Below are positions 1 to 64,000 of a stretch of 64,000 bases of DNA, one piece after another (the first letter of the stretch is position 1; each line of letters opens with the position of its first letter). The DNA lies in the NCBI GenBank assembly GCA_963791045.1, contig CAWBQK010000009.1, positions 1-64,000 of the forward strand. Reading direction: 5' to 3'. The DNA is from Candidatus Latescibacterota bacterium. GTDB lineage: Bacteria > Krumholzibacteriota > Krumholzibacteriia > WVZY01. Under the pieces are notes generated by a model that did no database searches, had not been told where the DNA came from, and saw nothing but the letters and a program-made list of their open reading frames with translations. Position numbers and translations under genes: made by a program.

Positions 1-2458
1 GGGTGTCTTTTGTCTTGGTGAACTTGAGCGCCGCGCCGTTACCGTCCGCCGATCCGCGGATCGTTTCGGGAAGCGCGTCGAAGAACCGTCCGCTCTCCTG
101 TTCGCTCTCGCGAAGGGGCCGTTCCGGCGCCATGTTGATCGCGCGCCGACCGACCTGCGTCTTGTCCTTCGCGGGGCAGATCTCGACACAAAGACGGCAC
201 CCCGTGCAGTCATCGATACCGAGTTGGAGCGTGTACAGTTTGTCCGGGAACTCCTTCCACTTGGCCTTGGCAGACTTGAAGTTCTCGGGCGCACCCTTGA
301 TATCTTTCTCGTCGTACACCTTCGCGCGGAGAACAGAGTGAGGGCAAACCGTTATGCAACGACCGCACTGTATGCAGATGGCCGGATCCCAGACCGGAAC
401 CTCCTGCGTGATGTTTCGCCGCTCCCAACGGGTTGTCGCGGAGGGATACGTGCCGTCGTCGGGCAACGCGCTCACCGGCAAATCATCGCCGTACCCGGCG
501 ATCATCGTGGCCGTAACCTTTCGCACAAACTCGGGAGCGTTGGGCGGAACCGGGGGCGGAAGTTCGATTGTACTCGTCACCGTTCCCGGCACTTTGACCT
601 CGTGATAGTTCGCAAGCGTAGCATCCACCGCCATGTTGTTCATTTTTACGACGGTTTCGCCTCGTTTCCCGTAAGTCTTCTTGATCGCCTCCTTGATCTT
701 GGCGATCGCCTCGTCCTTCGGCAGCACACCACTCATCCCAAAGAAACTGGTCTGCATCACCGTATTGATCCTCACACCCATGTTGTTCTCTTTGGCGACC
801 TTGTATGCGTCTATCACCCAGAACTTGAGCTTCTTCTTAACGATCTGTTCCTGAACGATTCGCGGGAGATTGTCCCACACCTCATCCGGGCCGTAGGGGC
901 TATTCAGAAGGAATGTCGCCCCTTCCGCCGCTATCTCGAGAGTGTCGTAACGCTCGAGGAAACCGAATTGGTGCACGGCGACAAAATTCGCTTTCTTGAT
1001 CAGGTAGGTACTTTTGATCGGGCTCGGGCCGAACCGAAGGTGTGAAATCGTTTTTGCTCCGGCTTTTTTCGAGTCGTAAACGAAGTAACCCTGAGCATAG
1101 AAATCGGTCTCTTCGCCAATAATCTTGATCGAGTTCCGGTTGGCGCCAACAGTGCCGTCCGATCCCAATCCCCAAAAAACGGCACGGGTAACTTCATCCG
1201 GCTCGATATCGAAGTCGCGATCGTAATCGATGCTCGTGTGCGTCACGTCATCATTGATCCCGATCGTAAAGTGGTTCTTTGGTTCGGACTTTGCCGCTTC
1301 GTCGAAGACACCCTTCACCATCGCCGGCGTGAATTCCTTTGACGAGAGGCCGTACCTGCCACCGATGATTGTCGGATATTCCTTAAACGGTGCCTTTTTC
1401 GCCGCCATCGCCTCCATCACCGAAGTGACGATGTCCTGGTAAAGCGGCTCACCCGTGGCACCCGGCTCTTTTGTCCGGTCGAGCGCGATAATCGTCTTCG
1501 TGGTTTCGGGCAGCGCGCCAAGGAAGTGTTCGACGGAGAACGGGCGGTAAAGTCTGACTTTGAGGAGTCCAACTTTTTCACCTTGCCCAACAAGGTAGGT
1601 CACCAGTTCGTCCGCGGTCTCGCAACCCGAACCCATCATGACGATGACACGATCCGCGTCAGGAGCGCCGACATAGTCGAACAGCTTGTACTGTCGGCCT
1701 GTTTGTTTGGCGAAATCATCCATCACGCCCTGGACGATTCCGGGCGTGGCAATGTAGTACGAATTAACCGTTTCGCGACCCTGGAAAAATGTATCCGGGT
1801 TCTGGGCGGTGCCCCGAATGACAGGCTTGTCCGGTGACAACGCGCGCGCGCGGTGCGCACGAACAAGTTCGTCATCGATCAGCGCTCTGATGTCATCTTC
1901 CGTCACCGGATCTATTTTCGACACTTCATGCGATGTCCTGAAACCATCGAACGAGTGAATAAACGGGATGCGCGATTTGAGTGTGGACGCCTGCGAAATC
2001 AACGCGAAGTCCATGACTTCCTGAACCGAATTCGCAAAGAGCATCGCGAAACCCGTCGAACGGACGGCCATCGCGTCACTGTGGTCCCCAAAAATCGAAA
2101 GCGCCTGAGCGGCAAGAGAACGGGCAGAAATGTGAATCACCGTAGGCGTCAGTTCTCCCGCGATCTTGTACATATTTGGAATCATCAAAAGAAGACCCTG
2201 GCTGGCGGTAAACGTCGTGCTCAACGCACCCGCCTGCAATGCCCCATGAAGCGATCCCGACGCCCCGCCCTCCGACTGGAGCTCAACCACGTTGGGTATG
2301 CTTCCCCAGATATTCTTGATCCCCATCGAACTCCACTGATCGGCGAGTTCGCCCATCCCTGAAGACGGGGTGATCGGATAAATGGCTATGACTTCATTTG
2401 TCTTATGAGCTACGAATGCCGCAGCTTCATTTCCATCGATTGTGACTTTTTTCCGCAT
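1..2458 (-). CDS. nifJ: Pyruvate:ferredoxin/flavodoxin oxidoreductase (5' part; runs off window start)
   Basis: Manual translation from ATG at 2458 (RBS GGAGG): MRKKVTIDGNEAAAFVAHKTNEVIAIYPITPSSGMGE..., GLGSDGTVGAN, and ferredoxin motif CTGCRLCVEICP near position 170-220. Confidence 0.95.
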   Translation of the reverse strand, partial: MRKKVTIDGNEAAAFVAHKTNEVIAIYPITPSSGMGELADQWSSMGIKNIWGSIPNVVELQSEGGASGSLHGALQAGALSTTFTASQGLLLMIPNMYKIAGELTPTVIHISARSLAAQALSIFGDHSDAMAVRSTGFAMLFANSVQEVMDFALISQASTLKSRIPFIHSFDGFRTSHEVSKIDPVTEDDIRALIDDELVRAHRARALSPDKPVIRGTAQNPDTFFQGRETVNSYYIATPGIVQGVMDDFAKQTGRQYKLFDYVGAPDADRVIVMMGSGCETADELVTYLVGQGEKVGLLKVRLYRPFSVEHFLGALPETTKTIIALDRTKEPGATGEPLYQDIVTSVMEAMAAKKAPFKEYPTIIGGRYGLSSKEFTPAMVKGVFDEAAKSEPKNHFTIGINDDVTHTSIDYDRDFDIEPDEVTRAVFWGLGSDGTVGANRNSIKIIGEETDFYAQGYFVYDSKKAGAKTISHLRFGPSPIKSTYLIKKANFVAVHQFGFLERYDTLEIAAEGATFLLNSPYGPDEVWDNLPRIVQEQIVKKKLKFWVIDAYKVAKENNMGVRINTVMQTSFFGMSGVLPKDEAIAKIKEAIKKTYGKRGETVVKMNNMAVDATLANYHEVKVPGTVTSTIELPPPVPPNAPEFVRKVTATMIAGYGDDLPVSALPDDGTYPSATTRWERRNITQEVPVWDPAICIQCGRCITVCPHSVLRAKVYDEKDIKGAPENFKSAKAKWKEFPDKLYTLQLGIDDCTGCRLCVEICPAKDKTQVGRRAINMAPERPLRESEQESGRFFDALPETIRGSADGNGAALKFTKTKDT

Positions 2459-2809
2459 AAGTTCCTCCCTTTCACGAACCAAGTCCCATAATCGGCCAAT
2501 TGTAAGTCAAGCGGACCGAAATATCAACGACTGGTATCGAAAAGAAATAGAAAACCGGTTTAAACCGGGGCGGGGATCCTGGTCACCTTCCAACAAACCG
2601 CTAAGAATTTCCAAACAGAGGGAGGATGGCATCGCCATGAGGAGAGATGTTCCCCGAGTCCAGAGAGGCTGCGGGGCACTCGATCTCACGGGGCCGGAGA
2701 AAATCCAAACGGCAGGGAGTACTTGACAACTCGAGCATTCCCGTCCAACTCCCCACCGATTTCCCGACTTCGTGTGGCAATTGTCATTTGGAAACCGCGC
2801 ACGGACCTG

Positions 2810-3280
2810 TCATCTCGTCTTGAAGGAGATTTTGACCGTTTTTGGTTTCACGAGACGTTCAAAGTCCGCGTACGAAAGTTTTATCAACTCCGTGTGCGAA
2901 CATGCATTGAATGCAATCTCATCATCTTCAGCCAGGGTCTCCGCGACGTACACATCGAGACCATAGAGATTGCCGAACGGCGGCATCGCCCCAACCTCGC
3001 ATCCGGGGAAAGCCTCTTTGAACTCGACCTCGCCGGCCAGTTCGACGTGCTGCGCGCCCGACGCTTCTCTCAAGAGATCAAAATCGACCTTGAACGACGC
3101 TGGAAGCACCGCCATGGCGAGCTTCCCGTCCACTTTGATCACCACCGATTTCGCAAGCTCCTTACCCGGAATATGCGCCGATGCGGCGACCTGCTGAGCG
3201 GTAAACGCGGGCGAATGTGTGATACTGATGTATTTGACATCCTCGGAATCGAGGAACTCTTTGAGAATGTTGACCGGCAT
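2810..3280 (-). CDS. YbaK/EbsC/ProX-family aminoacyl-tRNA deacylase
   Basis: [23 protein letters not shown] motifs; 156 aa. Confidence 0.88.
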
Positions 3281-3517
3281 GACGACCTCCCCGTCGAGTA
3301 TTCTCCCAACGACTCAGTTTTTAAAACCAATTAGAAAAACAGGGTTCGTCCGGTCTTCGCTGATCTGGATGTCTGGCAAGATGAAGCTGAGGTCATTGTG
3401 GGGCGCCAGCGAAAACATGATGCTCGCGCTGTGCTGCTGTGTCCGGCACACGGACGGTTCTATTGTAGTATAGCCCACGCCGCGCAAAATCGCCAATCCC
3501 CCGCGCCGTCTGCGGCG

Positions 3518-6232
3518 TTACTCGGCAGCGAGGCGTTTCAGGACGGTCTGGAGGATGCCGCCGTTGCGGTAATAGTCGACCTCGACGGGCGTGTCGATAC
3601 GGACCTTCGCGGCGAACTCGGTTTTCGAGCCGTCCGCCGCCGTCGCGGTCACCTGGACGATTTGCCCCGGCTTCAGATTGTCGTCGAGGCCAGAAATATC
3701 GAATGTCTCGGAGCCGTTCAGGCCAAGTGATTTCCACGACGATCCGCTTTCGAACTCGAGCGGCAGCACGCCCATCCCCACGAGATTGCTCCGGTGGATC
3801 CGCTCGTAGCTCTCCGCGATCACGGCACGTACTCCGAGAAGTGTCGTGCCTTTCGCCGCCCAGTCCCGGCTCGACCCCGACCCGTATTCCTTGCCCGCAA
3901 GAACAACCAAAGGTGTTTTTGAGGCTTCGTACTTGAGCGATGCGTCATAAATGCTCATCTGCTCGTCCGTGGGCAAGAACGTCGTCCACGTCCCTTCCGT
4001 TCCCGGCGCGAGGAGATTTCTCAGCCGGATGTTGGCAAATGTTCCCCTGAGCATCACCTGGTGGTTACCACGCCGCGATCCGTAACTATTGAAATCACCC
4101 CTGTCGATATCCAATGACTGCAGATAGTCTCCCGCCGGGCTCTTTGGCGCGATCGCGCCCGCCGGTGAGATGTGATCGGTCGTCACCGAATCTCCCAGCA
4201 TAACCAGGGTTCGCGCTCCCATGATGGGCGCGATCTTCCTTCCCTCGTCCTCGACTCCGGCAAAAAACGGCGGTTCCTGGATATAGGTATTGTCGGGATT
4301 CCAATCGTAGATCTCGGAACTCGTCACGTTGATCTTGTTCCACATCGCGTTGCCCTCGAAAACATTCTTGTACTTCTCGATAAACGCGTCCGCAGTCACC
4401 ACGCGGCCGACCACCTCATCGATTTCACTCTGGGCCGGCCAGATGTCCCTCAGGAACACATCCCGGCCGTCCTTTCCTTTCCCAAGCGGTTCGACATCGA
4501 GATTGATGTCCACGGTACCCGCGATCGCGTAGGCGATCACAAGCGGCGGACTCGCCAGGTAGTTCGCCTTCACCAACTGGTGGACGCGGCCCTCAAAATT
4601 CCTGTTTCCGCTCAAAACGGATGAGACAACCAGGTCGCCTTCCTTCATCGCATCCTCGACCGGCTTGGGAAGCGGCCCGCTGTTGCCGATGCATGTGGTG
4701 CACCCGTAACCAACCGTGTAGAAACCCAACGCTTCGAGATGTTTGTCGAGTCCCGACGCCTCATAGTACTCGGTGACGACTTGCGACCCGGGGGCCAGAC
4801 TTGTTTTCACATAATTTTTGACTTCGAGACCGCGTTCCACGGCGTTGCGGGCAAGAAGCCCGGCGGCGACCATCACCGACGGATTCGATGTGTTGGTGCA
4901 GCTGGTTATCGCCGCGATTACGGTGGACCCATGGGCCATCCTGGTGGAACCGTCCGTCCCCACCTCGACAGTCGCATCGGCGGCCGCCGCTTCGACACCA
5001 AAGCCACCCTCCTTGGTAGGCTTAGTGAGCACGGTTTCAAAACTCTCTTTCAAATCGGATACCGTCACGCGATCCTGCGGGCGTTTCGGCCCGGCGAGAC
5101 TGGGAACCACACTGGCAAGGTCGAACTCGACTACATCGGAGTAGTGCGGTTCGGGCGTGTCGGGAGTAAAGAACAACCCCTGCTCTTTCATATAGCGTTC
5201 GATGAGATCCACGCGGTCCTCATCCCTCCCGGTGAGACGGTAATAACGGATACTCTCCTCATCGATCGGGAAATACCCCATCGTCGCCCCGTACTCGGGT
5301 GCCATGTTGGCGATGGTCGCGCGGTCGGGGAGACTCATTGTCGAGAGTCCCTCGCCGAAGAACTCGACGAACTTCCCAACAACACCCTTCTCTCGAAGAA
5401 GCTCCACAACGGTTAGCACGACATCGGTTGCCGTCACGCCTTCTCTTGGTTTTCCATGGAGACGAAAACCGATGACATGCGGAAGAAGCATATAGATCGG
5501 CTCGCCGAGCATCACCGCTTCGGCCTCGATGCCGCCGACGCCCCATCCAACGATTCCCAAACCGTTGATCATCGTCGTGTGGCTGTCCGTACCGACAAGG
5601 CTGTCCGGATACGCAACAACCTCGCGCGCGGCGTCGTTCATAAAGACGCCGCGCGCGAGGTACTCGAGGTTAACCTGGTGGACGATCCCGGTTCCCGGCG
5701 GCACGACACTGAGATTCTTGAACGCGTTCTGCGCCCACTTGAGCAGTTCGTATCGCTCCCTGTTTCGTTTGAATTCATTCTCGATGTTCGCGGCGAACGC
5801 GCTTGCGGATCCGAACTCATCCACGATCACCGAATGATCCACAACCATGTCGCACGGAACTTGCAGGTCGATCTTCAGGAAATCTTCTCCCAATCGCTTC
5901 ATTGCCGAACGCATCGCCGCGAGATCGACGACGGCGGGCACACCTGTAAAATCCTGGAGTACGACACGCGCCGGTTTAAACGCGATCTCCGACTGGACCT
6001 CGGGGTTGGGATCCCACGCGAGAATTTTCGCCACGTCGTCCTCAGTCACTTTGAAGCCGTCAAGGTTTCTGATCGCGCTTTCGAGGAGGACGCGGATCGA
6101 ATACGGGAGGCGCGAAACACCCCCGGGGAGTTTACCCAACCCCAAACCGTCCAGGCTGGGCAGATGATAAATGGCGGTATCGCCGGCTTTAGTTTTCAGG
6201 CTTTTTTTGAAATCATCCCGGTTGATTTTCAA
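3518..6232 (-). CDS. acnA: Aconitate hydratase A
   Basis: [53 protein letters not shown]; likely TTG start at 6232 after GGAGG. Confidence 0.96.
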
Positions 6233-6474
6233 GACGTCCTCCTGATTCGTAGAAAAAACTGTTTTGCGGGGGCTATTGTGCCACCGATGTGACTCGGCCA
6301 CGCCGGGCTGTCATATCTATCATTATGATTTAGAATCGATTCCGGAGCCGGGGCACCACCAAGCAGGTGGAAACTCGGAAGATAGCAATTCGAGATGTTT
6401 GGCTTTCGGGGGAATTATATGCTACAATCCAGGCGGTGTGCAAGCGTATTACCCACAGCAAGCGAGGTCTCTAT

Positions 6475-6945
6475 ATGCGTATTGCTACTGTTCTAGTGGT
6501 TGCAATGGCCTTGGGATTGTGCCTGACCTCTTCGGTTGCTGCGCAGGGCTATAGCGCAATGCTGGACGGCTTCCAGGTCGTCCCTCCCGTCTTCTCACCC
6601 GCTTCGGGGATAGGCGGCTTCTCCCTTGACGACAGGCAGATGTTCGAATACAACATCAGTTTTGGCGGGCTCGAGGGAGACGAAACCAGCGTGCATGTTT
6701 GTGGCCCGGCGACGCCTGGCATGAACGGTCCGGTAATTTTTGACCTTCCTTTGGGACCGGTAAAATTCGGAACGTTCGGGCCTCTTACGGCGCAACAGGT
6801 ATCCGATTTGAATGGGGGAATGTGGTACGTCTTGGTTCGTTCGACAGTATATCCCGACGGCGAGATCCGTGGACAGATACTGTCGGCAGTTCCCGTCGAG
6901 GAACAGACCTGGGGCGCAATCAAAGAGTTGTACCGGGTACAATGA
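6475..6945 (+). CDS. Secreted CHRD-domain protein with C-terminal TWGxIKxLY motif
   Basis: Signal peptide; QVVPPV..S.ASG, 'GGMWYVLVRSTVYPDGEIRGQI' typical of CHRD; ends VPVEEQTWGAIKELYRVQ. Confidence 0.8.
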   Translation: MRIATVLVVAMALGLCLTSSVAAQGYSAMLDGFQVVPPVFSPASGIGGFSLDDRQMFEYNISFGGLEGDETSVHVCGPATPGMNGPVIFDLPLGPVKFGTFGPLTAQQVSDLNGGMWYVLVRSTVYPDGEIRGQILSAVPVEEQTWGAIKELYRVQ

Positions 6946-6997
6946 TGACCTGCGCGTGTCATGGCACGGCAGTCTTCATAAATAGCAATAAACTATA

Positions 6998-7045
6998 AAC
7001 GGGTGGCACGCCGCGTAACACGGTGGTCCACCCGTTGGTTTTTTT
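6998..7045 (+). terminator. Intrinsic terminator
   Basis: AACGGGTGG...CCACCCGTT stem followed by a T7 tract, between convergent genes. Confidence 0.6.
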
Positions 7046-7086
7046 GGGGGCACGTTTCCCCGTTTCCGCTCCTGCCGCTCGCCGTC

Positions 7087-7386
7087 TCAGTCGACTTCGT
7101 CGGCCAGTTCGAGAAAACGGTTGTACGGAACCGCGGCCCAGCTTTCGACCTGGAACGCGCCAGACGAAAGCGTTATCAACGAGACCTTCGCGGCGATTTC
7201 CTCGCTCGGCGCCTCATATATATCCATAAAATCGTACGGTCCGAGAAGCGCGTAATGGGCGAGCCATTTGACGTCGGGGCATTTCTCGGTGACTTTCTGC
7301 ATCCATCGCTTCCCGATCTTCTCACGGTTCTTGAGATCCTTCGTGACCTCGGGGGTCAGCTTGGTCAGGAGAACATACGTACCCAT
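7087..7386 (-). CDS. GYD-domain protein
   Basis: 99 aa from ATG at 7386; 'YALLGPYDFMDIYEAPSEE' matches the GYD family pattern. Confidence 0.8.
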   Translation of the reverse strand: MGTYVLLTKLTPEVTKDLKNREKIGKRWMQKVTEKCPDVKWLAHYALLGPYDFMDIYEAPSEEIAAKVSLITLSSGAFQVESWAAVPYNRFLELADEVD

Positions 7387-7480
7387 TTCCGATCTCCTTT
7401 TCGACGGCGTACGGAGACATCCATTACCTACTATAATTGTAGATCGAGTTACGCCCATCGTCAAACCGGTTCTGAGCACA

Positions 7481-7518
7481 AAAACCCGACCGGGGAAAGT
7501 TCCCCCGGCCGGGTTTTC
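7481..7518 (-). terminator. Intrinsic (bidirectional) terminator
   Basis: AAAACCCGACCGGGG-aaagtt-CCCCCGGCCGGGTTTT hairpin downstream of the cytochrome gene. Confidence 0.7.
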
Positions 7519-7560
7519 GGTACAGTTCTTCGGCAAATCCGCCGAGTTTCAGCGGAGCCG

Positions 7561-7926
7561 CTACTCGTAGATAGCCTTGATCTTGCCCCATGTCGAGTCT
7601 TCGACGGGGAGCGTGCTGTCCGGGTTGCCGGGGAATGTCCCCGCGTTTATTTCGGCCAGGTTCGAATAGGTATCGCTGTCCGAGTCTGTGCCTTCAATCG
7701 CCTGAATAGCCTGCAAGTCGCTCTTACCGTTGTCCATCTCGGTTTTCATGTCAGCCCCATAGGGGTTGTAATCAAAACCGTTCATGTGGCAGGTATTGCA
7801 GGTGTCGAGCGTCTTGCCGCCCGTACCGTAGAGGTTATTGAACGTCGTCTTGTAGCTGCTTTTCGCCAAAACGACAACGAAGGAAGCAAAAACGAGCACC
7901 GTCGCGATCATTCCGAGACGTCTCAT
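7561..7926 (-). CDS. Small secreted monoheme c-type cytochrome-like protein with TWGxIK C-terminus
   Basis: RBS AGGAGG, signal peptide, CNTCH, NPYG, acidic DSDSDTYSNLAEINAGTFPG segment, ends LPVEDSTWGKIKAIYE. Confidence 0.8.
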   Translation of the reverse strand: MRRLGMIATVLVFASFVVVLAKSSYKTTFNNLYGTGGKTLDTCNTCHMNGFDYNPYGADMKTEMDNGKSDLQAIQAIEGTDSDSDTYSNLAEINAGTFPGNPDSTLPVEDSTWGKIKAIYE

Positions 7927-8238
7927 GGAGACCCCTCCTTTATTTAGCTGATGATGTTCAGCAATCAGTTGTTTTCCGTCATCCGCTTGACCACGAATTC
8001 GGTATGGGGTACCCGGTAATCTAGGTATCCGGATCACCTGGCGCAACCCCCATTTCCGCTTCCCGCGCATTACTGCGGGGACAGGCGGCAGCGTCGCACG
8101 AGTCGTGCCGCAAAACCCCAAATATGGTTGAAAGTTACATCGAACGGGCGCACCATGGTTCTTGACAGGATTTTCCGTGAATCAAATTGATAGAAATAGA
8201 GTAGTTACTATTGAGAGCTCCGGTGCCCGGCCGCTCGA

Positions 8239-8283
8239 TTGACGGCGGCGAAAATGGGTGCTAGTTTGTGAATAAATTCCCGA
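8239..8283 (+). promoter_or_regulatory. Sigma70-like promoter overlapped by Rex-like operator
   Basis: TTGACG-17-TAGTTT (8239-8267); TTGTGAATAAATTCCCGA (8266-8283) matches 12 of 14 positions of TTGTGAA-N4-TTCACAA. Confidence 0.45.
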
Positions 8284-8430
8284 CCTATGCGCACGTTGAG
8301 ATGGTGTTGCAAATTTGGCCGGGTACTCCGGACAAGTGCTCAGATTTTGAGTGTTATTGCTGGAATTCGATATGGAAACCCTAACAAACCATCCTGTGTT
8401 TTCGCGACAATTAAAAAGGACGGAATCAAA

Positions 8431-9204
8431 ATGTCAGCGCGCACGGTACTCATAGGCGTTATCGCCGCGTCGGTACTCATGCTTGTTGCGGCTCGCCTCA
8501 CCACGGCCCAGACCGACCCGGTGGAGATTCAAAAAATTGTCAAGGATATCGATGAGCTCTACCGCAGCGAATCGAGTTACGCGGAATTCGAGATGCACAT
8601 CATAACGCCCCACTGGGAACGTACGCTCGCGATGGACACGTGGTCGGTCGGGATGAAACAGACCTTCATTCGAATCACCGCGCCGCGCAAGGAAAAGGAC
8701 GTTGCCACGCTCCGGCTGGACAACGAAATGTGGAACTATCTGCCAAAGACGAACAAGATCATAAAGATCCCCCCGTCGATGATGATGAGTTCGTGGATGG
8801 GTTCTGATTTCACAAACGATGATATCGTCAGGGAGTTTTCGCTGTACGAGGATTACGCTTATTCAGAGATCACCGTGGACGAACCGGATACCGCACTCGT
8901 TTATGTCAACTGCGTCCCGCGTGAAGACCTAGCCGTCGTGTGGAAGAATGTTGTTATTGCCGTCCGCCGCTCCGATCACCTCCCCGTGTGGCAAAAGTAC
9001 TACGATGAAAAAGACGTTCTCATGCGAACGATGTATTTCGAAGAAATCAAAACGATGGGCGGGCGAACCATTCCGTCCGTCATGGCGGTGGTTCCACAAA
9101 ACAAGGAAGGCCACAGGACCGAGGTCAGATACAAGACCATCGAATTCGATATCGATGTCGATGACGACATATTCTCGTTGAGGAATTTGAGAGCCAAGAA
9201 GTAG
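8431..9204 (+). CDS. Outer-membrane lipoprotein-sorting (LolA-like) protein
   Basis: Signal peptide; MWNYLPK, SWMGSDFTNDD motifs; first gene of ABC operon. Confidence 0.85.
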   Translation: MSARTVLIGVIAASVLMLVAARLTTAQTDPVEIQKIVKDIDELYRSESSYAEFEMHIITPHWERTLAMDTWSVGMKQTFIRITAPRKEKDVATLRLDNEMWNYLPKTNKIIKIPPSMMMSSWMGSDFTNDDIVREFSLYEDYAYSEITVDEPDTALVYVNCVPREDLAVVWKNVVIAVRRSDHLPVWQKYYDEKDVLMRTMYFEEIKTMGGRTIPSVMAVVPQNKEGHRTEVRYKTIEFDIDVDDDIFSLRNLRAKK

Positions 9205-9214
9205 GGTAAGCGTA

Positions 9215-10434
9215 ATGATCACCTTGAAGATCGCATTCCGAAATATCTTCCGACAGAAGCGGAGGACATTTCTTACCGTTCTCACGATGTTCGGCGGGTT
9301 TACGCTCTCTTCGTTCTCGATCGGGTGGATGGACGGATCCTACAACTACATCATCGATATGTTCACCCGATATCAGCTCGGCCACATCCAGATCCACAAA
9401 GAGGGTTATCTCGACCGTCCGACCATTTACAAGACGATCGACAATTACGACGAGATTTCCGCGACGGTCGAAAACACCCGAGGGGTCGCGCGAACGAGCC
9501 CAAGGCTGTATTCCGCGGGCCTCGCGTCGGTCGGCGAAAAGACCGCCATTGCCCGGATTATCGGGATCGACCCCGCCCTGGAGAACGCCGCCACTCTTTT
9601 CGACAAGAAAATCGAAACGGGAAAACCAATATCAATGGAGACGTCCCACGAGACCGTTATCGGCAAAGGACTCGCAAAACGTCTCGATGCGCAAAACCGG
9701 CGACGAGATCGTCCTCCTCTCGCAGGGAGCCGACGGGTCGATTGCCAATGACGCGTACACAATCGTCGGAATCATGGACAGCGGCGACGCCGCGAACGAC
9801 TTGACCGCCGTTTTTCTCAACCTCTCCGACGCACAGGAACTCCTCGTTCTCGAGGGCAGGATCCACGAAATCGTCGTCGTCGCCGATAAACTCGGCGGGG
9901 TCCGCAAACTCGCGTCGAAGCTCCAGACGGCCATCGATCGCCCCGACCTTGTCGTCGAACCGTGGCAGGTGTTCGCGCGTTCGTTTTACGACGCAATGAT
10001 GGCGGACAAGGCGGGGGGCTGGATCATGCTTGTCGTCATAATCCTCGTCGTCGCCATCGGCGTGTTGAACACGGTGCTGATGAGCGTTCTCGAACGGACG
10101 CGCGAGTACGGCCTGCTTCGCGCGGTGGGAACTCGTCCGGGACAGATATTCTGGCTCGTGATCGTCGAGGTGTCGATAATGGCGGTAGTATCGGTGGCGT
10201 TCGGGTTGTGTCGCGGGTTGGGCTTTGAATTACATCCTATCCATCTACGGGATCCCGATGCCGTTCGAGTTCACCTACGGCGGGATGGAATTCACCCACG
10301 CATATTCCGAAGTCAACACCAGGAGCTTTCTGATACCGATCGTCGTCGTCATTTTTTCAGCGTTGACCGTGTCTATCCTACCCGCGCTCCGGGCGTCCAG
10401 AACAGCGCCCGCCGCGGCGATGAGAACACACTAG
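9215..10434 (+). CDS. ABC transporter permease, FtsX/LolC-E family (two frameshifts, ~9690 and ~10210)
   Basis: IAFRNIFRQKRRT, MSVLERTREYGLLRAVG, PALRASR..PAAAMR found across three frames. Confidence 0.85.
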
Positions 10435-10446
10435 GGGGCGGGTGCA

Positions 10447-11673
10447 ATGTCACTCTTTTTAAAACTCGCCTGGCGAAACATCTTTCGAAACAAACGACGC
10501 ACCTTTATCACTGGTGTCGCGATCGGCGTGGGGTTGGCGTGTCTGATTTTTGTCGACGCCGTAATTATCGGTTTTGAAAAAAATATGATCCACACGGCGA
10601 CCGCGTCGTTTCTTGGCGAGGGACAAATCCACCGTGAAGACTTCAGGGACCTCCAGTCGGTCGAATTGACAATCGAGGACCTTGCCGGCGTCACCGGCCA
10701 CCTCGGCGCAGAGGAAATCGTCGATCGCTTCACCGTTCGAACCCTGAGCTTCGGTATGGTCAGCTCCCCTGCCAATCTCTCCGCCGTATCGATGGTCGGC
10801 ATCGACCCCGTGACCGAAATCCATTTGTCGCAAATCGATGACGCGCTCATCGAGGGAACCTATTTCGACGGCACCAACGAGCGCGACATCGTTATCGGCA
10901 GCAAACTCGCCCACCTTCTCGAAGTGGGCGTGGGTGACCGAGTCGTTCTGACAACAGCGGCGGCGCATACAGGGGATCTCGCTCAGGAGATGTTTCGCGT
11001 GTCGGGGATATATCATTTCAACGCGCCCGAAATGGACGCGGGGATGGCGTTTGTGAGGATCGACAAGGCGCAAGCGATGCTCGATTTACCCGGCCAGGCA
11101 CACGAAATCGCCATCAAGTTCAAAAATCCGAAATACGGCCGCGACAAACAAGACCCGTTCTGGGAAAAGTACTCTCTGGGCGCAAACGAAGCGATTCCCT
11201 GGCCGGTTATTCTTCCGCAGGTAGAGGCCTATTTCGCAATCTCATGGTTCAGCACGCTTTTTACCGGCCTCATCATCTTCGGCATCGTCGTTATTGGAAT
11301 CATCAATACGCTCTTTATGTCCCTGCACGAGCGGATGTTCGAGTTCGGCGTTATTCGAGCCGTCGGCACGAGCCCCATGTCGGTCGCGCGACTCATTATC
11401 TATGAAGCGGCTTCACTGGCTTTTGTCAGCATCATGATTGGCATCGTGATCGCTTTTCTCGCCACGTGGCTGGTGGGATTCAGCGGCATAGATTACTCGG
11501 GGATCGAGTTCGGCGGTGTAACGATCCGCGAGCCGCTTTACCCGGTCATGAAGGTTTACCAGTTTATCCTTTACCCTGCGCTGGTATTTGTTTTTACAAC
11601 CCTTATCGGCATATTCCCGGCGATCCGCGCAGCTCGAATGTCACCTGCTGGCGCGATGCGGAAGAGCTTTTAG
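10447..11673 (+). CDS. ABC transporter permease, FtsX/LolC-E family
   Basis: LAWRNIFRNKRRT, MSLHERMFEFGVIRAVG, PAIRAARMSP. Confidence 0.9.
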   Translation: MSLFLKLAWRNIFRNKRRTFITGVAIGVGLACLIFVDAVIIGFEKNMIHTATASFLGEGQIHREDFRDLQSVELTIEDLAGVTGHLGAEEIVDRFTVRTLSFGMVSSPANLSAVSMVGIDPVTEIHLSQIDDALIEGTYFDGTNERDIVIGSKLAHLLEVGVGDRVVLTTAAAHTGDLAQEMFRVSGIYHFNAPEMDAGMAFVRIDKAQAMLDLPGQAHEIAIKFKNPKYGRDKQDPFWEKYSLGANEAIPWPVILPQVEAYFAISWFSTLFTGLIIFGIVVIGIINTLFMSLHERMFEFGVIRAVGTSPMSVARLIIYEAASLAFVSIMIGIVIAFLATWLVGFSGIDYSGIEFGGVTIREPLYPVMKVYQFILYPALVFVFTTLIGIFPAIRAARMSPAGAMRKSF

Positions 11674-11686
11674 GGGGGAGCACAAA

Positions 11687-12390
11687 ATGGAAAAGAAAAC
11701 AACGGATGCGGTTGTCGTCACAAAAGGCGTGACCAAGGAATACTCGGAAAACGGGATTCCGGTTCTTGCCGTCCGCGGTATCGACCTCGAAATATCAAAG
11801 GGCGAATTTACCGCAATAGTCGGTCCATCCGGTTCGGGGAAAACGACATTCCTCAACCTCATATCGGGTCTCGACAAGGCAACCGAAGGCAAGATCTGGC
11901 TCAACGACAAGCTCCTCTCCGACATGAGCGGGCGCGAACTATCCGATTTTCGCCGAGATAACATCGGCTTTGTTTTTCAGGCGTACAACCTGATTCCCGT
12001 GTTGACGGTCACCGAAAATATCGAGTACATCATGCTCCTCCAGGGAAAACCGGAAGCCGAACGCAGGGAAAAGGTCGATAAGATTCTCGCCGAACTGGGG
12101 CTCGACGGTCTCGAGAAACGCTTCCCCCACAGCTTTCCGGGGGACAGCAACAGCGGGTGGCCGTCGCCCGTGCCATCGTCTCGGAACCGGCTCTGGTTCT
12201 CGCCGATGAACCGACGGCCAATCTTGATTCGGCGACTGCGATCGAACTGATCGAGAGGATGCGTGACTTGAACAAAAATCATGGCGCCACGTTCATTTTC
12301 TCGACGCACGACACGAAGATCATGGATCGGGCGAAACGTCTGATTGTACTGAAAGACGGTGCAATCGAAACGGATGAACAACGACAGTAA
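11687..12390 (+). CDS. ABC transporter ATP-binding protein, LolD-like (frameshift ~12130)
   Basis: Walker [19 protein letters not shown] and [10 protein letters not shown] in the shifted frame. Confidence 0.9.
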
Positions 12391-12410
12391 CAAAGTTAGC
12401 GCGGGTTGCC

Positions 12411-12518
12411 AGGCGCGGGTCCTGTCACCGATGGGGCCCCCGGCGAGCGAAGCGAAGTGCGGGTTATCATGCTCAGAGGCTTCAACAACCCAGAACGCGA
12501 GCCGCCACCCGCGCCGGG
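12411..12518. repeat. Dispersed palindromic (REP-like) element, copy 1
   Basis: GGCGCGGGT...ACCCGCGCC termini, GATGGGGCCCCC and GCGAAGCG core shared with 34333 and 60651. Confidence 0.7.
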
Positions 12519-12527
12519 CCAGCAAGC

Positions 12528-13829
12528 ATGGACAAGGACTCTTTTTTGACTCAATTTCGCGCACGGATAGCATCGATACTTCTCCTCGCCGTTGTGACGA
12601 TGGTTGTCGTGCGCCCCGTCTCCGCCCTCGAAATCTCCGGTTTCTACAAGAGCTTCTTTGTGGCGGACAAACTTCCCGAGGCCGTACACCAGCAGATGGG
12701 GATCGAAGAGCCGTGGGTCGGGGCGGTCAGCCAGCGATTGAGGTTGGACGGATATCATGGTTTCAACGATTGGCTGTCGCTGAGTCTTGCGTACAACCTC
12801 GTTGCCCGCGCTCAGGATCCCGTTTTGTTCACGACCTTGCCCGTTGCCGGTTATGTAAACGCGGCCGGATACCGGGTCGCCGACCTTGACCCGTTACTGT
12901 TTCCCCACTCGTGGGACGACGTGGGGAGCTTCGCCGTTTTCCAGAACCTCGACAGGCTCTTTTTCACTGCGGAGGCGCCCTGGTTCGATGTCTACGTGGG
13001 ACGGCAGGCGGTAGCGTGGGGTTCGGCACGTGCCGTCAACCCGACGGACGTCATCGCGCCGTTTCTCTATACGGATCTCGACACCGAGAATCGCATCGGT
13101 GTCGATGCCGCGCGGGTGCGGGCACCTCTCGGCGCGCTTGGAGAGGTCGATGCGGGGTATATCGCGGGCGAGGATTTCGAGTTCGACCAGAGCGCGTTTT
13201 TTCTCCGAGCCCGAACTTACGCGGCGAAGAGCGATCTCGCCGGTTTGGTCGTCGGCTTTCGCGAGCACCTGATGATCGGCGCCGATATTACACGCGCCAT
13301 CGGCGGAGCCGGATCATGGTTCGAGATCGCCTACGTTTTCGCCAACGCGCTTGGAAGCGACCGCGAGGGCGGCGACCTCGATTATCTCCGCTTGTCCACG
13401 GGCGCCGATTACAGTTTCGGCAGGCTCTACGGGTATCTTGAGTACCATTTCAACCAGGCGGGCGCTTCTAACGCGTCTTCGTACAACGACGTCCTATCCA
13501 CTCCCGCCTACACCGACGGCGCGGTTTATCTTTTCGGTCAGCACTACATAATGCCCGGAGCGTCCTTTCAGCTCACACCGCTCACCTCAATCCTGGGGAG
13601 CGCGCTGGTCAACATGAACGACCCATCTGTGCTCCTCGTGGCCGTCCTCGATTACAACTTCCGCGAAGACGTGTATCTCGAGTTTGGCGCCTATCTTGGT
13701 GTTGGAGACTCCCCCATCCTCACCAACGTCGGACCGACATCCATGGATTCGCAGGGCACCCTGGGATTCAATTCGGAGTTCGGCGCCTACCCCGACATGT
13801 ACTACACGTCATTCCGTATCTATTTTTAG
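12528..13829 (+). CDS. Putative outer-membrane beta-barrel protein associated with the LolA-like/ABC operon
   Basis: Signal peptide, LDRL...GRQAVAWG...NPTD motif, amphipathic strands, C-terminal Phe (RIYF). Confidence 0.7.
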   Translation: MDKDSFLTQFRARIASILLLAVVTMVVVRPVSALEISGFYKSFFVADKLPEAVHQQMGIEEPWVGAVSQRLRLDGYHGFNDWLSLSLAYNLVARAQDPVLFTTLPVAGYVNAAGYRVADLDPLLFPHSWDDVGSFAVFQNLDRLFFTAEAPWFDVYVGRQAVAWGSARAVNPTDVIAPFLYTDLDTENRIGVDAARVRAPLGALGEVDAGYIAGEDFEFDQSAFFLRARTYAAKSDLAGLVVGFREHLMIGADITRAIGGAGSWFEIAYVFANALGSDREGGDLDYLRLSTGADYSFGRLYGYLEYHFNQAGASNASSYNDVLSTPAYTDGAVYLFGQHYIMPGASFQLTPLTSILGSALVNMNDPSVLLVAVLDYNFREDVYLEFGAYLGVGDSPILTNVGPTSMDSQGTLGFNSEFGAYPDMYYTSFRIYF

Positions 13830-14166
13830 GATTCCCAACAAGCGATGGCACGCGGAAGCGGTTGGGCCAAAAACATGGACGCCGTTTTTGAAGCCGAATC
13901 GGGTATCCCGTCCCCCGGGAGAAGTCCCTTTGTCTTCGAAAACGGCGCCCAAGTCATCTGAGTGACCTGTGAGTCCGGAGAATCATGCCCCTCACTTACA
14001 GTTTAGCGCGGTTTTCAGAAATTTCACTGACCTGTGTCAATTTTTTTCAGAATATGCGCAAAAAAGGCAAACTTTCTTTGAAGAGCGCGGTATCACCCCG
14101 GATCGCGTCCGGACTGCCCGCCCAAGCACCCCCGAACACATCACTGTTCACCCAACGATGAACAAC

Positions 14167-14201
14167 AGAACACCCCGCGGCAATGAGCCGCGGGGCGTTC
14201 T
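14167..14201 (-). terminator. Intrinsic terminator
   Basis: AGAACACCCCGCGG-caatgag-CCGCGGGGCGTTCT hairpin after the PLP-enzyme stop. Confidence 0.65.
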
Positions 14202-14234
14202 CTTTCACAAACCAGCAACAGGCCCGAAAAACGC

Positions 14235-15512
14235 CTAAATTGCTTCGAGGGCCTGTTCTACATCAGCAATCAGATCCTCGTAATGCTCGACTCCCACCGA
14301 GAGGCGAACCATGCCTTCCCCAATTCCCTGGTGCGCTTTGTCTTCCGCGCTCACATCCGCATGCGTCATCGCTCCCGGGTGCTGGGCAAGCGATTCGGTG
14401 CCACCCAGACTCACGGCGATGTGGAAAAGCTTGAGCGAATCGAGGAATTTGAACGCCTCTTTTTCGCCGCCGCAAACGTCGAATGAAATAACACCGCCAT
14501 TGCCGAGACACTGTTTTTTGTAGATGTCGTACTGCGGGTGATCCTCGGTAATGTGTCCCAGGTAATGGACTTTCTCGACCTTCGGATGCCCTTTGAGATA
14601 ATCAGCAACGTATTTTGCGTTCTTGTTAATCGCCGTCATTCGTAGCTTGAGTGTTTCGAGGCTCCTGAGGAGCAACCAGCACGTAAACGGCGAGCATGTT
14701 GTGCCCAGGAAACTACGGAGCGACCGGACGCCATTGACAAGCTCCTCGCTCCCGAGACACACCCCGGCGATAACGTCGCTGTGACCGCCGATGAACTTGG
14801 TCGCAGAATAAATAACCATATCGGCGCCGAGATCCAGCGGTTTCTGAAAGAGCGGCCCAAGAAAAGTGTTGTCAACCACGACGGGCGGTTTCCAGTCGTC
14901 TCTCGAATACTTCTTGGCGATGTCGACACACTCTTCGATATCCACGAGAGCGTTCGTCGGGTTGGCAGGCGTTTCGATAAAAACCATTTTCAATTTGTCG
15001 GCATGTCCCGATTTCTCGATGATCTCTTCGATCTCTTCACGACTACAACCGGCGCAAAAACCAACCGGATGGATGCCAAACTTCGGCAGAACGTGACGGA
15101 TGAAATGGTCCGTACCGCCATAGACAGGCTCACTGAAGAGAAGCATGTCTCCAGGGCCAACAAATTGAAGAATAGTGGTGGAAATTGCCGACATCCCACT
15201 CGAAAAAACCGCACATTTCTCCGCATCGTCCCATAACGTCAACCTGTCCTCGAGAATTTCCAGGTTTGGGTTGTTGATTCGGCTGTAAATCAACCCGCGT
15301 GACTCGGTTGGGCCCGGTTCTCTTTCGCCCAGCGCAAACTGGAAAAACGATTTGCCGTCTTCCGATTTCTCAAAAGCAAATGTCGACGTCTGAAAGATCG
15401 GCACCTTTATCGAGCCCTCGGACAAATCGGGTTTGTACCCGTAACTCATCATCAGACTTTCCGGGCGAATCCGTCTTCCACCGATTTTGACTTCCTTATC
15501 CTTCTTGTCCAC
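14235..15512 (-). CDS. Cystathionine gamma-synthase/methionine gamma-lyase family PLP enzyme
   Basis: YSRINNP, ETPANP, DNTF, SATKFIGGHSD (PLP Lys), AVSLGGTESL, RLSVGVE; GTG start after GGAGG. Confidence 0.92.
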   Translation of the reverse strand: MDKKDKEVKIGGRRIRPESLMMSYGYKPDLSEGSIKVPIFQTSTFAFEKSEDGKSFFQFALGEREPGPTESRGLIYSRINNPNLEILEDRLTLWDDAEKCAVFSSGMSAISTTILQFVGPGDMLLFSEPVYGGTDHFIRHVLPKFGIHPVGFCAGCSREEIEEIIEKSGHADKLKMVFIETPANPTNALVDIEECVDIAKKYSRDDWKPPVVVDNTFLGPLFQKPLDLGADMVIYSATKFIGGHSDVIAGVCLGSEELVNGVRSLRSFLGTTCSPFTCWLLLRSLETLKLRMTAINKNAKYVADYLKGHPKVEKVHYLGHITEDHPQYDIYKKQCLGNGGVISFDVCGGEKEAFKFLDSLKLFHIAVSLGGTESLAQHPGAMTHADVSAEDKAHQGIGEGMVRLSVGVEHYEDLIADVEQALEAI

Positions 15513-15677
15513 GAGCAACCTCCTCCATCTTGTAAACCAAAGCGGACAACGGTTTCGAGGATGATATCCCCGTTATTGCCGCACAAAAACCAGTCGTGAG
15601 GAATAGGACGCGATTGGCTCCACCCACACAACACTTCCCCATTCCAAGATCATTTGGGATGTAAAGAGTGCCGGATG

Positions 15678-15706
15678 ATTGTACGCCTCCCCCCACGTAT
15701 CGTCAA
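15678..15706 (-). promoter_or_regulatory. Sigma70-like promoter for the PLP-enzyme gene
   Basis: Minus strand TTGACG-17-TACAAT. Confidence 0.6.
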
Positions 15707-15728
15707 ACAGGATCGAGTGCCTCCCACG

Positions 15729-15917
15729 CGTGAGTCTGGTGCGGTCTTTCTCTGACCCTCGCTCCGCTTCGCTCGCCAGGCGGGATCACGATTATTCCGC
15801 CTGATTCCCGTTGGTCACTAACCGCCGGCTACGCCGACGGTGGTTCCGGATGCGCCGGACCTTCGGTCTCGCTGCGGTCCCGCGAAAGGGCCCTTCGAAA
15901 GACCGCACCAGACCACG
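15729..15917. repeat. Structured element bounded by a perfect 17-bp inverted repeat (MITE/REP-like or ncRNA)
   Basis: GTCTGGTGCGGTCTTTC (15734-15750) / GAAAGACCGCACCAGAC (15897-15913) with several internal hairpins. Confidence 0.6.
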
Positions 15918-16120
15918 AATACAGATCGCATACAAATTTTCATGCGCCGGGCGGCGGGAGGTGTTAACATATAGAAGGGGTAGCGTTTCATTCTTCCGCA
16001 TCACGTGCCCTATCGCGCCGCCTCGACGTTGTTCATTATTTCGGCGCGTCCTGCCAACACCGCCCATCTCTCTCGCGCGCCGGAGAACCGGATTCATTTG
16101 CAGCCAAGGGGAGGTTTCGG

Positions 16121-16534
16121 ATGGACGCGAAAGTACGGATAGTCGAATATTTCTACACGATGGTCAACGACCGGCCTGGCGAAGCCTGCAGGATTCTCTC
16201 GCAACTGGCTAGCGAGGAGGTCAATCTCCTGGCCTTCAGCGCGGTCCCTATCGGACACGACCACACTCAACTCGTTATATATCCAGAACATGTGGACAGG
16301 CTTGCCCGGGCGGCCGAAAAGGCCGGTTTTACACTCACTGGGCCTCAGCGCGCAATCCTCATCCAGGGTGACGATCGACTCGGCGCCCTTGTCGGTTACC
16401 TTCAGAAGCTCTACGACGCAAAAATCAACTTGTCATCGTCGACGGGTGTAACTGACAGCCGCGGCGGATACGGGTATGTGATCCATCTCAGAGCGGAGGA
16501 TATCGACCGTGCCGCCCAGGCCATGGGAATCTGA
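16121..16534 (+). CDS. Tandem ACT-domain protein
   Basis: NDRPGEACRILSQLASEEVNL and DDRLGALVGYLQKLYDAKINL, two ACT-like units. Confidence 0.75.
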   Translation: MDAKVRIVEYFYTMVNDRPGEACRILSQLASEEVNLLAFSAVPIGHDHTQLVIYPEHVDRLARAAEKAGFTLTGPQRAILIQGDDRLGALVGYLQKLYDAKINLSSSTGVTDSRGGYGYVIHLRAEDIDRAAQAMGI

Positions 16535-16747
16535 CGATCCGGACAGCGGTTGTCTTTTGCTCGAAACGACAGGGTTCTTACGTCGGGCGAATCGAGCGTG
16601 AGGGCACGTAAACACGTTCCACCCGAATTTTTTCGTGATCGCGGCTCCGAGCGCTTTGCCTGCTGGAATCGCCATAACTTGTTGTTATTACACAGGATAA
16701 AATGCATGCCTATAATAGATGACATGCGAAAAGATTTCCCTAGTAAT

Positions 16748-16800
16748 TTGTTATTTTTTTCACAAAGATACTTGAAATCGGTTTTTGAATATGGTATAAC
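16748..16800 (+). promoter_or_regulatory. Hydrogenase operon promoter with Rex-like site
   Basis: TTGTTATTTTTTTCACAA (16748-16765; 12/14) then TTGAAA-17-TATAAC with extended -10 TG. Confidence 0.55.
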
Positions 16801-16897
16801 TAACATCAACTGGAAGATATAAGTCTCCGGACCGCGATGCGGACCGCGTAACAAGCGTGGAAGGTGTTGTTTTTTTTTGGGATAAGCCAGGAGCGGC

Positions 16898-18076
16898 GTG
16901 AATGATATGGAAGTCTTTGAACTGACATCGTTGGATATCCTTTTCGAACTCCTTAAAAAGAAAGGGTATACAGTTGTCGGCCCAACCGTCCAGGACGAGA
17001 CAATTGTCTACGACGAGTTGGAATCGACGAACGACTTACCCATCGGATGGGGAGACGAGCAGGATAACGGGAAATATCGGCTAAAAAAGAGAAAAGATGG
17101 GGCCTATTTTGGGTTTACAGTCGGCCCACACACGTGGAAGAAGTTCCTTTTCCCTCCGCAGGATCGTATTTGGAGCGCCAATTACAGTGCTCACGGGTTC
17201 GAAGTCAAACAAGAGCCGATGGACCTGCCAAAGTACGCACTCTTCGGAGTCCGCCCGTGCGATCTCCACGCGATCGAAATCCAGGACAAGGTCTTCACCG
17301 GTGGCCCCTACGTGGCCCCCCGGTATAAACTCAGGCGCAAAGAATCGTTTACGGTGGTTGTAAACTGCTCACAGGCCTCCGGAACGTGTTTTTGTGTGTC
17401 GATGAACACCGGTCCGAAGGCGGACAAGGGGTTCGATCTCGCTCTGACCGAGATCATCGGTCAAAACCATCACTATTTCACGGTGGAAGCGGGTTCCGAT
17501 CTGGGCGAAGAAGTGATGGAGGAGATTCCCCACAAAGCGGCGACCAAGACCGAAGAAACCGCAGCCGAGAAGGCGGTCGCGCACGCGGCGTCCAAAATGG
17601 GGCGCAAACTGGACACGACAAACATCAAGGAGCTGTTTTACGATAGTTTCCGTGATTCCCGATGGAAAGAGATGGAAAAAAGGTGCCTGGCGTGCGCTAA
17701 CTGCACAATGGTCTGTCCAACGTGCTTCTGCACGAGTATGGAGGACAGGACCGATCTGACGGGGAAACATACGGAGAGATGGCGGATGTGGGATTCGTGT
17801 TTTGACAGGGATTTTTCATTCATCGTTGGTGGAAGCATCCGACAGTCTACCAGAGCACGGTACCGCCAATGGATCACACACAAACTCGCGTACTGGGTGG
17901 ACCAGTTCGGTACGTTGGGATGCGTGGGATGCGGGCGTTGTATCACCTGGTGTCCGGTCGGTATCGACATCACCGAAGAAGCGAGGGCGGTTCGTGAGGG
18001 AGCTGCTGCCGGTGTTGCCGCTGGTGGTAAAACGTTAACCCAACCGAAAAAAGAGGAGCAACATGGGGACGCTTGA
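16898..18076 (+). CDS. hydB: Group 3b sulfhydrogenase beta subunit (4Fe-4S)
   Basis: GVRPCD, CFC, CLACANCTMVCPTCFC, WDSCF, CVGCGRCITWCP. Confidence 0.9.
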   Translation: MNDMEVFELTSLDILFELLKKKGYTVVGPTVQDETIVYDELESTNDLPIGWGDEQDNGKYRLKKRKDGAYFGFTVGPHTWKKFLFPPQDRIWSANYSAHGFEVKQEPMDLPKYALFGVRPCDLHAIEIQDKVFTGGPYVAPRYKLRRKESFTVVVNCSQASGTCFCVSMNTGPKADKGFDLALTEIIGQNHHYFTVEAGSDLGEEVMEEIPHKAATKTEETAAEKAVAHAASKMGRKLDTTNIKELFYDSFRDSRWKEMEKRCLACANCTMVCPTCFCTSMEDRTDLTGKHTERWRMWDSCFDRDFSFIVGGSIRQSTRARYRQWITHKLAYWVDQFGTLGCVGCGRCITWCPVGIDITEEARAVREGAAAGVAAGGKTLTQPKKEEQHGDA

Positions 18077-18530
18077 AGCTATTTTGGCGGAACATCCATT
18101 CCTCAAAGGTTTGGATCCGGCTTATATCGAGTTGATCGCGGGGTGCGCGTCGAACGTGCGCTTCAACAAAGGCGACTTCATTTTTCGTGAAGAAGACGAG
18201 GCGGACCGGTTCTATCTGATCCGGCACGGACTCGTCGCTCTCGATGTTTTTGTGCCGCAGCGTGGACCCGTTACCATCGACACTATACAAGAGGGCGAAG
18301 TTGTAGGGTGGTCCTGGCTTTTCCCACCATACAGGTGGCACTTTGACGCCAGGGCTCTCCAACTGACCCGTGCTGTGGCGTTCGATGGCAAATGTCTTCG
18401 CGAAAAATGTGACAAGGACCAGCAACTTGGTTACTCACTCGTAACCCGGTTCGCTCAGGTGATTATGCAACGTCTGCAGTCTTCCAGACTTCAACTTTTG
18501 GATCTTTATGGCGATATCACAAGAAAATAG
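18063..18530 (+). CDS. Cyclic-nucleotide-binding domain protein (no HTH)
   Basis: IFREEDEADRFYLIRHGLV...GEVVGWSWL; 155 aa. Confidence 0.85.
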   Translation: MGTLEAILAEHPFLKGLDPAYIELIAGCASNVRFNKGDFIFREEDEADRFYLIRHGLVALDVFVPQRGPVTIDTIQEGEVVGWSWLFPPYRWHFDARALQLTRAVAFDGKCLREKCDKDQQLGYSLVTRFAQVIMQRLQSSRLQLLDLYGDITRK

Positions 18531-19374
18531 GGCGGTCATTGCGACCAAAACAGATCCGATGGTTCCCCGTCCACACCGCATCAAGCGGATCAAACGGGAA
18601 ACCCACGATACGTTCACACTCGACCTGGTACCCGCCGATCGCGGTCCTCTGGTCAACTTCCTTCCCGGCCAATTCAACATGATATATGTGGCCGGGGTTG
18701 GCGAAGTGCCCATCTCGATCAGCGGAGATCCACTCGAGTCAAACGCAACTGTACACACCGTGCGCGCGGTGGGAACGGTTACAAACGCGCTTTGCAAGTT
18801 AAAAGCGGGAGCGGTGGTCGGCCTGAGGGGGCCTTTTGGCACTCACTGGCCTGTCCGTGAGTCGGCGGGAAGCGACATCCTGGTCATCGCTGGCGGCATC
18901 GGCCTCGCGCCTATACGGCCCGCGATTTACCAGCTCCTGGGATACCGCGACAATTACGGCAAGCTGGCATTTCTCTACGGCGCCAGATCCCCAAAAGAAA
19001 TTCTGTACCGCAAACAGCTGGAAAAATGGCGCGGCCGGTTTGACGTTGATGTCGAAATCACCGTCGACCACCCCGGCGAGGATTGGTACGGCCGTGTTGG
19101 CGTGGTCACCTTGTTGATCCTGCGGGCCAACTTCGACCCGATGGACACCTCGGTGTTTATATGCGGTCCGGAGGTTATGATCCGGTACACCGTGATGGAA
19201 CTCAGGGAACTCGGCGTCGAGACCGACAACATTCATGTGTCGCTCGAGCGAAACATGAAATGTGGGATCGGCATTTGCGGGCACTGCCAGTGCGGTCCCG
19301 AGTTTATCTGCAAAGACGGCCCCGTATTCCCGTTCAATCGCGTGGAATCAATTATGAAAGTAAGGGAACTCTGA
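18508..19374 (+). CDS. hydG: Group 3b sulfhydrogenase gamma subunit (FAD/NAD(P), 2Fe-2S)
   Basis: [36 protein letters not shown]...CKDGP. Confidence 0.9.
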
Positions 19375-20156
19375 TGGCCAACGCAAAAAAACCAAAAGTC
19401 GCCGTCTGGAAATTCGCATCGTGTGACGGTTGTCAGCTGGCCCTTCTAAACTGCGAAGACGAACTGCTCAGCGTTGTCGGTCAGGTCGAGATTGCTTATT
19501 TTCTCGAAGCCTCGCGTGCGACCGTCGCGGGCCCTTATGACATTTCGCTGGTGGAGGGATCGATAACAACATCGGAAGATATCGAGAGAATTCAGAAGAT
19601 CAGGGAGGACTCCCGTTTTCTGATTTCGATCGGCGCCTGCGCGACCGGTGGCGGCATCCAGGCGCTACGAAATTTCAAGAGCGTCGATGAGTTTATTTCG
19701 ATCGTGTACGCCCAGCCGCAGTACATTGAAACGCTGGAAACCTCGACTCCGATCGATTATCACGTGTACGTGGACTTCGAACTTCGAGGTTGTCCGATCA
19801 ACAAGTACCAGCTCCTCGAAGTCATAAACGCTCTCCTCAACGGCCGGAAACCAAACATCCCAAGACACAGCATGTGCGTCGAGTGCAAACGCAGGGGAAC
19901 CCCGTGCATTATGGTCTCGAAGGGAATTCCCTGCATGGGACCGGTCACGCAGGTCGGTTGCGGCGCTATTTGCCCGTCGTTCAACCGTGGATGTTATTCG
20001 TGTTTCGGACCGATGGAGTCGCCAAACACGTCGGCCCTCGCGGACTGGATGAATGGAAAACTCGACGTGGACAAGGACGATCTCGTCCGAATGTTCCGCG
20101 GATTCAACGCGTATTCAGAAGCGTTCCGTACGGAGAGTGAGATACATGACCGCTAA
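19374..20156 (+). CDS. hydD: Group 3b [NiFe]-hydrogenase small (delta) subunit
   Basis: [22 protein letters not shown]...CGAICP...CYSCFG. Confidence 0.92.
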
Positions 20157-21474
20157 GAAAACAAGCACCAAAGCGAAAACCAAGACTCGCAAGATCAAAG
20201 TCGACGCGCTGGCACGCGTGGAGGGCGAGGGCGCCCTTTACGTAAAGATCCAGGGGGACAAGGTCGAAGACGTCAAACTGAGAATCTACGAACCGCCGCG
20301 TTTTTTTGAAGCGTTTCTCCGTGGCCGCCGTTTTACCGAAGCGCCCGATATCACTGCAAGAATCTGCGGGATTTGTCCGATCGCATACCAGATGAGCGCC
20401 TGTCACGCGATGGAGATGGCCTGCGGCGTAAAGGTCGGAGGACAGCTTCGCGAACTCCGTCGGCTCATCTACTGCGGTGAATGGATCGAGAGCCACGTTC
20501 TCCATGTGTTCATGCTCCATCTCCCCGACTTTCTCGGGTACGAGAGTTCGATCCACATGGCGCCGGATTTCCCCGACGAAGTCAATATGGCTTTGCGGAT
20601 GAAGAAGCTGGGAAATGACATCCTCGACGTCGTTGTCGGCCGCGCAACGCACCCGATCAACGTGCGTGTCGGCGGATTCTACCGTTTGCCGACGAAGAAG
20701 GATCTCGAACCACTCCGCAAACGACTCAAGGCGGGACTCGAGGACTGCGAGACGATGATACGGCTCATGGGCACTCTCGAATTCCCCGATCTCGAAGTCG
20801 ACTACGAATCGGTTTCGGTGTGCCACGACAAGGAGTACCCGTTCAACGAGGGCCGGATCAAATCGAACAAGGGTTTCGACATCGACGTTTCCGAGTTTCT
20901 CGATCATATTGTGGAAGAACATGTCCCGCACTCGACATCGCTCCACTCGCACATCGAAGGCGAGCGGCCGTATCTCGTGGGCCCGAATGCCCGTTACAAT
21001 CTCAATTACAAACTCCTGACCCCTCGGTGCAAAAAACTGGCAAAGGAAGTCGGGCTGGGTCCGGTGTGCAACAACCAGTTCAAGAGCATCATCGTCCGCT
21101 CGATCGAAACACTTTATGCGTACGAAGAGGCAATCCGGATCATCGACAACTACGAGATGCCGGATAAGCCGTACGTCAAAGTGGATCCGAGCAAAGGGCC
21201 GGGCATCGGACACGGTTGTACGGAGGCTCCGCGCGGCGGTCTGTACCACCGTTACGAAATCGACAGGGACGGGGTAATAGTGGATGCCCACATCTGCCCG
21301 CCGACGGCGCAGAACCAGCCAATAATCGAAGCCGATCTGCTGCAATACGTGGACAAGTTCAAGGCGCAGCCCGACGACAAGCTCCAGTGGCAGTGCGAAC
21401 AGCTGATCCGGAACTACGATCCGTGCATCTCCTGTTCGTGCCACTTCCTGAAGCTCAATGTAGATCGTTCGTGA
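20146..21474 (+). CDS. hydA: Group 3b [NiFe]-hydrogenase large (alpha) subunit
   Basis: ARVEGEG, L1 RICGICP, EAPRG, L2 DPCISCSCH with short C-terminal extension. Confidence 0.95.
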
Positions 21475-21480
21475 GGTCTA

Positions 21481-21975
21481 ATGGCAACCGGAGATTCCAA
21501 TGAACGGCCCACGAAAGTGGGCCGTTCGGTTATAATAGGGGTTGGGAATCCCCACCGCGGAGATGACTCGGTGGGTCTCGTTGTATCGAGAACCCTCATG
21601 CGTCGCACGCCCGCGGCCGTGGAGGTCGTGGAATGCGACGGCGAGGCGACGAAACTGATTGATGCGTGGGCCGGCGCAGGCGCCGTGGTTCTTGTGGATG
21701 CCGTGTCATCCGGAGCACCGGCGGGGACCATCCATAAAATCGACGCTCGGGAAAACCCTGTAACTCCTGATCTGTTCTCGTGTTCGACGCATTCTTTTGG
21801 GGTCGCCGAAGCCATCGAGCTCTCGCGGGCATTAGGAACGCTTCCGGCGGTTTTTATTATTTACGGGGTGGAAGGGGCCGCTTTTGATACGGGCACGGAA
21901 TTGTCCCCGGAAGCGGAGGCCGCGGTCGAAGAAACCGTTTCACGCGTGCTTGCCACGATAACCCAACTCGGTTGA
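21481..21975 (+). CDS. Hydrogenase maturation protease
   Basis: GVGNPHRGDDSVG, VDA, STH motifs. Confidence 0.9.
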   Translation: MATGDSNERPTKVGRSVIIGVGNPHRGDDSVGLVVSRTLMRRTPAAVEVVECDGEATKLIDAWAGAGAVVLVDAVSSGAPAGTIHKIDARENPVTPDLFSCSTHSFGVAEAIELSRALGTLPAVFIIYGVEGAAFDTGTELSPEAEAAVEETVSRVLATITQLG

Positions 21976-22013
21976 AAGCAGCCGGTACGCCGGCAAGAAG
22001 ATCCAACATAAAA

Positions 22014-24347
22014 ATGAGCGAATCGATTAAACGCAAACTGGCAAAACCAATCATGGCCGACCGGGCACACCAGCGCCTCCGCCTGGTGATTAGAGGCGCC
22101 GTCCAGGGGGTCGGATTCCGACCGTTTGTCTATCGCCTTGCCGGCGAACTGAATCTCCCCGGATGGGTATCGAACTCGGCTGGCGGCGTATTCACCGAGG
22201 TTGAAGGCGACCCGGTCGTTTTGGAAAAGTTCCTCGCACGCCTCCAGAATGAGACCCCACCGCGCGCCCACATCCAGAGTATCGATCACACTCTTCTCGA
22301 CACCGTCGGTTACGACGGTTTCGAAATAAGAGAGAGCGATTCGTCCGGCGAGAAGATCGCAGCGGTTCTCCCCGATATCGCGACGTGCCCGGAATGTCTC
22401 GCCGAAATCTTTGACCCGAAAAACCGGCGGCATCGATACCCGTTTACGAACTGCACGAACTGCGGTCCTAGATACAGCATTATCGAGTCACTCCCCTATG
22501 ACCGGCCGAATACGACCATGCGCGGGTTTACAATGTGTCCGGAGTGTCAGTCCGAGTACGATGACCCGTCTGACAGGCGGTTCCACGCGCAACCCAACGC
22601 GTGCCCGGTTTGCGGACCGCGTGTGGAACTATGGAATAGCGACGGCGTTTGTGTTGCGACCAATGGCGACGCGATTGCAAAAGTCGTGGAGGCGATCCGC
22701 GGCGGCGCCGTGGTGGCCCTCAAGGGTATTGGCGGATTTCATCTTGTCGTCGACGCACGCAACGATGAGGCGATTCAACGGCTGCGCGAGCGAAAACACC
22801 GGGATGAAAAGCCCCTCGCGCTCATGTACCCGACTGTCGAGATGGTAACCCTTCATTGCATGGTCTCCGACACGGAAAAGCGACTACTCGAATCGCCCGA
22901 AACGCCGATTGTTCTGCTCGAACGATTTCCCGACGCGCCCGTCGCCGGTTCGATTGCGCCGGGAAATCCGTATATTGGTGCGATGCTCCCGTATACGCCG
23001 CTGCACCACATCCTCATGCGCGATCTGGGCACGCCGGTTGTCGCAACGAGCGGCAACCTGTCCGAAGAGCCGATATGCATCGATGAAAAAGATGTTCTCG
23101 AAAGACTCGGAGCTATCGCGGACCTGTTTCTCGTTCACAATCGACCGATAACACGACACGTCGACGACTCGGTAACCCGCGTCGTCTCGGAGCGTGTCAT
23201 GGTTCTCCGGCGCGCGCGCGGATACGCCCCGCTTCCCGTGCTGCTTTCTAAACCGTCTAAAGGGACGACGCTCGCCGTCGGCGGACATCTCAAAAACACC
23301 GTCGCGCTCGCCGTCGGCGACCATGTCTTTTTGAGCCAACACGTCGGAGACATGTCGACCCAGGCGGCGTTTGGCGCTTTCGAAAGAATCACCGCCGACT
23401 TGCAGCGGCTCTACGATGTGACCGCCGATCGGGTCGTCTGTGATTCCCACCCCGACTACAAGACAACGCGGTACGCGACAGGGCTGTCAGCCAAATCCAT
23501 GACCGTACAGCACCATTTCGCGCATGTGTTTTCTTGTATGGCGGAAAATGAATTGGAGCCGCCCATCCTGGGCATATCCTGGGACGGCACCGGTTATGGT
23601 GATGACGGGACGGTGTGGGGCGGCGAATTCTTGAAGGTAACACCGGATTCACTCGAGCGCGCCGGTCATCTCAGGACGTTTCGGCTCCCCGGCGGTGAAA
23701 AGGCCATCCGCGAACCCCGCCGGGCGGCGCTCGGGCTTCTGCACGAGATTTTTGGCGATGACGTCTTTGACATGGACATCGTCCGCCCGGTCCACACATT
23801 TTCACAAAAAGACCGGCAAGTGCTGCAAACGATGCTGAACAAGAATCTCAATTCTCCCGTGACATCCAGCGCCGGGAGGCTTTTCGACGCCGTTGCGTCG
23901 ATCATCGGAATCCGCCACGAGGCAAATTACGAGGGACAAGCCGCGATGGAGCTCGAGTTTGCTCTCTCTGGGGCACGGACGAAGGAAAGTTATACTTTTG
24001 AAATGATCGAAGAGGATGGGCGGATCATCGCCGACTGGGAGTCGATGATCAGAGGCGTTCTCGACGACTTGGGGAAATCGGTGGCGCCGTCCGTCATTTC
24101 GGCCAGATTTCACAATACACTCGCTGAAATCATCGACTGGACCGCCATCGAACTGGGCGAACCGCGCGTCGTCCTGACCGGCGGATGTTTTCAGAACCGG
24201 TATCTTGCTGAAGAAGTTATACTGAGACTCCGGACGTCAGGACTCAAACCGTACTGGCACCAGCGAATCCCGACCAACGACGGCGGAATCGCACTCGGGC
24301 AAATCGCCGCGGCGGCATATTTCGACAACAGGAGTAACAAAAGCTGA
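22014..24347 (+). CDS. hypF: Carbamoyltransferase HypF
   Basis: GAVQGVGFRPF, CTNCGPRY, RRFHAQPNACPVCGP, QHHFAH, DGTGYG, NDGGIALGQ. Confidence 0.97.
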   Translation: MSESIKRKLAKPIMADRAHQRLRLVIRGAVQGVGFRPFVYRLAGELNLPGWVSNSAGGVFTEVEGDPVVLEKFLARLQNETPPRAHIQSIDHTLLDTVGYDGFEIRESDSSGEKIAAVLPDIATCPECLAEIFDPKNRRHRYPFTNCTNCGPRYSIIESLPYDRPNTTMRGFTMCPECQSEYDDPSDRRFHAQPNACPVCGPRVELWNSDGVCVATNGDAIAKVVEAIRGGAVVALKGIGGFHLVVDARNDEAIQRLRERKHRDEKPLALMYPTVEMVTLHCMVSDTEKRLLESPETPIVLLERFPDAPVAGSIAPGNPYIGAMLPYTPLHHILMRDLGTPVVATSGNLSEEPICIDEKDVLERLGAIADLFLVHNRPITRHVDDSVTRVVSERVMVLRRARGYAPLPVLLSKPSKGTTLAVGGHLKNTVALAVGDHVFLSQHVGDMSTQAAFGAFERITADLQRLYDVTADRVVCDSHPDYKTTRYATGLSAKSMTVQHHFAHVFSCMAENELEPPILGISWDGTGYGDDGTVWGGEFLKVTPDSLERAGHLRTFRLPGGEKAIREPRRAALGLLHEIFGDDVFDMDIVRPVHTFSQKDRQVLQTMLNKNLNSPVTSSAGRLFDAVASIIGIRHEANYEGQAAMELEFALSGARTKESYTFEMIEEDGRIIADWESMIRGVLDDLGKSVAPSVISARFHNTLAEIIDWTAIELGEPRVVLTGGCFQNRYLAEEVILRLRTSGLKPYWHQRIPTNDGGIALGQIAAAAYFDNRSNKS

Positions 24348-24598
24348 TGTGTCTCGCAGTTCCAGGGAAAATTACGGAAATCAGCGAAGGCGACGAACTG
24401 AACCGTCTGGGCAAAGTTGATTTCGGCGGCGTGGCCAAAGAAATCAATTTGTCGTTCGTCCCCGAGGCCAAACCGGGTGATTACGTTCTTGTCCACGCCG
24501 GTTTCGCGCTGAACACAATCGATGAAACCGAAGCGGCACGCGTCTTCGAGTACCTCAAAGAAATCGAAGAGCTCGGTGAGTTGGAGGACCCGGATTGA
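24347..24598 (+). CDS. hypC: Hydrogenase assembly chaperone HypC
   Basis: [18 protein letters not shown]. Confidence 0.97.
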
Positions 24599-25701
24599 TG
24601 AAGTTCATGGACGAGTACCGTGACGCCGACGCCGTCCGTGTTCTTGCCGACCGGCTCGAAAAGATCACGACCCAACCGTGGACGCTCATGGAGGTGTGCG
24701 GCGGGCAGACCCACGCCATCGTCCGCTTCGGACTCGACGAACTTTTACCCGAGAATGTCACGCTCGTTCACGGGCCGGGATGCCCGGTGTGCGTCACACC
24801 GGTCGAGCTAATCGACAAGGCTATCGAGATTGCCTCCCGCCCCAACGTCATTTTTTGTTCGTTCGGCGACATGATCCGCGTCCCGGGTTCGGCCGAGAAT
24901 CTTTTTTCCGTCAAGGCGAAGGGCGCCGACGTCCGCATTGTCTATTCCCCGCTCGACGCGCTCAAGCTGGCCGAGAACAACCCCGACAAAGAGGTCGTTT
25001 TCTTCGCCATCGGATTCGAGACGACCGCACCGGCAAACGCGATGGCCGTCTACCAGGCCCATCGGCGGCAGGTCGGAAATTTCTCAATCCTTGTGTCGCA
25101 AGTGCTCGTCCCCCCCGCGATCGAAGCGATACTCTCCTCGCCAAACAACCGGGTCCGCGGTTTTCTCGCGGCGGGGCACGTGTGCGCGGTGATGGGTTAC
25201 GATGAATACGCCCCGCTCGCTAAAAAATACAGTGTCCCGATCGTGGTCACAGGGTTCGAACCGCTCGACATTCTCCAGGGCGTGTACATGTGCGTCAAAC
25301 AGCTCGAGGAAGGCCGCACCGAGGTGCAAAACTCCTACGCTCGCGCCGTACAACACGAGGGCAACACGAATGCCCAAAAGCTCATCAACAATATTTTCTG
25401 TGTGATCAACCGCAAGTGGCGCGGGATAGGAGAAATCCCATCGAGCGGCCTCGGGCTCCGGGATGAATATGCCGCATTCGACGCTGAAAAACGTTTTGGC
25501 GTTGCCGACGCGGCCGTCGAAGAACCGTCCGAGTGCGTGAGCGGTTTGATTCTCCAGGGAATCATGAAACCGTCCGAGTGCCCCGTGTTTGGCACACGAT
25601 GCACACCCGACCACCCATTCGGAGCGACGATGGTGTCGTCCGAGGGCGCCTGTGCCGCCTATTATCGTTATCGTCGCCTGGAGAACAAGGAGTCGAAGTG
25701 A
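24598..25701 (+). CDS. hypD: Hydrogenase formation protein HypD
   Basis: [36 protein letters not shown]. Confidence 0.97.
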
Positions 25702-26762
25702 CCGGCAAAGACGATCAGAAGGATTTTTCCCTCTCGTGCCCCATTCCGATCACCGAGTATCCCCACATCGTCCTCGGACACGGGGGCGGCGGGACGCTCT
25801 CACACACATTGATCGAGAAAATGTTCGTTCCGGCGTTCGGCAACCCCTATCTCGACGCGCGGCACGACGGTGCGGTGTTCGATGTCGATAAGTCGAAGCT
25901 CGCGTTTACGACAGACTCGTACGTGGTCCGCCCCATATTTTTCCCCGGCGGCGATATCGGTTCGCTCGCCATAAACGGCACGGTCAACGACCTCGCGATG
26001 TGCGGCGCCCGGCCCCTTTATCTCAGCGCGGGGTTCGTGCTCGAAGAAGGTTTGCAAATGGAAGCATTGTGGCGGGTCGTCCGTTCGATGGCCGACGCCG
26101 CGAAAATAGCCGGTGTATCGATCGTGACCGGTGACACCAAAGTGGTCGACAAGGGCAAGGGAGATCAGATTTTTATAAACACCGCCGGTGTCGGTGTTCT
26201 CGAAAGCCCGCGGCCAATGACGCCTCAGAATGTCCGCGCCGGTGACGTTGTGCTCATAAGCGGAGATATCGGCCGTCACGGGATGGCGATCATGGCCAGG
26301 CGCGAGGGCCTCGAGTTCGAGACGACCATCGAGAGCGATTGCGCACCGCTCGCGGATCTTGTGATGAAACTGATCGCCGAAGAACTTGACATACATTGCC
26401 TGCGTGATCTTACGAGAGGCGGACTTGCAAGTGCCGTAATTGAGATAGCGGAGAGTGCGGGCTTGCAGATAGATCTCGACGAGAGAGAAATTCTTGTTTC
26501 CGATCCGGTCCGGGCCGCATGCGAGGTTCTCGGACTCGATCCGATCTACGTGGCAAATGAAGGGCGCTTTGTCGCGTTTGTTCCAAAGGAACACGCCGAC
26601 CGCGCCCTCAATATTATGCGCGAACACAAAGAAGGACGAGACGCCCGATGCATAGGTGAAGTCGTCGATGGACGAACGGGCCTTGTAACCATCCGGACCC
26701 AGATCGGAACCCGTGGGATCGTCGATATGTTGAGCGGCGATCAGCTTCCCCGAATCTGTTAG
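25698..26762 (+). CDS. hypE: Hydrogenase expression/formation protein HypE
   Basis: [28 protein letters not shown]-terminal PRIC. Confidence 0.97.
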
Positions 26763-27118
26763 ACCCATTCGCACACCCGCACGTATACAAGCTGCACGTT
26801 TTCTCCCGCATGCGAATTTTTTCGGCGGCGGAGCTGATTTCACAAATTCCTCGCATTGACGCAAAATCCCCAAGAAATATTTTTGGATTCGCATGATTTT
26901 TTTTGTGCCCGATCGTGCCTCTTGATTTCGGGTGCTTTCCCGTGATTTCCAAAAAACAGCACATCGAAATCACGCCGGGGCCGCATCGCCAGAAAGGCGC
27001 AAAAAGTGTGGTAAAATTATATGTGATTTATAGTTACATCAGGGGTTGATTTTGAACGATCCGGTTAAATATACAACTCAAAAATGAAAGATCCTGTCTT
27101 CGCAAGGAGGTCGTGATC

Positions 27119-29488
27119 ATGTCACGGACATTGATCATGATTGGCATCGTTGGTCTTTTTCTTCTCGCCATGAACAACAGCGCGGTGGCCGTGGAATGGG
27201 CGACGGACGGAACCGCAATTTGTTCGACACCCGAACAACAACGCAAACCACGGATCGTATCCGACGACGCGGGCGGCTCGATCATCGTATGGGAAGACAA
27301 TCGTGGTGGCGAGTATGACATCTATGCACAGCGCGTTGATGATCTGGGAAATCCATTGTGGACAGCGGAAGGTATCGCGGTCTGTGAATATTCGGGAAGC
27401 CAGCGCTATCCCGATGTTGCTTCCGATGGGGCGGGCGGCGCGTTCGTGGTGTGGTCCGATTACCGAAGCGAATGGACATACGATATCTATGCGCAGCGGA
27501 TAAACGCTGCCGGTGAAGTTCAGTGGACGACCGGCGGTATCGCCATCTGCACGGCGGATGACTACCAGTACGATCCATCGGTGATCGGCGACGAGGTCGG
27601 CGGGGCTATCTTCTTGTGGGATGATTATAGAAGCCTTGAGAGCTATGACGTGTACGCACAGCGGGTGAACGGTGCGGGCGCCATCCTGTGGACGTCCGAC
27701 GGCATTGCCGTGTGTGCCGCAACGGGAAGTCAGTATCATACCGACACGATCGCCGACGGACTGGGCGGCGTGATCGCGGTCTGGTCCGATTACCGAAACG
27801 GGTCGACGGACACCAATGTGTATGCGCAGTGGATCGACAACCTTGGTGTCGCACAGTGGACGGCCGATGGCGTGGGAATTTCCACGGCGGCGGGCTCACA
27901 AAAGGATCCGGGAATGGCGTCGGACGGATCGGGAGGCGCAATCATTGGTTGGGTCGATTACCGCGGCGGCGTTTCGGATATTTATGCACAGAGAATCACC
28001 GCGGCCGGAACCCCTCAGTGGACGACTGACGGCATCCCGGTTTGCGCGGCGGAAGATTACCAGACGTTGGTCCGCACCGTTGGCGACGGCTCGGGCGGCG
28101 CCGTATTTTCGTGGACGGATGCGAGGGGGGTCGGCAAGGACATCTACGCGCAGCGGACCGACGGATCGGGTTCGCTACTCTGGACTGCCGATGGAGTCAC
28201 AATAACATCGGCGCAAAACGACCAGACCGAACCCGTCATGCTCCCCGACGGGACCGGCGGCGCGACAATCGTGTGGCAGGACATGAGGTCGGGATCGGCG
28301 AATGATATCTACGCCCAGCACGTCAACGGTTCGGGCGGCGTGGATTGGGCAAGCGACGGAGTCGCGTTGACGGCGGCGGCGTACAACCAGTCGTATCCGG
28401 CGGTCACCTCCGACGGCGAGGGGGGCGCCTTTGTTGCCTGGGAGGATCTGCGAAACAGCAATCTCGATATCTACGCTCAGCGGGTGATGAATACGGGACA
28501 TGTCGGCGGCCCCGCGCCGACGATTGCCCTCGTGCAAGACCTTCCCTACGATCAGGGCGGCTATATACAGCTCATGTGGTACCCGAGTCCGTTCGACGTC
28601 GCCCCCAACACCGAAATAACGCACTACACCGTGTGGCGCGGCTTCTCCGTTCCCGCAAGCCCGTCGTCGACAAAACCAGACGGGGATTCCGAGGTCGGGA
28701 TTCAACCGGCCACCGCACAATACACGTGGGAATCGGTCGAAAGCGTCCCCGCGCAAAATCTCGTCGCGTATCTGCGAATTATTTCAAGTCCGATCGATTC
28801 GACGCACTCGGACACCGGGTGGCAGTACTTCAAGATATCGGCGCACACCGCCCTCCCGTCCGTTTATTACGAGTCGTCCGTCGACAGCGGTTATTCGGCC
28901 GACAACCTCCCGCCCATCATCCCGCAGAGTTTCTCCGTCGCTTACAACACGGGCGACGGCAATCAGCTCTCATGGGATGCGCCGCCTGATGGCGATCTGG
29001 ATCATTATACGGTCTACCGCGGGACGACCGCTGATTTCATGCCGACACCCGAGGATATCGTCAAGACGACCTCTTCACTCTTCTGGACGGACCCGGATCA
29101 CGATGATCCGATGGTCCATTACAAGGTGAGCGCGTCGGACATAACAGGGAACGAAAGCGTTCCAACAGCGCCGACCACGGCGACGGGAATTGCCAACCGG
29201 TCGACAGGGGAAGCATTCTCGCTCCACGACGCCGTCCCAAATCCGTTCAATCCCACCACACGAATCGAGTTCGACGTCGCCCGTCAGGGATTCGTGTCGC
29301 TTCGGATCTACGATGCCCTGGGGCGCCATGTATCCACGCTCGTGGACGGTGACCTGCCGCCGGGCCGGCACCAGCGCACGTGGAACGGGACGAACAACGC
29401 AGGACAACGCGTCGCGACGGGTGTCTATTTCTACAAGATGAAGACAGGCGGTTTTACAAAAACCAGAAGAATGGTCCTCTTAAAATAA
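27119..29488 (+). CDS. Secreted repeat protein: 8 x ~55-aa repeats (putative beta-propeller), Fn3-like region, C-terminal FlgD-Ig/T9SS-like domain
   Basis: Signal peptide; repeats W(T)xDGxxxC...DGxGGxxxxWxDxR...DIYAQR; C-terminus PNPFNPTT...GVYFY...RMVLLK. Confidence 0.8.
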   Translation: MSRTLIMIGIVGLFLLAMNNSAVAVEWATDGTAICSTPEQQRKPRIVSDDAGGSIIVWEDNRGGEYDIYAQRVDDLGNPLWTAEGIAVCEYSGSQRYPDVASDGAGGAFVVWSDYRSEWTYDIYAQRINAAGEVQWTTGGIAICTADDYQYDPSVIGDEVGGAIFLWDDYRSLESYDVYAQRVNGAGAILWTSDGIAVCAATGSQYHTDTIADGLGGVIAVWSDYRNGSTDTNVYAQWIDNLGVAQWTADGVGISTAAGSQKDPGMASDGSGGAIIGWVDYRGGVSDIYAQRITAAGTPQWTTDGIPVCAAEDYQTLVRTVGDGSGGAVFSWTDARGVGKDIYAQRTDGSGSLLWTADGVTITSAQNDQTEPVMLPDGTGGATIVWQDMRSGSANDIYAQHVNGSGGVDWASDGVALTAAAYNQSYPAVTSDGEGGAFVAWEDLRNSNLDIYAQRVMNTGHVGGPAPTIALVQDLPYDQGGYIQLMWYPSPFDVAPNTEITHYTVWRGFSVPASPSSTKPDGDSEVGIQPATAQYTWESVESVPAQNLVAYLRIISSPIDSTHSDTGWQYFKISAHTALPSVYYESSVDSGYSADNLPPIIPQSFSVAYNTGDGNQLSWDAPPDGDLDHYTVYRGTTADFMPTPEDIVKTTSSLFWTDPDHDDPMVHYKVSASDITGNESVPTAPTTATGIANRSTGEAFSLHDAVPNPFNPTTRIEFDVARQGFVSLRIYDALGRHVSTLVDGDLPPGRHQRTWNGTNNAGQRVATGVYFYKMKTGGFTKTRRMVLLK

Positions 29489-29538
29489 TGTTTCGGGCGT
29501 ATTTCCCGCGGCTGCCGTGATGTGGTAGAATGTGCGCC

Positions 29539-31224
29539 ATGGCGCCATCACGAAATCCTCGCTCCAACAATGCCCTCTCCGCGGCGGTCTTGATCGCCGC
29601 CGCCGTGGGCCTTTTCGTTGGCTGGAAACTCTTCTGGTTTTTGACGGACGACGCGTACATCGCGTTTCGCTACGTGAGCAACAGCCTCGCCGGGCATGGA
29701 TATGTGTGGAATGCGCCACCGTTCCGACCGGTCGAGGGGTACACGAGTTTTTTGTGGGTGTGGATTCTCGACACTGTGTGGCGAGTCTTCAAGGTGCCGC
29801 CTCCCGCCGCGGCGAACTGGCTTTCGCTGTTCTTTACTTATCTCAACCTTGTCCTTGTTGCCGCAATCGTCCACCGGCTGTCATGGCCCGGCAACCTTAA
29901 ACCCTTCAAGACGCTCTTTCTTTTTCTTTGCTTTGTCTTTCTTTTGACCAACCGGTCGTTCCTCGCCTGGTCGAGTTCGGGACTCGAAACGGCGCTCTTT
30001 TGCGTCCTCGTCACCGCGTGGGTCTACGCGTGTCTCTATGCGAAATCAAAGTGGCGCCTCGCGCTCGTAAGCTTCTCCGCTTCGATGCTCACGCTTACGC
30101 GTCCCGACGGCCTCCTCTTTATCGCCGCGTCGTTTGTGTTGTTCGCCGTGTCTTACATAAAACGAGACCCCCGAAGCGCCCGGCGAATACTCCTCTCGGC
30201 GCTGCCGTTAGCGATCGTCGTGCTTCATCTCTTGTGGCGCCGGCACACGTACGGCGAGTGGCTTCCCAACACCTATTTCGCGAAATCAGTTTCGATGTGG
30301 CCGGCGAGCGGGTTCCGTTACGCCGGATCGTTCGTTCTCGAGTACGGGCTCTGGTTGTGGGCGGTTGTTCTCGCCGCGGCGGCGTATGTTGCTTTCATAA
30401 AGAAAGGAAGGTCACGGGGGCAACAAGATTCAACCGGTGTCCTGACCGGCCGGCGGGCCGTGCTCGCCCTTGTCGTCGTCACGCTCATCGCCCACGTGGG
30501 GTACTACACAATTGTTATCGGCGGAGATCACTTCGAGTACCGGGTGTACAACCATATCATTCCGTTTATCTTTGTGTCGTTTCTCGCGGCACTGTTCGCT
30601 CTCGGCCGCGGTATTCGCACATCCGTCGCGCTCGCCGTCCTGATGATCCTCGTCAGCCTGCCCGTCCAATGGACGCACTGGGCTCTGACGCACAATCTCA
30701 ACACACGCAAACAAACCTACGTAATGGTGGTTCCGATCGCGCAACACTGGCCCGGCGTGTTCCGGTGGTATGCCAAACTCTTTGACGACGCCCAGAGCTG
30801 GCTCATCCCGCATCATGTCTGCATGCGTCATCAGGAGCACAAGATATTCCATGAGTTTATGATCGGCGCGTACCCGGACCGCGAGGAGGGCGGGCGAATC
30901 GCGGGCGATGAGTATCCGGTGTATCTTTGTACGACCGTGGGCGTTCCCGGGTGGGTGCTGCCAAACGTCAACATTCTCGACAAATTCGGGCTCAATGACT
31001 ACGTGATCGCGCGGATGCCCGTGGCCGAATCGCAGTTCCGGATGATGGCGCACGACCGCCGCGCGCCGCTTGACTATATTGACGGATTCTCGCCCAACGT
31101 TGAGCTTTTGAATGGAAAAGTAACGATCGTGCGTCGCGAACACGCGCTCACGCCCGAAAAGATTGTCGAGCACGAACGTTTCTGGTGGAAATCGGTCAAG
31201 GATCGGCGCGTCGTACCCAGATAG
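29539..31224 (+). CDS. GT-C-type membrane glycosyltransferase (AftB-like)
   Basis: TDDAYIAFRY...G.G.VWN...VEGYTS, GLET, TRPDG, LPNTYFAK; many TM segments. Confidence 0.7.
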   Translation: MAPSRNPRSNNALSAAVLIAAAVGLFVGWKLFWFLTDDAYIAFRYVSNSLAGHGYVWNAPPFRPVEGYTSFLWVWILDTVWRVFKVPPPAAANWLSLFFTYLNLVLVAAIVHRLSWPGNLKPFKTLFLFLCFVFLLTNRSFLAWSSSGLETALFCVLVTAWVYACLYAKSKWRLALVSFSASMLTLTRPDGLLFIAASFVLFAVSYIKRDPRSARRILLSALPLAIVVLHLLWRRHTYGEWLPNTYFAKSVSMWPASGFRYAGSFVLEYGLWLWAVVLAAAAYVAFIKKGRSRGQQDSTGVLTGRRAVLALVVVTLIAHVGYYTIVIGGDHFEYRVYNHIIPFIFVSFLAALFALGRGIRTSVALAVLMILVSLPVQWTHWALTHNLNTRKQTYVMVVPIAQHWPGVFRWYAKLFDDAQSWLIPHHVCMRHQEHKIFHEFMIGAYPDREEGGRIAGDEYPVYLCTTVGVPGWVLPNVNILDKFGLNDYVIARMPVAESQFRMMAHDRRAPLDYIDGFSPNVELLNGKVTIVRREHALTPEKIVEHERFWWKSVKDRRVVPR

Positions 31225-32780
31225 TGTATCCCCTCCCCACAAGTCCCTTCGAATAGTACGCCGAAATATACTCTCGCACCCTGTAGAAATCGGCCGTCGT
31301 GTCTTCTCCCCCCACCCACGGTTTGTGGCTGATGATTTCTATGATAAAGCGGGGGCTTGCTTCTTCGAGGTTTTCGATGAATCGGTCGCGCAATCCCCTG
31401 ATATACGGGTTCGAAATATGATGATAAAAATGGAAATCATATACAAAGGGCGTAGCAACTTCGGCACGCGCGATCAACATCGCGTGGAGCGCACCCCCGG
31501 TCCAGTCGAGGGGCTGAACGCGATCACCCGGCCTCAGGTTTCTCTCAAGGAAGGCCGCGATCTGATCGACCCGACCACCCATCGGCGCGGGGATTTCAGA
31601 GCCGCTGAACCGATATTTGAATTCGCGCGGCACCCGGACTGTCAGGGCGACCACACCAACGAGAACGAGGATGGGGATCAGTTTTTTTATAAAGTGTCCC
31701 CGCGATTTTTGTTCGGCAAAACAAAGCGCGCCCAGCTGGATAACAAAATAGAAAAACGGGATCCAGTGATAACGCCAGAACTTGCCCGCCAGAACCGTAT
31801 AAAAACTGTAGGCGAGCGCGAGAAGCGCGACGAACACCACACGTCGTCTCGTGTCCGAATCCGGACGAATCAGAAGGACACCGCTCAACAGACCAAAGAG
31901 CCCGGCGACAAGCCACAGGCGCTGGTGTCCAAAAACAAAAAAGTTGGAGATGAGATATCCGACGCGCTCGCCTCCGGAAATCGTTTCGTGGACGCCGCTC
32001 AGGTTTGTGTAGAGCGGCCAGTAGTTGACCGCTATGTCCATGAAGGACGACAGCGCGCCGATACTCCAGAGATGTACGAGACTGATCAAAAACGGTAGCG
32101 CAAACCCGGCGAGCGAGAGCAGGACCAAACCGGACCATTTCCCTTCCGGCGCTGTCGTCACGTTTTTTGATTTCAAGAAGAACGAAAATAAAAACAACGG
32201 GGAAGCCCACCGCGGCCTGGGTTTTGACAATTGCCGCCATTCCAAAAAGGAACCCCGTCAAAAACCCTTTGAGGCCCGGGCGCATCAGGGGGCGCGACAT
32301 CGCGACGAAGACGGATCCCGCGATTGGCAGCAGGATGAGAAACTCCCGCTGCAAACTGGTCATCGGGCCTTCTCCCATGTACCAGATCCCAAACACAACG
32401 GCCCCACACCACGCGACAAGACGGCCAAACCCTTTCATCCAGAACCAGGTAATGGTGAGGATCGCCGACAGGCACAACAGGTCGGCGATTCTGAAACCGA
32501 GATCGTTGTACGCCGAGAAGAAACGCCCAAGGAACCCATAGGCGTAATACGCCCCGGGCATATTCATGTCGAAAACATCTTTGTAGGGCACGTAGTTCAG
32601 GTGCTCGATCAGATATGTGATGTACAACATGATCGGCGAGTCATGCTGCATTCTCCAGCGAAGCGACATCACCGCCGCCGCCACAAACACAAGCGTGGCG
32701 ACACTGAGCACAACCGCGAGCGATCGCTTCCTGATAATTGATGTGGTTGGCGTCGAAGTCACAATCCGTTTCCGTTTCAT
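31196..32780 (-). CDS. GT-C/ArnT-like membrane glycosyltransferase (frameshift ~32130)
   Basis: HD...PYKDVFDMNMPG, multiple TMs, GKFWRYHW; split over two frames; start overlaps the upstream sulfatase stop (ATGA). Confidence 0.6.
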
Positions 32781-34327
32781 TTTATATAACCGAGACTCTT
32801 GAGCTTCTTGAGAAGTTCGGGATCATTAACTTTTTCTTCGAACCCCGGCATCATCCACCCAATCGGAGGCGGCGGCCCGATCGCGTCTTTTCCTTCGTTA
32901 TTCATGACCATCTCATCGAGTCGTGAGAGGAGCGCTTCGAGAGCTTGTTTACTGCCCTCATCTTGCGCGATATCTTTCGTCTCACGAGGATCCCGGTCGA
33001 TACGATACAACTCGTAATCATCGTCCGACCCCCAAATCAATTTCATCTTGCCGTCCTGAACCGCGCGCAGGCGCCGCATAAACGGAACCAGCTTTGCCGC
33101 CCGCCGGTTTCTCTCGGCGACATCGAGTTTTAAAAGATCAGGTTTGAACACCGACAACACCTGGCGCGGATAGTAATACTCGGCAAACACGGTGGCGTCC
33201 ACCGACTCCGCCCCTTCGGCAAAGAGATCACGGCCGACCCGCCGGCCCCGTTGCTTGATTCCACACTGCTTGAGAATTGTTGGGAAAAGATCGAGAAGTT
33301 CCGAGCGGTCGCGCCTCACCTCGCCGGCGCGGGAACCGCCGGGGAAACGAACAATCAGAGGGATCTCGAGCAGCGTGTTGTGGACGCTGAAAACATGCCC
33401 CACGAAACCGTGATCGCCGAGGTTCTCCCCATGATCGGAGATGATAACAACCAACGTCTCCTCGATGCGACCGTCCCGTTTGATGATTTCAAACAGTTCG
33501 CCGATCCTCGCGTCGAGGTGGGCCATTTCTCCATCGTACAGACGATTTGCCAGCGCGAGACGCTCCTGGTCAAACGGTTCGATCAGATAATGACCGGAGA
33601 GATCCATGTCCATGACTTCGAGAACCTCGCCCTGTGAGAATTCGTCGCCAACGAACCTGGAACGATATGGCTCGGGCGGCTCGTAGGGCGCATGTGCTTC
33701 GATATAGTTGAGGAAGGCAAAGTACGGCCGTTCGCGATCGCTGGACATGAGGAACCGGCGGAACGCCATGTTGTTTTGCTCGGCAAAACTCTTGTCCTTG
33801 TCGCGTTTGACCTTCAACCGGAACACTTCGTCAAACACGTCGAACCCTCTGACAAGACCGCTCGGACGGTTTACAACGGGATTCGCCGATACGGCGTACG
33901 TTTGATAACCCGCACTTCCAAGAAGCTCGGCGAGCGTGGGGACTTCGGTTGAAAGCTCAAGTGTTTCCTGCGTCGCGCGGTGCCCCACGGGGTAGAGCCC
34001 CGTGAACAGCGACGCGTGGGCGGCGAGCGTCCACCCGGAGTTCGAATAGAAATGTTCGAACCGGACGCCTTGCTTCGCGATGGCATCGATATTCGGCGTC
34101 GTGGGACGGTCGTACCCGTAGCACGACAGCCGATCGGCCCGCACGGTGTCGAGAACGATGAGTACCACGTTGTGTTTGGGCGCAGCGGTGCCGGACTCAC
34201 CCGAACAGCCCAGCAGACCCAACGTCGCGATGATGAGCAGGAAAAGCACAATCGCCGTTTGCGATTGTCTGCGTTTGAACGCGTTTTTGATTATGTTTGA
34301 CGGCATGAGTGTTTTCGCCTGAGTCAC
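32777..34327 (-). CDS. Sulfatase-like (alkaline phosphatase superfamily) lipoprotein, Thr at nucleophile position
   Basis: LDTVRADRL, TPNID, WTLAAHASLFTG, SDHGE; lipobox-like LLGC; ends LKSLGYIK. Confidence 0.85.
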   Translation of the reverse strand: MTQAKTLMPSNIIKNAFKRRQSQTAIVLFLLIIATLGLLGCSGESGTAAPKHNVVLIVLDTVRADRLSCYGYDRPTTPNIDAIAKQGVRFEHFYSNSGWTLAAHASLFTGLYPVGHRATQETLELSTEVPTLAELLGSAGYQTYAVSANPVVNRPSGLVRGFDVFDEVFRLKVKRDKDKSFAEQNNMAFRRFLMSSDRERPYFAFLNYIEAHAPYEPPEPYRSRFVGDEFSQGEVLEVMDMDLSGHYLIEPFDQERLALANRLYDGEMAHLDARIGELFEIIKRDGRIEETLVVIISDHGENLGDHGFVGHVFSVHNTLLEIPLIVRFPGGSRAGEVRRDRSELLDLFPTILKQCGIKQRGRRVGRDLFAEGAESVDATVFAEYYYPRQVLSVFKPDLLKLDVAERNRRAAKLVPFMRRLRAVQDGKMKLIWGSDDDYELYRIDRDPRETKDIAQDEGSKQALEALLSRLDEMVMNNEGKDAIGPPPPIGWMMPGFEEKVNDPELLKKLKSLGYIK

Positions 34328-34332
34328 ATCGC

Positions 34333-34420
34333 AGGCGTGGGTGGCATCGATGGGGCCCCCAAAACGCGCGAAGCGTTAGCGAGCGAGTGTGGGATAATCG
34401 ATGACAGGACCCGCGCCGGG
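34333..34420. repeat. Dispersed palindromic (REP-like) element, copy 2
   Basis: AGGCGTGGGTGGCATCGATGGGGCCCCC...ATCGATGACAGGACCCGCGCCGGG. Confidence 0.7.
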
Positions 34421-34531
34421 ATGCGCCTCCATTGCAACTTGTTTTCGAAATCCATCGTAGACAAGAATAACCGAATATCCTCTATCGAAAAAGTCCATAT
34501 ATGTCCGGCCGATCCAATCGAGGAGGTTGAT

Positions 34532-35176
34532 ATGACCAGAAACATGATGCGAAATCGTGTGGTGATCCTTGCCGCGTTCACTCTCGTGGTGTCCGCGTTG
34601 GTTTCTTCGTCCGAGGACTGGGAAAAGAGATGGAATGAGCGTCAGCCTCCCGACAAGGTGATGGACGCAGTCGGTATCGAGCCCGGTATGACCGTGGCGG
34701 AGTTCGGCGCGGGCCGCGGACGTTACGCCGTGCAGGTCGCCGCCCGTCTCGGCGCCAGGGGCAAAATGTATGCTGAGGACATCGACGCGGGCGCGCTCGA
34801 ATACCTCGCGTCACGCTGCGAACGTGACAATATCCAGAACGTGGAGACGATCCTTGGTACGGTCACGGACCCAAAGTTCCCCAAAGGGTCGTGTGACTTT
34901 GCCTACTGTATCAACACGTATCACCACATCGAACAACCGGTTCAGCTCCTCCGAAACATGATCCCGGGCCTCAAACCCGATGGACGACTGGTCATCATCG
35001 AGCATTCACCGGAGAAAGCGCTCAAAGAGGGGTTTGAAGGGCACTGCACGCCGACCGATTCGGTGGTCGCGCACGCGACTGCGGCCGGGTACAAACTCGT
35101 GGAGACACACTCGTTTCTCGAACTCGATGAAATCTATGTGTTCGCGGTAGCGGCCAAAGAAAAAGCGGCCGATTGA
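34532..35176 (+). CDS. Class I SAM-dependent methyltransferase, N-terminal signal-like segment
   Basis: VAEFGAGRG, YAEDID, LKPDGRLVIIE; RBS GAGGAGG. Confidence 0.85.
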   Translation: MTRNMMRNRVVILAAFTLVVSALVSSSEDWEKRWNERQPPDKVMDAVGIEPGMTVAEFGAGRGRYAVQVAARLGARGKMYAEDIDAGALEYLASRCERDNIQNVETILGTVTDPKFPKGSCDFAYCINTYHHIEQPVQLLRNMIPGLKPDGRLVIIEHSPEKALKEGFEGHCTPTDSVVAHATAAGYKLVETHSFLELDEIYVFAVAAKEKAAD

Positions 35177-35221
35177 GCGCTTTGCATTGCTCGACCGGCC
35201 GCGAGTCCGAAATGTCGTGGA

Positions 35222-35869
35222 TTACTTCGCCTGGTCGCCAAAAAGATCTCTGAATTTGACCAGCTTGGGAGCGACAACCGCCTGGCAGTACCCCTGCTCC
35301 GGGTTGCGTTTGAAGTAGTTCTGGTGATACTCCTCCGCCTCGAAAAAAACTTTCAGAGGAACAACTTCGGTAACTATCGGCTGATTCACGAGCTTTTTGG
35401 ATTCGATCTCGGCGATCTTTTTTTCGGCGGCTTCCTTCTGGCTCTCATTGTGGTAGAAAACCACCGACCGGTACTGGCTACCCACATCGGCTCCTTGCCG
35501 GTTGAGCGTGGTCGCATCGTGAATCGAGAAAAACACATTGAGAATTTCGTCAAAACTCACCACGCTCGCGTCGAACTCGATCTGGACGACCTCGGCATGC
35601 CCGGTACCGCCTGAACAAACCTCTTTGTAGGTGGGATTCTTTACCGCGCCGCCGGCGTACCCCGACACGACGGTCTTAACGCCTTTGAGCTCTTCGTATA
35701 CCGCTTCGAGACACCAAAAGCATCCACCGCCGAGTGTCGTCATCTGTGTGTCGCCGTTCTTACCCGCCGCTTTTGCCGAATCGCTCATCAGCTGTCCTTT
35801 CGGGATTCCGGGGCCGTTCAAAACGAAGAAGCCCAGGACGAGAATTGTCATCGATATTGATTTCCACAT
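35222..35869 (-). CDS. msrA: Peptide-methionine (S)-S-oxide reductase, with N-terminal signal-like segment
   Basis: GGGCFWC, TGHAEVV, QYRS, AEEYHQNY, GYC. Confidence 0.95.
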   Translation of the reverse strand: MWKSISMTILVLGFFVLNGPGIPKGQLMSDSAKAAGKNGDTQMTTLGGGCFWCLEAVYEELKGVKTVVSGYAGGAVKNPTYKEVCSGGTGHAEVVQIEFDASVVSFDEILNVFFSIHDATTLNRQGADVGSQYRSVVFYHNESQKEAAEKKIAEIESKKLVNQPIVTEVVPLKVFFEAEEYHQNYFKRNPEQGYCQAVVAPKLVKFRDLFGDQAK

Positions 35870-36099
35870 TATTGACTCCCTATGATAGACCCGTGCAGAG
35901 TTGATTGGAATATACAAAAGAGACACGGCCGCGGCAAATCCTTCATGTATTAGCGCGTATGTGAACGCCTTCACGTGGATGGTCCAGTAAAATTCCTGAC
36001 CCGCGCTGGGTAAGTGAGCGCAACCGTGACAATTGATGGGCGCCGTGGTAATATTTAACTTCAGAACAAGATCGAAACATTTGTCGAAACCACAATTAC

Positions 36100-37563
36100 A
36101 TGATGTCCTGGATTTCCGCATATAGACGCGTACTAACAGCCGGGGCGGCGCTGTCGTTGATCTGCGCCGTGGGTCTTTCGGTTTTGTCGGCCGGTTGCGG
36201 GCGCGGTGGGACGCCGCCCACGCGCAAACACGTTCTCGTGCTCACGATCGACACACTCCGTCACGATTATCTCTCCTCGGCGGGATATGATCTCCCGACG
36301 ACACCCTTCATTGACTCGCTTCTGTCCGGCGGAGTCGTTTTTGACAATGCCATCACACCCATCCCGCGGACGACACAGGCGCTGGCGAGTATGCTTACAG
36401 GCGCTTATCCGCACACCCACGGTGTGCGAACACTCTTCGATTCACTTTCCGACAACGTAACGACCGTGACGGAACTTGCACGTGGCGCGGGATATAAAAC
36501 GATCGCCGTGGTATCCAACCACATCCTCACGCGCGAACGCGGTCTCGACCGCGGATTCGATGTCTACGATTTTGGGACCGACGCGCGCGACGCCCAGGCG
36601 ACCACCCAGGCGGCGATCACACAGCTGCAAACCGTGAATCGGGACGATAAGCTCTTTGTCTGGGTTCATTACATCGACCCGCACGTGCCGTATTATCCGC
36701 CCCAGGAAATCGTCCACGACTTCGCTCCCAACTACGAGGGACGGTACAAGTGGCATTTCGGAGCAAAAAAAGGCGGGATTGGAAACCATGCCTATCCCAA
36801 AGATCTTCCGAAATCGAAGGCGGTGTTCCAGAATCCGCTTCCCGATTACGTCAACGCGCATATCCGTCGGCTTTACGCCGCCGACATCCGGTTTTCGGAC
36901 GACGCGGTGGCCGGTTTGATAACGTGGCTGCGGCGTGAGCTTGGCGAAGACTGGGTAATTGTGTTTGCGTCCGATCACGGGGAAAGCCTGGGCGAGCACG
37001 ATTATTTCTACGATCACGGCGACTATGTGTACAATGCGACGCTTAGGGTCCCCCTGGGCATCGTCCTCCCCGAAACCGACCCGCTCTTCCGTAAAGGACA
37101 CGTTGAGAGCTGGGTATCGCTTGCCGACATCACGCCGACACTCGCGGAGCTGATGAACCTGGAGTTCAACGGGGCGAATAAACAACTGGAGAGCCGGTCG
37201 CTGGTTCCCTGTCTCAGGGGCGAGTCGCTTCCCTCACAACCGGTGTTTTCGGAATGCGGCAAGGCGTTCTTCCCGGACCTCGTTCACCGCCGGACGGAGT
37301 TCACCGTGGCGGGACGTTTTCGAACGGTCATCGATGGCGACTGGAAACTCATCTGGACGCCGGGACAAGAGGACAGCCTGTCGTTCGAACTCTACAATCT
37401 CACGACGGACCCCGGCGAAACCCACAATATTCATGACCCGGCGCACCCGGAGGCCCGGCGTCTGACCGGGCTGCTCACACAGTGGCTCAAAAACACACCG
37501 CAACGCGACAGCACACCGAGCGACGCGGACATCGAGCGCCTCAAATCCCTCGGTTACATCTAA
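36100..37563 (+). CDS. Sulfatase-like lipoprotein, Thr at nucleophile position
   Basis: IDTLRHD, TPFID, PRTTQALASMLTG, HYIDPH, SDHGE; lipobox-like SAGC; ends RLKSLGYI. Confidence 0.85.
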   Translation: MMSWISAYRRVLTAGAALSLICAVGLSVLSAGCGRGGTPPTRKHVLVLTIDTLRHDYLSSAGYDLPTTPFIDSLLSGGVVFDNAITPIPRTTQALASMLTGAYPHTHGVRTLFDSLSDNVTTVTELARGAGYKTIAVVSNHILTRERGLDRGFDVYDFGTDARDAQATTQAAITQLQTVNRDDKLFVWVHYIDPHVPYYPPQEIVHDFAPNYEGRYKWHFGAKKGGIGNHAYPKDLPKSKAVFQNPLPDYVNAHIRRLYAADIRFSDDAVAGLITWLRRELGEDWVIVFASDHGESLGEHDYFYDHGDYVYNATLRVPLGIVLPETDPLFRKGHVESWVSLADITPTLAELMNLEFNGANKQLESRSLVPCLRGESLPSQPVFSECGKAFFPDLVHRRTEFTVAGRFRTVIDGDWKLIWTPGQEDSLSFELYNLTTDPGETHNIHDPAHPEARRLTGLLTQWLKNTPQRDSTPSDADIERLKSLGYI

Positions 37564-37579
37564 TCCGACAGCGGGGTAG

Positions 37580-38998
37580 TTACCACTCGGGGTTTTCCGC
37601 GGTAAGATATTCGTGGATCGATCGTGCCGCTTTGCGTCCGGCGCCCATCGCCATAATAACGGTTGCGGCTCCTGTCATCACGTCGCCACCCGTCCACACA
37701 CGCGGTTTCGAGGTCTTGCCCGTCTCGTCGTCGGCGGCGATATTGCCTTTTCTTCCGATGTCGAGTCCCGGGGTCGTCTGGGCGATCAAGGGGTTCGGGC
37801 TGTTTCCGATCGCGCACACAATCGCGTCGACGGGGACCAGCGTCTCCGAGCCTTCGACGGGCACGGGCCGGCGGCGCCCCGACTCGTCGGGTTCTCCCAG
37901 CTCCATCCTTTTGCACTCCATCTCCTTGACCCAACCGTTTTCGTCACCGATATAACGAAGCGGCAGTGTCAGAAGATCGAATATGACGCCTTCTTCCTCC
38001 GCATTTTCGACTTCTTCGAGTCGCGCGGGAAGTTCGTCCCTCGACCGCCGGTACACTATGTGGGTTTCGGCGCCCAGTCGCAGCGCGGTCCTGGCGCAGT
38101 CCATGGCCACGTTGCCCCCACCGACGACGAACACTTTCTTGTGGTTCTTGATCGGTGTACCGCTACCCGGGAGATAACCCTTCATCAGGTTCATTCGCGT
38201 CAGGTATTCGTTGGCCGAGTACACGCCGTTGAGGTTTTCTCCGGGGATATCCATAAACCACGGAAGCCCGGCGCCCGAACCGACAAAACAGGCGTCGTAT
38301 TCTTCGAGCAGGCTGTCAATCGTTCTCGTCCTGCCGATGATATAGTCCGTCACCATCTCCACGCCGAGTTTCTCGAGATAGTCCACTTCGCGTTTGACGA
38401 TCTTCTTGGGCAATCTGAATTCCGGAATTCCGTAGATCAATACGCCGCCCATTTCGTGGAGCGCTTCAAAAATCGTGACACCGTGACCCTGTTTGATGAG
38501 ATCGCCCGCAACGGTCAACCCCGCGGGGCCTCCACCGATTACCGCAATCTTCTTGCCCGTCGCCGGCGGAATCTCCGGCAGCTTGAGATTTTCCTGTTCG
38601 GCTTCCCAGTCGGCGAGGAACCGTTCGACACGGCCGATGGCAAGCTCGCCGCCCTTTTTTTGCAGTGCGCACACGCCCTCGCACTGGTCTTCCTGTGGGC
38701 ACACCCTTCCACACACGGCTGGAAGCAGGTTTTTGTCTTTGAGTATGCGGACACCTTCGGCGAAATCCCCTTCGGCCACCGCGGCCATCATCCCCGCGAT
38801 ATCGATCTCCACCGGACAGCTGCTAACACACCTCGGCTTCTTGCATACGAGACACCGGGCGGCTTCTTCCATCGCCAATTCCGCTGTGTATCCAAGCGCG
38901 ACTTCATCGAAATTGTGCGCGCGCACATCTTCGGCCTGTTTGGGCATCTCTCTTCTATTGAGATCGATCTTCTTTTTTTCTTTCTTGGGTTCGGCCAC
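37580..38998 (-). CDS. nfnB: NfnB/SudA (GltD-like) FAD/FeS NADPH oxidoreductase
   Basis: EAARCLVC...CP, CGRVCPQEDQC, GGGPAG, GGGNVAMD, YRRS; directly after nfnA; no gltB nearby. Confidence 0.88.
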   Translation of the reverse strand: MAEPKKEKKKIDLNRREMPKQAEDVRAHNFDEVALGYTAELAMEEAARCLVCKKPRCVSSCPVEIDIAGMMAAVAEGDFAEGVRILKDKNLLPAVCGRVCPQEDQCEGVCALQKKGGELAIGRVERFLADWEAEQENLKLPEIPPATGKKIAVIGGGPAGLTVAGDLIKQGHGVTIFEALHEMGGVLIYGIPEFRLPKKIVKREVDYLEKLGVEMVTDYIIGRTRTIDSLLEEYDACFVGSGAGLPWFMDIPGENLNGVYSANEYLTRMNLMKGYLPGSGTPIKNHKKVFVVGGGNVAMDCARTALRLGAETHIVYRRSRDELPARLEEVENAEEEGVIFDLLTLPLRYIGDENGWVKEMECKRMELGEPDESGRRRPVPVEGSETLVPVDAIVCAIGNSPNPLIAQTTPGLDIGRKGNIAADDETGKTSKPRVWTGGDVMTGAATVIMAMGAGRKAARSIHEYLTAENPEW

Positions 38999-39061
38999 TG
39001 TATTAATCCTCTTGCTTGACGAATTGCCTATTACAAAATCTTGATATTTGATTTCCGCCTG

Positions 39062-39907
39062 CTATTGCGACAGGCAGGTCCGCTTCTTACACCCGCTCGT
39101 CTTGATGGATTTGGTTTCTTCGGCGACGTATGACTTCCGCCTCTGAAACAGCTCATCCCAATCCACCTCGTGTCCGTCAAAATCGGGACCATCCACGCAG
39201 GCAAACTTGGTTTCCGATCCAACCGTCACGCGGCAAACGCCGCACATTCCCGTGCCGTCGATCATGATTGGGTTCAAGGCGACAATCGTCTTGATCCCCA
39301 GGGGACGGCTCGCGTCGCAGCCTTTTTTAAGGAGGAGCGTACAGCCGTTTATAATGATCCGGTTGACGGGCACACCAAGCGACTCAATGATTTCGGGAAG
39401 CTGGTCAACGTGCCCCTTGATTCCTTTTGTGCCGTCGCGAGTGATGTAAATAATCTCGTCGGCCACGTCGCGCAGTTTCTCTTCCCAATACATGAGATAG
39501 GAGCTTCTGCTCTCCATCACCACGACGACCTTGTTGTTTTTCTCTTTCAACCCGCGGGCAATCGGATACACACTCCCGATTCCGTAACACCCACACAAAA
39601 GGAGAACCGTCCCAAACTCCTCAATCTCTGACGGCGTCCCCAACGGCCCCGCAAGAGTCGGAATACTATCGCCCTCTCTTAGCTCCGAGAGCTTTCCGGT
39701 TGTGTGTCCCACGTTCTGAACGACGGTGGTTACCGTTCCTTTTTCCGCATCCCAGTCGGAAAGCGACAACGGTATCCTTTCACCCTCCTCGTCCGCACGG
39801 ACAATAATGAACTGTCCGGGCTGAGCGGACTTTGCGACCGCGGGCGCTTCAAATGTCATGCGAAAAGCATTCGGGATGATCATCTCGGACTTGACCAGCT
39901 TAAACAT
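39062..39907 (-). CDS. nfnA: NfnA/SudB-like FAD, 2Fe-2S subunit (divergent)
   Basis: PGQF, GERIPL, GPLG, MIDGTGMCGVCRV, FACVDGPDFD. Confidence 0.85.
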   Translation of the reverse strand: MFKLVKSEMIIPNAFRMTFEAPAVAKSAQPGQFIIVRADEEGERIPLSLSDWDAEKGTVTTVVQNVGHTTGKLSELREGDSIPTLAGPLGTPSEIEEFGTVLLLCGCYGIGSVYPIARGLKEKNNKVVVVMESRSSYLMYWEEKLRDVADEIIYITRDGTKGIKGHVDQLPEIIESLGVPVNRIIINGCTLLLKKGCDASRPLGIKTIVALNPIMIDGTGMCGVCRVTVGSETKFACVDGPDFDGHEVDWDELFQRRKSYVAEETKSIKTSGCKKRTCLSQ

Positions 39908-42428
39908 CTTTTTTCCTTAAGTTTACACGCAGCGTACGCAACCCATCGGTGTCGGGTCCATCCAGTATAGTGCTCAACAAACCCGGCGGCTGTTCATCGA
40001 TCAGGCGAGCGCGCCATATTTTTTCAAAACCGTCCGAATTGACGATAACTTCGTCGCCCTCGGAAACCCCCGCGTTCAATGCGTCGTCGCGGTTCATCTC
40101 GACCACGCCTTCAATAAACAACTCCCCTGTTCCCGGTACGAATTCCCGCAGGGAAAGTCCCCTGTAGGTATGCTCGGAGACTGCGACACGAAGAACAAAC
40201 GGACAGTCGCCGGCATTCTCTTCCGGCTGAGATCCGGCGTCCGCCGCATCGTCCGATCCGGAACGATCCCCCTCCGGCAACGCGGCAAGTTCCATTCGCG
40301 CGGCATCAATATCTTTGTAACCGGCGACGATCTCTGACATTTCTTTTTGAATCTCGCCGACATTCTTGAAATCAAAACCGCTCTTCCCCATTTTTCTCGC
40401 GATCCGGCACAGGACATCCCAATCGGGCAGCGCATCCCCGGGAGGATCGACGATCTTACGCACCCTCTGTATCCGTCCCTCACCGTTGACAAAGGTGCCG
40501 TCCGCTTCGGAGAACGCCGCCGAAGGCAGTGAAAGGTCCGGATTGACGTCCGGCAGGGCCGGATAAATATTTTGATAGATCAAGAAATCGGTTTGAGGCC
40601 GCTCCGCGGGAGAACCATCGCCCACAAGAAAAGTCACCTTCGTTTTTTGCTTGATCGAGAATACGTAAGGCTCCGGCGACGATCCCGATCCGGCAAGATC
40701 GACACCCCACAATTTCGAGAGCTTTTTTATCTGGGCCGCATCGGATGAGGAATACCCACCGGGGAGAATTCCGGAACTGGCACCCATAAGGAGCGAGCCG
40801 AAAAGATTGTTGTGCGGAGGAAGAACGACGACCTTCGCGCCTATCGCCTCGCCGAGCAGTTTTATCGACCGGAGAATGTCCCGGGTCGACTCGCGCTGCA
40901 GAACTTCGGTTCCAACAAGAATGACGGGGTTATCCGCACCCCGCAGCATCGTCGCCGCGTTGAGAACGACTTCATCGACAGCGTCGCCCTCCCGATCAGC
41001 CGGGGGCTTCTCGCCGTTGCCATTGACCGAACCAAGAAGTTTTTCGAAGAACTTTCTCTCGGTGCCGGGTTGCGGCTTGATCCAAAGATCGCTCGATATC
41101 GCCAGTTCATTCGCGCGGGGATTGAGCGTAATAACTCTCGCTCCCCTGGCAACGGCTTTTCGAAGTTCGACGTTTACGACCGACTGAGCGAACTGGACGT
41201 CCAGACCAGCGCAGAATGCTACCTGCGCGTTCTTGATATCGGCGAGAGTTCCCGGCATTCTCAAAAGATCGACATAAGCGTCGAGGTCCGGCCCAAAGAA
41301 ACGCCTCGCATCGGTATCGATGTTGCCGGAACCCATCACGACACGCGTGAATTTTTGAGCGACATATAGATCTTCGCTCGAACAGTTCGCTGACACTACC
41401 ATCCCGAATTCTTCTGGACCACATTCGACAAGTCTCTCGGTCGCCAACGCTACCGCGTCATCCCACGAGCACTCCAACGACACACCATTTTCAAACGCGT
41501 ACGGCTTGGTCACGCGCGTTTCGTCGTTCACCAGCTCCGGAAGACAAAACCGGCCTTTCACGCAAAGTTGAGCATCGCTTACGACCGGGTCTTCGACCGG
41601 CAGACTACCGATGAGTTCATCCCCTTTGGCCAGCAGCTTGACCTGGCAGCCTATACCGCACAGAGGACAAGTCGAAACTTCTTCTTTGTCCGCGACGCCA
41701 TCCCATTTCTTGACTCTTTCCGACAGCGCGCCGGTCGGGCAAACGGCGATACACTCTCCGCAGAACTCGCAGCCCGCGTCGATCTGATCGCAGTCGTATG
41801 CCGTCCCCACCATCGTGTCCGAACCGCGTCTAAGAAACGCCAGAGCGGCCGAACCACGGAGCTCCCCACACACGCGCACGCAGCGCCCACAAAGAATACA
41901 AAGATTGTAGTCGCGGTCGATAAACGGGTCGCCTTTGGTCACTGGAATACCGCGGTATTTGATCGGATACACAAGCTCCTTCACACCGAGATATTCGGCC
42001 ACGTCCTGCAGTTCGCACTGGCCATCCGTGGGGCAGTAACGGCAACCCGTGGTAACACCCGCCTTGCGAACAGTTGTTTGCTTCGCCCGGCAATCATCCT
42101 TCTCGCCGCAAATCAAGCAACTCGACGGATGTTCGCTCAATATTAACTGGAGAATATCGACGCGCGCAGATTGAACGGCTTTCGAATTGGTTTTTACTTC
42201 CATTCCCTCTGTGACCGGCGTCGTACACGCCGCGGGGTATCCGCGCATCCCATCGACCTCGACGACACACATCCTGCATGCGCCAAACGGCGTCAGCTCC
42301 TTGTGGGTGCACAGCGTCGGTATGTATATGCCGTTTTGCTCGGCGGCTTGCAGAATGGTCGATCCCTTCTCGGCCTCGACCAGCTTGCCGTCCATTTTGA
42401 TTTTCATCTTCTGTGCTGTTTTACTCAT
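39900..42428 (-). CDS. NuoG/FdhA-like multi-FeS protein lacking the Mo/W-ligating Cys/Sec
   Basis: IPTLC..GACRMC..AC, HxxxCxxC, two 4Fe-4S motifs, CPLCGIGC..LCVKG; Fdh active-site region reads NIDTDARRFF. Confidence 0.8.
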   Translation of the reverse strand: MSKTAQKMKIKMDGKLVEAEKGSTILQAAEQNGIYIPTLCTHKELTPFGACRMCVVEVDGMRGYPAACTTPVTEGMEVKTNSKAVQSARVDILQLILSEHPSSCLICGEKDDCRAKQTTVRKAGVTTGCRYCPTDGQCELQDVAEYLGVKELVYPIKYRGIPVTKGDPFIDRDYNLCILCGRCVRVCGELRGSAALAFLRRGSDTMVGTAYDCDQIDAGCEFCGECIAVCPTGALSERVKKWDGVADKEEVSTCPLCGIGCQVKLLAKGDELIGSLPVEDPVVSDAQLCVKGRFCLPELVNDETRVTKPYAFENGVSLECSWDDAVALATERLVECGPEEFGMVVSANCSSEDLYVAQKFTRVVMGSGNIDTDARRFFGPDLDAYVDLLRMPGTLADIKNAQVAFCAGLDVQFAQSVVNVELRKAVARGARVITLNPRANELAISSDLWIKPQPGTERKFFEKLLGSVNGNGEKPPADREGDAVDEVVLNAATMLRGADNPVILVGTEVLQRESTRDILRSIKLLGEAIGAKVVVLPPHNNLFGSLLMGASSGILPGGYSSSDAAQIKKLSKLWGVDLAGSGSSPEPYVFSIKQKTKVTFLVGDGSPAERPQTDFLIYQNIYPALPDVNPDLSLPSAAFSEADGTFVNGEGRIQRVRKIVDPPGDALPDWDVLCRIARKMGKSGFDFKNVGEIQKEMSEIVAGYKDIDAARMELAALPEGDRSGSDDAADAGSQPEENAGDCPFVLRVAVSEHTYRGLSLREFVPGTGELFIEGVVEMNRDDALNAGVSEGDEVIVNSDGFEKIWRARLIDEQPPGLLSTILDGPDTDGLRTLRVNLRKKDV

Positions 42429-44316
42429 TGGTTCCACCTGCTTCGTTCCCTACAAGAAGTCCGTCGCCGGCGACGGCTCCGAATTCACATATCTCATAAC
42501 ACGCCCGGCATTTCACACACTTGGTCGGATCCAGGACATGCGGCACCCTCTTTTCGCCGGTAATCGCCCCGGTCGGGCACGCCCTCATGCAGCGAAGACA
42601 ACCCGTACACAATTCCGGGATAATCCGGAACTCGACGAGATCACTGCAAATCACCGCGTCACATCTCTTGTCGTTTATGTGAGCAAGGTATTCCGAACGG
42701 AAATAGCGAATCGTGGTCAGCGCCGGATTCGGCGCCGTTTGCCCGAGACCGCACAACGATGTGTTGCGGATAGTCTCCCCGAGGGATTCGAGCGTGTCGA
42801 GATCCTCTTCAACGCCTTCCCCTCGTGTGATCCTCTCGAGAATATCGACCATGTGTCGCGTGCCGATTCGGCACGGGTTGCACTTGCCGCACGACTCGGC
42901 CTGGGTAAAATTCAAAAAGTACTTGGCCACATCCACGACGCAGGTATCCTCATCCATTACGATCAGACCACCCGAACCCATTATCGATCCTGCTTGCGCC
43001 AGTGATTCATATTCCACCGGCGTGTCGAGAAACTCCTTGGGAAGACAACCGCCCGAAGGACCGCCCGTCTGAACCGCTTTGAATTCCTTGATCGAACCGC
43101 CGCCGATGTCGAAAATGATTTCCCTGAGCGTGGTCCCCATCGGCACCTCGATGAGACCCGTGCGGGCAACCTTGCCGACAAGTGAAAACGTCTTTGTGCC
43201 GCAGCTCTTTTTGGTTCCGTACTGGCTGTACCAATCGGCCCCGTTTCTCAGAATGCTCGGCAGCGAAGCGAGAGTTTCGACGTTGTTGATAACTGTCGGC
43301 TTTTTCCAGAGACCGGAAACCGCGGGGTAAGGCGGCCGCGATCTGGGCATTCCGCGCTCGCCTTCGATCGACGCGATGAGCGCCGTTTCCTCTCCGCAAA
43401 CAAACGCGCCAGCGCCTTCTTTGATAGAAATATCAAAATCAAACCCGGAGCCGAGGATGTTCTTTCCGAGAAGCCCGAACTTTCGAATCTGCCCCACCGC
43501 TTTTTTCAAACGGGCCACGGCGAGCGGGTACTCCGCCCTTATATAGATGTAACCATGCGCCGCTCCAATTGCGTACGCGGCAATCAACAAACCCTCTAGA
43601 AGCGCGTGCGGGTCCCCCTCAATGAGAGAACGGTTCATGAACGCGCCCGGATCGCCTTCATCGGCATTGCATATCATGTATTTGGTATCGCCCGGAGCAT
43701 TCCGGCAAAACTCCCATTTCTTTGCCGTCGTAAACCCGGCGCCGCCGCGGCCCCGGAGCCCCGCCGCCGACACCTCGGCGATCACCTGCTCCGGCCCATC
43801 CGCGAGCGCAGCCTTCAATCCAAGGTATCCGTCATTCGCAAGATAGTGGCCTACATTTTCCGGATCGATGATACCGCAGTTTTTGAGGACTATTCTCACC
43901 TGGGGTTTAAGCATCGGCAGGTCGAAAAACCGCGGCAAATCCCCGACGGATTCTTCGCCCTCTTTGCCGAAGTGGCCAACGGCAAAGCGCTGGAGCGGAG
44001 CGCCGTCCATGACATGCGATTTGATAATCCGCCGCGCATTCTTTGCGGTCACGTTCGAATAGCTGACCCGAGGCTCTCCGGGCATCGCGATGTCCATTAG
44101 CGGTTCGAGATAGCACGGTCCAATGCAGCCGACTTCCACGATTTTCGCTTCGAGCTTGAACTCCTCGAGCGACTCCTTGATCGTCTCCATCACCTGGAGC
44201 GCACCGGCGGCGCGTCCGCACGATGCCATCCCCAGATAGATGACGGGCACCTCGCTGGTCATCAGCGTCGCCCAATCTTCGTCTGCCTTTCTAATCGTGT
44301 TCAGAAAATCATTCAT
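42421..44316 (-). CDS. NuoF/HydB-like NAD(H)-FMN subunit with N-terminal 2Fe-2S and C-terminal 2x4Fe-4S
   Basis: LRGRGGAGF, NADEGDPGAFM, GAFVCGEETAL, NNVET, ESCGKCNPC, CTGCLRCMRACP, CVKCRACYEIC. Confidence 0.92.
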   Translation of the reverse strand: MNDFLNTIRKADEDWATLMTSEVPVIYLGMASCGRAAGALQVMETIKESLEEFKLEAKIVEVGCIGPCYLEPLMDIAMPGEPRVSYSNVTAKNARRIIKSHVMDGAPLQRFAVGHFGKEGEESVGDLPRFFDLPMLKPQVRIVLKNCGIIDPENVGHYLANDGYLGLKAALADGPEQVIAEVSAAGLRGRGGAGFTTAKKWEFCRNAPGDTKYMICNADEGDPGAFMNRSLIEGDPHALLEGLLIAAYAIGAAHGYIYIRAEYPLAVARLKKAVGQIRKFGLLGKNILGSGFDFDISIKEGAGAFVCGEETALIASIEGERGMPRSRPPYPAVSGLWKKPTVINNVETLASLPSILRNGADWYSQYGTKKSCGTKTFSLVGKVARTGLIEVPMGTTLREIIFDIGGGSIKEFKAVQTGGPSGGCLPKEFLDTPVEYESLAQAGSIMGSGGLIVMDEDTCVVDVAKYFLNFTQAESCGKCNPCRIGTRHMVDILERITRGEGVEEDLDTLESLGETIRNTSLCGLGQTAPNPALTTIRYFRSEYLAHINDKRCDAVICSDLVEFRIIPELCTGCLRCMRACPTGAITGEKRVPHVLDPTKCVKCRACYEICEFGAVAGDGLLVGNEAGGTNE

Positions 44317-44761
44317 ATTTTTCCAAAATTTCGTTGAGGTCGTTGACAGTGACACGGCTGTGAATCTCGTCCCCTATTTTTACAACGGGCGCGAGCGCGC
44401 AGCACCCAAGACATGCGGCGCGTTCGAAATCATAACGTCCGTCTTCCGTGGTTTGGCCCGGCGATACTCCAAGCTCTCGTTGGATACCTTCACTGAGAAC
44501 ATGCCCCCCGGCAACATGGCAGGCAGTGCCCAGGCAAACCTTAACCGAGTGCCTCCCTGGCTCTGTGAATCGGAACTGGGAGTAAAACGACGCGACGCCA
44601 AAAATCTTGCTTTCGGAAATCTTCAAAAAACGCGAAATACGTTTGACGGTCTCTTTCGAGATAAAACCGTCTTTCTCTTGAAAGTCCTGAAGGATCGCAA
44701 TCAGTTCACCCTGCTTTCCTTCAAATTCGGAAAATGTGCTCGTCGAATCTTTATCAATCAT
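44309..44761 (-). CDS. NuoE/HydC-like 2Fe-2S subunit
   Basis: VCLGTACH, CLGCCALAP. Confidence 0.92.
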   Translation of the reverse strand: MIDKDSTSTFSEFEGKQGELIAILQDFQEKDGFISKETVKRISRFLKISESKIFGVASFYSQFRFTEPGRHSVKVCLGTACHVAGGHVLSEGIQRELGVSPGQTTEDGRYDFERAACLGCCALAPVVKIGDEIHSRVTVNDLNEILEKYE

Positions 44762-44822
44762 GAGATGCCCTCACCATCGAAGTTTGTCACACACCTTGCC
44801 CCTGCTAAAAACATTTAACTAA

Positions 44823-45416
44823 TCAGCTCGAGGCGGTGTTGTCCTTGTCTCTGGGTTTTCTTTTGTGCAGATGATAATAACAAGTCCGCTTTACGACATC
44901 TCGCAGCAGACATTTCTCGCGGAAGTAAATCCCGCACCGGAAACACAGCTCCGGCGGCGCGGTTTCCAACTCGACGATATCGGCGGACAACCGATCGAGA
45001 AGATCCGCGGTCTGGATGAAATCCTCCGGCATAAACTGTCGAAACAGGCCGTCGAGTACCTTGTCCTGGACCTTTTCGTATCTTTCGAGCAATGAATGTG
45101 CTTCCGGCGTAAGAGACAACTCGTTCACGCGGCGGTCGGTCTTCGATTCCACGCGCAGGAGATATCCACGGCGAACGAGTCTGTCGACCGCCTTGCTCGC
45201 GGCGGCGTTGGTCACCCGGCAAAAAGCAGCCACTTCGGTTATGCTTTCAACATTGGTCGAAGCCACAAGCTTGAGAAGCCTGAGCTGGGAGATGGTGACC
45301 TCCCCACCAAGTTCCTCTCGAAGATGCTCCATCATCAACTCGTCCACCGCGGAACTGAAGATATGCATGCTCGCGAGGAAGTCGTTGATAATCCTGGTTC
45401 GCTCTTTCACAGCCAC
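44823..45416 (-). CDS. MarR-family regulator with C-terminal Cx2Cx7Cx9C motif (paralog 1)
   Basis: TISQLRLL, AASKAVDRLVRRG, DRR; CFRCGIYFREKCLLRDVVKRTC; GTG start after AAGGAG. Confidence 0.85.
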   Translation of the reverse strand: MAVKERTRIINDFLASMHIFSSAVDELMMEHLREELGGEVTISQLRLLKLVASTNVESITEVAAFCRVTNAAASKAVDRLVRRGYLLRVESKTDRRVNELSLTPEAHSLLERYEKVQDKVLDGLFRQFMPEDFIQTADLLDRLSADIVELETAPPELCFRCGIYFREKCLLRDVVKRTCYYHLHKRKPRDKDNTASS

Positions 45417-45481
45417 GTTTTGAGCTCCTTGGTTTGGAATCGCGGGCACGGACTTTCGAGGCCTGCCGCCCTCGAATTCAA

Positions 45482-45522
45482 TATATGGTGTTAATATTAT
45501 ATGGTGTTAATTTGTTTGGCAA
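45482..45522 (-). promoter_or_regulatory. Promoter of marR1-nuoEFG-nfnAB with tandem 14-bp direct repeat (candidate operator)
   Basis: Minus strand TTGCCA-17-TAATAT; TATATGGTGTTAAT at 45482-45495 and 45498-45511. Confidence 0.55.
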
Positions 45523-45770
45523 GTTTTTTTTTGCGGTGGACGGGATCAGTATTTCGAACACCCATAAAGTGTGGGGTGATTCCGTCCTGGATCCCAAGTA
45601 TTCATATATAAAATATTGTATGACAGCAATGTACGTCAATGTCCAAGCATAATCAGGGTGGGCGGCACGTCAGCAAACACCCAGACCGTCACGGACACAA
45701 CGCCACAACCTAGCCTAATCTATTCGAAACAGTTGAAGTCCCCATTACGCCTGATAAAAACCCCAGGACT

Positions 45771-45815
45771 TTGTGAATTTTTTCCCTTGACCCTACGATT
45801 AACCAGGTTTACTGT
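45771..45815 (+). promoter_or_regulatory. Promoter of marR2-hdr-mvh operon with partial Rex-like site
   Basis: TTGTGAATTTTTTCCCTT (10/14) overlapping TTGACC-17-TACTGT; ATTAAC in spacer. Confidence 0.45.
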
Positions 45816-45935
45816 TTAGTGGAGAGTTTGGCGAGGCTTACAATCTTAGCGCCTTTGAGCATCACACAACTGGGTCACCTCTCGGATGAAAGTGGAAGCA
45901 ACTTCCAACCATCGCGGCTGAAGAGGGGCAAAATT

Positions 45936-46538
45936 GTGGAATCAGTTCAAAGAACGGCTATCATAAACAACTTCCTCGCCAGCATGAGCATCTTCTCGTC
46001 GGCGACCAATGAACTCATGGCCGAGCAGCTTAAAAGCAAGCTCGGTGGCGAGTTGACCATCTCCCAGTTGAGACTCCTCAAGTTAATCGCAAAAACTGAC
46101 ATTCGAAGCATCAGCGACGTTGCCACATTCCTCGGCGTAAGCAACGCCGCGGCAAGCAAAGCGGTGGACCGCCTGGCCCGGCGCAAACTGGTTTCGAGAA
46201 TCGAATCTCCGGACGACAGACGCGCGACCCGTTTAAAACTCACTCGAAATGGCTCCCAGCTACTCGAACAATACGAGACGGCTCAGAATCATATCCTCGA
46301 AGGACTCTTCCGGCAGTTTATGCCGGAGGACTTTATTCAGTTGGCGGAACTGCTCGATCAGCTTTCCTGCGACATTGTCGAGCACGATTCCGGCCCGCGC
46401 GACGTTTGCTTTCGCTGCGGCATCTATTTCCGTGACAGATGCTCTCTCCGAAGCATTGTCGGCAACGGCTGCGGCTGCGTAAAAATCCGCGATGGGAAAA
46501 ACGTCGACGGCGCCGACACACCCAAACACAATCTGTAG
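45936..46538 (+). CDS. MarR-family regulator with C-terminal Cx2Cx7Cx9C motif (paralog 2)
   Basis: TISQLRLL, AASKAVDRLARR, DRR; CFRCGIYFRDRCSLRSIVGNGCGC. Confidence 0.85.
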   Translation: MESVQRTAIINNFLASMSIFSSATNELMAEQLKSKLGGELTISQLRLLKLIAKTDIRSISDVATFLGVSNAAASKAVDRLARRKLVSRIESPDDRRATRLKLTRNGSQLLEQYETAQNHILEGLFRQFMPEDFIQLAELLDQLSCDIVEHDSGPRDVCFRCGIYFRDRCSLRSIVGNGCGCVKIRDGKNVDGADTPKHNL

Positions 46539-46553
46539 GAGGGATGTAACAAA

Positions 46554-47135
46554 ATGAGGCCGGTGATAAAAAGTGAAACCCACCGTGACCTGGATTTCGC
46601 GCAGTGGGTCAAAGACCTTCACGGCGCTGAGCACCTCAAAGAGTGTATCCAGTGCGGTGTATGCAGCGGCAACTGTCCCCTCGGCAAATACATGGATTAT
46701 AGTCCCCGGCGGTTGATTCACATCGCGAAGGAAGGCTTCAAAGAGGAAGTCCTCGGCAGTTTCACCATCTGGCTCTGCACTAGCTGCTATGCCTGCGCGG
46801 CAGATTGCCCCAGGGAGATCAAAGTCACCGACATCATATACGCGCTAAAACGGCGCGCGATCGAAGAAAATTACTATCCCCGGAAATTTCCGATCCCGAC
46901 TCTCGCTCGTGAATTCGGCAAAATGGTTCGGAAAAACGGGCGCATCACCGAAGCCAAGCTTGTCATCAATGTATTCATGCGGACGAACGTACGACGGGCA
47001 CTCAGTATGGCGCCGCTGGGAAAGGATCTGATGCGTACCGGCCGATTCTCTCTCAAAACGGAATCAGTCAAAAACAAATCTCAGATCGAGACATTGTTGA
47101 AAGCTCTCGAAAACGATAAGGAGGGCTCGGTATGA
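46554..47135 (+). CDS. hdrC: Heterodisulfide reductase subunit C
   Basis: CIQCGVCSGNCP, IWLCTSCYACAADCPR. Confidence 0.9.
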   Translation: MRPVIKSETHRDLDFAQWVKDLHGAEHLKECIQCGVCSGNCPLGKYMDYSPRRLIHIAKEGFKEEVLGSFTIWLCTSCYACAADCPREIKVTDIIYALKRRAIEENYYPRKFPIPTLAREFGKMVRKNGRITEAKLVINVFMRTNVRRALSMAPLGKDLMRTGRFSLKTESVKNKSQIETLLKALENDKEGSV

Positions 47136-48016
47136 AAAAATATCCGTACTATCCGGGCTGCTCGGCCAAGGGCACCGGCAAAGCCTACGAAGAATCTCTC
47201 CTCGGAGTTTTCGAGGCCCTCGACATTCAACTCGACGAATTGGACGACTGGAACTGTTGCGGGGCGACCGCCTATATGTCAATCGATCAGACCCAGGCAT
47301 GTGCGCTCGCGGGGCGCAACCTCGCGCTCGCCGAGGCGCTGGGCAACGGCCAGGATCTCGTGACTCCCTGCAATGCGTGCTACCTTGTCCTGCACAAAAC
47401 CCAAACCTATCTCAACGAGCATCCGGAAATCCGCGACAAAGTTAAGAAAGCCCTCAACGCGGCGGGACTCAGTTACAAAGGAACGTCGCGAGTTCGCCAT
47501 CCGCTGGATATCCTCGTCAACGACATCGGGATCAAGGCCGTTGGGGAAAGGGTCACGCAGTCGCTGAAAGGGTTGAAAGTCGCCCCGTACTACGGGTGTC
47601 AGATTGTCAGACCCTATGCGCTCTTCGACGACCAGCACGACCCGCAAACGATGGACAAACTCATCAAGGCCACGGGCGCGGAAGTCGTTGACTATCCGTT
47701 CAAGACACGTTGTTGCGGGGCCAGTCAGACGGGGACTCTTCCGGAAACGGGATCTCATCTCGTGTACCAGATTCTCCAGGAGGCCCACTACAGGGGAGCC
47801 GATGTCGTGGCCACAATATGTCCCCTGTGCCAGTTCAACCTCGACGCCTATCAAAAAAAGGTTCGGGGCAAACATGATCTCGAACCGATGCCCGTGGTCT
47901 ACTTCACGCAGTTGCTGGGGATGGCTTTCGGACTGCCGGAAGAAAAAATCGGTTTCAGAAGAAACATCGTGCCGGCCGAGCCGGTCTTGAGAAGGAGAGT
48001 AGCTCATGGCGCCTAA
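47132..48016 (+). CDS. hdrB: Heterodisulfide reductase subunit B (two CCG domains)
   Basis: YYPGC, WNCCGA, CNAC, YYGC, CCGA, CPLCQFNLD. Confidence 0.92.
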   Translation: MKKYPYYPGCSAKGTGKAYEESLLGVFEALDIQLDELDDWNCCGATAYMSIDQTQACALAGRNLALAEALGNGQDLVTPCNACYLVLHKTQTYLNEHPEIRDKVKKALNAAGLSYKGTSRVRHPLDILVNDIGIKAVGERVTQSLKGLKVAPYYGCQIVRPYALFDDQHDPQTMDKLIKATGAEVVDYPFKTRCCGASQTGTLPETGSHLVYQILQEAHYRGADVVATICPLCQFNLDAYQKKVRGKHDLEPMPVVYFTQLLGMAFGLPEEKIGFRRNIVPAEPVLRRRVAHGA

Positions 48017-49998
48017 AACCAACGATGGCAGCAACGGGACACCCCGCATAGGGGTCTACGTCTGCCACTGCGGGACCAACATCTCCGGCCCCGTGGATGT
48101 CGAGGAAGTGGCGGAGTACGTCGCGACGTGCCCGGTGTCAAGCTGGCGAAGGATTACAAGTACATGTGTCCGGCCCCGGGCAGGAGATCATCAAACAGGA
48201 CATCAAGGAATTCGGTCTCGACCGGCTTGTCGTCGCCGCGTGCTCCCCGTCGCTGCACGAGAAGACATTCCGCAACGCGGCCGCCGAGGCGGGACTGAAC
48301 CAGTTCTTTTTCCAGATGGTTAATATCCGCGAACACGACTCATGGGTCCACGAGGACAAGGGCAAGGCGACGGCCAAGGCAAAGGACCTGATCCGTGCCG
48401 CCGTCCGCCGCGTCGCAATGGCACAAACCTCTCGAAAGCAAGACGTGTCGGAATCCACCCGGACGCGCTGATCGTGGGCGGCGGGATCGCGGGCATCCAC
48501 GCGGCGCTGACGATGGCCAACGCCGGGAAGAAGGTGTACCTGGTGGAGAGGGAGCCGACGATCGGCGGCCACATGGCCCAGTTCGACAAGACGTTCCCGA
48601 CCCTCGACTGCGCCGCCTGCATCCTCACGCCGAAGATGACCCATGTGAACCCACCCCAACATCACTCTGTGGACGATGCCGAGGTGGCGAAAGTCGACGG
48701 CTTCGTCGGCGAACTACAAGGTGCGGGTGCGAACGAAGCCCCGTTACATCATCGAGGACCTGTGCGTCGGCTGCCTCGAGTGCATCGAGGCCTGCGTGTT
48801 CAAGAACGGGGAAGATTCCCGACGAGTTCAACCTGGGGCTGAGCAAGCGCAAGCCGATCTACATCCCGTTCCCCCAGGCGGTGCCGCAGGTGGTCGGTCA
48901 TCGACCCCGAAGCCTGCATCGAGTTCAGAGCGGAAAGTGCAAGAAGACCTGCGTCGAGGCGTGCGCCGACCGCGACGCGATCGACTTCCAGCAGGAAACG
49001 AGACACGAGACGATCAAGGTCGGCACGATCATGCTCGCCACCGGGTTCAAGACCTTCGATGCCAACGGGTGCCCTACTACGGCTACGGCACGTACCCCAA
49101 CGTCTACACCGCCCTGGAGGTGGAGCGACTCGTCAACGCTGCCGGCCCCACCGGCGGCGAAATCGTGCTGCGGGACGGCCGGAACCGAAGACGCGTCGGG
49201 ATCATCCACTGCGTCGGCAGCCGCGACGAGAACACCAACCGCATTGCTCGCGGGTCTGCTGCATGTATTCGTTGAAGCTCGCCCACCTGGTCAAGGAGAA
49301 AACCGGCGCGGAGGTCTACAACTTCTACATCGACATGCGGACCCCGGGCAAGGGATTGGAGGAGTTCTACAATCGGGTCGCGGATGAAGGAGCCCATTTC
49401 ATCCGCGGCAAGGTGGCGAACGTGTACCAGGAGCCGGAAAGCGATGGGGATATGGTCCTGCAGGTAGAGGACACGCTGGCCGGAATGTATCGCAAGATTC
49501 CGGTGGACATGGTGGTCCTCGCAACCGGAATCGAGCCGCAGGAGGACGCCGAGGACGTGCGCAGGATGTTCAACATCGCCTGCTCAAACGGGGGCTTCTT
49601 CATGGAGCGCCATCCCAAACTGGCGCCGGTGAGCACGCTTCACCGACGGGATCTTCCTCGCCGGGTGCTGCCAGGGACCGAGGGACATCCCCGACACCGT
49701 GGCCCAGGCCGGCGCGGCGGCGGCGGAGGCGCTGGCGCTCATCGACCGAAGGACATCGAGCTCGAGCCCAACACGGCGCGCGTCCACGAAGACGAATGCT
49801 CGGGGTGCAAGAACTGTATCGGGGTTTGCCCGTACCAGGCGATCTCATTCGAGGATGAGAGCAAGGCCGTCATCAACGAGGTGCTCTGCAAGGGATGCGG
49901 CACCTGCGTGGCAGCGTGCCCATCCGGTTCCATCCAACAGAATCTGTTCGAAGACGACGAGATCTTCGAGGAGATCTGGGGGTGTTATTGAACTATGA
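48006..49998 (+). CDS. hdrA: Heterodisulfide reductase subunit A (about 15 frame changes; sequencing artefact or pseudogene)
   Basis: RIGVYVCHCGTNI, ACSP, NIREH, GGGIAG, DKTFPTLDCAACIL, HCVGSRD, CSRVCCMYS, CKGCGTCVAACP recovered across frames. Confidence 0.88.
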
Positions 49999-50464
49999 GT
50001 GATGCCAAGAAAACCAGACCAGGACCGTTTGAGCCAAGGATAGTCGCGTTCTTCTGTAACTGGTGTACTTACCTCGCCGCCGACCTGGCCGGCACCTCGC
50101 GGATGAAGTACGCCCCAAACGCGAGCGTGATCCGGGTGATGTGTTCGGGGCGGGTGGATCCCCAGTTCGTGCTGGATGCGTTCGCCAAGGGAGCCGACGG
50201 CGTTCTGATCGGCGGATGCCATCCGGGCGACTGCCACTACCAGGAGGGAAACTACAAGACACTGCGGCGCATGCAGTTCTTGAAGCGCATGCTCGTCGAT
50301 ATGGGGATTGAAGAGGAGCGGTTCCGGCTCGAATGGATTTCGGCAGCGGAGGCCGAACGATTGAAAAGCGTAGTTAACGAGATGGTCGCGAACGTCAAGA
50401 AACTCGGACCGCTCGAAGTCGAGGTCCCGGACGAAGACTTGTTCCAAGGAGGTGAACGCGATAA
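49995..50464 (+). CDS. mvhD: Methyl-viologen-reducing hydrogenase delta subunit (likely indel near 3' end; end approximate)
   Basis: FFCNWCTY, VMCSGRVD, GCHPGDCHY, WISAAE. Confidence 0.92.
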
Positions 50465-51469
50465 TGGAAAGCTCGAATACGGCCAAACCCAAAGTCGCGT
50501 TCTACTGGTGTGCATCTTGCGGCGGGTGCGAGGAGGCCGTCGTGGACCTTGCCGAGAAGATACTCGATGTCGTCGCGGCGGTGGACATCGTTTTCTGGCC
50601 CGTGGCAATGGATTTCAAGAACAAGATGTACGAGGCGATGGAGGACGACTCGATTCTCGCTTCGTTCATAAACGGAGCAATCCGGACCACCGAGCAGGAG
50701 GAAATGGCGGAATTGCTGCGGGAAAAGTCAAAGGTCGTCGTGGCGTTCGGCTCGTGCTCACATCTCGGTGGAATCCCCGGCCTGGCCAACCTCTGGAGCC
50801 GTGAAACCATCTTTGAGCACGTTTACGCAGAGGCCCCCGGACACCATAACCCCGATAACATTCGCCCCCAAATGAACTATGACGACAACGGACGCAACGT
50901 CACGCTCCCCGGGTTTTTCGACACGGTAAGGGCGCTCGATCAGGCAATCGAGGTAGACTACTACCTGCCCGGCTGCGCGCCGACACCCGGCATTATCGCC
51001 GGCGCGGTCGAGACGTTGTTGAGCGGCAACCTGCCGCCAAAAGGCACCGTGCTCACGCCGGATGTCGCTCTGTGCGATCAATGCTCGCGCAAGGATTCGA
51101 AACCGGAAGACCATGACCATCACCGAGTTCAAACGCCCGCACGAGATCATCATCGACCCGGACAAGTGCATTCTCGCGCAAGGAGTAATCTGTATGGGAC
51201 CGGCGACGCGGGCGGGTTGCGAAGCCCTCTGCGTCGAAGGCAACATGCCCTGCACGGGCTGTTTTGGACCAACGAGCCGGGTCAGGGATCAGGGCGCCAA
51301 GATTCTTTCCGCCATTTGTTCCAATATCGACAGCAAGGACGAGGCGGAGATCAACAGGATTCTCGACAAAATCCCCGATCCGATCGGCACGTTCTACCGG
51401 TACGGCCTTCCGCACTCGCTGTTAAAACGAAAAAGAATCGGTTCATTGGAGAAAAAGGTTGAAGTCTAA
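50464..51469 (+). CDS. mvhG: Group 3c [NiFe]-hydrogenase small subunit (frameshift ~51112)
   Basis: WCASCGGC, FGSC, PGCAP, CMGPATRAGC..C...PCTGCFG. Confidence 0.9.
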
Positions 51470-51487
51470 ACGGCAAGGTGGTTTTCC

Positions 51488-53053
51488 ATGTCCGACGAAA
51501 GAAATGACGCGCTTAAAGAAACAATAAAAGAGGGCTCCGGCAGAGCCAATGCATCCTACATGAACGCGCGGCGCCGGATCACGATCGATCCAATCACACG
51601 GCTCGAAGGTCACGGCAAGATCGATATCTTTCTCAACGATGAGGGGAATGTCGACCGCGCGTATTTTCAGATCCCCGAACTCAGAGGTTTTGAGAAATTC
51701 GCTGAAGGGCGTCTGTCCGAGGACATGCCCCAAATCACGTCGCGAATTTGCGGTGTATGTCCAACCGCCCATCACATGGCGGGCACCAAGGCCCTTGACG
51801 ATCTCTACAACGTAGAGCCGACGGATACGGCCAAGAAAATCCGCGAGATGATCTACAACATCTTTATGGTGGAGGATCACGCGCTTCACTTCTACTTTCT
51901 CGGCGGACCCGACTTTGTCGTTGGTCCCGGAGCCCCGGCAGCCGAGAGAAACGTCCTGGGTGTCATCGGCAAGGTCGGTATCGACACCGGCAAAAAGGTG
52001 ATCTCGATGCGACGGCGGCTTCGTGAAATCATCACGATGGTCGGCGGCAAGATCATTCATCCGGTATTCGGTCTTCCCGGCGGTGTGGCGCGCGGGATCA
52101 AAAAAGAAGAGATAAAACAGATCCAGGAGATCGCGGCCGAGGCCGTTGAGTTCGGCAAGTTCACGCTGGATATTCTCAAAAAAGTCGTCCTCGAGAACAA
52201 CGACTACGTCAACCTGATCGTGTCCGACGCGTTCACACACAACACCTATTACATGGGTCTCGTGGATGAAAACAATAAAGTCAACTTCTACGATGGAAAG
52301 ATCCGCGTCGTCGACCCCGAGGGCAAGGAATATGCGAAATTCAACACCCAGGATTATCTCGATCACATAAACGAGCATGTCGAGCCCTGGAGCTATGTCA
52401 AATTCAGCTTCCTGAAGAACGTCGGATGGAACGGTTTCAACGATGGCGTAGATAGCGGCATCTATTGTGTGGCCCCGCTCGCCCGCCTGAACGTGGCGGA
52501 TGGAATGGCCACACCGGTTGCCCAGGAAGCCTACGAGAAGTATTTCGAGGTCCTCGGCGGCAAGCCGGTACACCACACACTGGCCAACCACTGGGCCCGC
52601 GTCGTCGAATTGATCTACGCTGCTGAACGTTTCCAGGAGCTTGCCAACGATCCACAGATCACCGAACCCAATATTCGCAATCTGCCCACGGAGAAACCAA
52701 CCAGGGGCATCGGCGTCGTCGAAGCGCCGCGCGGGACGCTTTTCCACGATTACCAGACGGACGAACGCGGAGTGATCACAAAAGCCAACCTGATCGTGGC
52801 GACTCAGAACAACTCGGCACGCACCGCGATGAGCGTGGAAAAAGCGGCCAAGGGCTTGATCTCCAACAACAATGTAACTGATGAAATCTTGAACGAGGTC
52901 GAGATGGCTTTCCGCGCGTACGATCCGTGCCACGCGTGCGCGACGCATTCGTTGCCCGGAAGCATGCCGCTGGTTCTTCGGATCCGCGACCTCAAGGGCG
53001 AGACAAACATGATGATTCGGCGGGATACGAATGGCAGCATCCACAAAGAATAA
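51488..53053 (+). CDS. mvhA: Group 3c [NiFe]-hydrogenase large subunit
   Basis: TRLEGHG, L1 RICGVCP, EAPRG, L2 DPCHACATH; downstream of hdrABC-mvhDG. Confidence 0.93.
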   Translation: MSDERNDALKETIKEGSGRANASYMNARRRITIDPITRLEGHGKIDIFLNDEGNVDRAYFQIPELRGFEKFAEGRLSEDMPQITSRICGVCPTAHHMAGTKALDDLYNVEPTDTAKKIREMIYNIFMVEDHALHFYFLGGPDFVVGPGAPAAERNVLGVIGKVGIDTGKKVISMRRRLREIITMVGGKIIHPVFGLPGGVARGIKKEEIKQIQEIAAEAVEFGKFTLDILKKVVLENNDYVNLIVSDAFTHNTYYMGLVDENNKVNFYDGKIRVVDPEGKEYAKFNTQDYLDHINEHVEPWSYVKFSFLKNVGWNGFNDGVDSGIYCVAPLARLNVADGMATPVAQEAYEKYFEVLGGKPVHHTLANHWARVVELIYAAERFQELANDPQITEPNIRNLPTEKPTRGIGVVEAPRGTLFHDYQTDERGVITKANLIVATQNNSARTAMSVEKAAKGLISNNNVTDEILNEVEMAFRAYDPCHACATHSLPGSMPLVLRIRDLKGETNMMIRRDTNGSIHKE

Positions 53054-53504
53054 CCCGAAAACCCGTCTCCTTTGCCTCGGGAACGACATTCTCTCCGATG
53101 ACGCGATCGGAATTCGCGTGGCCAACGAGCTACGCGGACGGCTGCCGGAAGCGGTGGATGTCGTCGACAGCATGGAATCGGGTTTTCATCTTCTCGACTA
53201 TCTTCTCGGTGTCGACCGGGTCATCGTTGTCGACTCGGTCAAGACCGGCGGCGAGCCCCCCGGTTTTGTGTACGAGCTCGCCGAAGGCGATATTGATACG
53301 ATTCCAGGCACTTCTCCCCACTATATCGGACTTTTCGAAACGCTCGCCCTGGGCAGAGAACTCGGTCTGGACGTCGCCACCGAGCTTGTCATTGTCGCCA
53401 TCGAAGTGGTAGACTGTATGACCGTCGGCGGGGATATGAACCCTGTTGTTGAACAGGCGATTCCCGGCGTAATCAAGAGGGTGGAGGCTTTGGTGGGTCA
53501 ATAA
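53031..53504 (+). CDS. Hydrogenase maturation protease
   Basis: LGNDILSDDAIG, VDS, SPH. Confidence 0.88.
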   Translation: MAASTKNNPKTRLLCLGNDILSDDAIGIRVANELRGRLPEAVDVVDSMESGFHLLDYLLGVDRVIVVDSVKTGGEPPGFVYELAEGDIDTIPGTSPHYIGLFETLALGRELGLDVATELVIVAIEVVDCMTVGGDMNPVVEQAIPGVIKRVEALVGQ

Positions 53505-53851
53505 TGCACGAGTTTGGAATCGCTAGTTCTATTTTCGAGACAATAAAGTCTGAAGCCGAAAAACAACCGGGAACCCGGATTGTCGCTTTGGGGCTCAAAA
53601 TCGGCGAAGTCTCCGGTGTTGAGCCTGATTCCCTTGAATTCTGCCTGCACGCCCTCGTCAAGGATACCGAGTTCGACCCACTTGCCATAGAATTCGAGGC
53701 CTCCCCACGGCGCCAACGATGTCCCGAGTGCAATAACGAGTTCGATGTAGTAGACTATGAGGTGGCCTGCCCGGAATGTGGTGAGCTACGCACACAGCTC
53801 GTATCCGGGGATGAATTGGAGATTCTTTATTTAGAGGTGGAAGATACATGA
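53504..53851 (+). CDS. hypA: Nickel metallochaperone HypA
   Basis: MHE, CPEC x2, SGDEL. Confidence 0.95.
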   Translation: MHEFGIASSIFETIKSEAEKQPGTRIVALGLKIGEVSGVEPDSLEFCLHALVKDTEFDPLAIEFEASPRRQRCPECNNEFDVVDYEVACPECGELRTQLVSGDELEILYLEVEDT

Positions 53852-54510
53852 GCCGTGTGCAGGTTAAACGCAAAGTCCTCAAGGAAAACGACCGCATCGC
53901 CGAGGAGCTCAGAAACCAGTTCAGTTCGCAGCGCGTGCTGACGCTCAACCTGATCAGCTCTCCCGGCGCGGGCAAGACTTCCCTTCTCGAACAATCGCTC
54001 CAGCATTTCAGCGAAGACGTCCGGACCGCCGTCTTGACGGGCGACATCGAAACCGAAAACGACGCTGAGAGACTGGCCAGCTACGGGTATCCGGTGCGGC
54101 AGATCACGACGGGCGGATCGTGCCACCTTGATGCCCGCATGATAGAGAAGGGGCTCGCCGATCTCGGCGAAGACGGGCTCGATGTTCTCTTTATTGAAAA
54201 CGTCGGTAATCTCGTGTGCCCGGCGAGCTTCGATCTTGGAGAAGCGTCCAAGATCGTGGTGCTGAGCGTCACCGAAGGTGATGACAAACCGCTCAAATAC
54301 CCGTCAACGTTCCTAAAATCAGATTTGCTCGTTTTGAACAAAATAGATCTTTTGCCCCACGTGCCCTTCGATATTTCGAAAGCAAGGGAGAACGCGAAAC
54401 GCGTCCACCCGGATATCGAAATTCTCGAAGTGTCGTGCACGACTGGGGAAGGTGTAGACGCGTGGGTTCGATGGGTGGAGAACCGGCTAGATTCGCTTCG
54501 CTCGGCGTAA
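53848..54510 (+). CDS. hypB: Nickel GTPase HypB
   Basis: SSPGAGKT, CHLDA, ENVGNLVCP, EGDDKPLKYP, NKIDL. Confidence 0.96.
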   Translation: MSRVQVKRKVLKENDRIAEELRNQFSSQRVLTLNLISSPGAGKTSLLEQSLQHFSEDVRTAVLTGDIETENDAERLASYGYPVRQITTGGSCHLDARMIEKGLADLGEDGLDVLFIENVGNLVCPASFDLGEASKIVVLSVTEGDDKPLKYPSTFLKSDLLVLNKIDLLPHVPFDISKARENAKRVHPDIEILEVSCTTGEGVDAWVRWVENRLDSLRSA

Positions 54511-54602
54511 TGCCGGAAGGATAAAATGGACGGCCACCGGAAATGGCGGCGCTTTTCAGCCTCTCCGCGCGATTTGGAACAACTATCTTGGGAGACAGAG
54601 GT

Positions 54603-56213
54603 ATGACACAACAGACCGTAGCCCAGCACGTATTGCTCGGTGACGAAGCGGTGGCTCTGGGGGCGATCCACGCGGGGATAACCGCCGCGTACGCGTACCC
54701 GGGCACGCCATCGACGGAAATCACCCAGTACATTTTGAACCACAAAGCCCGCGAGGGCAAGCCGCACGCCGCCTGGTGCGCGAACGAAAAAACCGCCGTC
54801 GAGGAAGGGCTCGGCACCTCGTTCGCCGGCAGACGCGCCCTGGTATCGATGAAACATGTCGGCCTCAATGTGGCCGCGGATCCGTTCATCAATTCGGCGC
54901 TGATATCGATTCACGGCGGCCTCGTACTCGCCGTCGCCGACGATCCGGGGATGCACAGCTCGCAAAACGAACAGGACACCCGCATCCTGGTGGATTTTGC
55001 GCGTGTGATGTGTCTCGAACCGGCCAACCAGCAGGAAGCTTACCAGATGACGCTCGACGCGTTCGACCTCTCCGAGCGTTTCGACATTCCTGTCGTGCTT
55101 CGTCTCGTCACGCGACTGGCGCACAGCCGCGCCGTCGTCGAGGTCGGAGAGGCCCGCGAAGAGAACCCAATCTCGAGAGTGGCCGACAAATCGACCTGGA
55201 TTCTGCTTCCTTCGAACGCGAGACGCCAGTGGCACGAGCTTCTCGGCCGTCAGAAAGACATGCTCGAATACACAGAGCAGTGCCCTCACAACCAACTCGC
55301 TCTCAACGATAAATGGCACGGGCTCGGCGTTATCACGACGGGGATTGCCAAAAATTACTACATGGAAGCGGCCGACGATATGGGAGAAACGCCGTCGCAT
55401 CTCCACATAGGCGCGTACCCGATGCCCGTCGACAAGATCAGAAAACTCGTCGACCATGTCGATCGGGTTCTTATTCTCGAGGAGGGCTACCCCTACGTCG
55501 AGCGTGCCCTGCGGGGAATTCTCCCGATGAAGAAAGACATCCTCGGCAAGGAAAACGGTCGTGTTCCATTGGAAGGCGAACTCAACCCCGACATCGTTCG
55601 GGTTGCGCTGGGTCTCAACATCCCCGAGGGCGTTACCCTCTCGAACGTGAAACTCCCAAATCGGCCGCCCCAGCTCTGCAAGGGATGCCCGCACGGTGAC
55701 GCGTACGGTGCAATCAAAGAGGCGCTCTCGGAGTATGAGAGCACGATGGTGACATCGGATATTGGTTGTTACACGCTCGGCGCGCTGCCTCCCTACTCGG
55801 CAATCGAATCATGCGTGTGCATGGGGGCTTCAATCGGAATGGCCAAGGGCGCCGCCGAGGCAGGCGTTCATCCGGTCGTTGCCGTTATCGGAGACAGCAC
55901 GTTTCTCCATTCCGGTGTGACACCGCTCATGGATGCCGCGACGGCCGACGCCAACATGACCCTTGTCATTCTCGACAACGAGATCGTCGCAATGACGGGA
56001 CTCCAGCCCACGGTGCTGCCCAGTTCCCGGCTTGAAACGCTTATCCCGGGCGTCGGTGTCGCGCCTGAGCATTTCCATGTTCTCGACGCCCATCCAAAGA
56101 AAATAAAAGAGAACACCGACATACTGAAGCGTGAGATCGCGCACAAAGGTCTATCGGTAATCATAATGGTCCGTACGTGTCTCGAAGAGGCCCGCAAAAA
56201 GAAACAGAAGTAG
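54603..56213 (+). CDS. iorA: Indolepyruvate:ferredoxin oxidoreductase alpha subunit
   Basis: YPGTPSTE, NEK, MKHVGLNVAAD, SSQNEQD, LCKGCPH, DIGCY, GDSTFLHSG. Confidence 0.93.
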   Translation: MTQQTVAQHVLLGDEAVALGAIHAGITAAYAYPGTPSTEITQYILNHKAREGKPHAAWCANEKTAVEEGLGTSFAGRRALVSMKHVGLNVAADPFINSALISIHGGLVLAVADDPGMHSSQNEQDTRILVDFARVMCLEPANQQEAYQMTLDAFDLSERFDIPVVLRLVTRLAHSRAVVEVGEAREENPISRVADKSTWILLPSNARRQWHELLGRQKDMLEYTEQCPHNQLALNDKWHGLGVITTGIAKNYYMEAADDMGETPSHLHIGAYPMPVDKIRKLVDHVDRVLILEEGYPYVERALRGILPMKKDILGKENGRVPLEGELNPDIVRVALGLNIPEGVTLSNVKLPNRPPQLCKGCPHGDAYGAIKEALSEYESTMVTSDIGCYTLGALPPYSAIESCVCMGASIGMAKGAAEAGVHPVVAVIGDSTFLHSGVTPLMDAATADANMTLVILDNEIVAMTGLQPTVLPSSRLETLIPGVGVAPEHFHVLDAHPKKIKENTDILKREIAHKGLSVIIMVRTCLEEARKKKQK

Positions 56214-56223
56214 AGGTGAAGGG

Positions 56224-56808
56224 ATGAAGTTCGACATCGTTCTCTCAGGTGTTGGCGGACAGGGGGTGCTTTCGCTCTCGGCGATCATCGCCTCCGGCGC
56301 CATGAAGGAAAATCTCTTTGTTAAACAGTCCGAAGTGCACGGGATGTCCCAACGGGGCGGAGCGGTTCTCGCAAACCTCAGGATCTCCGACAAGCCGATC
56401 GCAAGCGACTTGATACCTCGAGGCCGTGCCTCGATGATCTTGAGCATGGAACCGCTCGAGAGTCTTCGTTATGTATCGTACCTGTCGCCCGAAGGAGCGT
56501 TGATCACATCGACGACTCCGATGATCAACATTCCCAATTACCCGGATCTCGAGGAACTGCTGGGTCAGATTCGGGGCATTCCGGGGGCGATCCTTGTGGA
56601 AAGCGAGCGGCTCGCAAAATTAGCAGGCTCGCCGAGGGCCGCCAATATGGTCATGGTCGGCGCCGCATCGCACCTGCTTCCCGTCAAAGTCGAAACGATG
56701 GAGCATTACATCGAAAGCGTCTTCAAGAAAAAGGGCGAAAAGATCGTCGAGGCCAACTTGAAGGCGTTTGCGGCGGGGCGCGAAGTCTCGGCCCATGAAC
56801 GCGCATAG
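56224..56808 (+). CDS. iorB: Indolepyruvate:ferredoxin oxidoreductase beta subunit
   Basis: GVGGQG, SEVHGMSQRGG, NMVMVG. Confidence 0.93.
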   Translation: MKFDIVLSGVGGQGVLSLSAIIASGAMKENLFVKQSEVHGMSQRGGAVLANLRISDKPIASDLIPRGRASMILSMEPLESLRYVSYLSPEGALITSTTPMINIPNYPDLEELLGQIRGIPGAILVESERLAKLAGSPRAANMVMVGAASHLLPVKVETMEHYIESVFKKKGEKIVEANLKAFAAGREVSAHERA

Positions 56809-56933
56809 CGCGCTCGCGGGTATTAGCAAAAAGATGATGGGTGTGCGTCATTCACAAAGCGGTGACGCACACCGAGCGCCGTTCGATCCTGTCAGGAAAA
56901 CAACCTACGCATATCCATACAGAGAGTACAACA

Positions 56934-59168
56934 ATGACACGAAATCAGATCCGGGAGGTTCTTGAGTCCGTTAAAGCCGCGGGGCGTGACGTCCTCCTTG
57001 AAACCGAAGGCATACGCATCCTCGAGGCCCTGGGTTTTGACGTTCCAAAATATGTTTTCATCCAGCGCTCGGGTGAAGTGGCCGCCGTCGATCTGGGCGC
57101 ATTTACAGGCGATCGAGTGGTGGTTAAGGTGATCTCCCCCGACATTCTGCATAAGAGCGATGTCGGGGGTGTTTTGTTTCCGGACAGAAATCACAACGCA
57201 ATCCGCACGGCCGTGGCGGAGATGGAAGAAAGTTTCATCGGCCGAAACATCGAGGGTTACACAATCCACCAAATGGTGTCTTATGACCGTTCGCTCGGCA
57301 ACGAGTTGCTACTCGGGTTAAGATCGACGCCCGACTTCGGACCGGTCGTCGTGTTTGGCGCCGGTGGAATTTACACGGAATATCTCGCGGACAATTTCAA
57401 AACAGGGCGAGACGTCGCCATCATGTCCGCCGAGGTTCCCCCTGTCGGAGGGACCGGGAGAGTTCTCGAGAGAATCGCGCTCACGCCGCTTCTCGTCGGC
57501 GGTCTCCGTGGACAGCGATCAAGGATCGCCGCCGAGGATCTCGAGAGCCTGATGGACAACATGCTCGAGTTCGCCCGGACGTTTGTGCCCAATGAGATTT
57601 CCGAGTTTGAGATAAACCCGCTGGTCGTGTCCGAAGGTCATCTGATCGCACTCGATGTCGTCGTCAAACTCGCCTCCCCCCCGATCGAAACCACGCCGGA
57701 GCGGCCGATCGACAAAATCAGCTATCTTCTTACACCACAATCTGTTGCTGTAATAGGCGTGTCCGAGAAGATGAACCCCGGACACATAATCCTCAACAAT
57801 CTGATACGCGAGGGTTTTGACAAGGATCGCATCTTTGTCATCAAACCCGGGATCGAGGAAATCGAGGGGTGCCGGTGCTACCCCGATGTCGCCTCGCTCC
57901 CGGAAAAGGTGGATCTTTTTGTGCTGAGCGTCTCTGCCGCTCAGACATCGCCCACAGTTACCGAAATTATAAAGACACAAAAAGCGGAAAGCATGATCGT
58001 CATCCCCGGCGGACTCGAGGAGAAGTCGGGCACCGAGACCATTGTTAGCGGCATGCGCGCCGCGCTTCTTGAGTCACGGTCAGATGCATGGAGGGGGCCG
58101 GTCATAAACGGCGGCAACTGTCTTGGGATTCGATCGCTTCCCGGCCGTTACGACACAATGTTCATCCCGCCCCACAAGATCGCGCTTCCGGACAAACCTC
58201 CCGCCCCGCTCGCCGTAGTCAGCCAGAGCGGCGCGTTTTCGATTTCAAAAAATAGCAAGATATCGTGCGTCAACCCGCTCTACACGATCTCGTTCGGAAA
58301 CCAGACGGATCTTACCGTCGGAGATTACCTCACCTATATGAAGGACGATCCCGACGTCGATATTTTTGCCGTTTATGTCGAGGGCTTCAAACCGCTCGAT
58401 GGAATCCGTTTCGTCAAAGCGGCGAAGGAAATCACCGAAATGGGCAAGACGGTGATCCTGTACAAGGCGGGACGTTCGTCCGAAGGGGCGAAAGCGTCGG
58501 CGAGTCATACCGCATCGATCGCGGGTAACTACCCCGTGACGCGCGAGCTGTCGACGAACGCGGGCGTAATCGTCGCCGAGACGATCGCGGATTTCGAAGA
58601 CCTCGTAATGATGTTTACATGCCTTCGTGACAAAGAGGTGGCGGGGTGGCGGCTGGGCGCGATGTCCAACGCGGGTTTCGAATCGGTGGCGATGGCGGAC
58701 AACCTCGGTCGGTTCAGGCTCGAGAATTTTGCGCCGGACACCGATGGGCTTCTTCTTGAGGCATTCAAAAAGATGCGAATCGAAAACATCGTCGACATCC
58801 ACAATCCTCTCGATCTGACGCCGATGACGACCGACTCCGGGTACCAGGCAATCATGCGCGCAATGCTCGGGGACGACGGCGTCGACGTTGGAGTGGTTGG
58901 TTGTGTTCCGATGACACCCGCGCTCAACACGCTCGTGGCTGGCGAAGGTCATCCGGATAACGTTCACTCCGAAAAAGGTATCGTGGCAAGAATGAAGAAG
59001 GTCCGGGACGTATCGACAAAGGCTTGGGTCGCCATCGTCGATGCCGGCCCCGTTTATGACGAGATGACCCGGCTGCTCAAAGAGAACGACATTCCGACGT
59101 TCCGCACGGCAGACCGCGCGCTTCGTTTGTTTCACAGATTCTGTGAGGTTCGGCTCTCGCGGGGCTGA
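56934..59168 (+). CDS. ADP-forming acyl-CoA synthetase (ATP-grasp first, then CoA-binding/ligase domains)
   Basis: ILHKSDVGGV, FGPVVVFGAGG, EINPL, SVAVIGVS, GGNCLG, ASHTAS (phospho-His). Confidence 0.88.
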   Translation: MTRNQIREVLESVKAAGRDVLLETEGIRILEALGFDVPKYVFIQRSGEVAAVDLGAFTGDRVVVKVISPDILHKSDVGGVLFPDRNHNAIRTAVAEMEESFIGRNIEGYTIHQMVSYDRSLGNELLLGLRSTPDFGPVVVFGAGGIYTEYLADNFKTGRDVAIMSAEVPPVGGTGRVLERIALTPLLVGGLRGQRSRIAAEDLESLMDNMLEFARTFVPNEISEFEINPLVVSEGHLIALDVVVKLASPPIETTPERPIDKISYLLTPQSVAVIGVSEKMNPGHIILNNLIREGFDKDRIFVIKPGIEEIEGCRCYPDVASLPEKVDLFVLSVSAAQTSPTVTEIIKTQKAESMIVIPGGLEEKSGTETIVSGMRAALLESRSDAWRGPVINGGNCLGIRSLPGRYDTMFIPPHKIALPDKPPAPLAVVSQSGAFSISKNSKISCVNPLYTISFGNQTDLTVGDYLTYMKDDPDVDIFAVYVEGFKPLDGIRFVKAAKEITEMGKTVILYKAGRSSEGAKASASHTASIAGNYPVTRELSTNAGVIVAETIADFEDLVMMFTCLRDKEVAGWRLGAMSNAGFESVAMADNLGRFRLENFAPDTDGLLLEAFKKMRIENIVDIHNPLDLTPMTTDSGYQAIMRAMLGDDGVDVGVVGCVPMTPALNTLVAGEGHPDNVHSEKGIVARMKKVRDVSTKAWVAIVDAGPVYDEMTRLLKENDIPTFRTADRALRLFHRFCEVRLSRG

Positions 59169-59250
59169 CCTTTGCAGAAGGATTTGGTGGGTTTTGCTGA
59201 ACGAGAGGCTCCGGACCAGCGGCGGCCTCGTCCACACAATTGGAGGTACC

Positions 59251-60612
59251 ATGAGAATCCGTTTTATTTCGACGGCGTTTGTCGTTGCGGCCTTGCTGTG
59301 CCTTGTGTTGGGGCAAGCCATGGCCGAAACCGTGGCCGGTGAAGCGGCGCTTGGATCCCAGAAATACGAGAACTACGACCGGCCCGAAGACTGTGCGGAT
59401 TGCCACGTAAATTTCTACGAACAGTGGACACAGGCGATGATGTCCCAGGCGTACACACACCACTGGGATGAAATCGAGTATTTCAATCTCGCCGTCCCCC
59501 ATGCCGAAAGAGACGAGAAGGTCGCCGGCGTCAAGGCGGGTTGCAACGGTTGCCACGCGCCTATTGTCTTTTCTTGCCGGTGACATTCCACCGCCCAGGC
59601 CGAGTGAAAACTCGCGCGCGAACGAATCGGTGTCGTGCGACGTGTGTCACACCATCACCGGCTTCGAGGGTGATACGCCGTTCAATTTCAACTTTATTTC
59701 GTCACCCGGTGATGTCAAATACGGCCCAAATGCCAATCCCGATGTGGCCGATCACGAGGTCGCGAAGAGCGAGTTCATCAAATCCGCCGAATACTGCGGC
59801 ACATGCCACAACGAAAAGAGCCCGTACGGCGCGTGGGTAAAGTCGACGCATCTCGAGTGGAAAGAAGGTCCGTACGCCGAACGCAATGTGCCGTGTCAGA
59901 ATTGCCACATGCCGACGGCGTGGGGCGCCAAGGTCGAAGACGGAGCGGAAGGCTGGGTCGCCCAGCATCTCTTCCACGGCGCGCACGATCCCGGCAAACT
60001 CGCCGGCGCCGTCGAGATCCGGATGAATCCGAAAACGCGGAAGACTCAAAGACGGGCGGCCGTGTCGTCGTCAACGTCCAGCTCTTCAACGCGAAGGCCG
60101 GACACAAGATTCCGACCGGATCGGTCGAAGATCGTATCGTGTGGCTCCATGTCACGGCGACCGACTCGAAGGGCAAGACCTTCCACCTGCCGGTGGACCA
60201 GAAAGGATTTGACGGCGAGGAGTACACAATCGCCGCCGATGTCCTCGCCTATCAGGACATGGGTGTGCCGCTCGACAAACCCGACTTCAAGGGCGTCCAG
60301 CGTGACGGCGTTCCCGTCGGCGACCGGATTTTCCGGATGCCGTACTTCGACCCGCAGGGCCGGATGACGATCATGCAGTGGAACACGGCATCGTTCGGCG
60401 CCGACTATCGGATCGGCCCGCGTGAAACCAAGATCGAAACGTACACCTGGCAGATTCCCGCCGACGCGGCGCCGGGTAAAGTGGTTTTCAAAGCGGTAAT
60501 GAACTATCAAAAACTCGTCCAGCCAGTCGCCGAGTTTCTCGGCGTCCCCAAGGACGAGACCGAGATCGTCGTGATCAACACGGCGGACACCTGGATCGAT
60601 ATCGTTGAATAG
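59251..60612 (+). CDS. Secreted pentaheme cytochrome c, paralog 1 (frameshifts ~59572 and ~60050)
   Basis: Signal peptide; CADCH, CNGCH, CDVCH, CGTCH, CQNCH; C-terminal beta-rich domain. Confidence 0.85.
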
Positions 60613-60650
60613 TGACTCGGTGGGGTCTTTCTCGGGCCCTCGTTAAGCTA

Positions 60651-60876
60651 AGGCGCGGGTGGCGCCGATGGGGCCCCCGCCGCGGCGTAGCGTCGCGGAG
60701 TGCGGGGTGTACCACCTCGCTCCTAGGGGCGAATCTGAATGGTGAGTGCAAATTGCCCTTGTCGGCGTATGAGCAACCGCACGAAGCGAAAGCGAGCACG
60801 CGCGGGGTAATCGGCGACAGGACCCGCGCCGGGGTGGCCGATGACAGGATCCTAGCGAAGCGTAGTGCGGGCCCAA
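60651..60876. repeat. Dispersed palindromic (REP-like) element, copy 3 (expanded)
   Basis: AGGCGCGGGTGGCGCCGATGGGGCCCCC...ATCGGCGACAGGACCCGCGCCGGG plus a partial extra module. Confidence 0.7.
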
Positions 60877-60983
60877 GGTAGGTCGCTTTGTTTACCTAGA
60901 ACGCAGCCGTACCGGGACCGAGAATGACCGAACCGGCCGAACTGCACCGGCGAACTGCTCGCACACAATTGGGAGGAGTTGTA

Positions 60984-62340
60984 ATGAGAGTTTTCGGATG
61001 GATTATCGTGGTCGCTCTGTTGTTGATTCCGCTGGCCGTGGCGGCGCAGGAGTCGGAGCTGCCGGCCGGGGACGAGGCGCTCGGCACCAAAAAGTACGAC
61101 CAGTACGAGATGCCCAAGACATGCGGGGCCTGTCACACTGATTTCTTCAGACAGTGGGAACAGGCGATGATGTCGCAGGCGTACACCCACCACTGGGACG
61201 AGATCGAATACTTCGAACTTGCCATCCCACACGCCGACAAAGACGAAATGGTGGCCGGTGTCAAAGCGGGGTGCAACGGTTGTCACGCCCCCGTTTCTTT
61301 TTTTGGCCGGCGATGTCCCGCCGCCACGCCCCGAGGAGAACTCGCGCGCGAATGAGTCCGTGTCGTGCGATTTATGTCATACCATCATCGGTTTCAAAGG
61401 CGACACGCCGTACAATTTTAATTTCATTTCGTCGCCCGGCAAAACCAAGTACGGCCCCAAAGAGGGTCTCTCGTCTCCCTACCATGAGACCGAGCTCCTC
61501 CCGTTCATCTCCACCGCCGAATTCTGCGGGACGTGTCACAACGAGATGAGCCCGTACGGCCAGTGGGTCAAGGCCACTCATCTCGAGTGGAAAGAAGGCC
61601 CCTATTCCGCCCAGGGTGTTCCCTGTCATCACTGTCACATGCCGAAGGGCAAGGGCAAGAACGCGGTCATGGCCAAGGAGGACTATATCGCCCAGCATCT
61701 TTTCCACGGCGCTCACGATCCAGGCAAACTCGCCGGCGCCGTCGAAATGCGGATGCACCCCGACGTGCGTGAAATCGAATACGACGGCACCATCACCCTC
61801 AAGCTCCAGCTCCATAACGCCAAGGCGGGGCACAAGATACCAACAGGGTCAGTCGAAGACCGGATTGTCTGGGTGCATGTAACCGCCACCGACGCCGACG
61901 GCAAGACCTACCACCTCCCCGTCGACAAAAAGGGGTTCGAAGGCGAGGAATACACGATCGCCGCCGACGTTCTCGCATACCAGGACATGGGTGTCCCGCT
62001 AAACGATCCAAACTTCAAGGGAGTTCAACGCGACGGCGTTCCGATCGGAGACAGGATCTTCCGCATGCCGTACTTCGACCCGCAAGGCAGGATGACGATC
62101 ATGCAGTGGAACACCAAGTCTTTCGGAGTCGACTACCGGATCGGCCCGCGAGAGACCAAGATCGAATCGTTCACCTGGGAACTTCCAGAGGATATCGCGG
62201 TCGGCATCGTCAAATTCGAGGCGGTACTCAACTATCAGCGGCTCGTCACGCCGGTTGCCGAGCTTCTCAAAGTGCCGGAAGAAGAAACTGAAACCGTTGT
62301 CATCAACCGGGCAAACACATGGGTCGAGGTTTACGAATAG
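60984..62340 (+). CDS. Secreted pentaheme cytochrome c, paralog 2 (frameshift ~61300)
   Basis: Signal peptide; CGACH, CNGCH, CDLCH, CGTCH, CHHCH; long blocks identical to paralog 1. Confidence 0.87.
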
Positions 62341-62378
62341 TCGGAAAGCGGCACCGAACGATGGGAGGAGATAGCGGA

Positions 62379-63578
62379 ATGAAATGGCAAGCCTGTATCA
62401 TAATGGTTCTAATCGGTATCTTTGTGTTTTTGTCGGTCACCCCGCCGGAAACCGACGCGATCCCCGCGTTCGCACGGCGGTACAAGTTGTCGTGCACGAC
62501 ATGTCATGCGCCGTTCCCACGTCTGAAAGATTTCGGCGATGAGTTTGCCGGCAACGGCTTCTACATCCCGGAGGAAGAGAAAGAGCGCGACTACGTGTCC
62601 GGTGGCGACCCGCTGCTCTCGCTCAACAAGACGTTCCCGATCGCCATCCGCATGGATGCTTTCGCACAGTATGATAGCGACAAGGACATCGGCACCGATC
62701 TCCAGGCGCCCTGGGGTGTCAAGCTGCTCTCCGGAGGCACGATCGCCAAGAACATCGGCTACTACTTTTACTTTTATCTCATGGAGCGCGGCGACATCGC
62801 CGGTCTCGAGGATGCTTACGTTCACTTCAACAACATCCGCGGCTGGGAGCTTGACATTATGGTTGGTCAGTTCCAGACATCCGACCCGTTGATGAAACGC
62901 GAGATGAGATTGACCCGCGAAGACTACCGCGCATACGTCGCCCGTCCCGGCGAGTCGCGGATCAACATCACTTATGATCGCGGCGTGATGATCCCCTTCA
63001 CGATCACAAAGACATCAACCGACCTCGTCGGGATGGTCGTGAACGGAAACGGTCTTCCCGACGCCGATAGCGACCGGGTCTACGATGAGAATGGTTTCAA
63101 AAATGTGGCCTTTCACTTGAACCAGGCGATTGTCGATGTCGCATCGCTCGGCGGGTATGTCTATTACGGCCGCGAGAAGTCATCGGATCCGTTAGTAGAA
63201 AACGCCCCCGAATACCAGAATGAAGTGACTTATCTGGGCGTCGATGGTGGGGTGGATTTCAGTCAGCATGCGGCACTCAGAGCCCAGTATCTGTACCGCA
63301 AGGACACGAATCCGTTCTTCGTCGCAACACCCGAAGATGTCGAGACCAACGGCCTCATCGTCGAACTCGTCCTGTCCCCCGACATCGAGCGGGCTCGATA
63401 TCATGTCACGCTTCTCTACAACCTCGTCGATTCCGATGACGATTTCACTGATTATGAAACGGGAACGGCGAGCTTGTCGTATCTTCTCGCCCGAAACGCG
63501 CGGCTGATGGGAGAGTATTCCTACAACGTCACTCAAAGCTTTAACCGGGTTGTGCTCGGCTTCATCGGCGCTTTCTAA
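62379..63578 (+). CDS. Cyc2-like fused monoheme cytochrome-porin (outer-membrane beta-barrel)
   Basis: After the signal peptide: IPAFARRYKLSCTTCHAPFPRLKDFGDEFAGNG; barrel-like strands; C-terminal Phe. Confidence 0.7.
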   Translation: MKWQACIIMVLIGIFVFLSVTPPETDAIPAFARRYKLSCTTCHAPFPRLKDFGDEFAGNGFYIPEEEKERDYVSGGDPLLSLNKTFPIAIRMDAFAQYDSDKDIGTDLQAPWGVKLLSGGTIAKNIGYYFYFYLMERGDIAGLEDAYVHFNNIRGWELDIMVGQFQTSDPLMKREMRLTREDYRAYVARPGESRINITYDRGVMIPFTITKTSTDLVGMVVNGNGLPDADSDRVYDENGFKNVAFHLNQAIVDVASLGGYVYYGREKSSDPLVENAPEYQNEVTYLGVDGGVDFSQHAALRAQYLYRKDTNPFFVATPEDVETNGLIVELVLSPDIERARYHVTLLYNLVDSDDDFTDYETGTASLSYLLARNARLMGEYSYNVTQSFNRVVLGFIGAF

Positions 63579-63588
63579 ATAGCCTCTC

Positions 63589-63623
63589 AAACCCCCGATT
63601 TCGCAATGGAATCGGGGGTTTTT
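63589..63623 (+). terminator. Intrinsic terminator
   Basis: AAACCCCCGATT-tcgcaatgg-AATCGGGGGTTTTT. Confidence 0.8.
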
Positions 63624-63638
63624 GTGTCCATTTTGGTC

Positions 63639-63699
63639 TTGAATCCGCCCCCCGTGACCGCTATACTCTTTGGTATTACGAATATAACATTTGTAATAC
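63639..63699 (+). promoter_or_regulatory. Promoter with NikR-type operator
   Basis: TTGAAT-17-TATACT followed by perfect palindrome GTATTAC-N13-GTAATAC (63673-63699). Confidence 0.7.
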
Positions 63700-63714
63700 C
63701 AGGAGGCAAACCCG

Positions 63715-64000
63715 GTGAAATGGATTCTCGCGGCGATTTTATTCATAATTTCGACCCCGCTCGCGGTCTTCGCCCACGACATGTGGATCGAGAAAACCCC
63801 CGCGGGACCCACGCTTTTTTACGGACACAAATACGGACACAAGCACTCACAACACGAGGGCGCGGAGCTCGTCGAGTATTCTGCCTACATCATCGTCCGG
63901 GCGGACTGTTTTGACGCTGGCGGGGCGGGCGGTCCGGCCGTCCTGGGAGACACATCGCCGGTTACGATCGGCGGCCCCTGCGCGGCCGTTTTCGTGCTCA
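63715..64000 (+). CDS. DUF4198-like periplasmic metal-binding protein (partial)
   Basis: Manual translation from GTG after AGGAGG: MKWILAAILFIISTPLAVFAHDMWIEK...FYGHKYGHKHSQHEG; His at mature position 1. Confidence 0.6.
   Translation, partial: MKWILAAILFIISTPLAVFAHDMWIEKTPAGPTLFYGHKYGHKHSQHEGAELVEYSAYIIVRADCFDAGGAGGPAVLGDTSPVTIGGPCAAVFVL

Follow-up and report, generated by a model that had tools for sequence, protein, structure and literature searches.

The window, by which we mean the whole 64,000-nucleotide stretch of DNA that was analysed, holds two genes for MarR-type regulators, here called marR-A and marR-B, which stand back to back and each head an operon of redox genes. These genes are listed below; assignments within the two operons come from Pfam and NCBIfam, with the reading frames used as well where this is indicated.

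44823..45416, minus strand: marR-A, 197 aa, an A-type Cys-tailed MarR whose tail ends CYYHLHKRK, heading the operon before the nuoE-like gene (translation, Pfam, alignment-inferred start, tree)
45936..46538, plus strand: marR-B, 200 aa, a B-type Cys-tailed MarR whose tail ends CGCV, heading the operon before hdrC (translation, Pfam, tree)
37580..44761, minus strand: operon behind marR-A, NuoE/NuoF/NuoG-like, then NfnA/NfnB-like
44309-44761, minus strand: NuoE-like
42421-44355, minus strand: NuoF-like
39900-42437, minus strand: NuoG/Fdh-like molybdopterin subunit
39062-39907, minus strand: NfnA-like
37580-38998, minus strand: NfnB/GltD-like
46554..54510, plus strand: operon behind marR-B, HdrCBA-MvhDGA-HycI-HypAB (also reading frames)
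46554-47135, plus strand: HdrC
47132-48016, plus strand: HdrB
48006-49991, plus strand: HdrA, frameshifted (also reading frames)
from 49995, plus strand: MvhD
50452-51462, plus strand: MvhG
51488-53053, plus strand: MvhA
53031-53504, plus strand: HycI
53504-53851, plus strand: HypA
53848-54510, plus strand: HypB

The earlier note on this DNA had described the two regulators as back-to-back paralogues, and the analysis bears this out: both open reading frames lie at the coordinates given above, both proteins exceed the gathering cut-off of the Pfam MarR model PF01047 (33.2 bits for A and 42.5 bits for B, against 24.6), and the two are 62% identical across 175 residues (E 1e-80). The strings quoted there as common to both regulators, IINDFLASMHIFSSA / IINNFLASMSIFSSA, GLFRQFMPEDFIQ and CFRCGIYFRxxC-x9-C, were likewise all found in each translation. 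The same holds for its division of the operons, with A heading nuoEFG-like/nfnAB and B heading hdrCBA-mvhDGA, as both were assigned by Pfam and NCBIfam. The likely start codons are GTG at 45416 for A, preceded by AAGGAG, and GTG at 45936 for B, preceded by GAGGGG, both favoured because the N-termini and lengths that they give agree with those of homologues. In the tree, marR-A groups with the copies of loci L004 and L094 (SH-aLRT 95), and marR-B is sister to that of L003, which also lies upstream of hdrC (SH-aLRT 89).

In the present assembly hdrA is interrupted by several frameshifts. Separately, sequencing runs of three studies gave short exact matches over parts of both marR genes and diverged relatives over hdrA.

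The MarR core, residues ~7-150, can be aligned to MarR structures and to the Pfam MarR model. A profile search against the PDB matched 98 distinct sequences (best E 9.8e-13, positions 26-147), and AlphaFold2 modelled the core at pLDDT 78-95 with the expected helices and a two-strand wing. AAASKAVD, the motif of the recognition helix, hardly varies across a 38-sequence alignment of the Cys-tailed family.

The four-cysteine tail

Beyond this core, A and B share a C-terminal extension of roughly 45 residues that bears a Cx2Cx7Cx9C motif:

44880..44945, minus strand: Cx2Cx7Cx9C motif of marR-A (Cys158, 161, 169, 179)
46407..46472, plus strand: Cx2Cx7Cx9C motif of marR-B (Cys158, 161, 169, 179)

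The spacing is thus identical in the two paralogues, as had been claimed, and the same extension marks a large, unnamed and unstudied subfamily of MarR-type winged-helix proteins to which both belong. The earlier note had set conservation of the cysteines in homologues as a point on which its proposal could fall, and they are conserved. A sequence search returned 549 homologues at E<=1e-3 from 885 candidates, and 121 of the 122 homologues examined have the exact Cx2Cx7Cx9C spacing, the remaining one having x8. An exhaustive profile search gave 158 clusters (50% identity) at E<=1e-30, and a Cx2Cx6-8Cx7-11C tail is present in 116 of the best 150 cluster representatives; 24 of the 34 tail-less ones are shorter than 185 residues and resemble fragments. 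The motif also occurs in 83/84 genomic copies, the lone exception being cut by a contig end, although Cys conservation in this set is partly by construction, since its loci were retrieved with two peptide patterns of which one was the tail motif itself; the sequence search and the profile search are free of this bias. The motif is therefore a property of the family far beyond chance. In the 38-sequence alignment the four cysteines, G162 and R166 are invariant; when 81 tails are aligned, the columns that never vary are those of the four cysteines and one arginine.

Searches found no Pfam model, NCBIfam model or PDB sequence covering the tail, and the 60 best PDB matches all end at or before profile position 159; querying the ESM Atlas with residues 145-200 yielded nothing usable. 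In the full protein (38 sequences), AlphaFold2 placed residues 150-200 below pLDDT 50, with 31-43 for the tail, and the tail modelled alone (81 sequences) had a mean of 49 without secondary structure, values that lend no support to a defined tail fold. With Pfam run on four tails at E<=10, only sub-threshold GATA matches appeared (13-15.3 bits against a cut-off of 26.8), covering only one knuckle, the second of the GATA finger. As these scores lie below the gathering cut-off and the second cysteine pair is C-x9-C, so that the tail lacks two CxxC knuckles, we rejected its assignment as a zinc ribbon or GATA-type zinc finger.

As the sole weak family resemblance of the tail, GATA nevertheless points to zinc rather than Fe-S. 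Four-Cys sites are commonly zinc sites. The tail might accordingly be a structural zinc knuckle with basic residues, stabilising the dimer or adding DNA contacts, in which case the signal would be a small molecule bound in the classical MarR pocket, if there is a signal at all. CFRCG is a rubredoxin/GATA-like knuckle, and the stretch after the fourth cysteine is aromatic, histidine-rich and basic across the subfamily, its first 12 residues being 23% Lys/Arg against 15% in the whole proteins. However, CxxC is absent from the second half of the motif, and a purely structural site would leave the bias of the neighbouring genes toward O2-sensitive Fe-S enzymes (see below) unexplained. In addition, Cys-Pro, which the text of a ChlR review links to ferredoxin-type Fe-S motifs (PMC4500134), occurs twice in the tail of a sister clade with Cx2Cx7Cx8C spacing ('CP...GGCPY'). 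Taken together, we consider a zinc knuckle possible but rather unlikely.

The cysteines might instead form a metal-free thiol-disulfide switch, in which oxidation of the CxxC pair alters DNA binding. SurR, a regulator of hydrogenase and sulfur-response genes in Thermococcales, switches through a CxxC in this way. The CxxC pair of the tail is invariant, and MarR proteins that sense oxidants through cysteines, OhrR and SarZ, are described in PMC4500134. Yet all four cysteines are invariant at fixed spacing, which exceeds the needs of a disulfide pair, and the N-terminal reactive cysteine of the OhrR type is absent, the OhrR model scoring 17-21 bits against a cut-off of 200. We therefore hold a switch of this kind to be improbable.

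Control region and gene neighbourhoods

Between the two regulator genes lie the following features:

45417..45935, between the two strands: shared divergent control region, 519 bp
45482..45522, minus strand: promoter-like site of marR-A, with -35 TTGCCA at 45522-45517 and -10 TAATAT at 45499-45494
45482-45495 and 45498-45511: two exact 14-nt direct repeats at the A promoter-like site, with TTAAC half-sites 16 nt apart
45787..45815, plus strand: putative promoter of marR-B, with -35 TTGACC at 45787-45792, a 17-nt spacer and a weak -10 TACTGT at 45810-45815
45799-45811, plus strand: palindrome-like site TTAACCAGGTTTA inside the spacer of the putative B promoter

The architecture of the B promoter was deduced by comparing related upstream regions; a consensus promoter scan did not call it. 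Its palindrome is the only intergenic match with at most one mismatch in the 3.66-Mb genome, and its right half is missing from the A promoter. Both promoters of the window nevertheless share one geometry, in which the -35 element is followed by 6 nt and then TTAAC. More widely, many family genes, among them the hdr-side marR-B, carry the consensus palindrome TTAACCnGGTTAA within the spacer of their promoter, which suggests local autoregulation. AACCnGGTT was found in 11/84 upstream regions against 0.2 in shuffles, in every case 84-135 nt before the start codon, and TTAAC-N11-TYAAC in 11/84 against 0.15. A second element, TGTGA-N6-TCACA, is not enriched when two mismatches are allowed (13/84 upstream regions; shuffle mean 7.2, maximum 15), but perfect palindromes of this form do stand out near some marR genes, with five rows that represent four distinct sites where shuffles gave 0.0. 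They hint at a CRP/FNR-type factor that may work in parallel. Rfam gave no match anywhere in the window, so the long intergenic region carries no known RNA element.

The claim that homologues are linked to hdr, hydrogenase and nfn operons, another point on which the earlier note's proposal could have fallen, found support in a survey of the best 80 loci, all of them in metagenome-assembled genomes of other species (Latescibacterota, Krumholzibacteriia, Gemmatimonadota, Acidobacteriota). In 54 of the 80 the marR gene has hdr, [NiFe]-hydrogenase, hyp, nuoEF-like or nfnB-like genes no more than 5 kb away, 53 of them with hdr, mvh, hyp, nuoEF-like or nfnB-like genes and one more with HypC-HypD. 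The same-strand genes that start within 400 nt downstream encode HdrC (12), HdrA (3), HypA (3), NfnB (2), NuoE (1) and HdrB (1), and the association with redox genes turns up repeatedly in distinct clades and phyla across the tree. The other 26 loci have different neighbours: in 10, from Gemmatimonadota, the gene precedes era, and others adjoin ack-pta, unrelated genes, or a PQQ dehydrogenase together with cytochrome c. The sister clade lies upstream of pyruvate:ferredoxin oxidoreductase-type (POR/OFOR) genes in 4/4 loci, one of which continues with HdrA-, MvhD- and HdrB/C-like genes. Of 41 related genomes, 8 have a close MarR copy, but only 3 of these also have an MvhA-like gene; 7 have MvhA, and 4 of them lack such a copy.

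These neighbourhoods also bear on the possibility that the tail is a nickel sensor, matching expression of [NiFe]-hydrogenase and hypAB to nickel supply. HypA and HypB stand directly behind the regulator in several loci (L005, L010), and histidine is frequent after the fourth cysteine, at +3 in 40/83 tails and at +5 in 49/83. These histidines are not invariant, however, and are absent from marR-B, and many members head nickel-free operons (nuoEFG/nfn in the window, POR in the sister clade, the ack-pta and era loci), all of which makes nickel sensing highly unlikely.

The genome holds only two Cys-tailed MarR copies, and in most related genomes and loci there is just one; a second copy occurs in 1/80 loci, in tandem. 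Only one further genome (G012) has a divergent twin pair, in which both twins are of A-type and no longer flanked by the operons. The suggestion that A and B form a heterodimer coupling the two operons thus found no support, given how rare twin genes are. The single control region and the promoter geometry common to A and B would suit such a pairing, and the N-terminal helix and FRQF region are conserved in both proteins; these regions are, however, conserved family-wide and so indicate nothing specific to an A-B pair. With single copies the rule and the sole other pair consisting of A-types without their operons, we judge a heterodimer to be very doubtful.

Proposed mechanism

The four-Cys tail, together with the usual siting beside O2-sensitive hydrogenase and electron-bifurcation genes, makes the family a good candidate for a metal-based redox switch. 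Our preferred reading, to which we give an even chance, is that a Cys-tailed MarR is a homodimeric local regulator with metal in its tail, gating redox operons. The family, its motif, the gene neighbourhoods and the palindrome within promoters were observed; binding of DNA at this palindrome, together with the metal, signal and sign of regulation, is what we infer. Each protein would most likely act as a homodimer, binding a TTAAC-based site (consensus TTAACCnGGTTAA) in the spacer of its own promoter and thereby controlling itself and the operon behind it. The Cys module would most likely hold an O2- or redox-labile Fe-S cluster or, as second choice, zinc, and loss or oxidation of the cofactor would alter DNA binding, such that Fe-S-rich, O2-sensitive, ferredoxin-linked enzymes (Hdr-Mvh hydrogenase, NuoEFG-like/Nfn, hydrogenase maturation) would be made only when conditions allow. 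Within the window, A and B have one 519-bp control region in common and promoters of identical geometry, which makes it plausible that they coordinate the two bifurcating complexes.

A bolder version, which we think unlikely, would have the tail carry a low-potential Fe-S cluster equilibrating with the ferredoxin pool and with O2, acting as a dedicated switch for flavin-bifurcating enzymes linked to ferredoxin (Hdr-Mvh, Bfu-type NuoEFG/Nfn, POR) throughout Latescibacterota, Gemmatimonadota and Acidobacteriota, the twin paralogues here balancing two bifurcating complexes from one control region. If so, these MarR proteins would respond to reduced ferredoxin much as Rex does to NADH.

For phyla that abound in soil and sediment (Acidobacteriota, Gemmatimonadota, Latescibacterota), next to nothing is known of how group 3c-type [NiFe]-hydrogenases, Hdr-like complexes and further bifurcating enzymes linked to ferredoxin are regulated. 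The subfamily provides a widely distributed candidate regulator with a sharply defined motif and a candidate operator and, should the tail bind Fe-S, a sequence marker that would predict anoxia-restricted operons in metagenomes.

Comparison with known systems

The cores of canonical MarR proteins (MarR, SlyA, AdcR/ZitR, OhrR; PDB 4xrf, 2nyx, 5yhz and others) match those of the two regulators (best E 1e-12), whereas the tail extends beyond them. No NCBIfam model reached its cut-off for either regulator, all named MarR equivalogs falling far below. We rejected the zinc-dependent AdcR/ZitR type (NF038251; 43.2 and 33.6 bits against 175) and, with no N-terminal Cys conserved, the thiol-sensing OhrR type (21.4 and 17.3 bits against 200). 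The source names of 10 clusters say no more than 'DNA-binding MarR family transcriptional regulator' or are blank, and a full-text literature search found no MarR with such a tail and none tied to hdr, mvh or nfn operons.

In their proposed role the regulators resemble FNR, Rex and SurR, which switch O2-sensitive redox enzymes by oxygen or redox state, although the folds of these proteins (CRP/FNR, Rex and ArsR-type) are unrelated to MarR. The earlier note knew of no characterised example. This needs correcting, as ChlR (Sll1512 / Synechococcus 7002), a cyanobacterial MarR-type activator of tetrapyrrole genes, is a known MarR protein with an O2-labile [4Fe-4S] cluster (PMC4500134, which cites Ludwig et al. 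2014), though with another arrangement of cysteines. As described in that review, ChlR resembles the present family in being of MarR type, and a Cys-bound Fe-S cluster limiting genes to low O2 is the mechanism that we propose here. Its architecture differs, with 135 residues, candidate ligands in an N-terminal Cys-X4-6-Cys-Pro, one cluster proposed per dimer and, by this account, no C-terminal extension (PMC4500134), whereas A and B have 197-200 residues, four Cys per subunit in the tail and, in the 38-sequence alignment, no conserved Cys before residue 158. Compared by description in this way, they are not of the ChlR type.

ArnR of Corynebacterium, which controls anaerobic respiration genes, likewise combines an N-terminal MarR/ArsR-like wHTH with C-terminal cysteines and a [4Fe-4S] cluster (PMC12343034). 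According to the same source, it has three such cysteines (179, 193 and 223), is confined to Actinobacteria and responds to NO; set beside the present family by description, it also differs in its larger Cys domain and in a dimerisation helix between that domain and the wHTH. The Cys-tailed MarR family is real and new, while [4Fe-4S] wHTH regulators as such are already known in ChlR and ArnR; if its tail does bind Fe-S, as the mechanism we infer would have it, the family would provide a third, architecturally distinct Fe-S sensor on a winged-helix regulator, beside those two.

The divergent regulator pair and its two operons

ORF calling identified two divergent reading frames encoding MarR-type regulators, marR-A and marR-B (hereafter A and B), separated by a control region that is delimited by their inferred start codons.

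44823-45449, minus strand: full-length open reading frame of A
45819-46538, plus strand: full-length open reading frame of B
45417-45935: intergenic control region between A and B, 519 bp

Both proteins belong to the MarR family: they score above the Pfam PF01047 cut-off of 24.6 bits (A, 33.2 bits; B, 42.5 bits) and share 62% identity across 175 ungapped residues (E = 1e-80). The back-to-back pair of MarR paralogues described in the earlier note is therefore real, and the three sequence strings quoted there were all found in A and B, including CFRCGIYFR(E/D)(K/R)C-x9-C. Comparison with homologues, together with the Shine-Dalgarno-like sequences AAGGAG (A) and GAGGGG (B), places the probable start codons at GTG 45416 and GTG 45936, giving inferred lengths of 197 and 200 residues. 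The genome itself (81% complete; 3.66 Mb in 21 contigs) has no copies other than A and B at E <= 1e-3.

Among the genes 3' of A, neighbours either overlap or are separated by no more than 63 nt; Pfam and NCBIfam annotate them as follows.

Minus strand, behind A: NuoE-like [2Fe-2S] protein
Minus strand, behind A: NuoF-like protein, 644 aa, with additional ferredoxin domains
Minus strand, behind A: NuoG/Fdh-like molybdopterin protein, 845 aa
Minus strand, behind A: NfnA-like protein (NF004862, 345.7 bits, cut-off 220)
Minus strand, behind A: NfnB/GltD-like protein (TIGR01316, 578.6 bits, cut-off 471.75)

Since NuoEFG-like 'Bfu' enzymes are reported to be a widespread electron-bifurcating family (PMC12018979), it seems reasonable to label this operon a putative bifurcating enzyme set.

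On the other side, the HdrC gene begins 15 nt past the stop codon of B and opens a longer string of genes, in which the best match of MvhA is VhuA.

Plus strand, behind B (Pfam/NCBIfam): HdrC, HdrB, HdrA, MvhD, MvhG, MvhA, HycI, HypA and HypB, in that order
49995-50804: mvhD open reading frame
50452-51462: mvhG open reading frame
54543-56213, same strand as hypB and after it: indolepyruvate:ferredoxin oxidoreductase alpha-like gene, one more ferredoxin-linked enzyme in the string

The hdrA gene (48006-49991) is not intact in the assembly: it carries at least four frameshifts, its homology to the intact HdrA of L021, a locus of a tail-bearing relative, passing through frames 3, 2, 1, 3, 2 and 3 across 48024-49982, and the neighbouring genes are intact. 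Either the assembly is wrong here or hdrA is a pseudogene. Across 48.6-49.8 kb, one diverged contig of a coded run departs from the window by many single-base indels. The mvhD and mvhG frames overlap by 353 nt; the FlpD domain of MvhD ends near 50409, the MvhD proteins of relatives stop soon after this domain, and the overlap may be another indel in the hdrA-mvhD stretch. An MvhA/VhuA-like gene in the related genome G007 (contig C64, 118905-120395) contains one in-frame TGA, as for a [NiFeSe] large subunit, compared with none in the window MvhA.

The cysteine tail and its genomic settings

Both regulators end in a C-terminal extension of about 45 residues, which is not covered by any Pfam model, NCBIfam model or PDB chain. 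The earlier note had proposed examining whether its cysteines are conserved in homologues, and they are. Of 885 candidates from a word-seeded search, 549 matched at E <= 1e-3; in a set of 122 (the 120 matches listed, one being the window's own protein, plus two long ORF translations), Cx2Cx7Cx9C is present in 121, with x8 in the remaining one. The invariant columns of a 38-sequence alignment include C158, C161, G162, R166, C169 and C179, and the recognition-helix stretch AAASKAVD is almost invariant. When the profile was searched exhaustively against 1.84 billion representatives, 47,592 matched at E <= 1e-3, a level that takes in MarR proteins as a whole; tightening the threshold to E <= 1e-10 left 3,690, and to E <= 1e-30, 158. 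Among the best 150 representatives, 116 have a four-Cys tail (spacings x7/x9 in 81, x7/x8 in 23, other in 12) and 34 do not. Most of the latter (24/34) fall short of 185 residues and appear fragmentary or stop within the motif. Of the 10 longer ones, most lose homology before the tail, and two, P0204 and P0250, have degenerate cysteine motifs. In P0229 (184 aa) and P0230 (178 aa) the MarR core aligns and the sequence then continues without cysteines. Given these tail-less and degenerate representatives, the tail is near-universal in the family, not absolute. The motif is also present in 83 of 84 genomic copies, the last being cut by a contig end; the fourth cysteine (residue 179) is followed by aromatic F/Y/H at +1 and +2, His at +3 (40/83) and +5 (49/83), and basic residues thereafter.

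A scan of contigs, with one genome per species, yielded 168 relatives, of which the best 80 loci were analysed; because the scan relied on two peptide patterns and the tail motif was among them, this set tests synteny and cannot test Cys conservation. The hosts, all metagenome-assembled genomes, are Latescibacterota, Krumholzibacteriia, Eisenbacteria, Gemmatimonadota and Acidobacteriota. Using the window neighbour proteins in tblastn, we found an hdr, mvh, hyp, nuoEF-like or nfnB-like gene within 5 kb at 53 of these best 80 loci (Hdr 33, [NiFe] hydrogenase 30, Hyp 14, NuoEF 8, NfnB 18). At 22 of them such a gene starts on the same strand within 400 nt downstream (HdrC 12, HdrA 3, HypA 3, NfnB 2, NuoE 1, HdrB 1). 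Pfam annotation of the flanks of the other 27 added HypC-HypD at one locus, so that the association with hdr, hydrogenase and nfn-type genes on which the earlier note depended extends to 54 of the best 80 loci. Ten of the 27, all from Gemmatimonadota, share a conserved MarR-Era-PorV-like-unknown-GGDEF order (L013, L019, L020, L023, L025, L029, L030, L038, L040 and L069); this place before era, a GTPase gene, is the fixed position of one Gemmatimonadota paralogue lineage, and a cNMP-binding protein gene intervenes in L019 and L023. The remainder have divergent ack-pta (3/27), PQQ dehydrogenase with cytochrome c (3/27), DUF362 with a ferredoxin-domain protein (2/27), multihaem cytochromes (1/27), unrelated genes or insufficient flank.

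In a quick maximum-likelihood tree the proteins group mostly by phylum, with hdr/hydrogenase labels scattered across several clades. Within the clade that holds the window proteins, B pairs with L003, also before hdrC (SH-aLRT 89), and A groups with L004, before nuoEFG, and both copies from the related genome G012 (SH-aLRT 95); the A/B duplication is thus older than this genus, and A- and B-type proteins each retain their own operon. A sister clade in related genomes (31-35% identity to B; Cx2Cx7Cx8C, with Cys-Pro twice) lies directly before pyruvate/2-oxoacid:ferredoxin oxidoreductase genes at all four loci (L095-L098, in genomes G005, G007, G002 and G025), followed at L096 by HdrA-, MvhD- and HdrB/C-like genes. 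The common denominator of both clades is oxygen-sensitive, Fe-S-rich, ferredoxin-linked redox enzymes, not hydrogenase as such. In agreement with this, among 41 related genomes, several of them incomplete, a close MarR copy occurs in 8, an MvhA-like gene in 7 and both in only 3.

The possibility of an A/B heterodimer, also raised earlier, fared less well. A second copy lies within the flanks at only 1 of the best 80 loci, in tandem, and divergent twins occur in just one other genome among the 41 relatives, G012 (same family, another genus). As single-copy genomes are the rule in the family, the default assumption is a homodimer, with a heterodimer at best an option. The tandem copies at L045 (9339-9854 and 10001-10516), equally identical to the query, could stem from a recent duplication or from a repeat in the assembly. 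The G012 twins (L094, 9106-10719) are both A-type; with only a nuoE remnant of 60 residues and unrelated genes on either side, they look as if their flanking operons had been lost.

Candidate control sites

45522-45494, minus strand: promoter-like site of A, TTGCCA-17-TAATAT (consensus scan)
45799-45811: B-side palindrome-like site TTAACCAGGTTTA, flanked by TTGACC (45787-45792) and the weak -10 TACTGT
45772-45787: degenerate version of TGTGA-N6-TCACA, its centre some 42 nt upstream of the inferred B transcript start

The promoter-like site of A overlaps two exact 14-nt direct repeats, spaced 16 nt, with no further exact copies elsewhere in the 64-kb window. Comparison with related upstream regions alone marks TTGACC/TACTGT as a candidate promoter of B; the consensus promoter scan did not call it. 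These regions share with the A site a layout of -35 hexamer, 6-7 nt, TTAAC, AT-rich -10 and TYAAC. Of 84 upstream regions, 11 contain TTAAC-N11-TYAAC (0.15 in shuffles), ten of them in the gene's orientation at 82-133 nt upstream of the start codon and one (L021) on the opposite strand. An unbiased dyad count singled out AACC-N-GGTT, also in 11 of 84 (0.2 in shuffles), whose flanks extend it to TTAACCnGGTTAA. It is located within the promoter spacer, a position suggesting that the DNA-binding form represses. Allowing at most one mismatch, the whole genome has four such palindromes, the B site and three within long ORFs, a distribution that fits local autoregulation better than a wide regulon. 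Perfect TGTGA-N6-TCACA palindromes upstream of the marR genes of L003, L012, L073 and L094, together with the degenerate window copy, may reflect a further input from a CRP/FNR-type factor. Midway through the intergenic region, at 45538-45587, lies an inverted repeat with 11-nt arms (91% complementary, 28 nt between them) that encloses another hairpin and gave no Rfam match.

Proposed cofactor and comparison with known regulators

The analysis establishes the family, its motif, its synteny and a candidate operator; going beyond these, the tail would bind a metal, and the metal state would gate DNA binding. Zinc is a serious rival for this site, given the CxxCG knuckle, the basic residues and a GATA-like resemblance, the only one detected and a faint one (one GATA zinc finger knuckle, 15.3 bits, cut-off 26.8). 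A bare disulfide switch and a Ni sensor are less likely. Our first choice, held tentatively and somewhat short of probable, is an Fe-S cluster. It is favoured by the four invariant cysteines with their irregular spacing, the Cys-Pro of the sister clade, the kind of genes controlled and, as weak evidence, the failure of AlphaFold2 to fold the tail without a cofactor.

Database names of the family proteins are generic, and our literature search found no description of a MarR protein with such a Cys tail, or of one tied to hdr/mvh/nfn operons. When tried as members of the ChlR, AdcR/ZitR and OhrR groups, A and B fell outside all three. The Cys-tailed MarR proteins form a well-defined, widespread and directly testable subfamily, for which we infer the cofactor also by analogy: the cyanobacterial MarR protein ChlR (PMC4500134) and the Corynebacterium wHTH regulator ArnR (PMC12343034), both [4Fe-4S] regulators, provide precedents for an Fe-S cluster.
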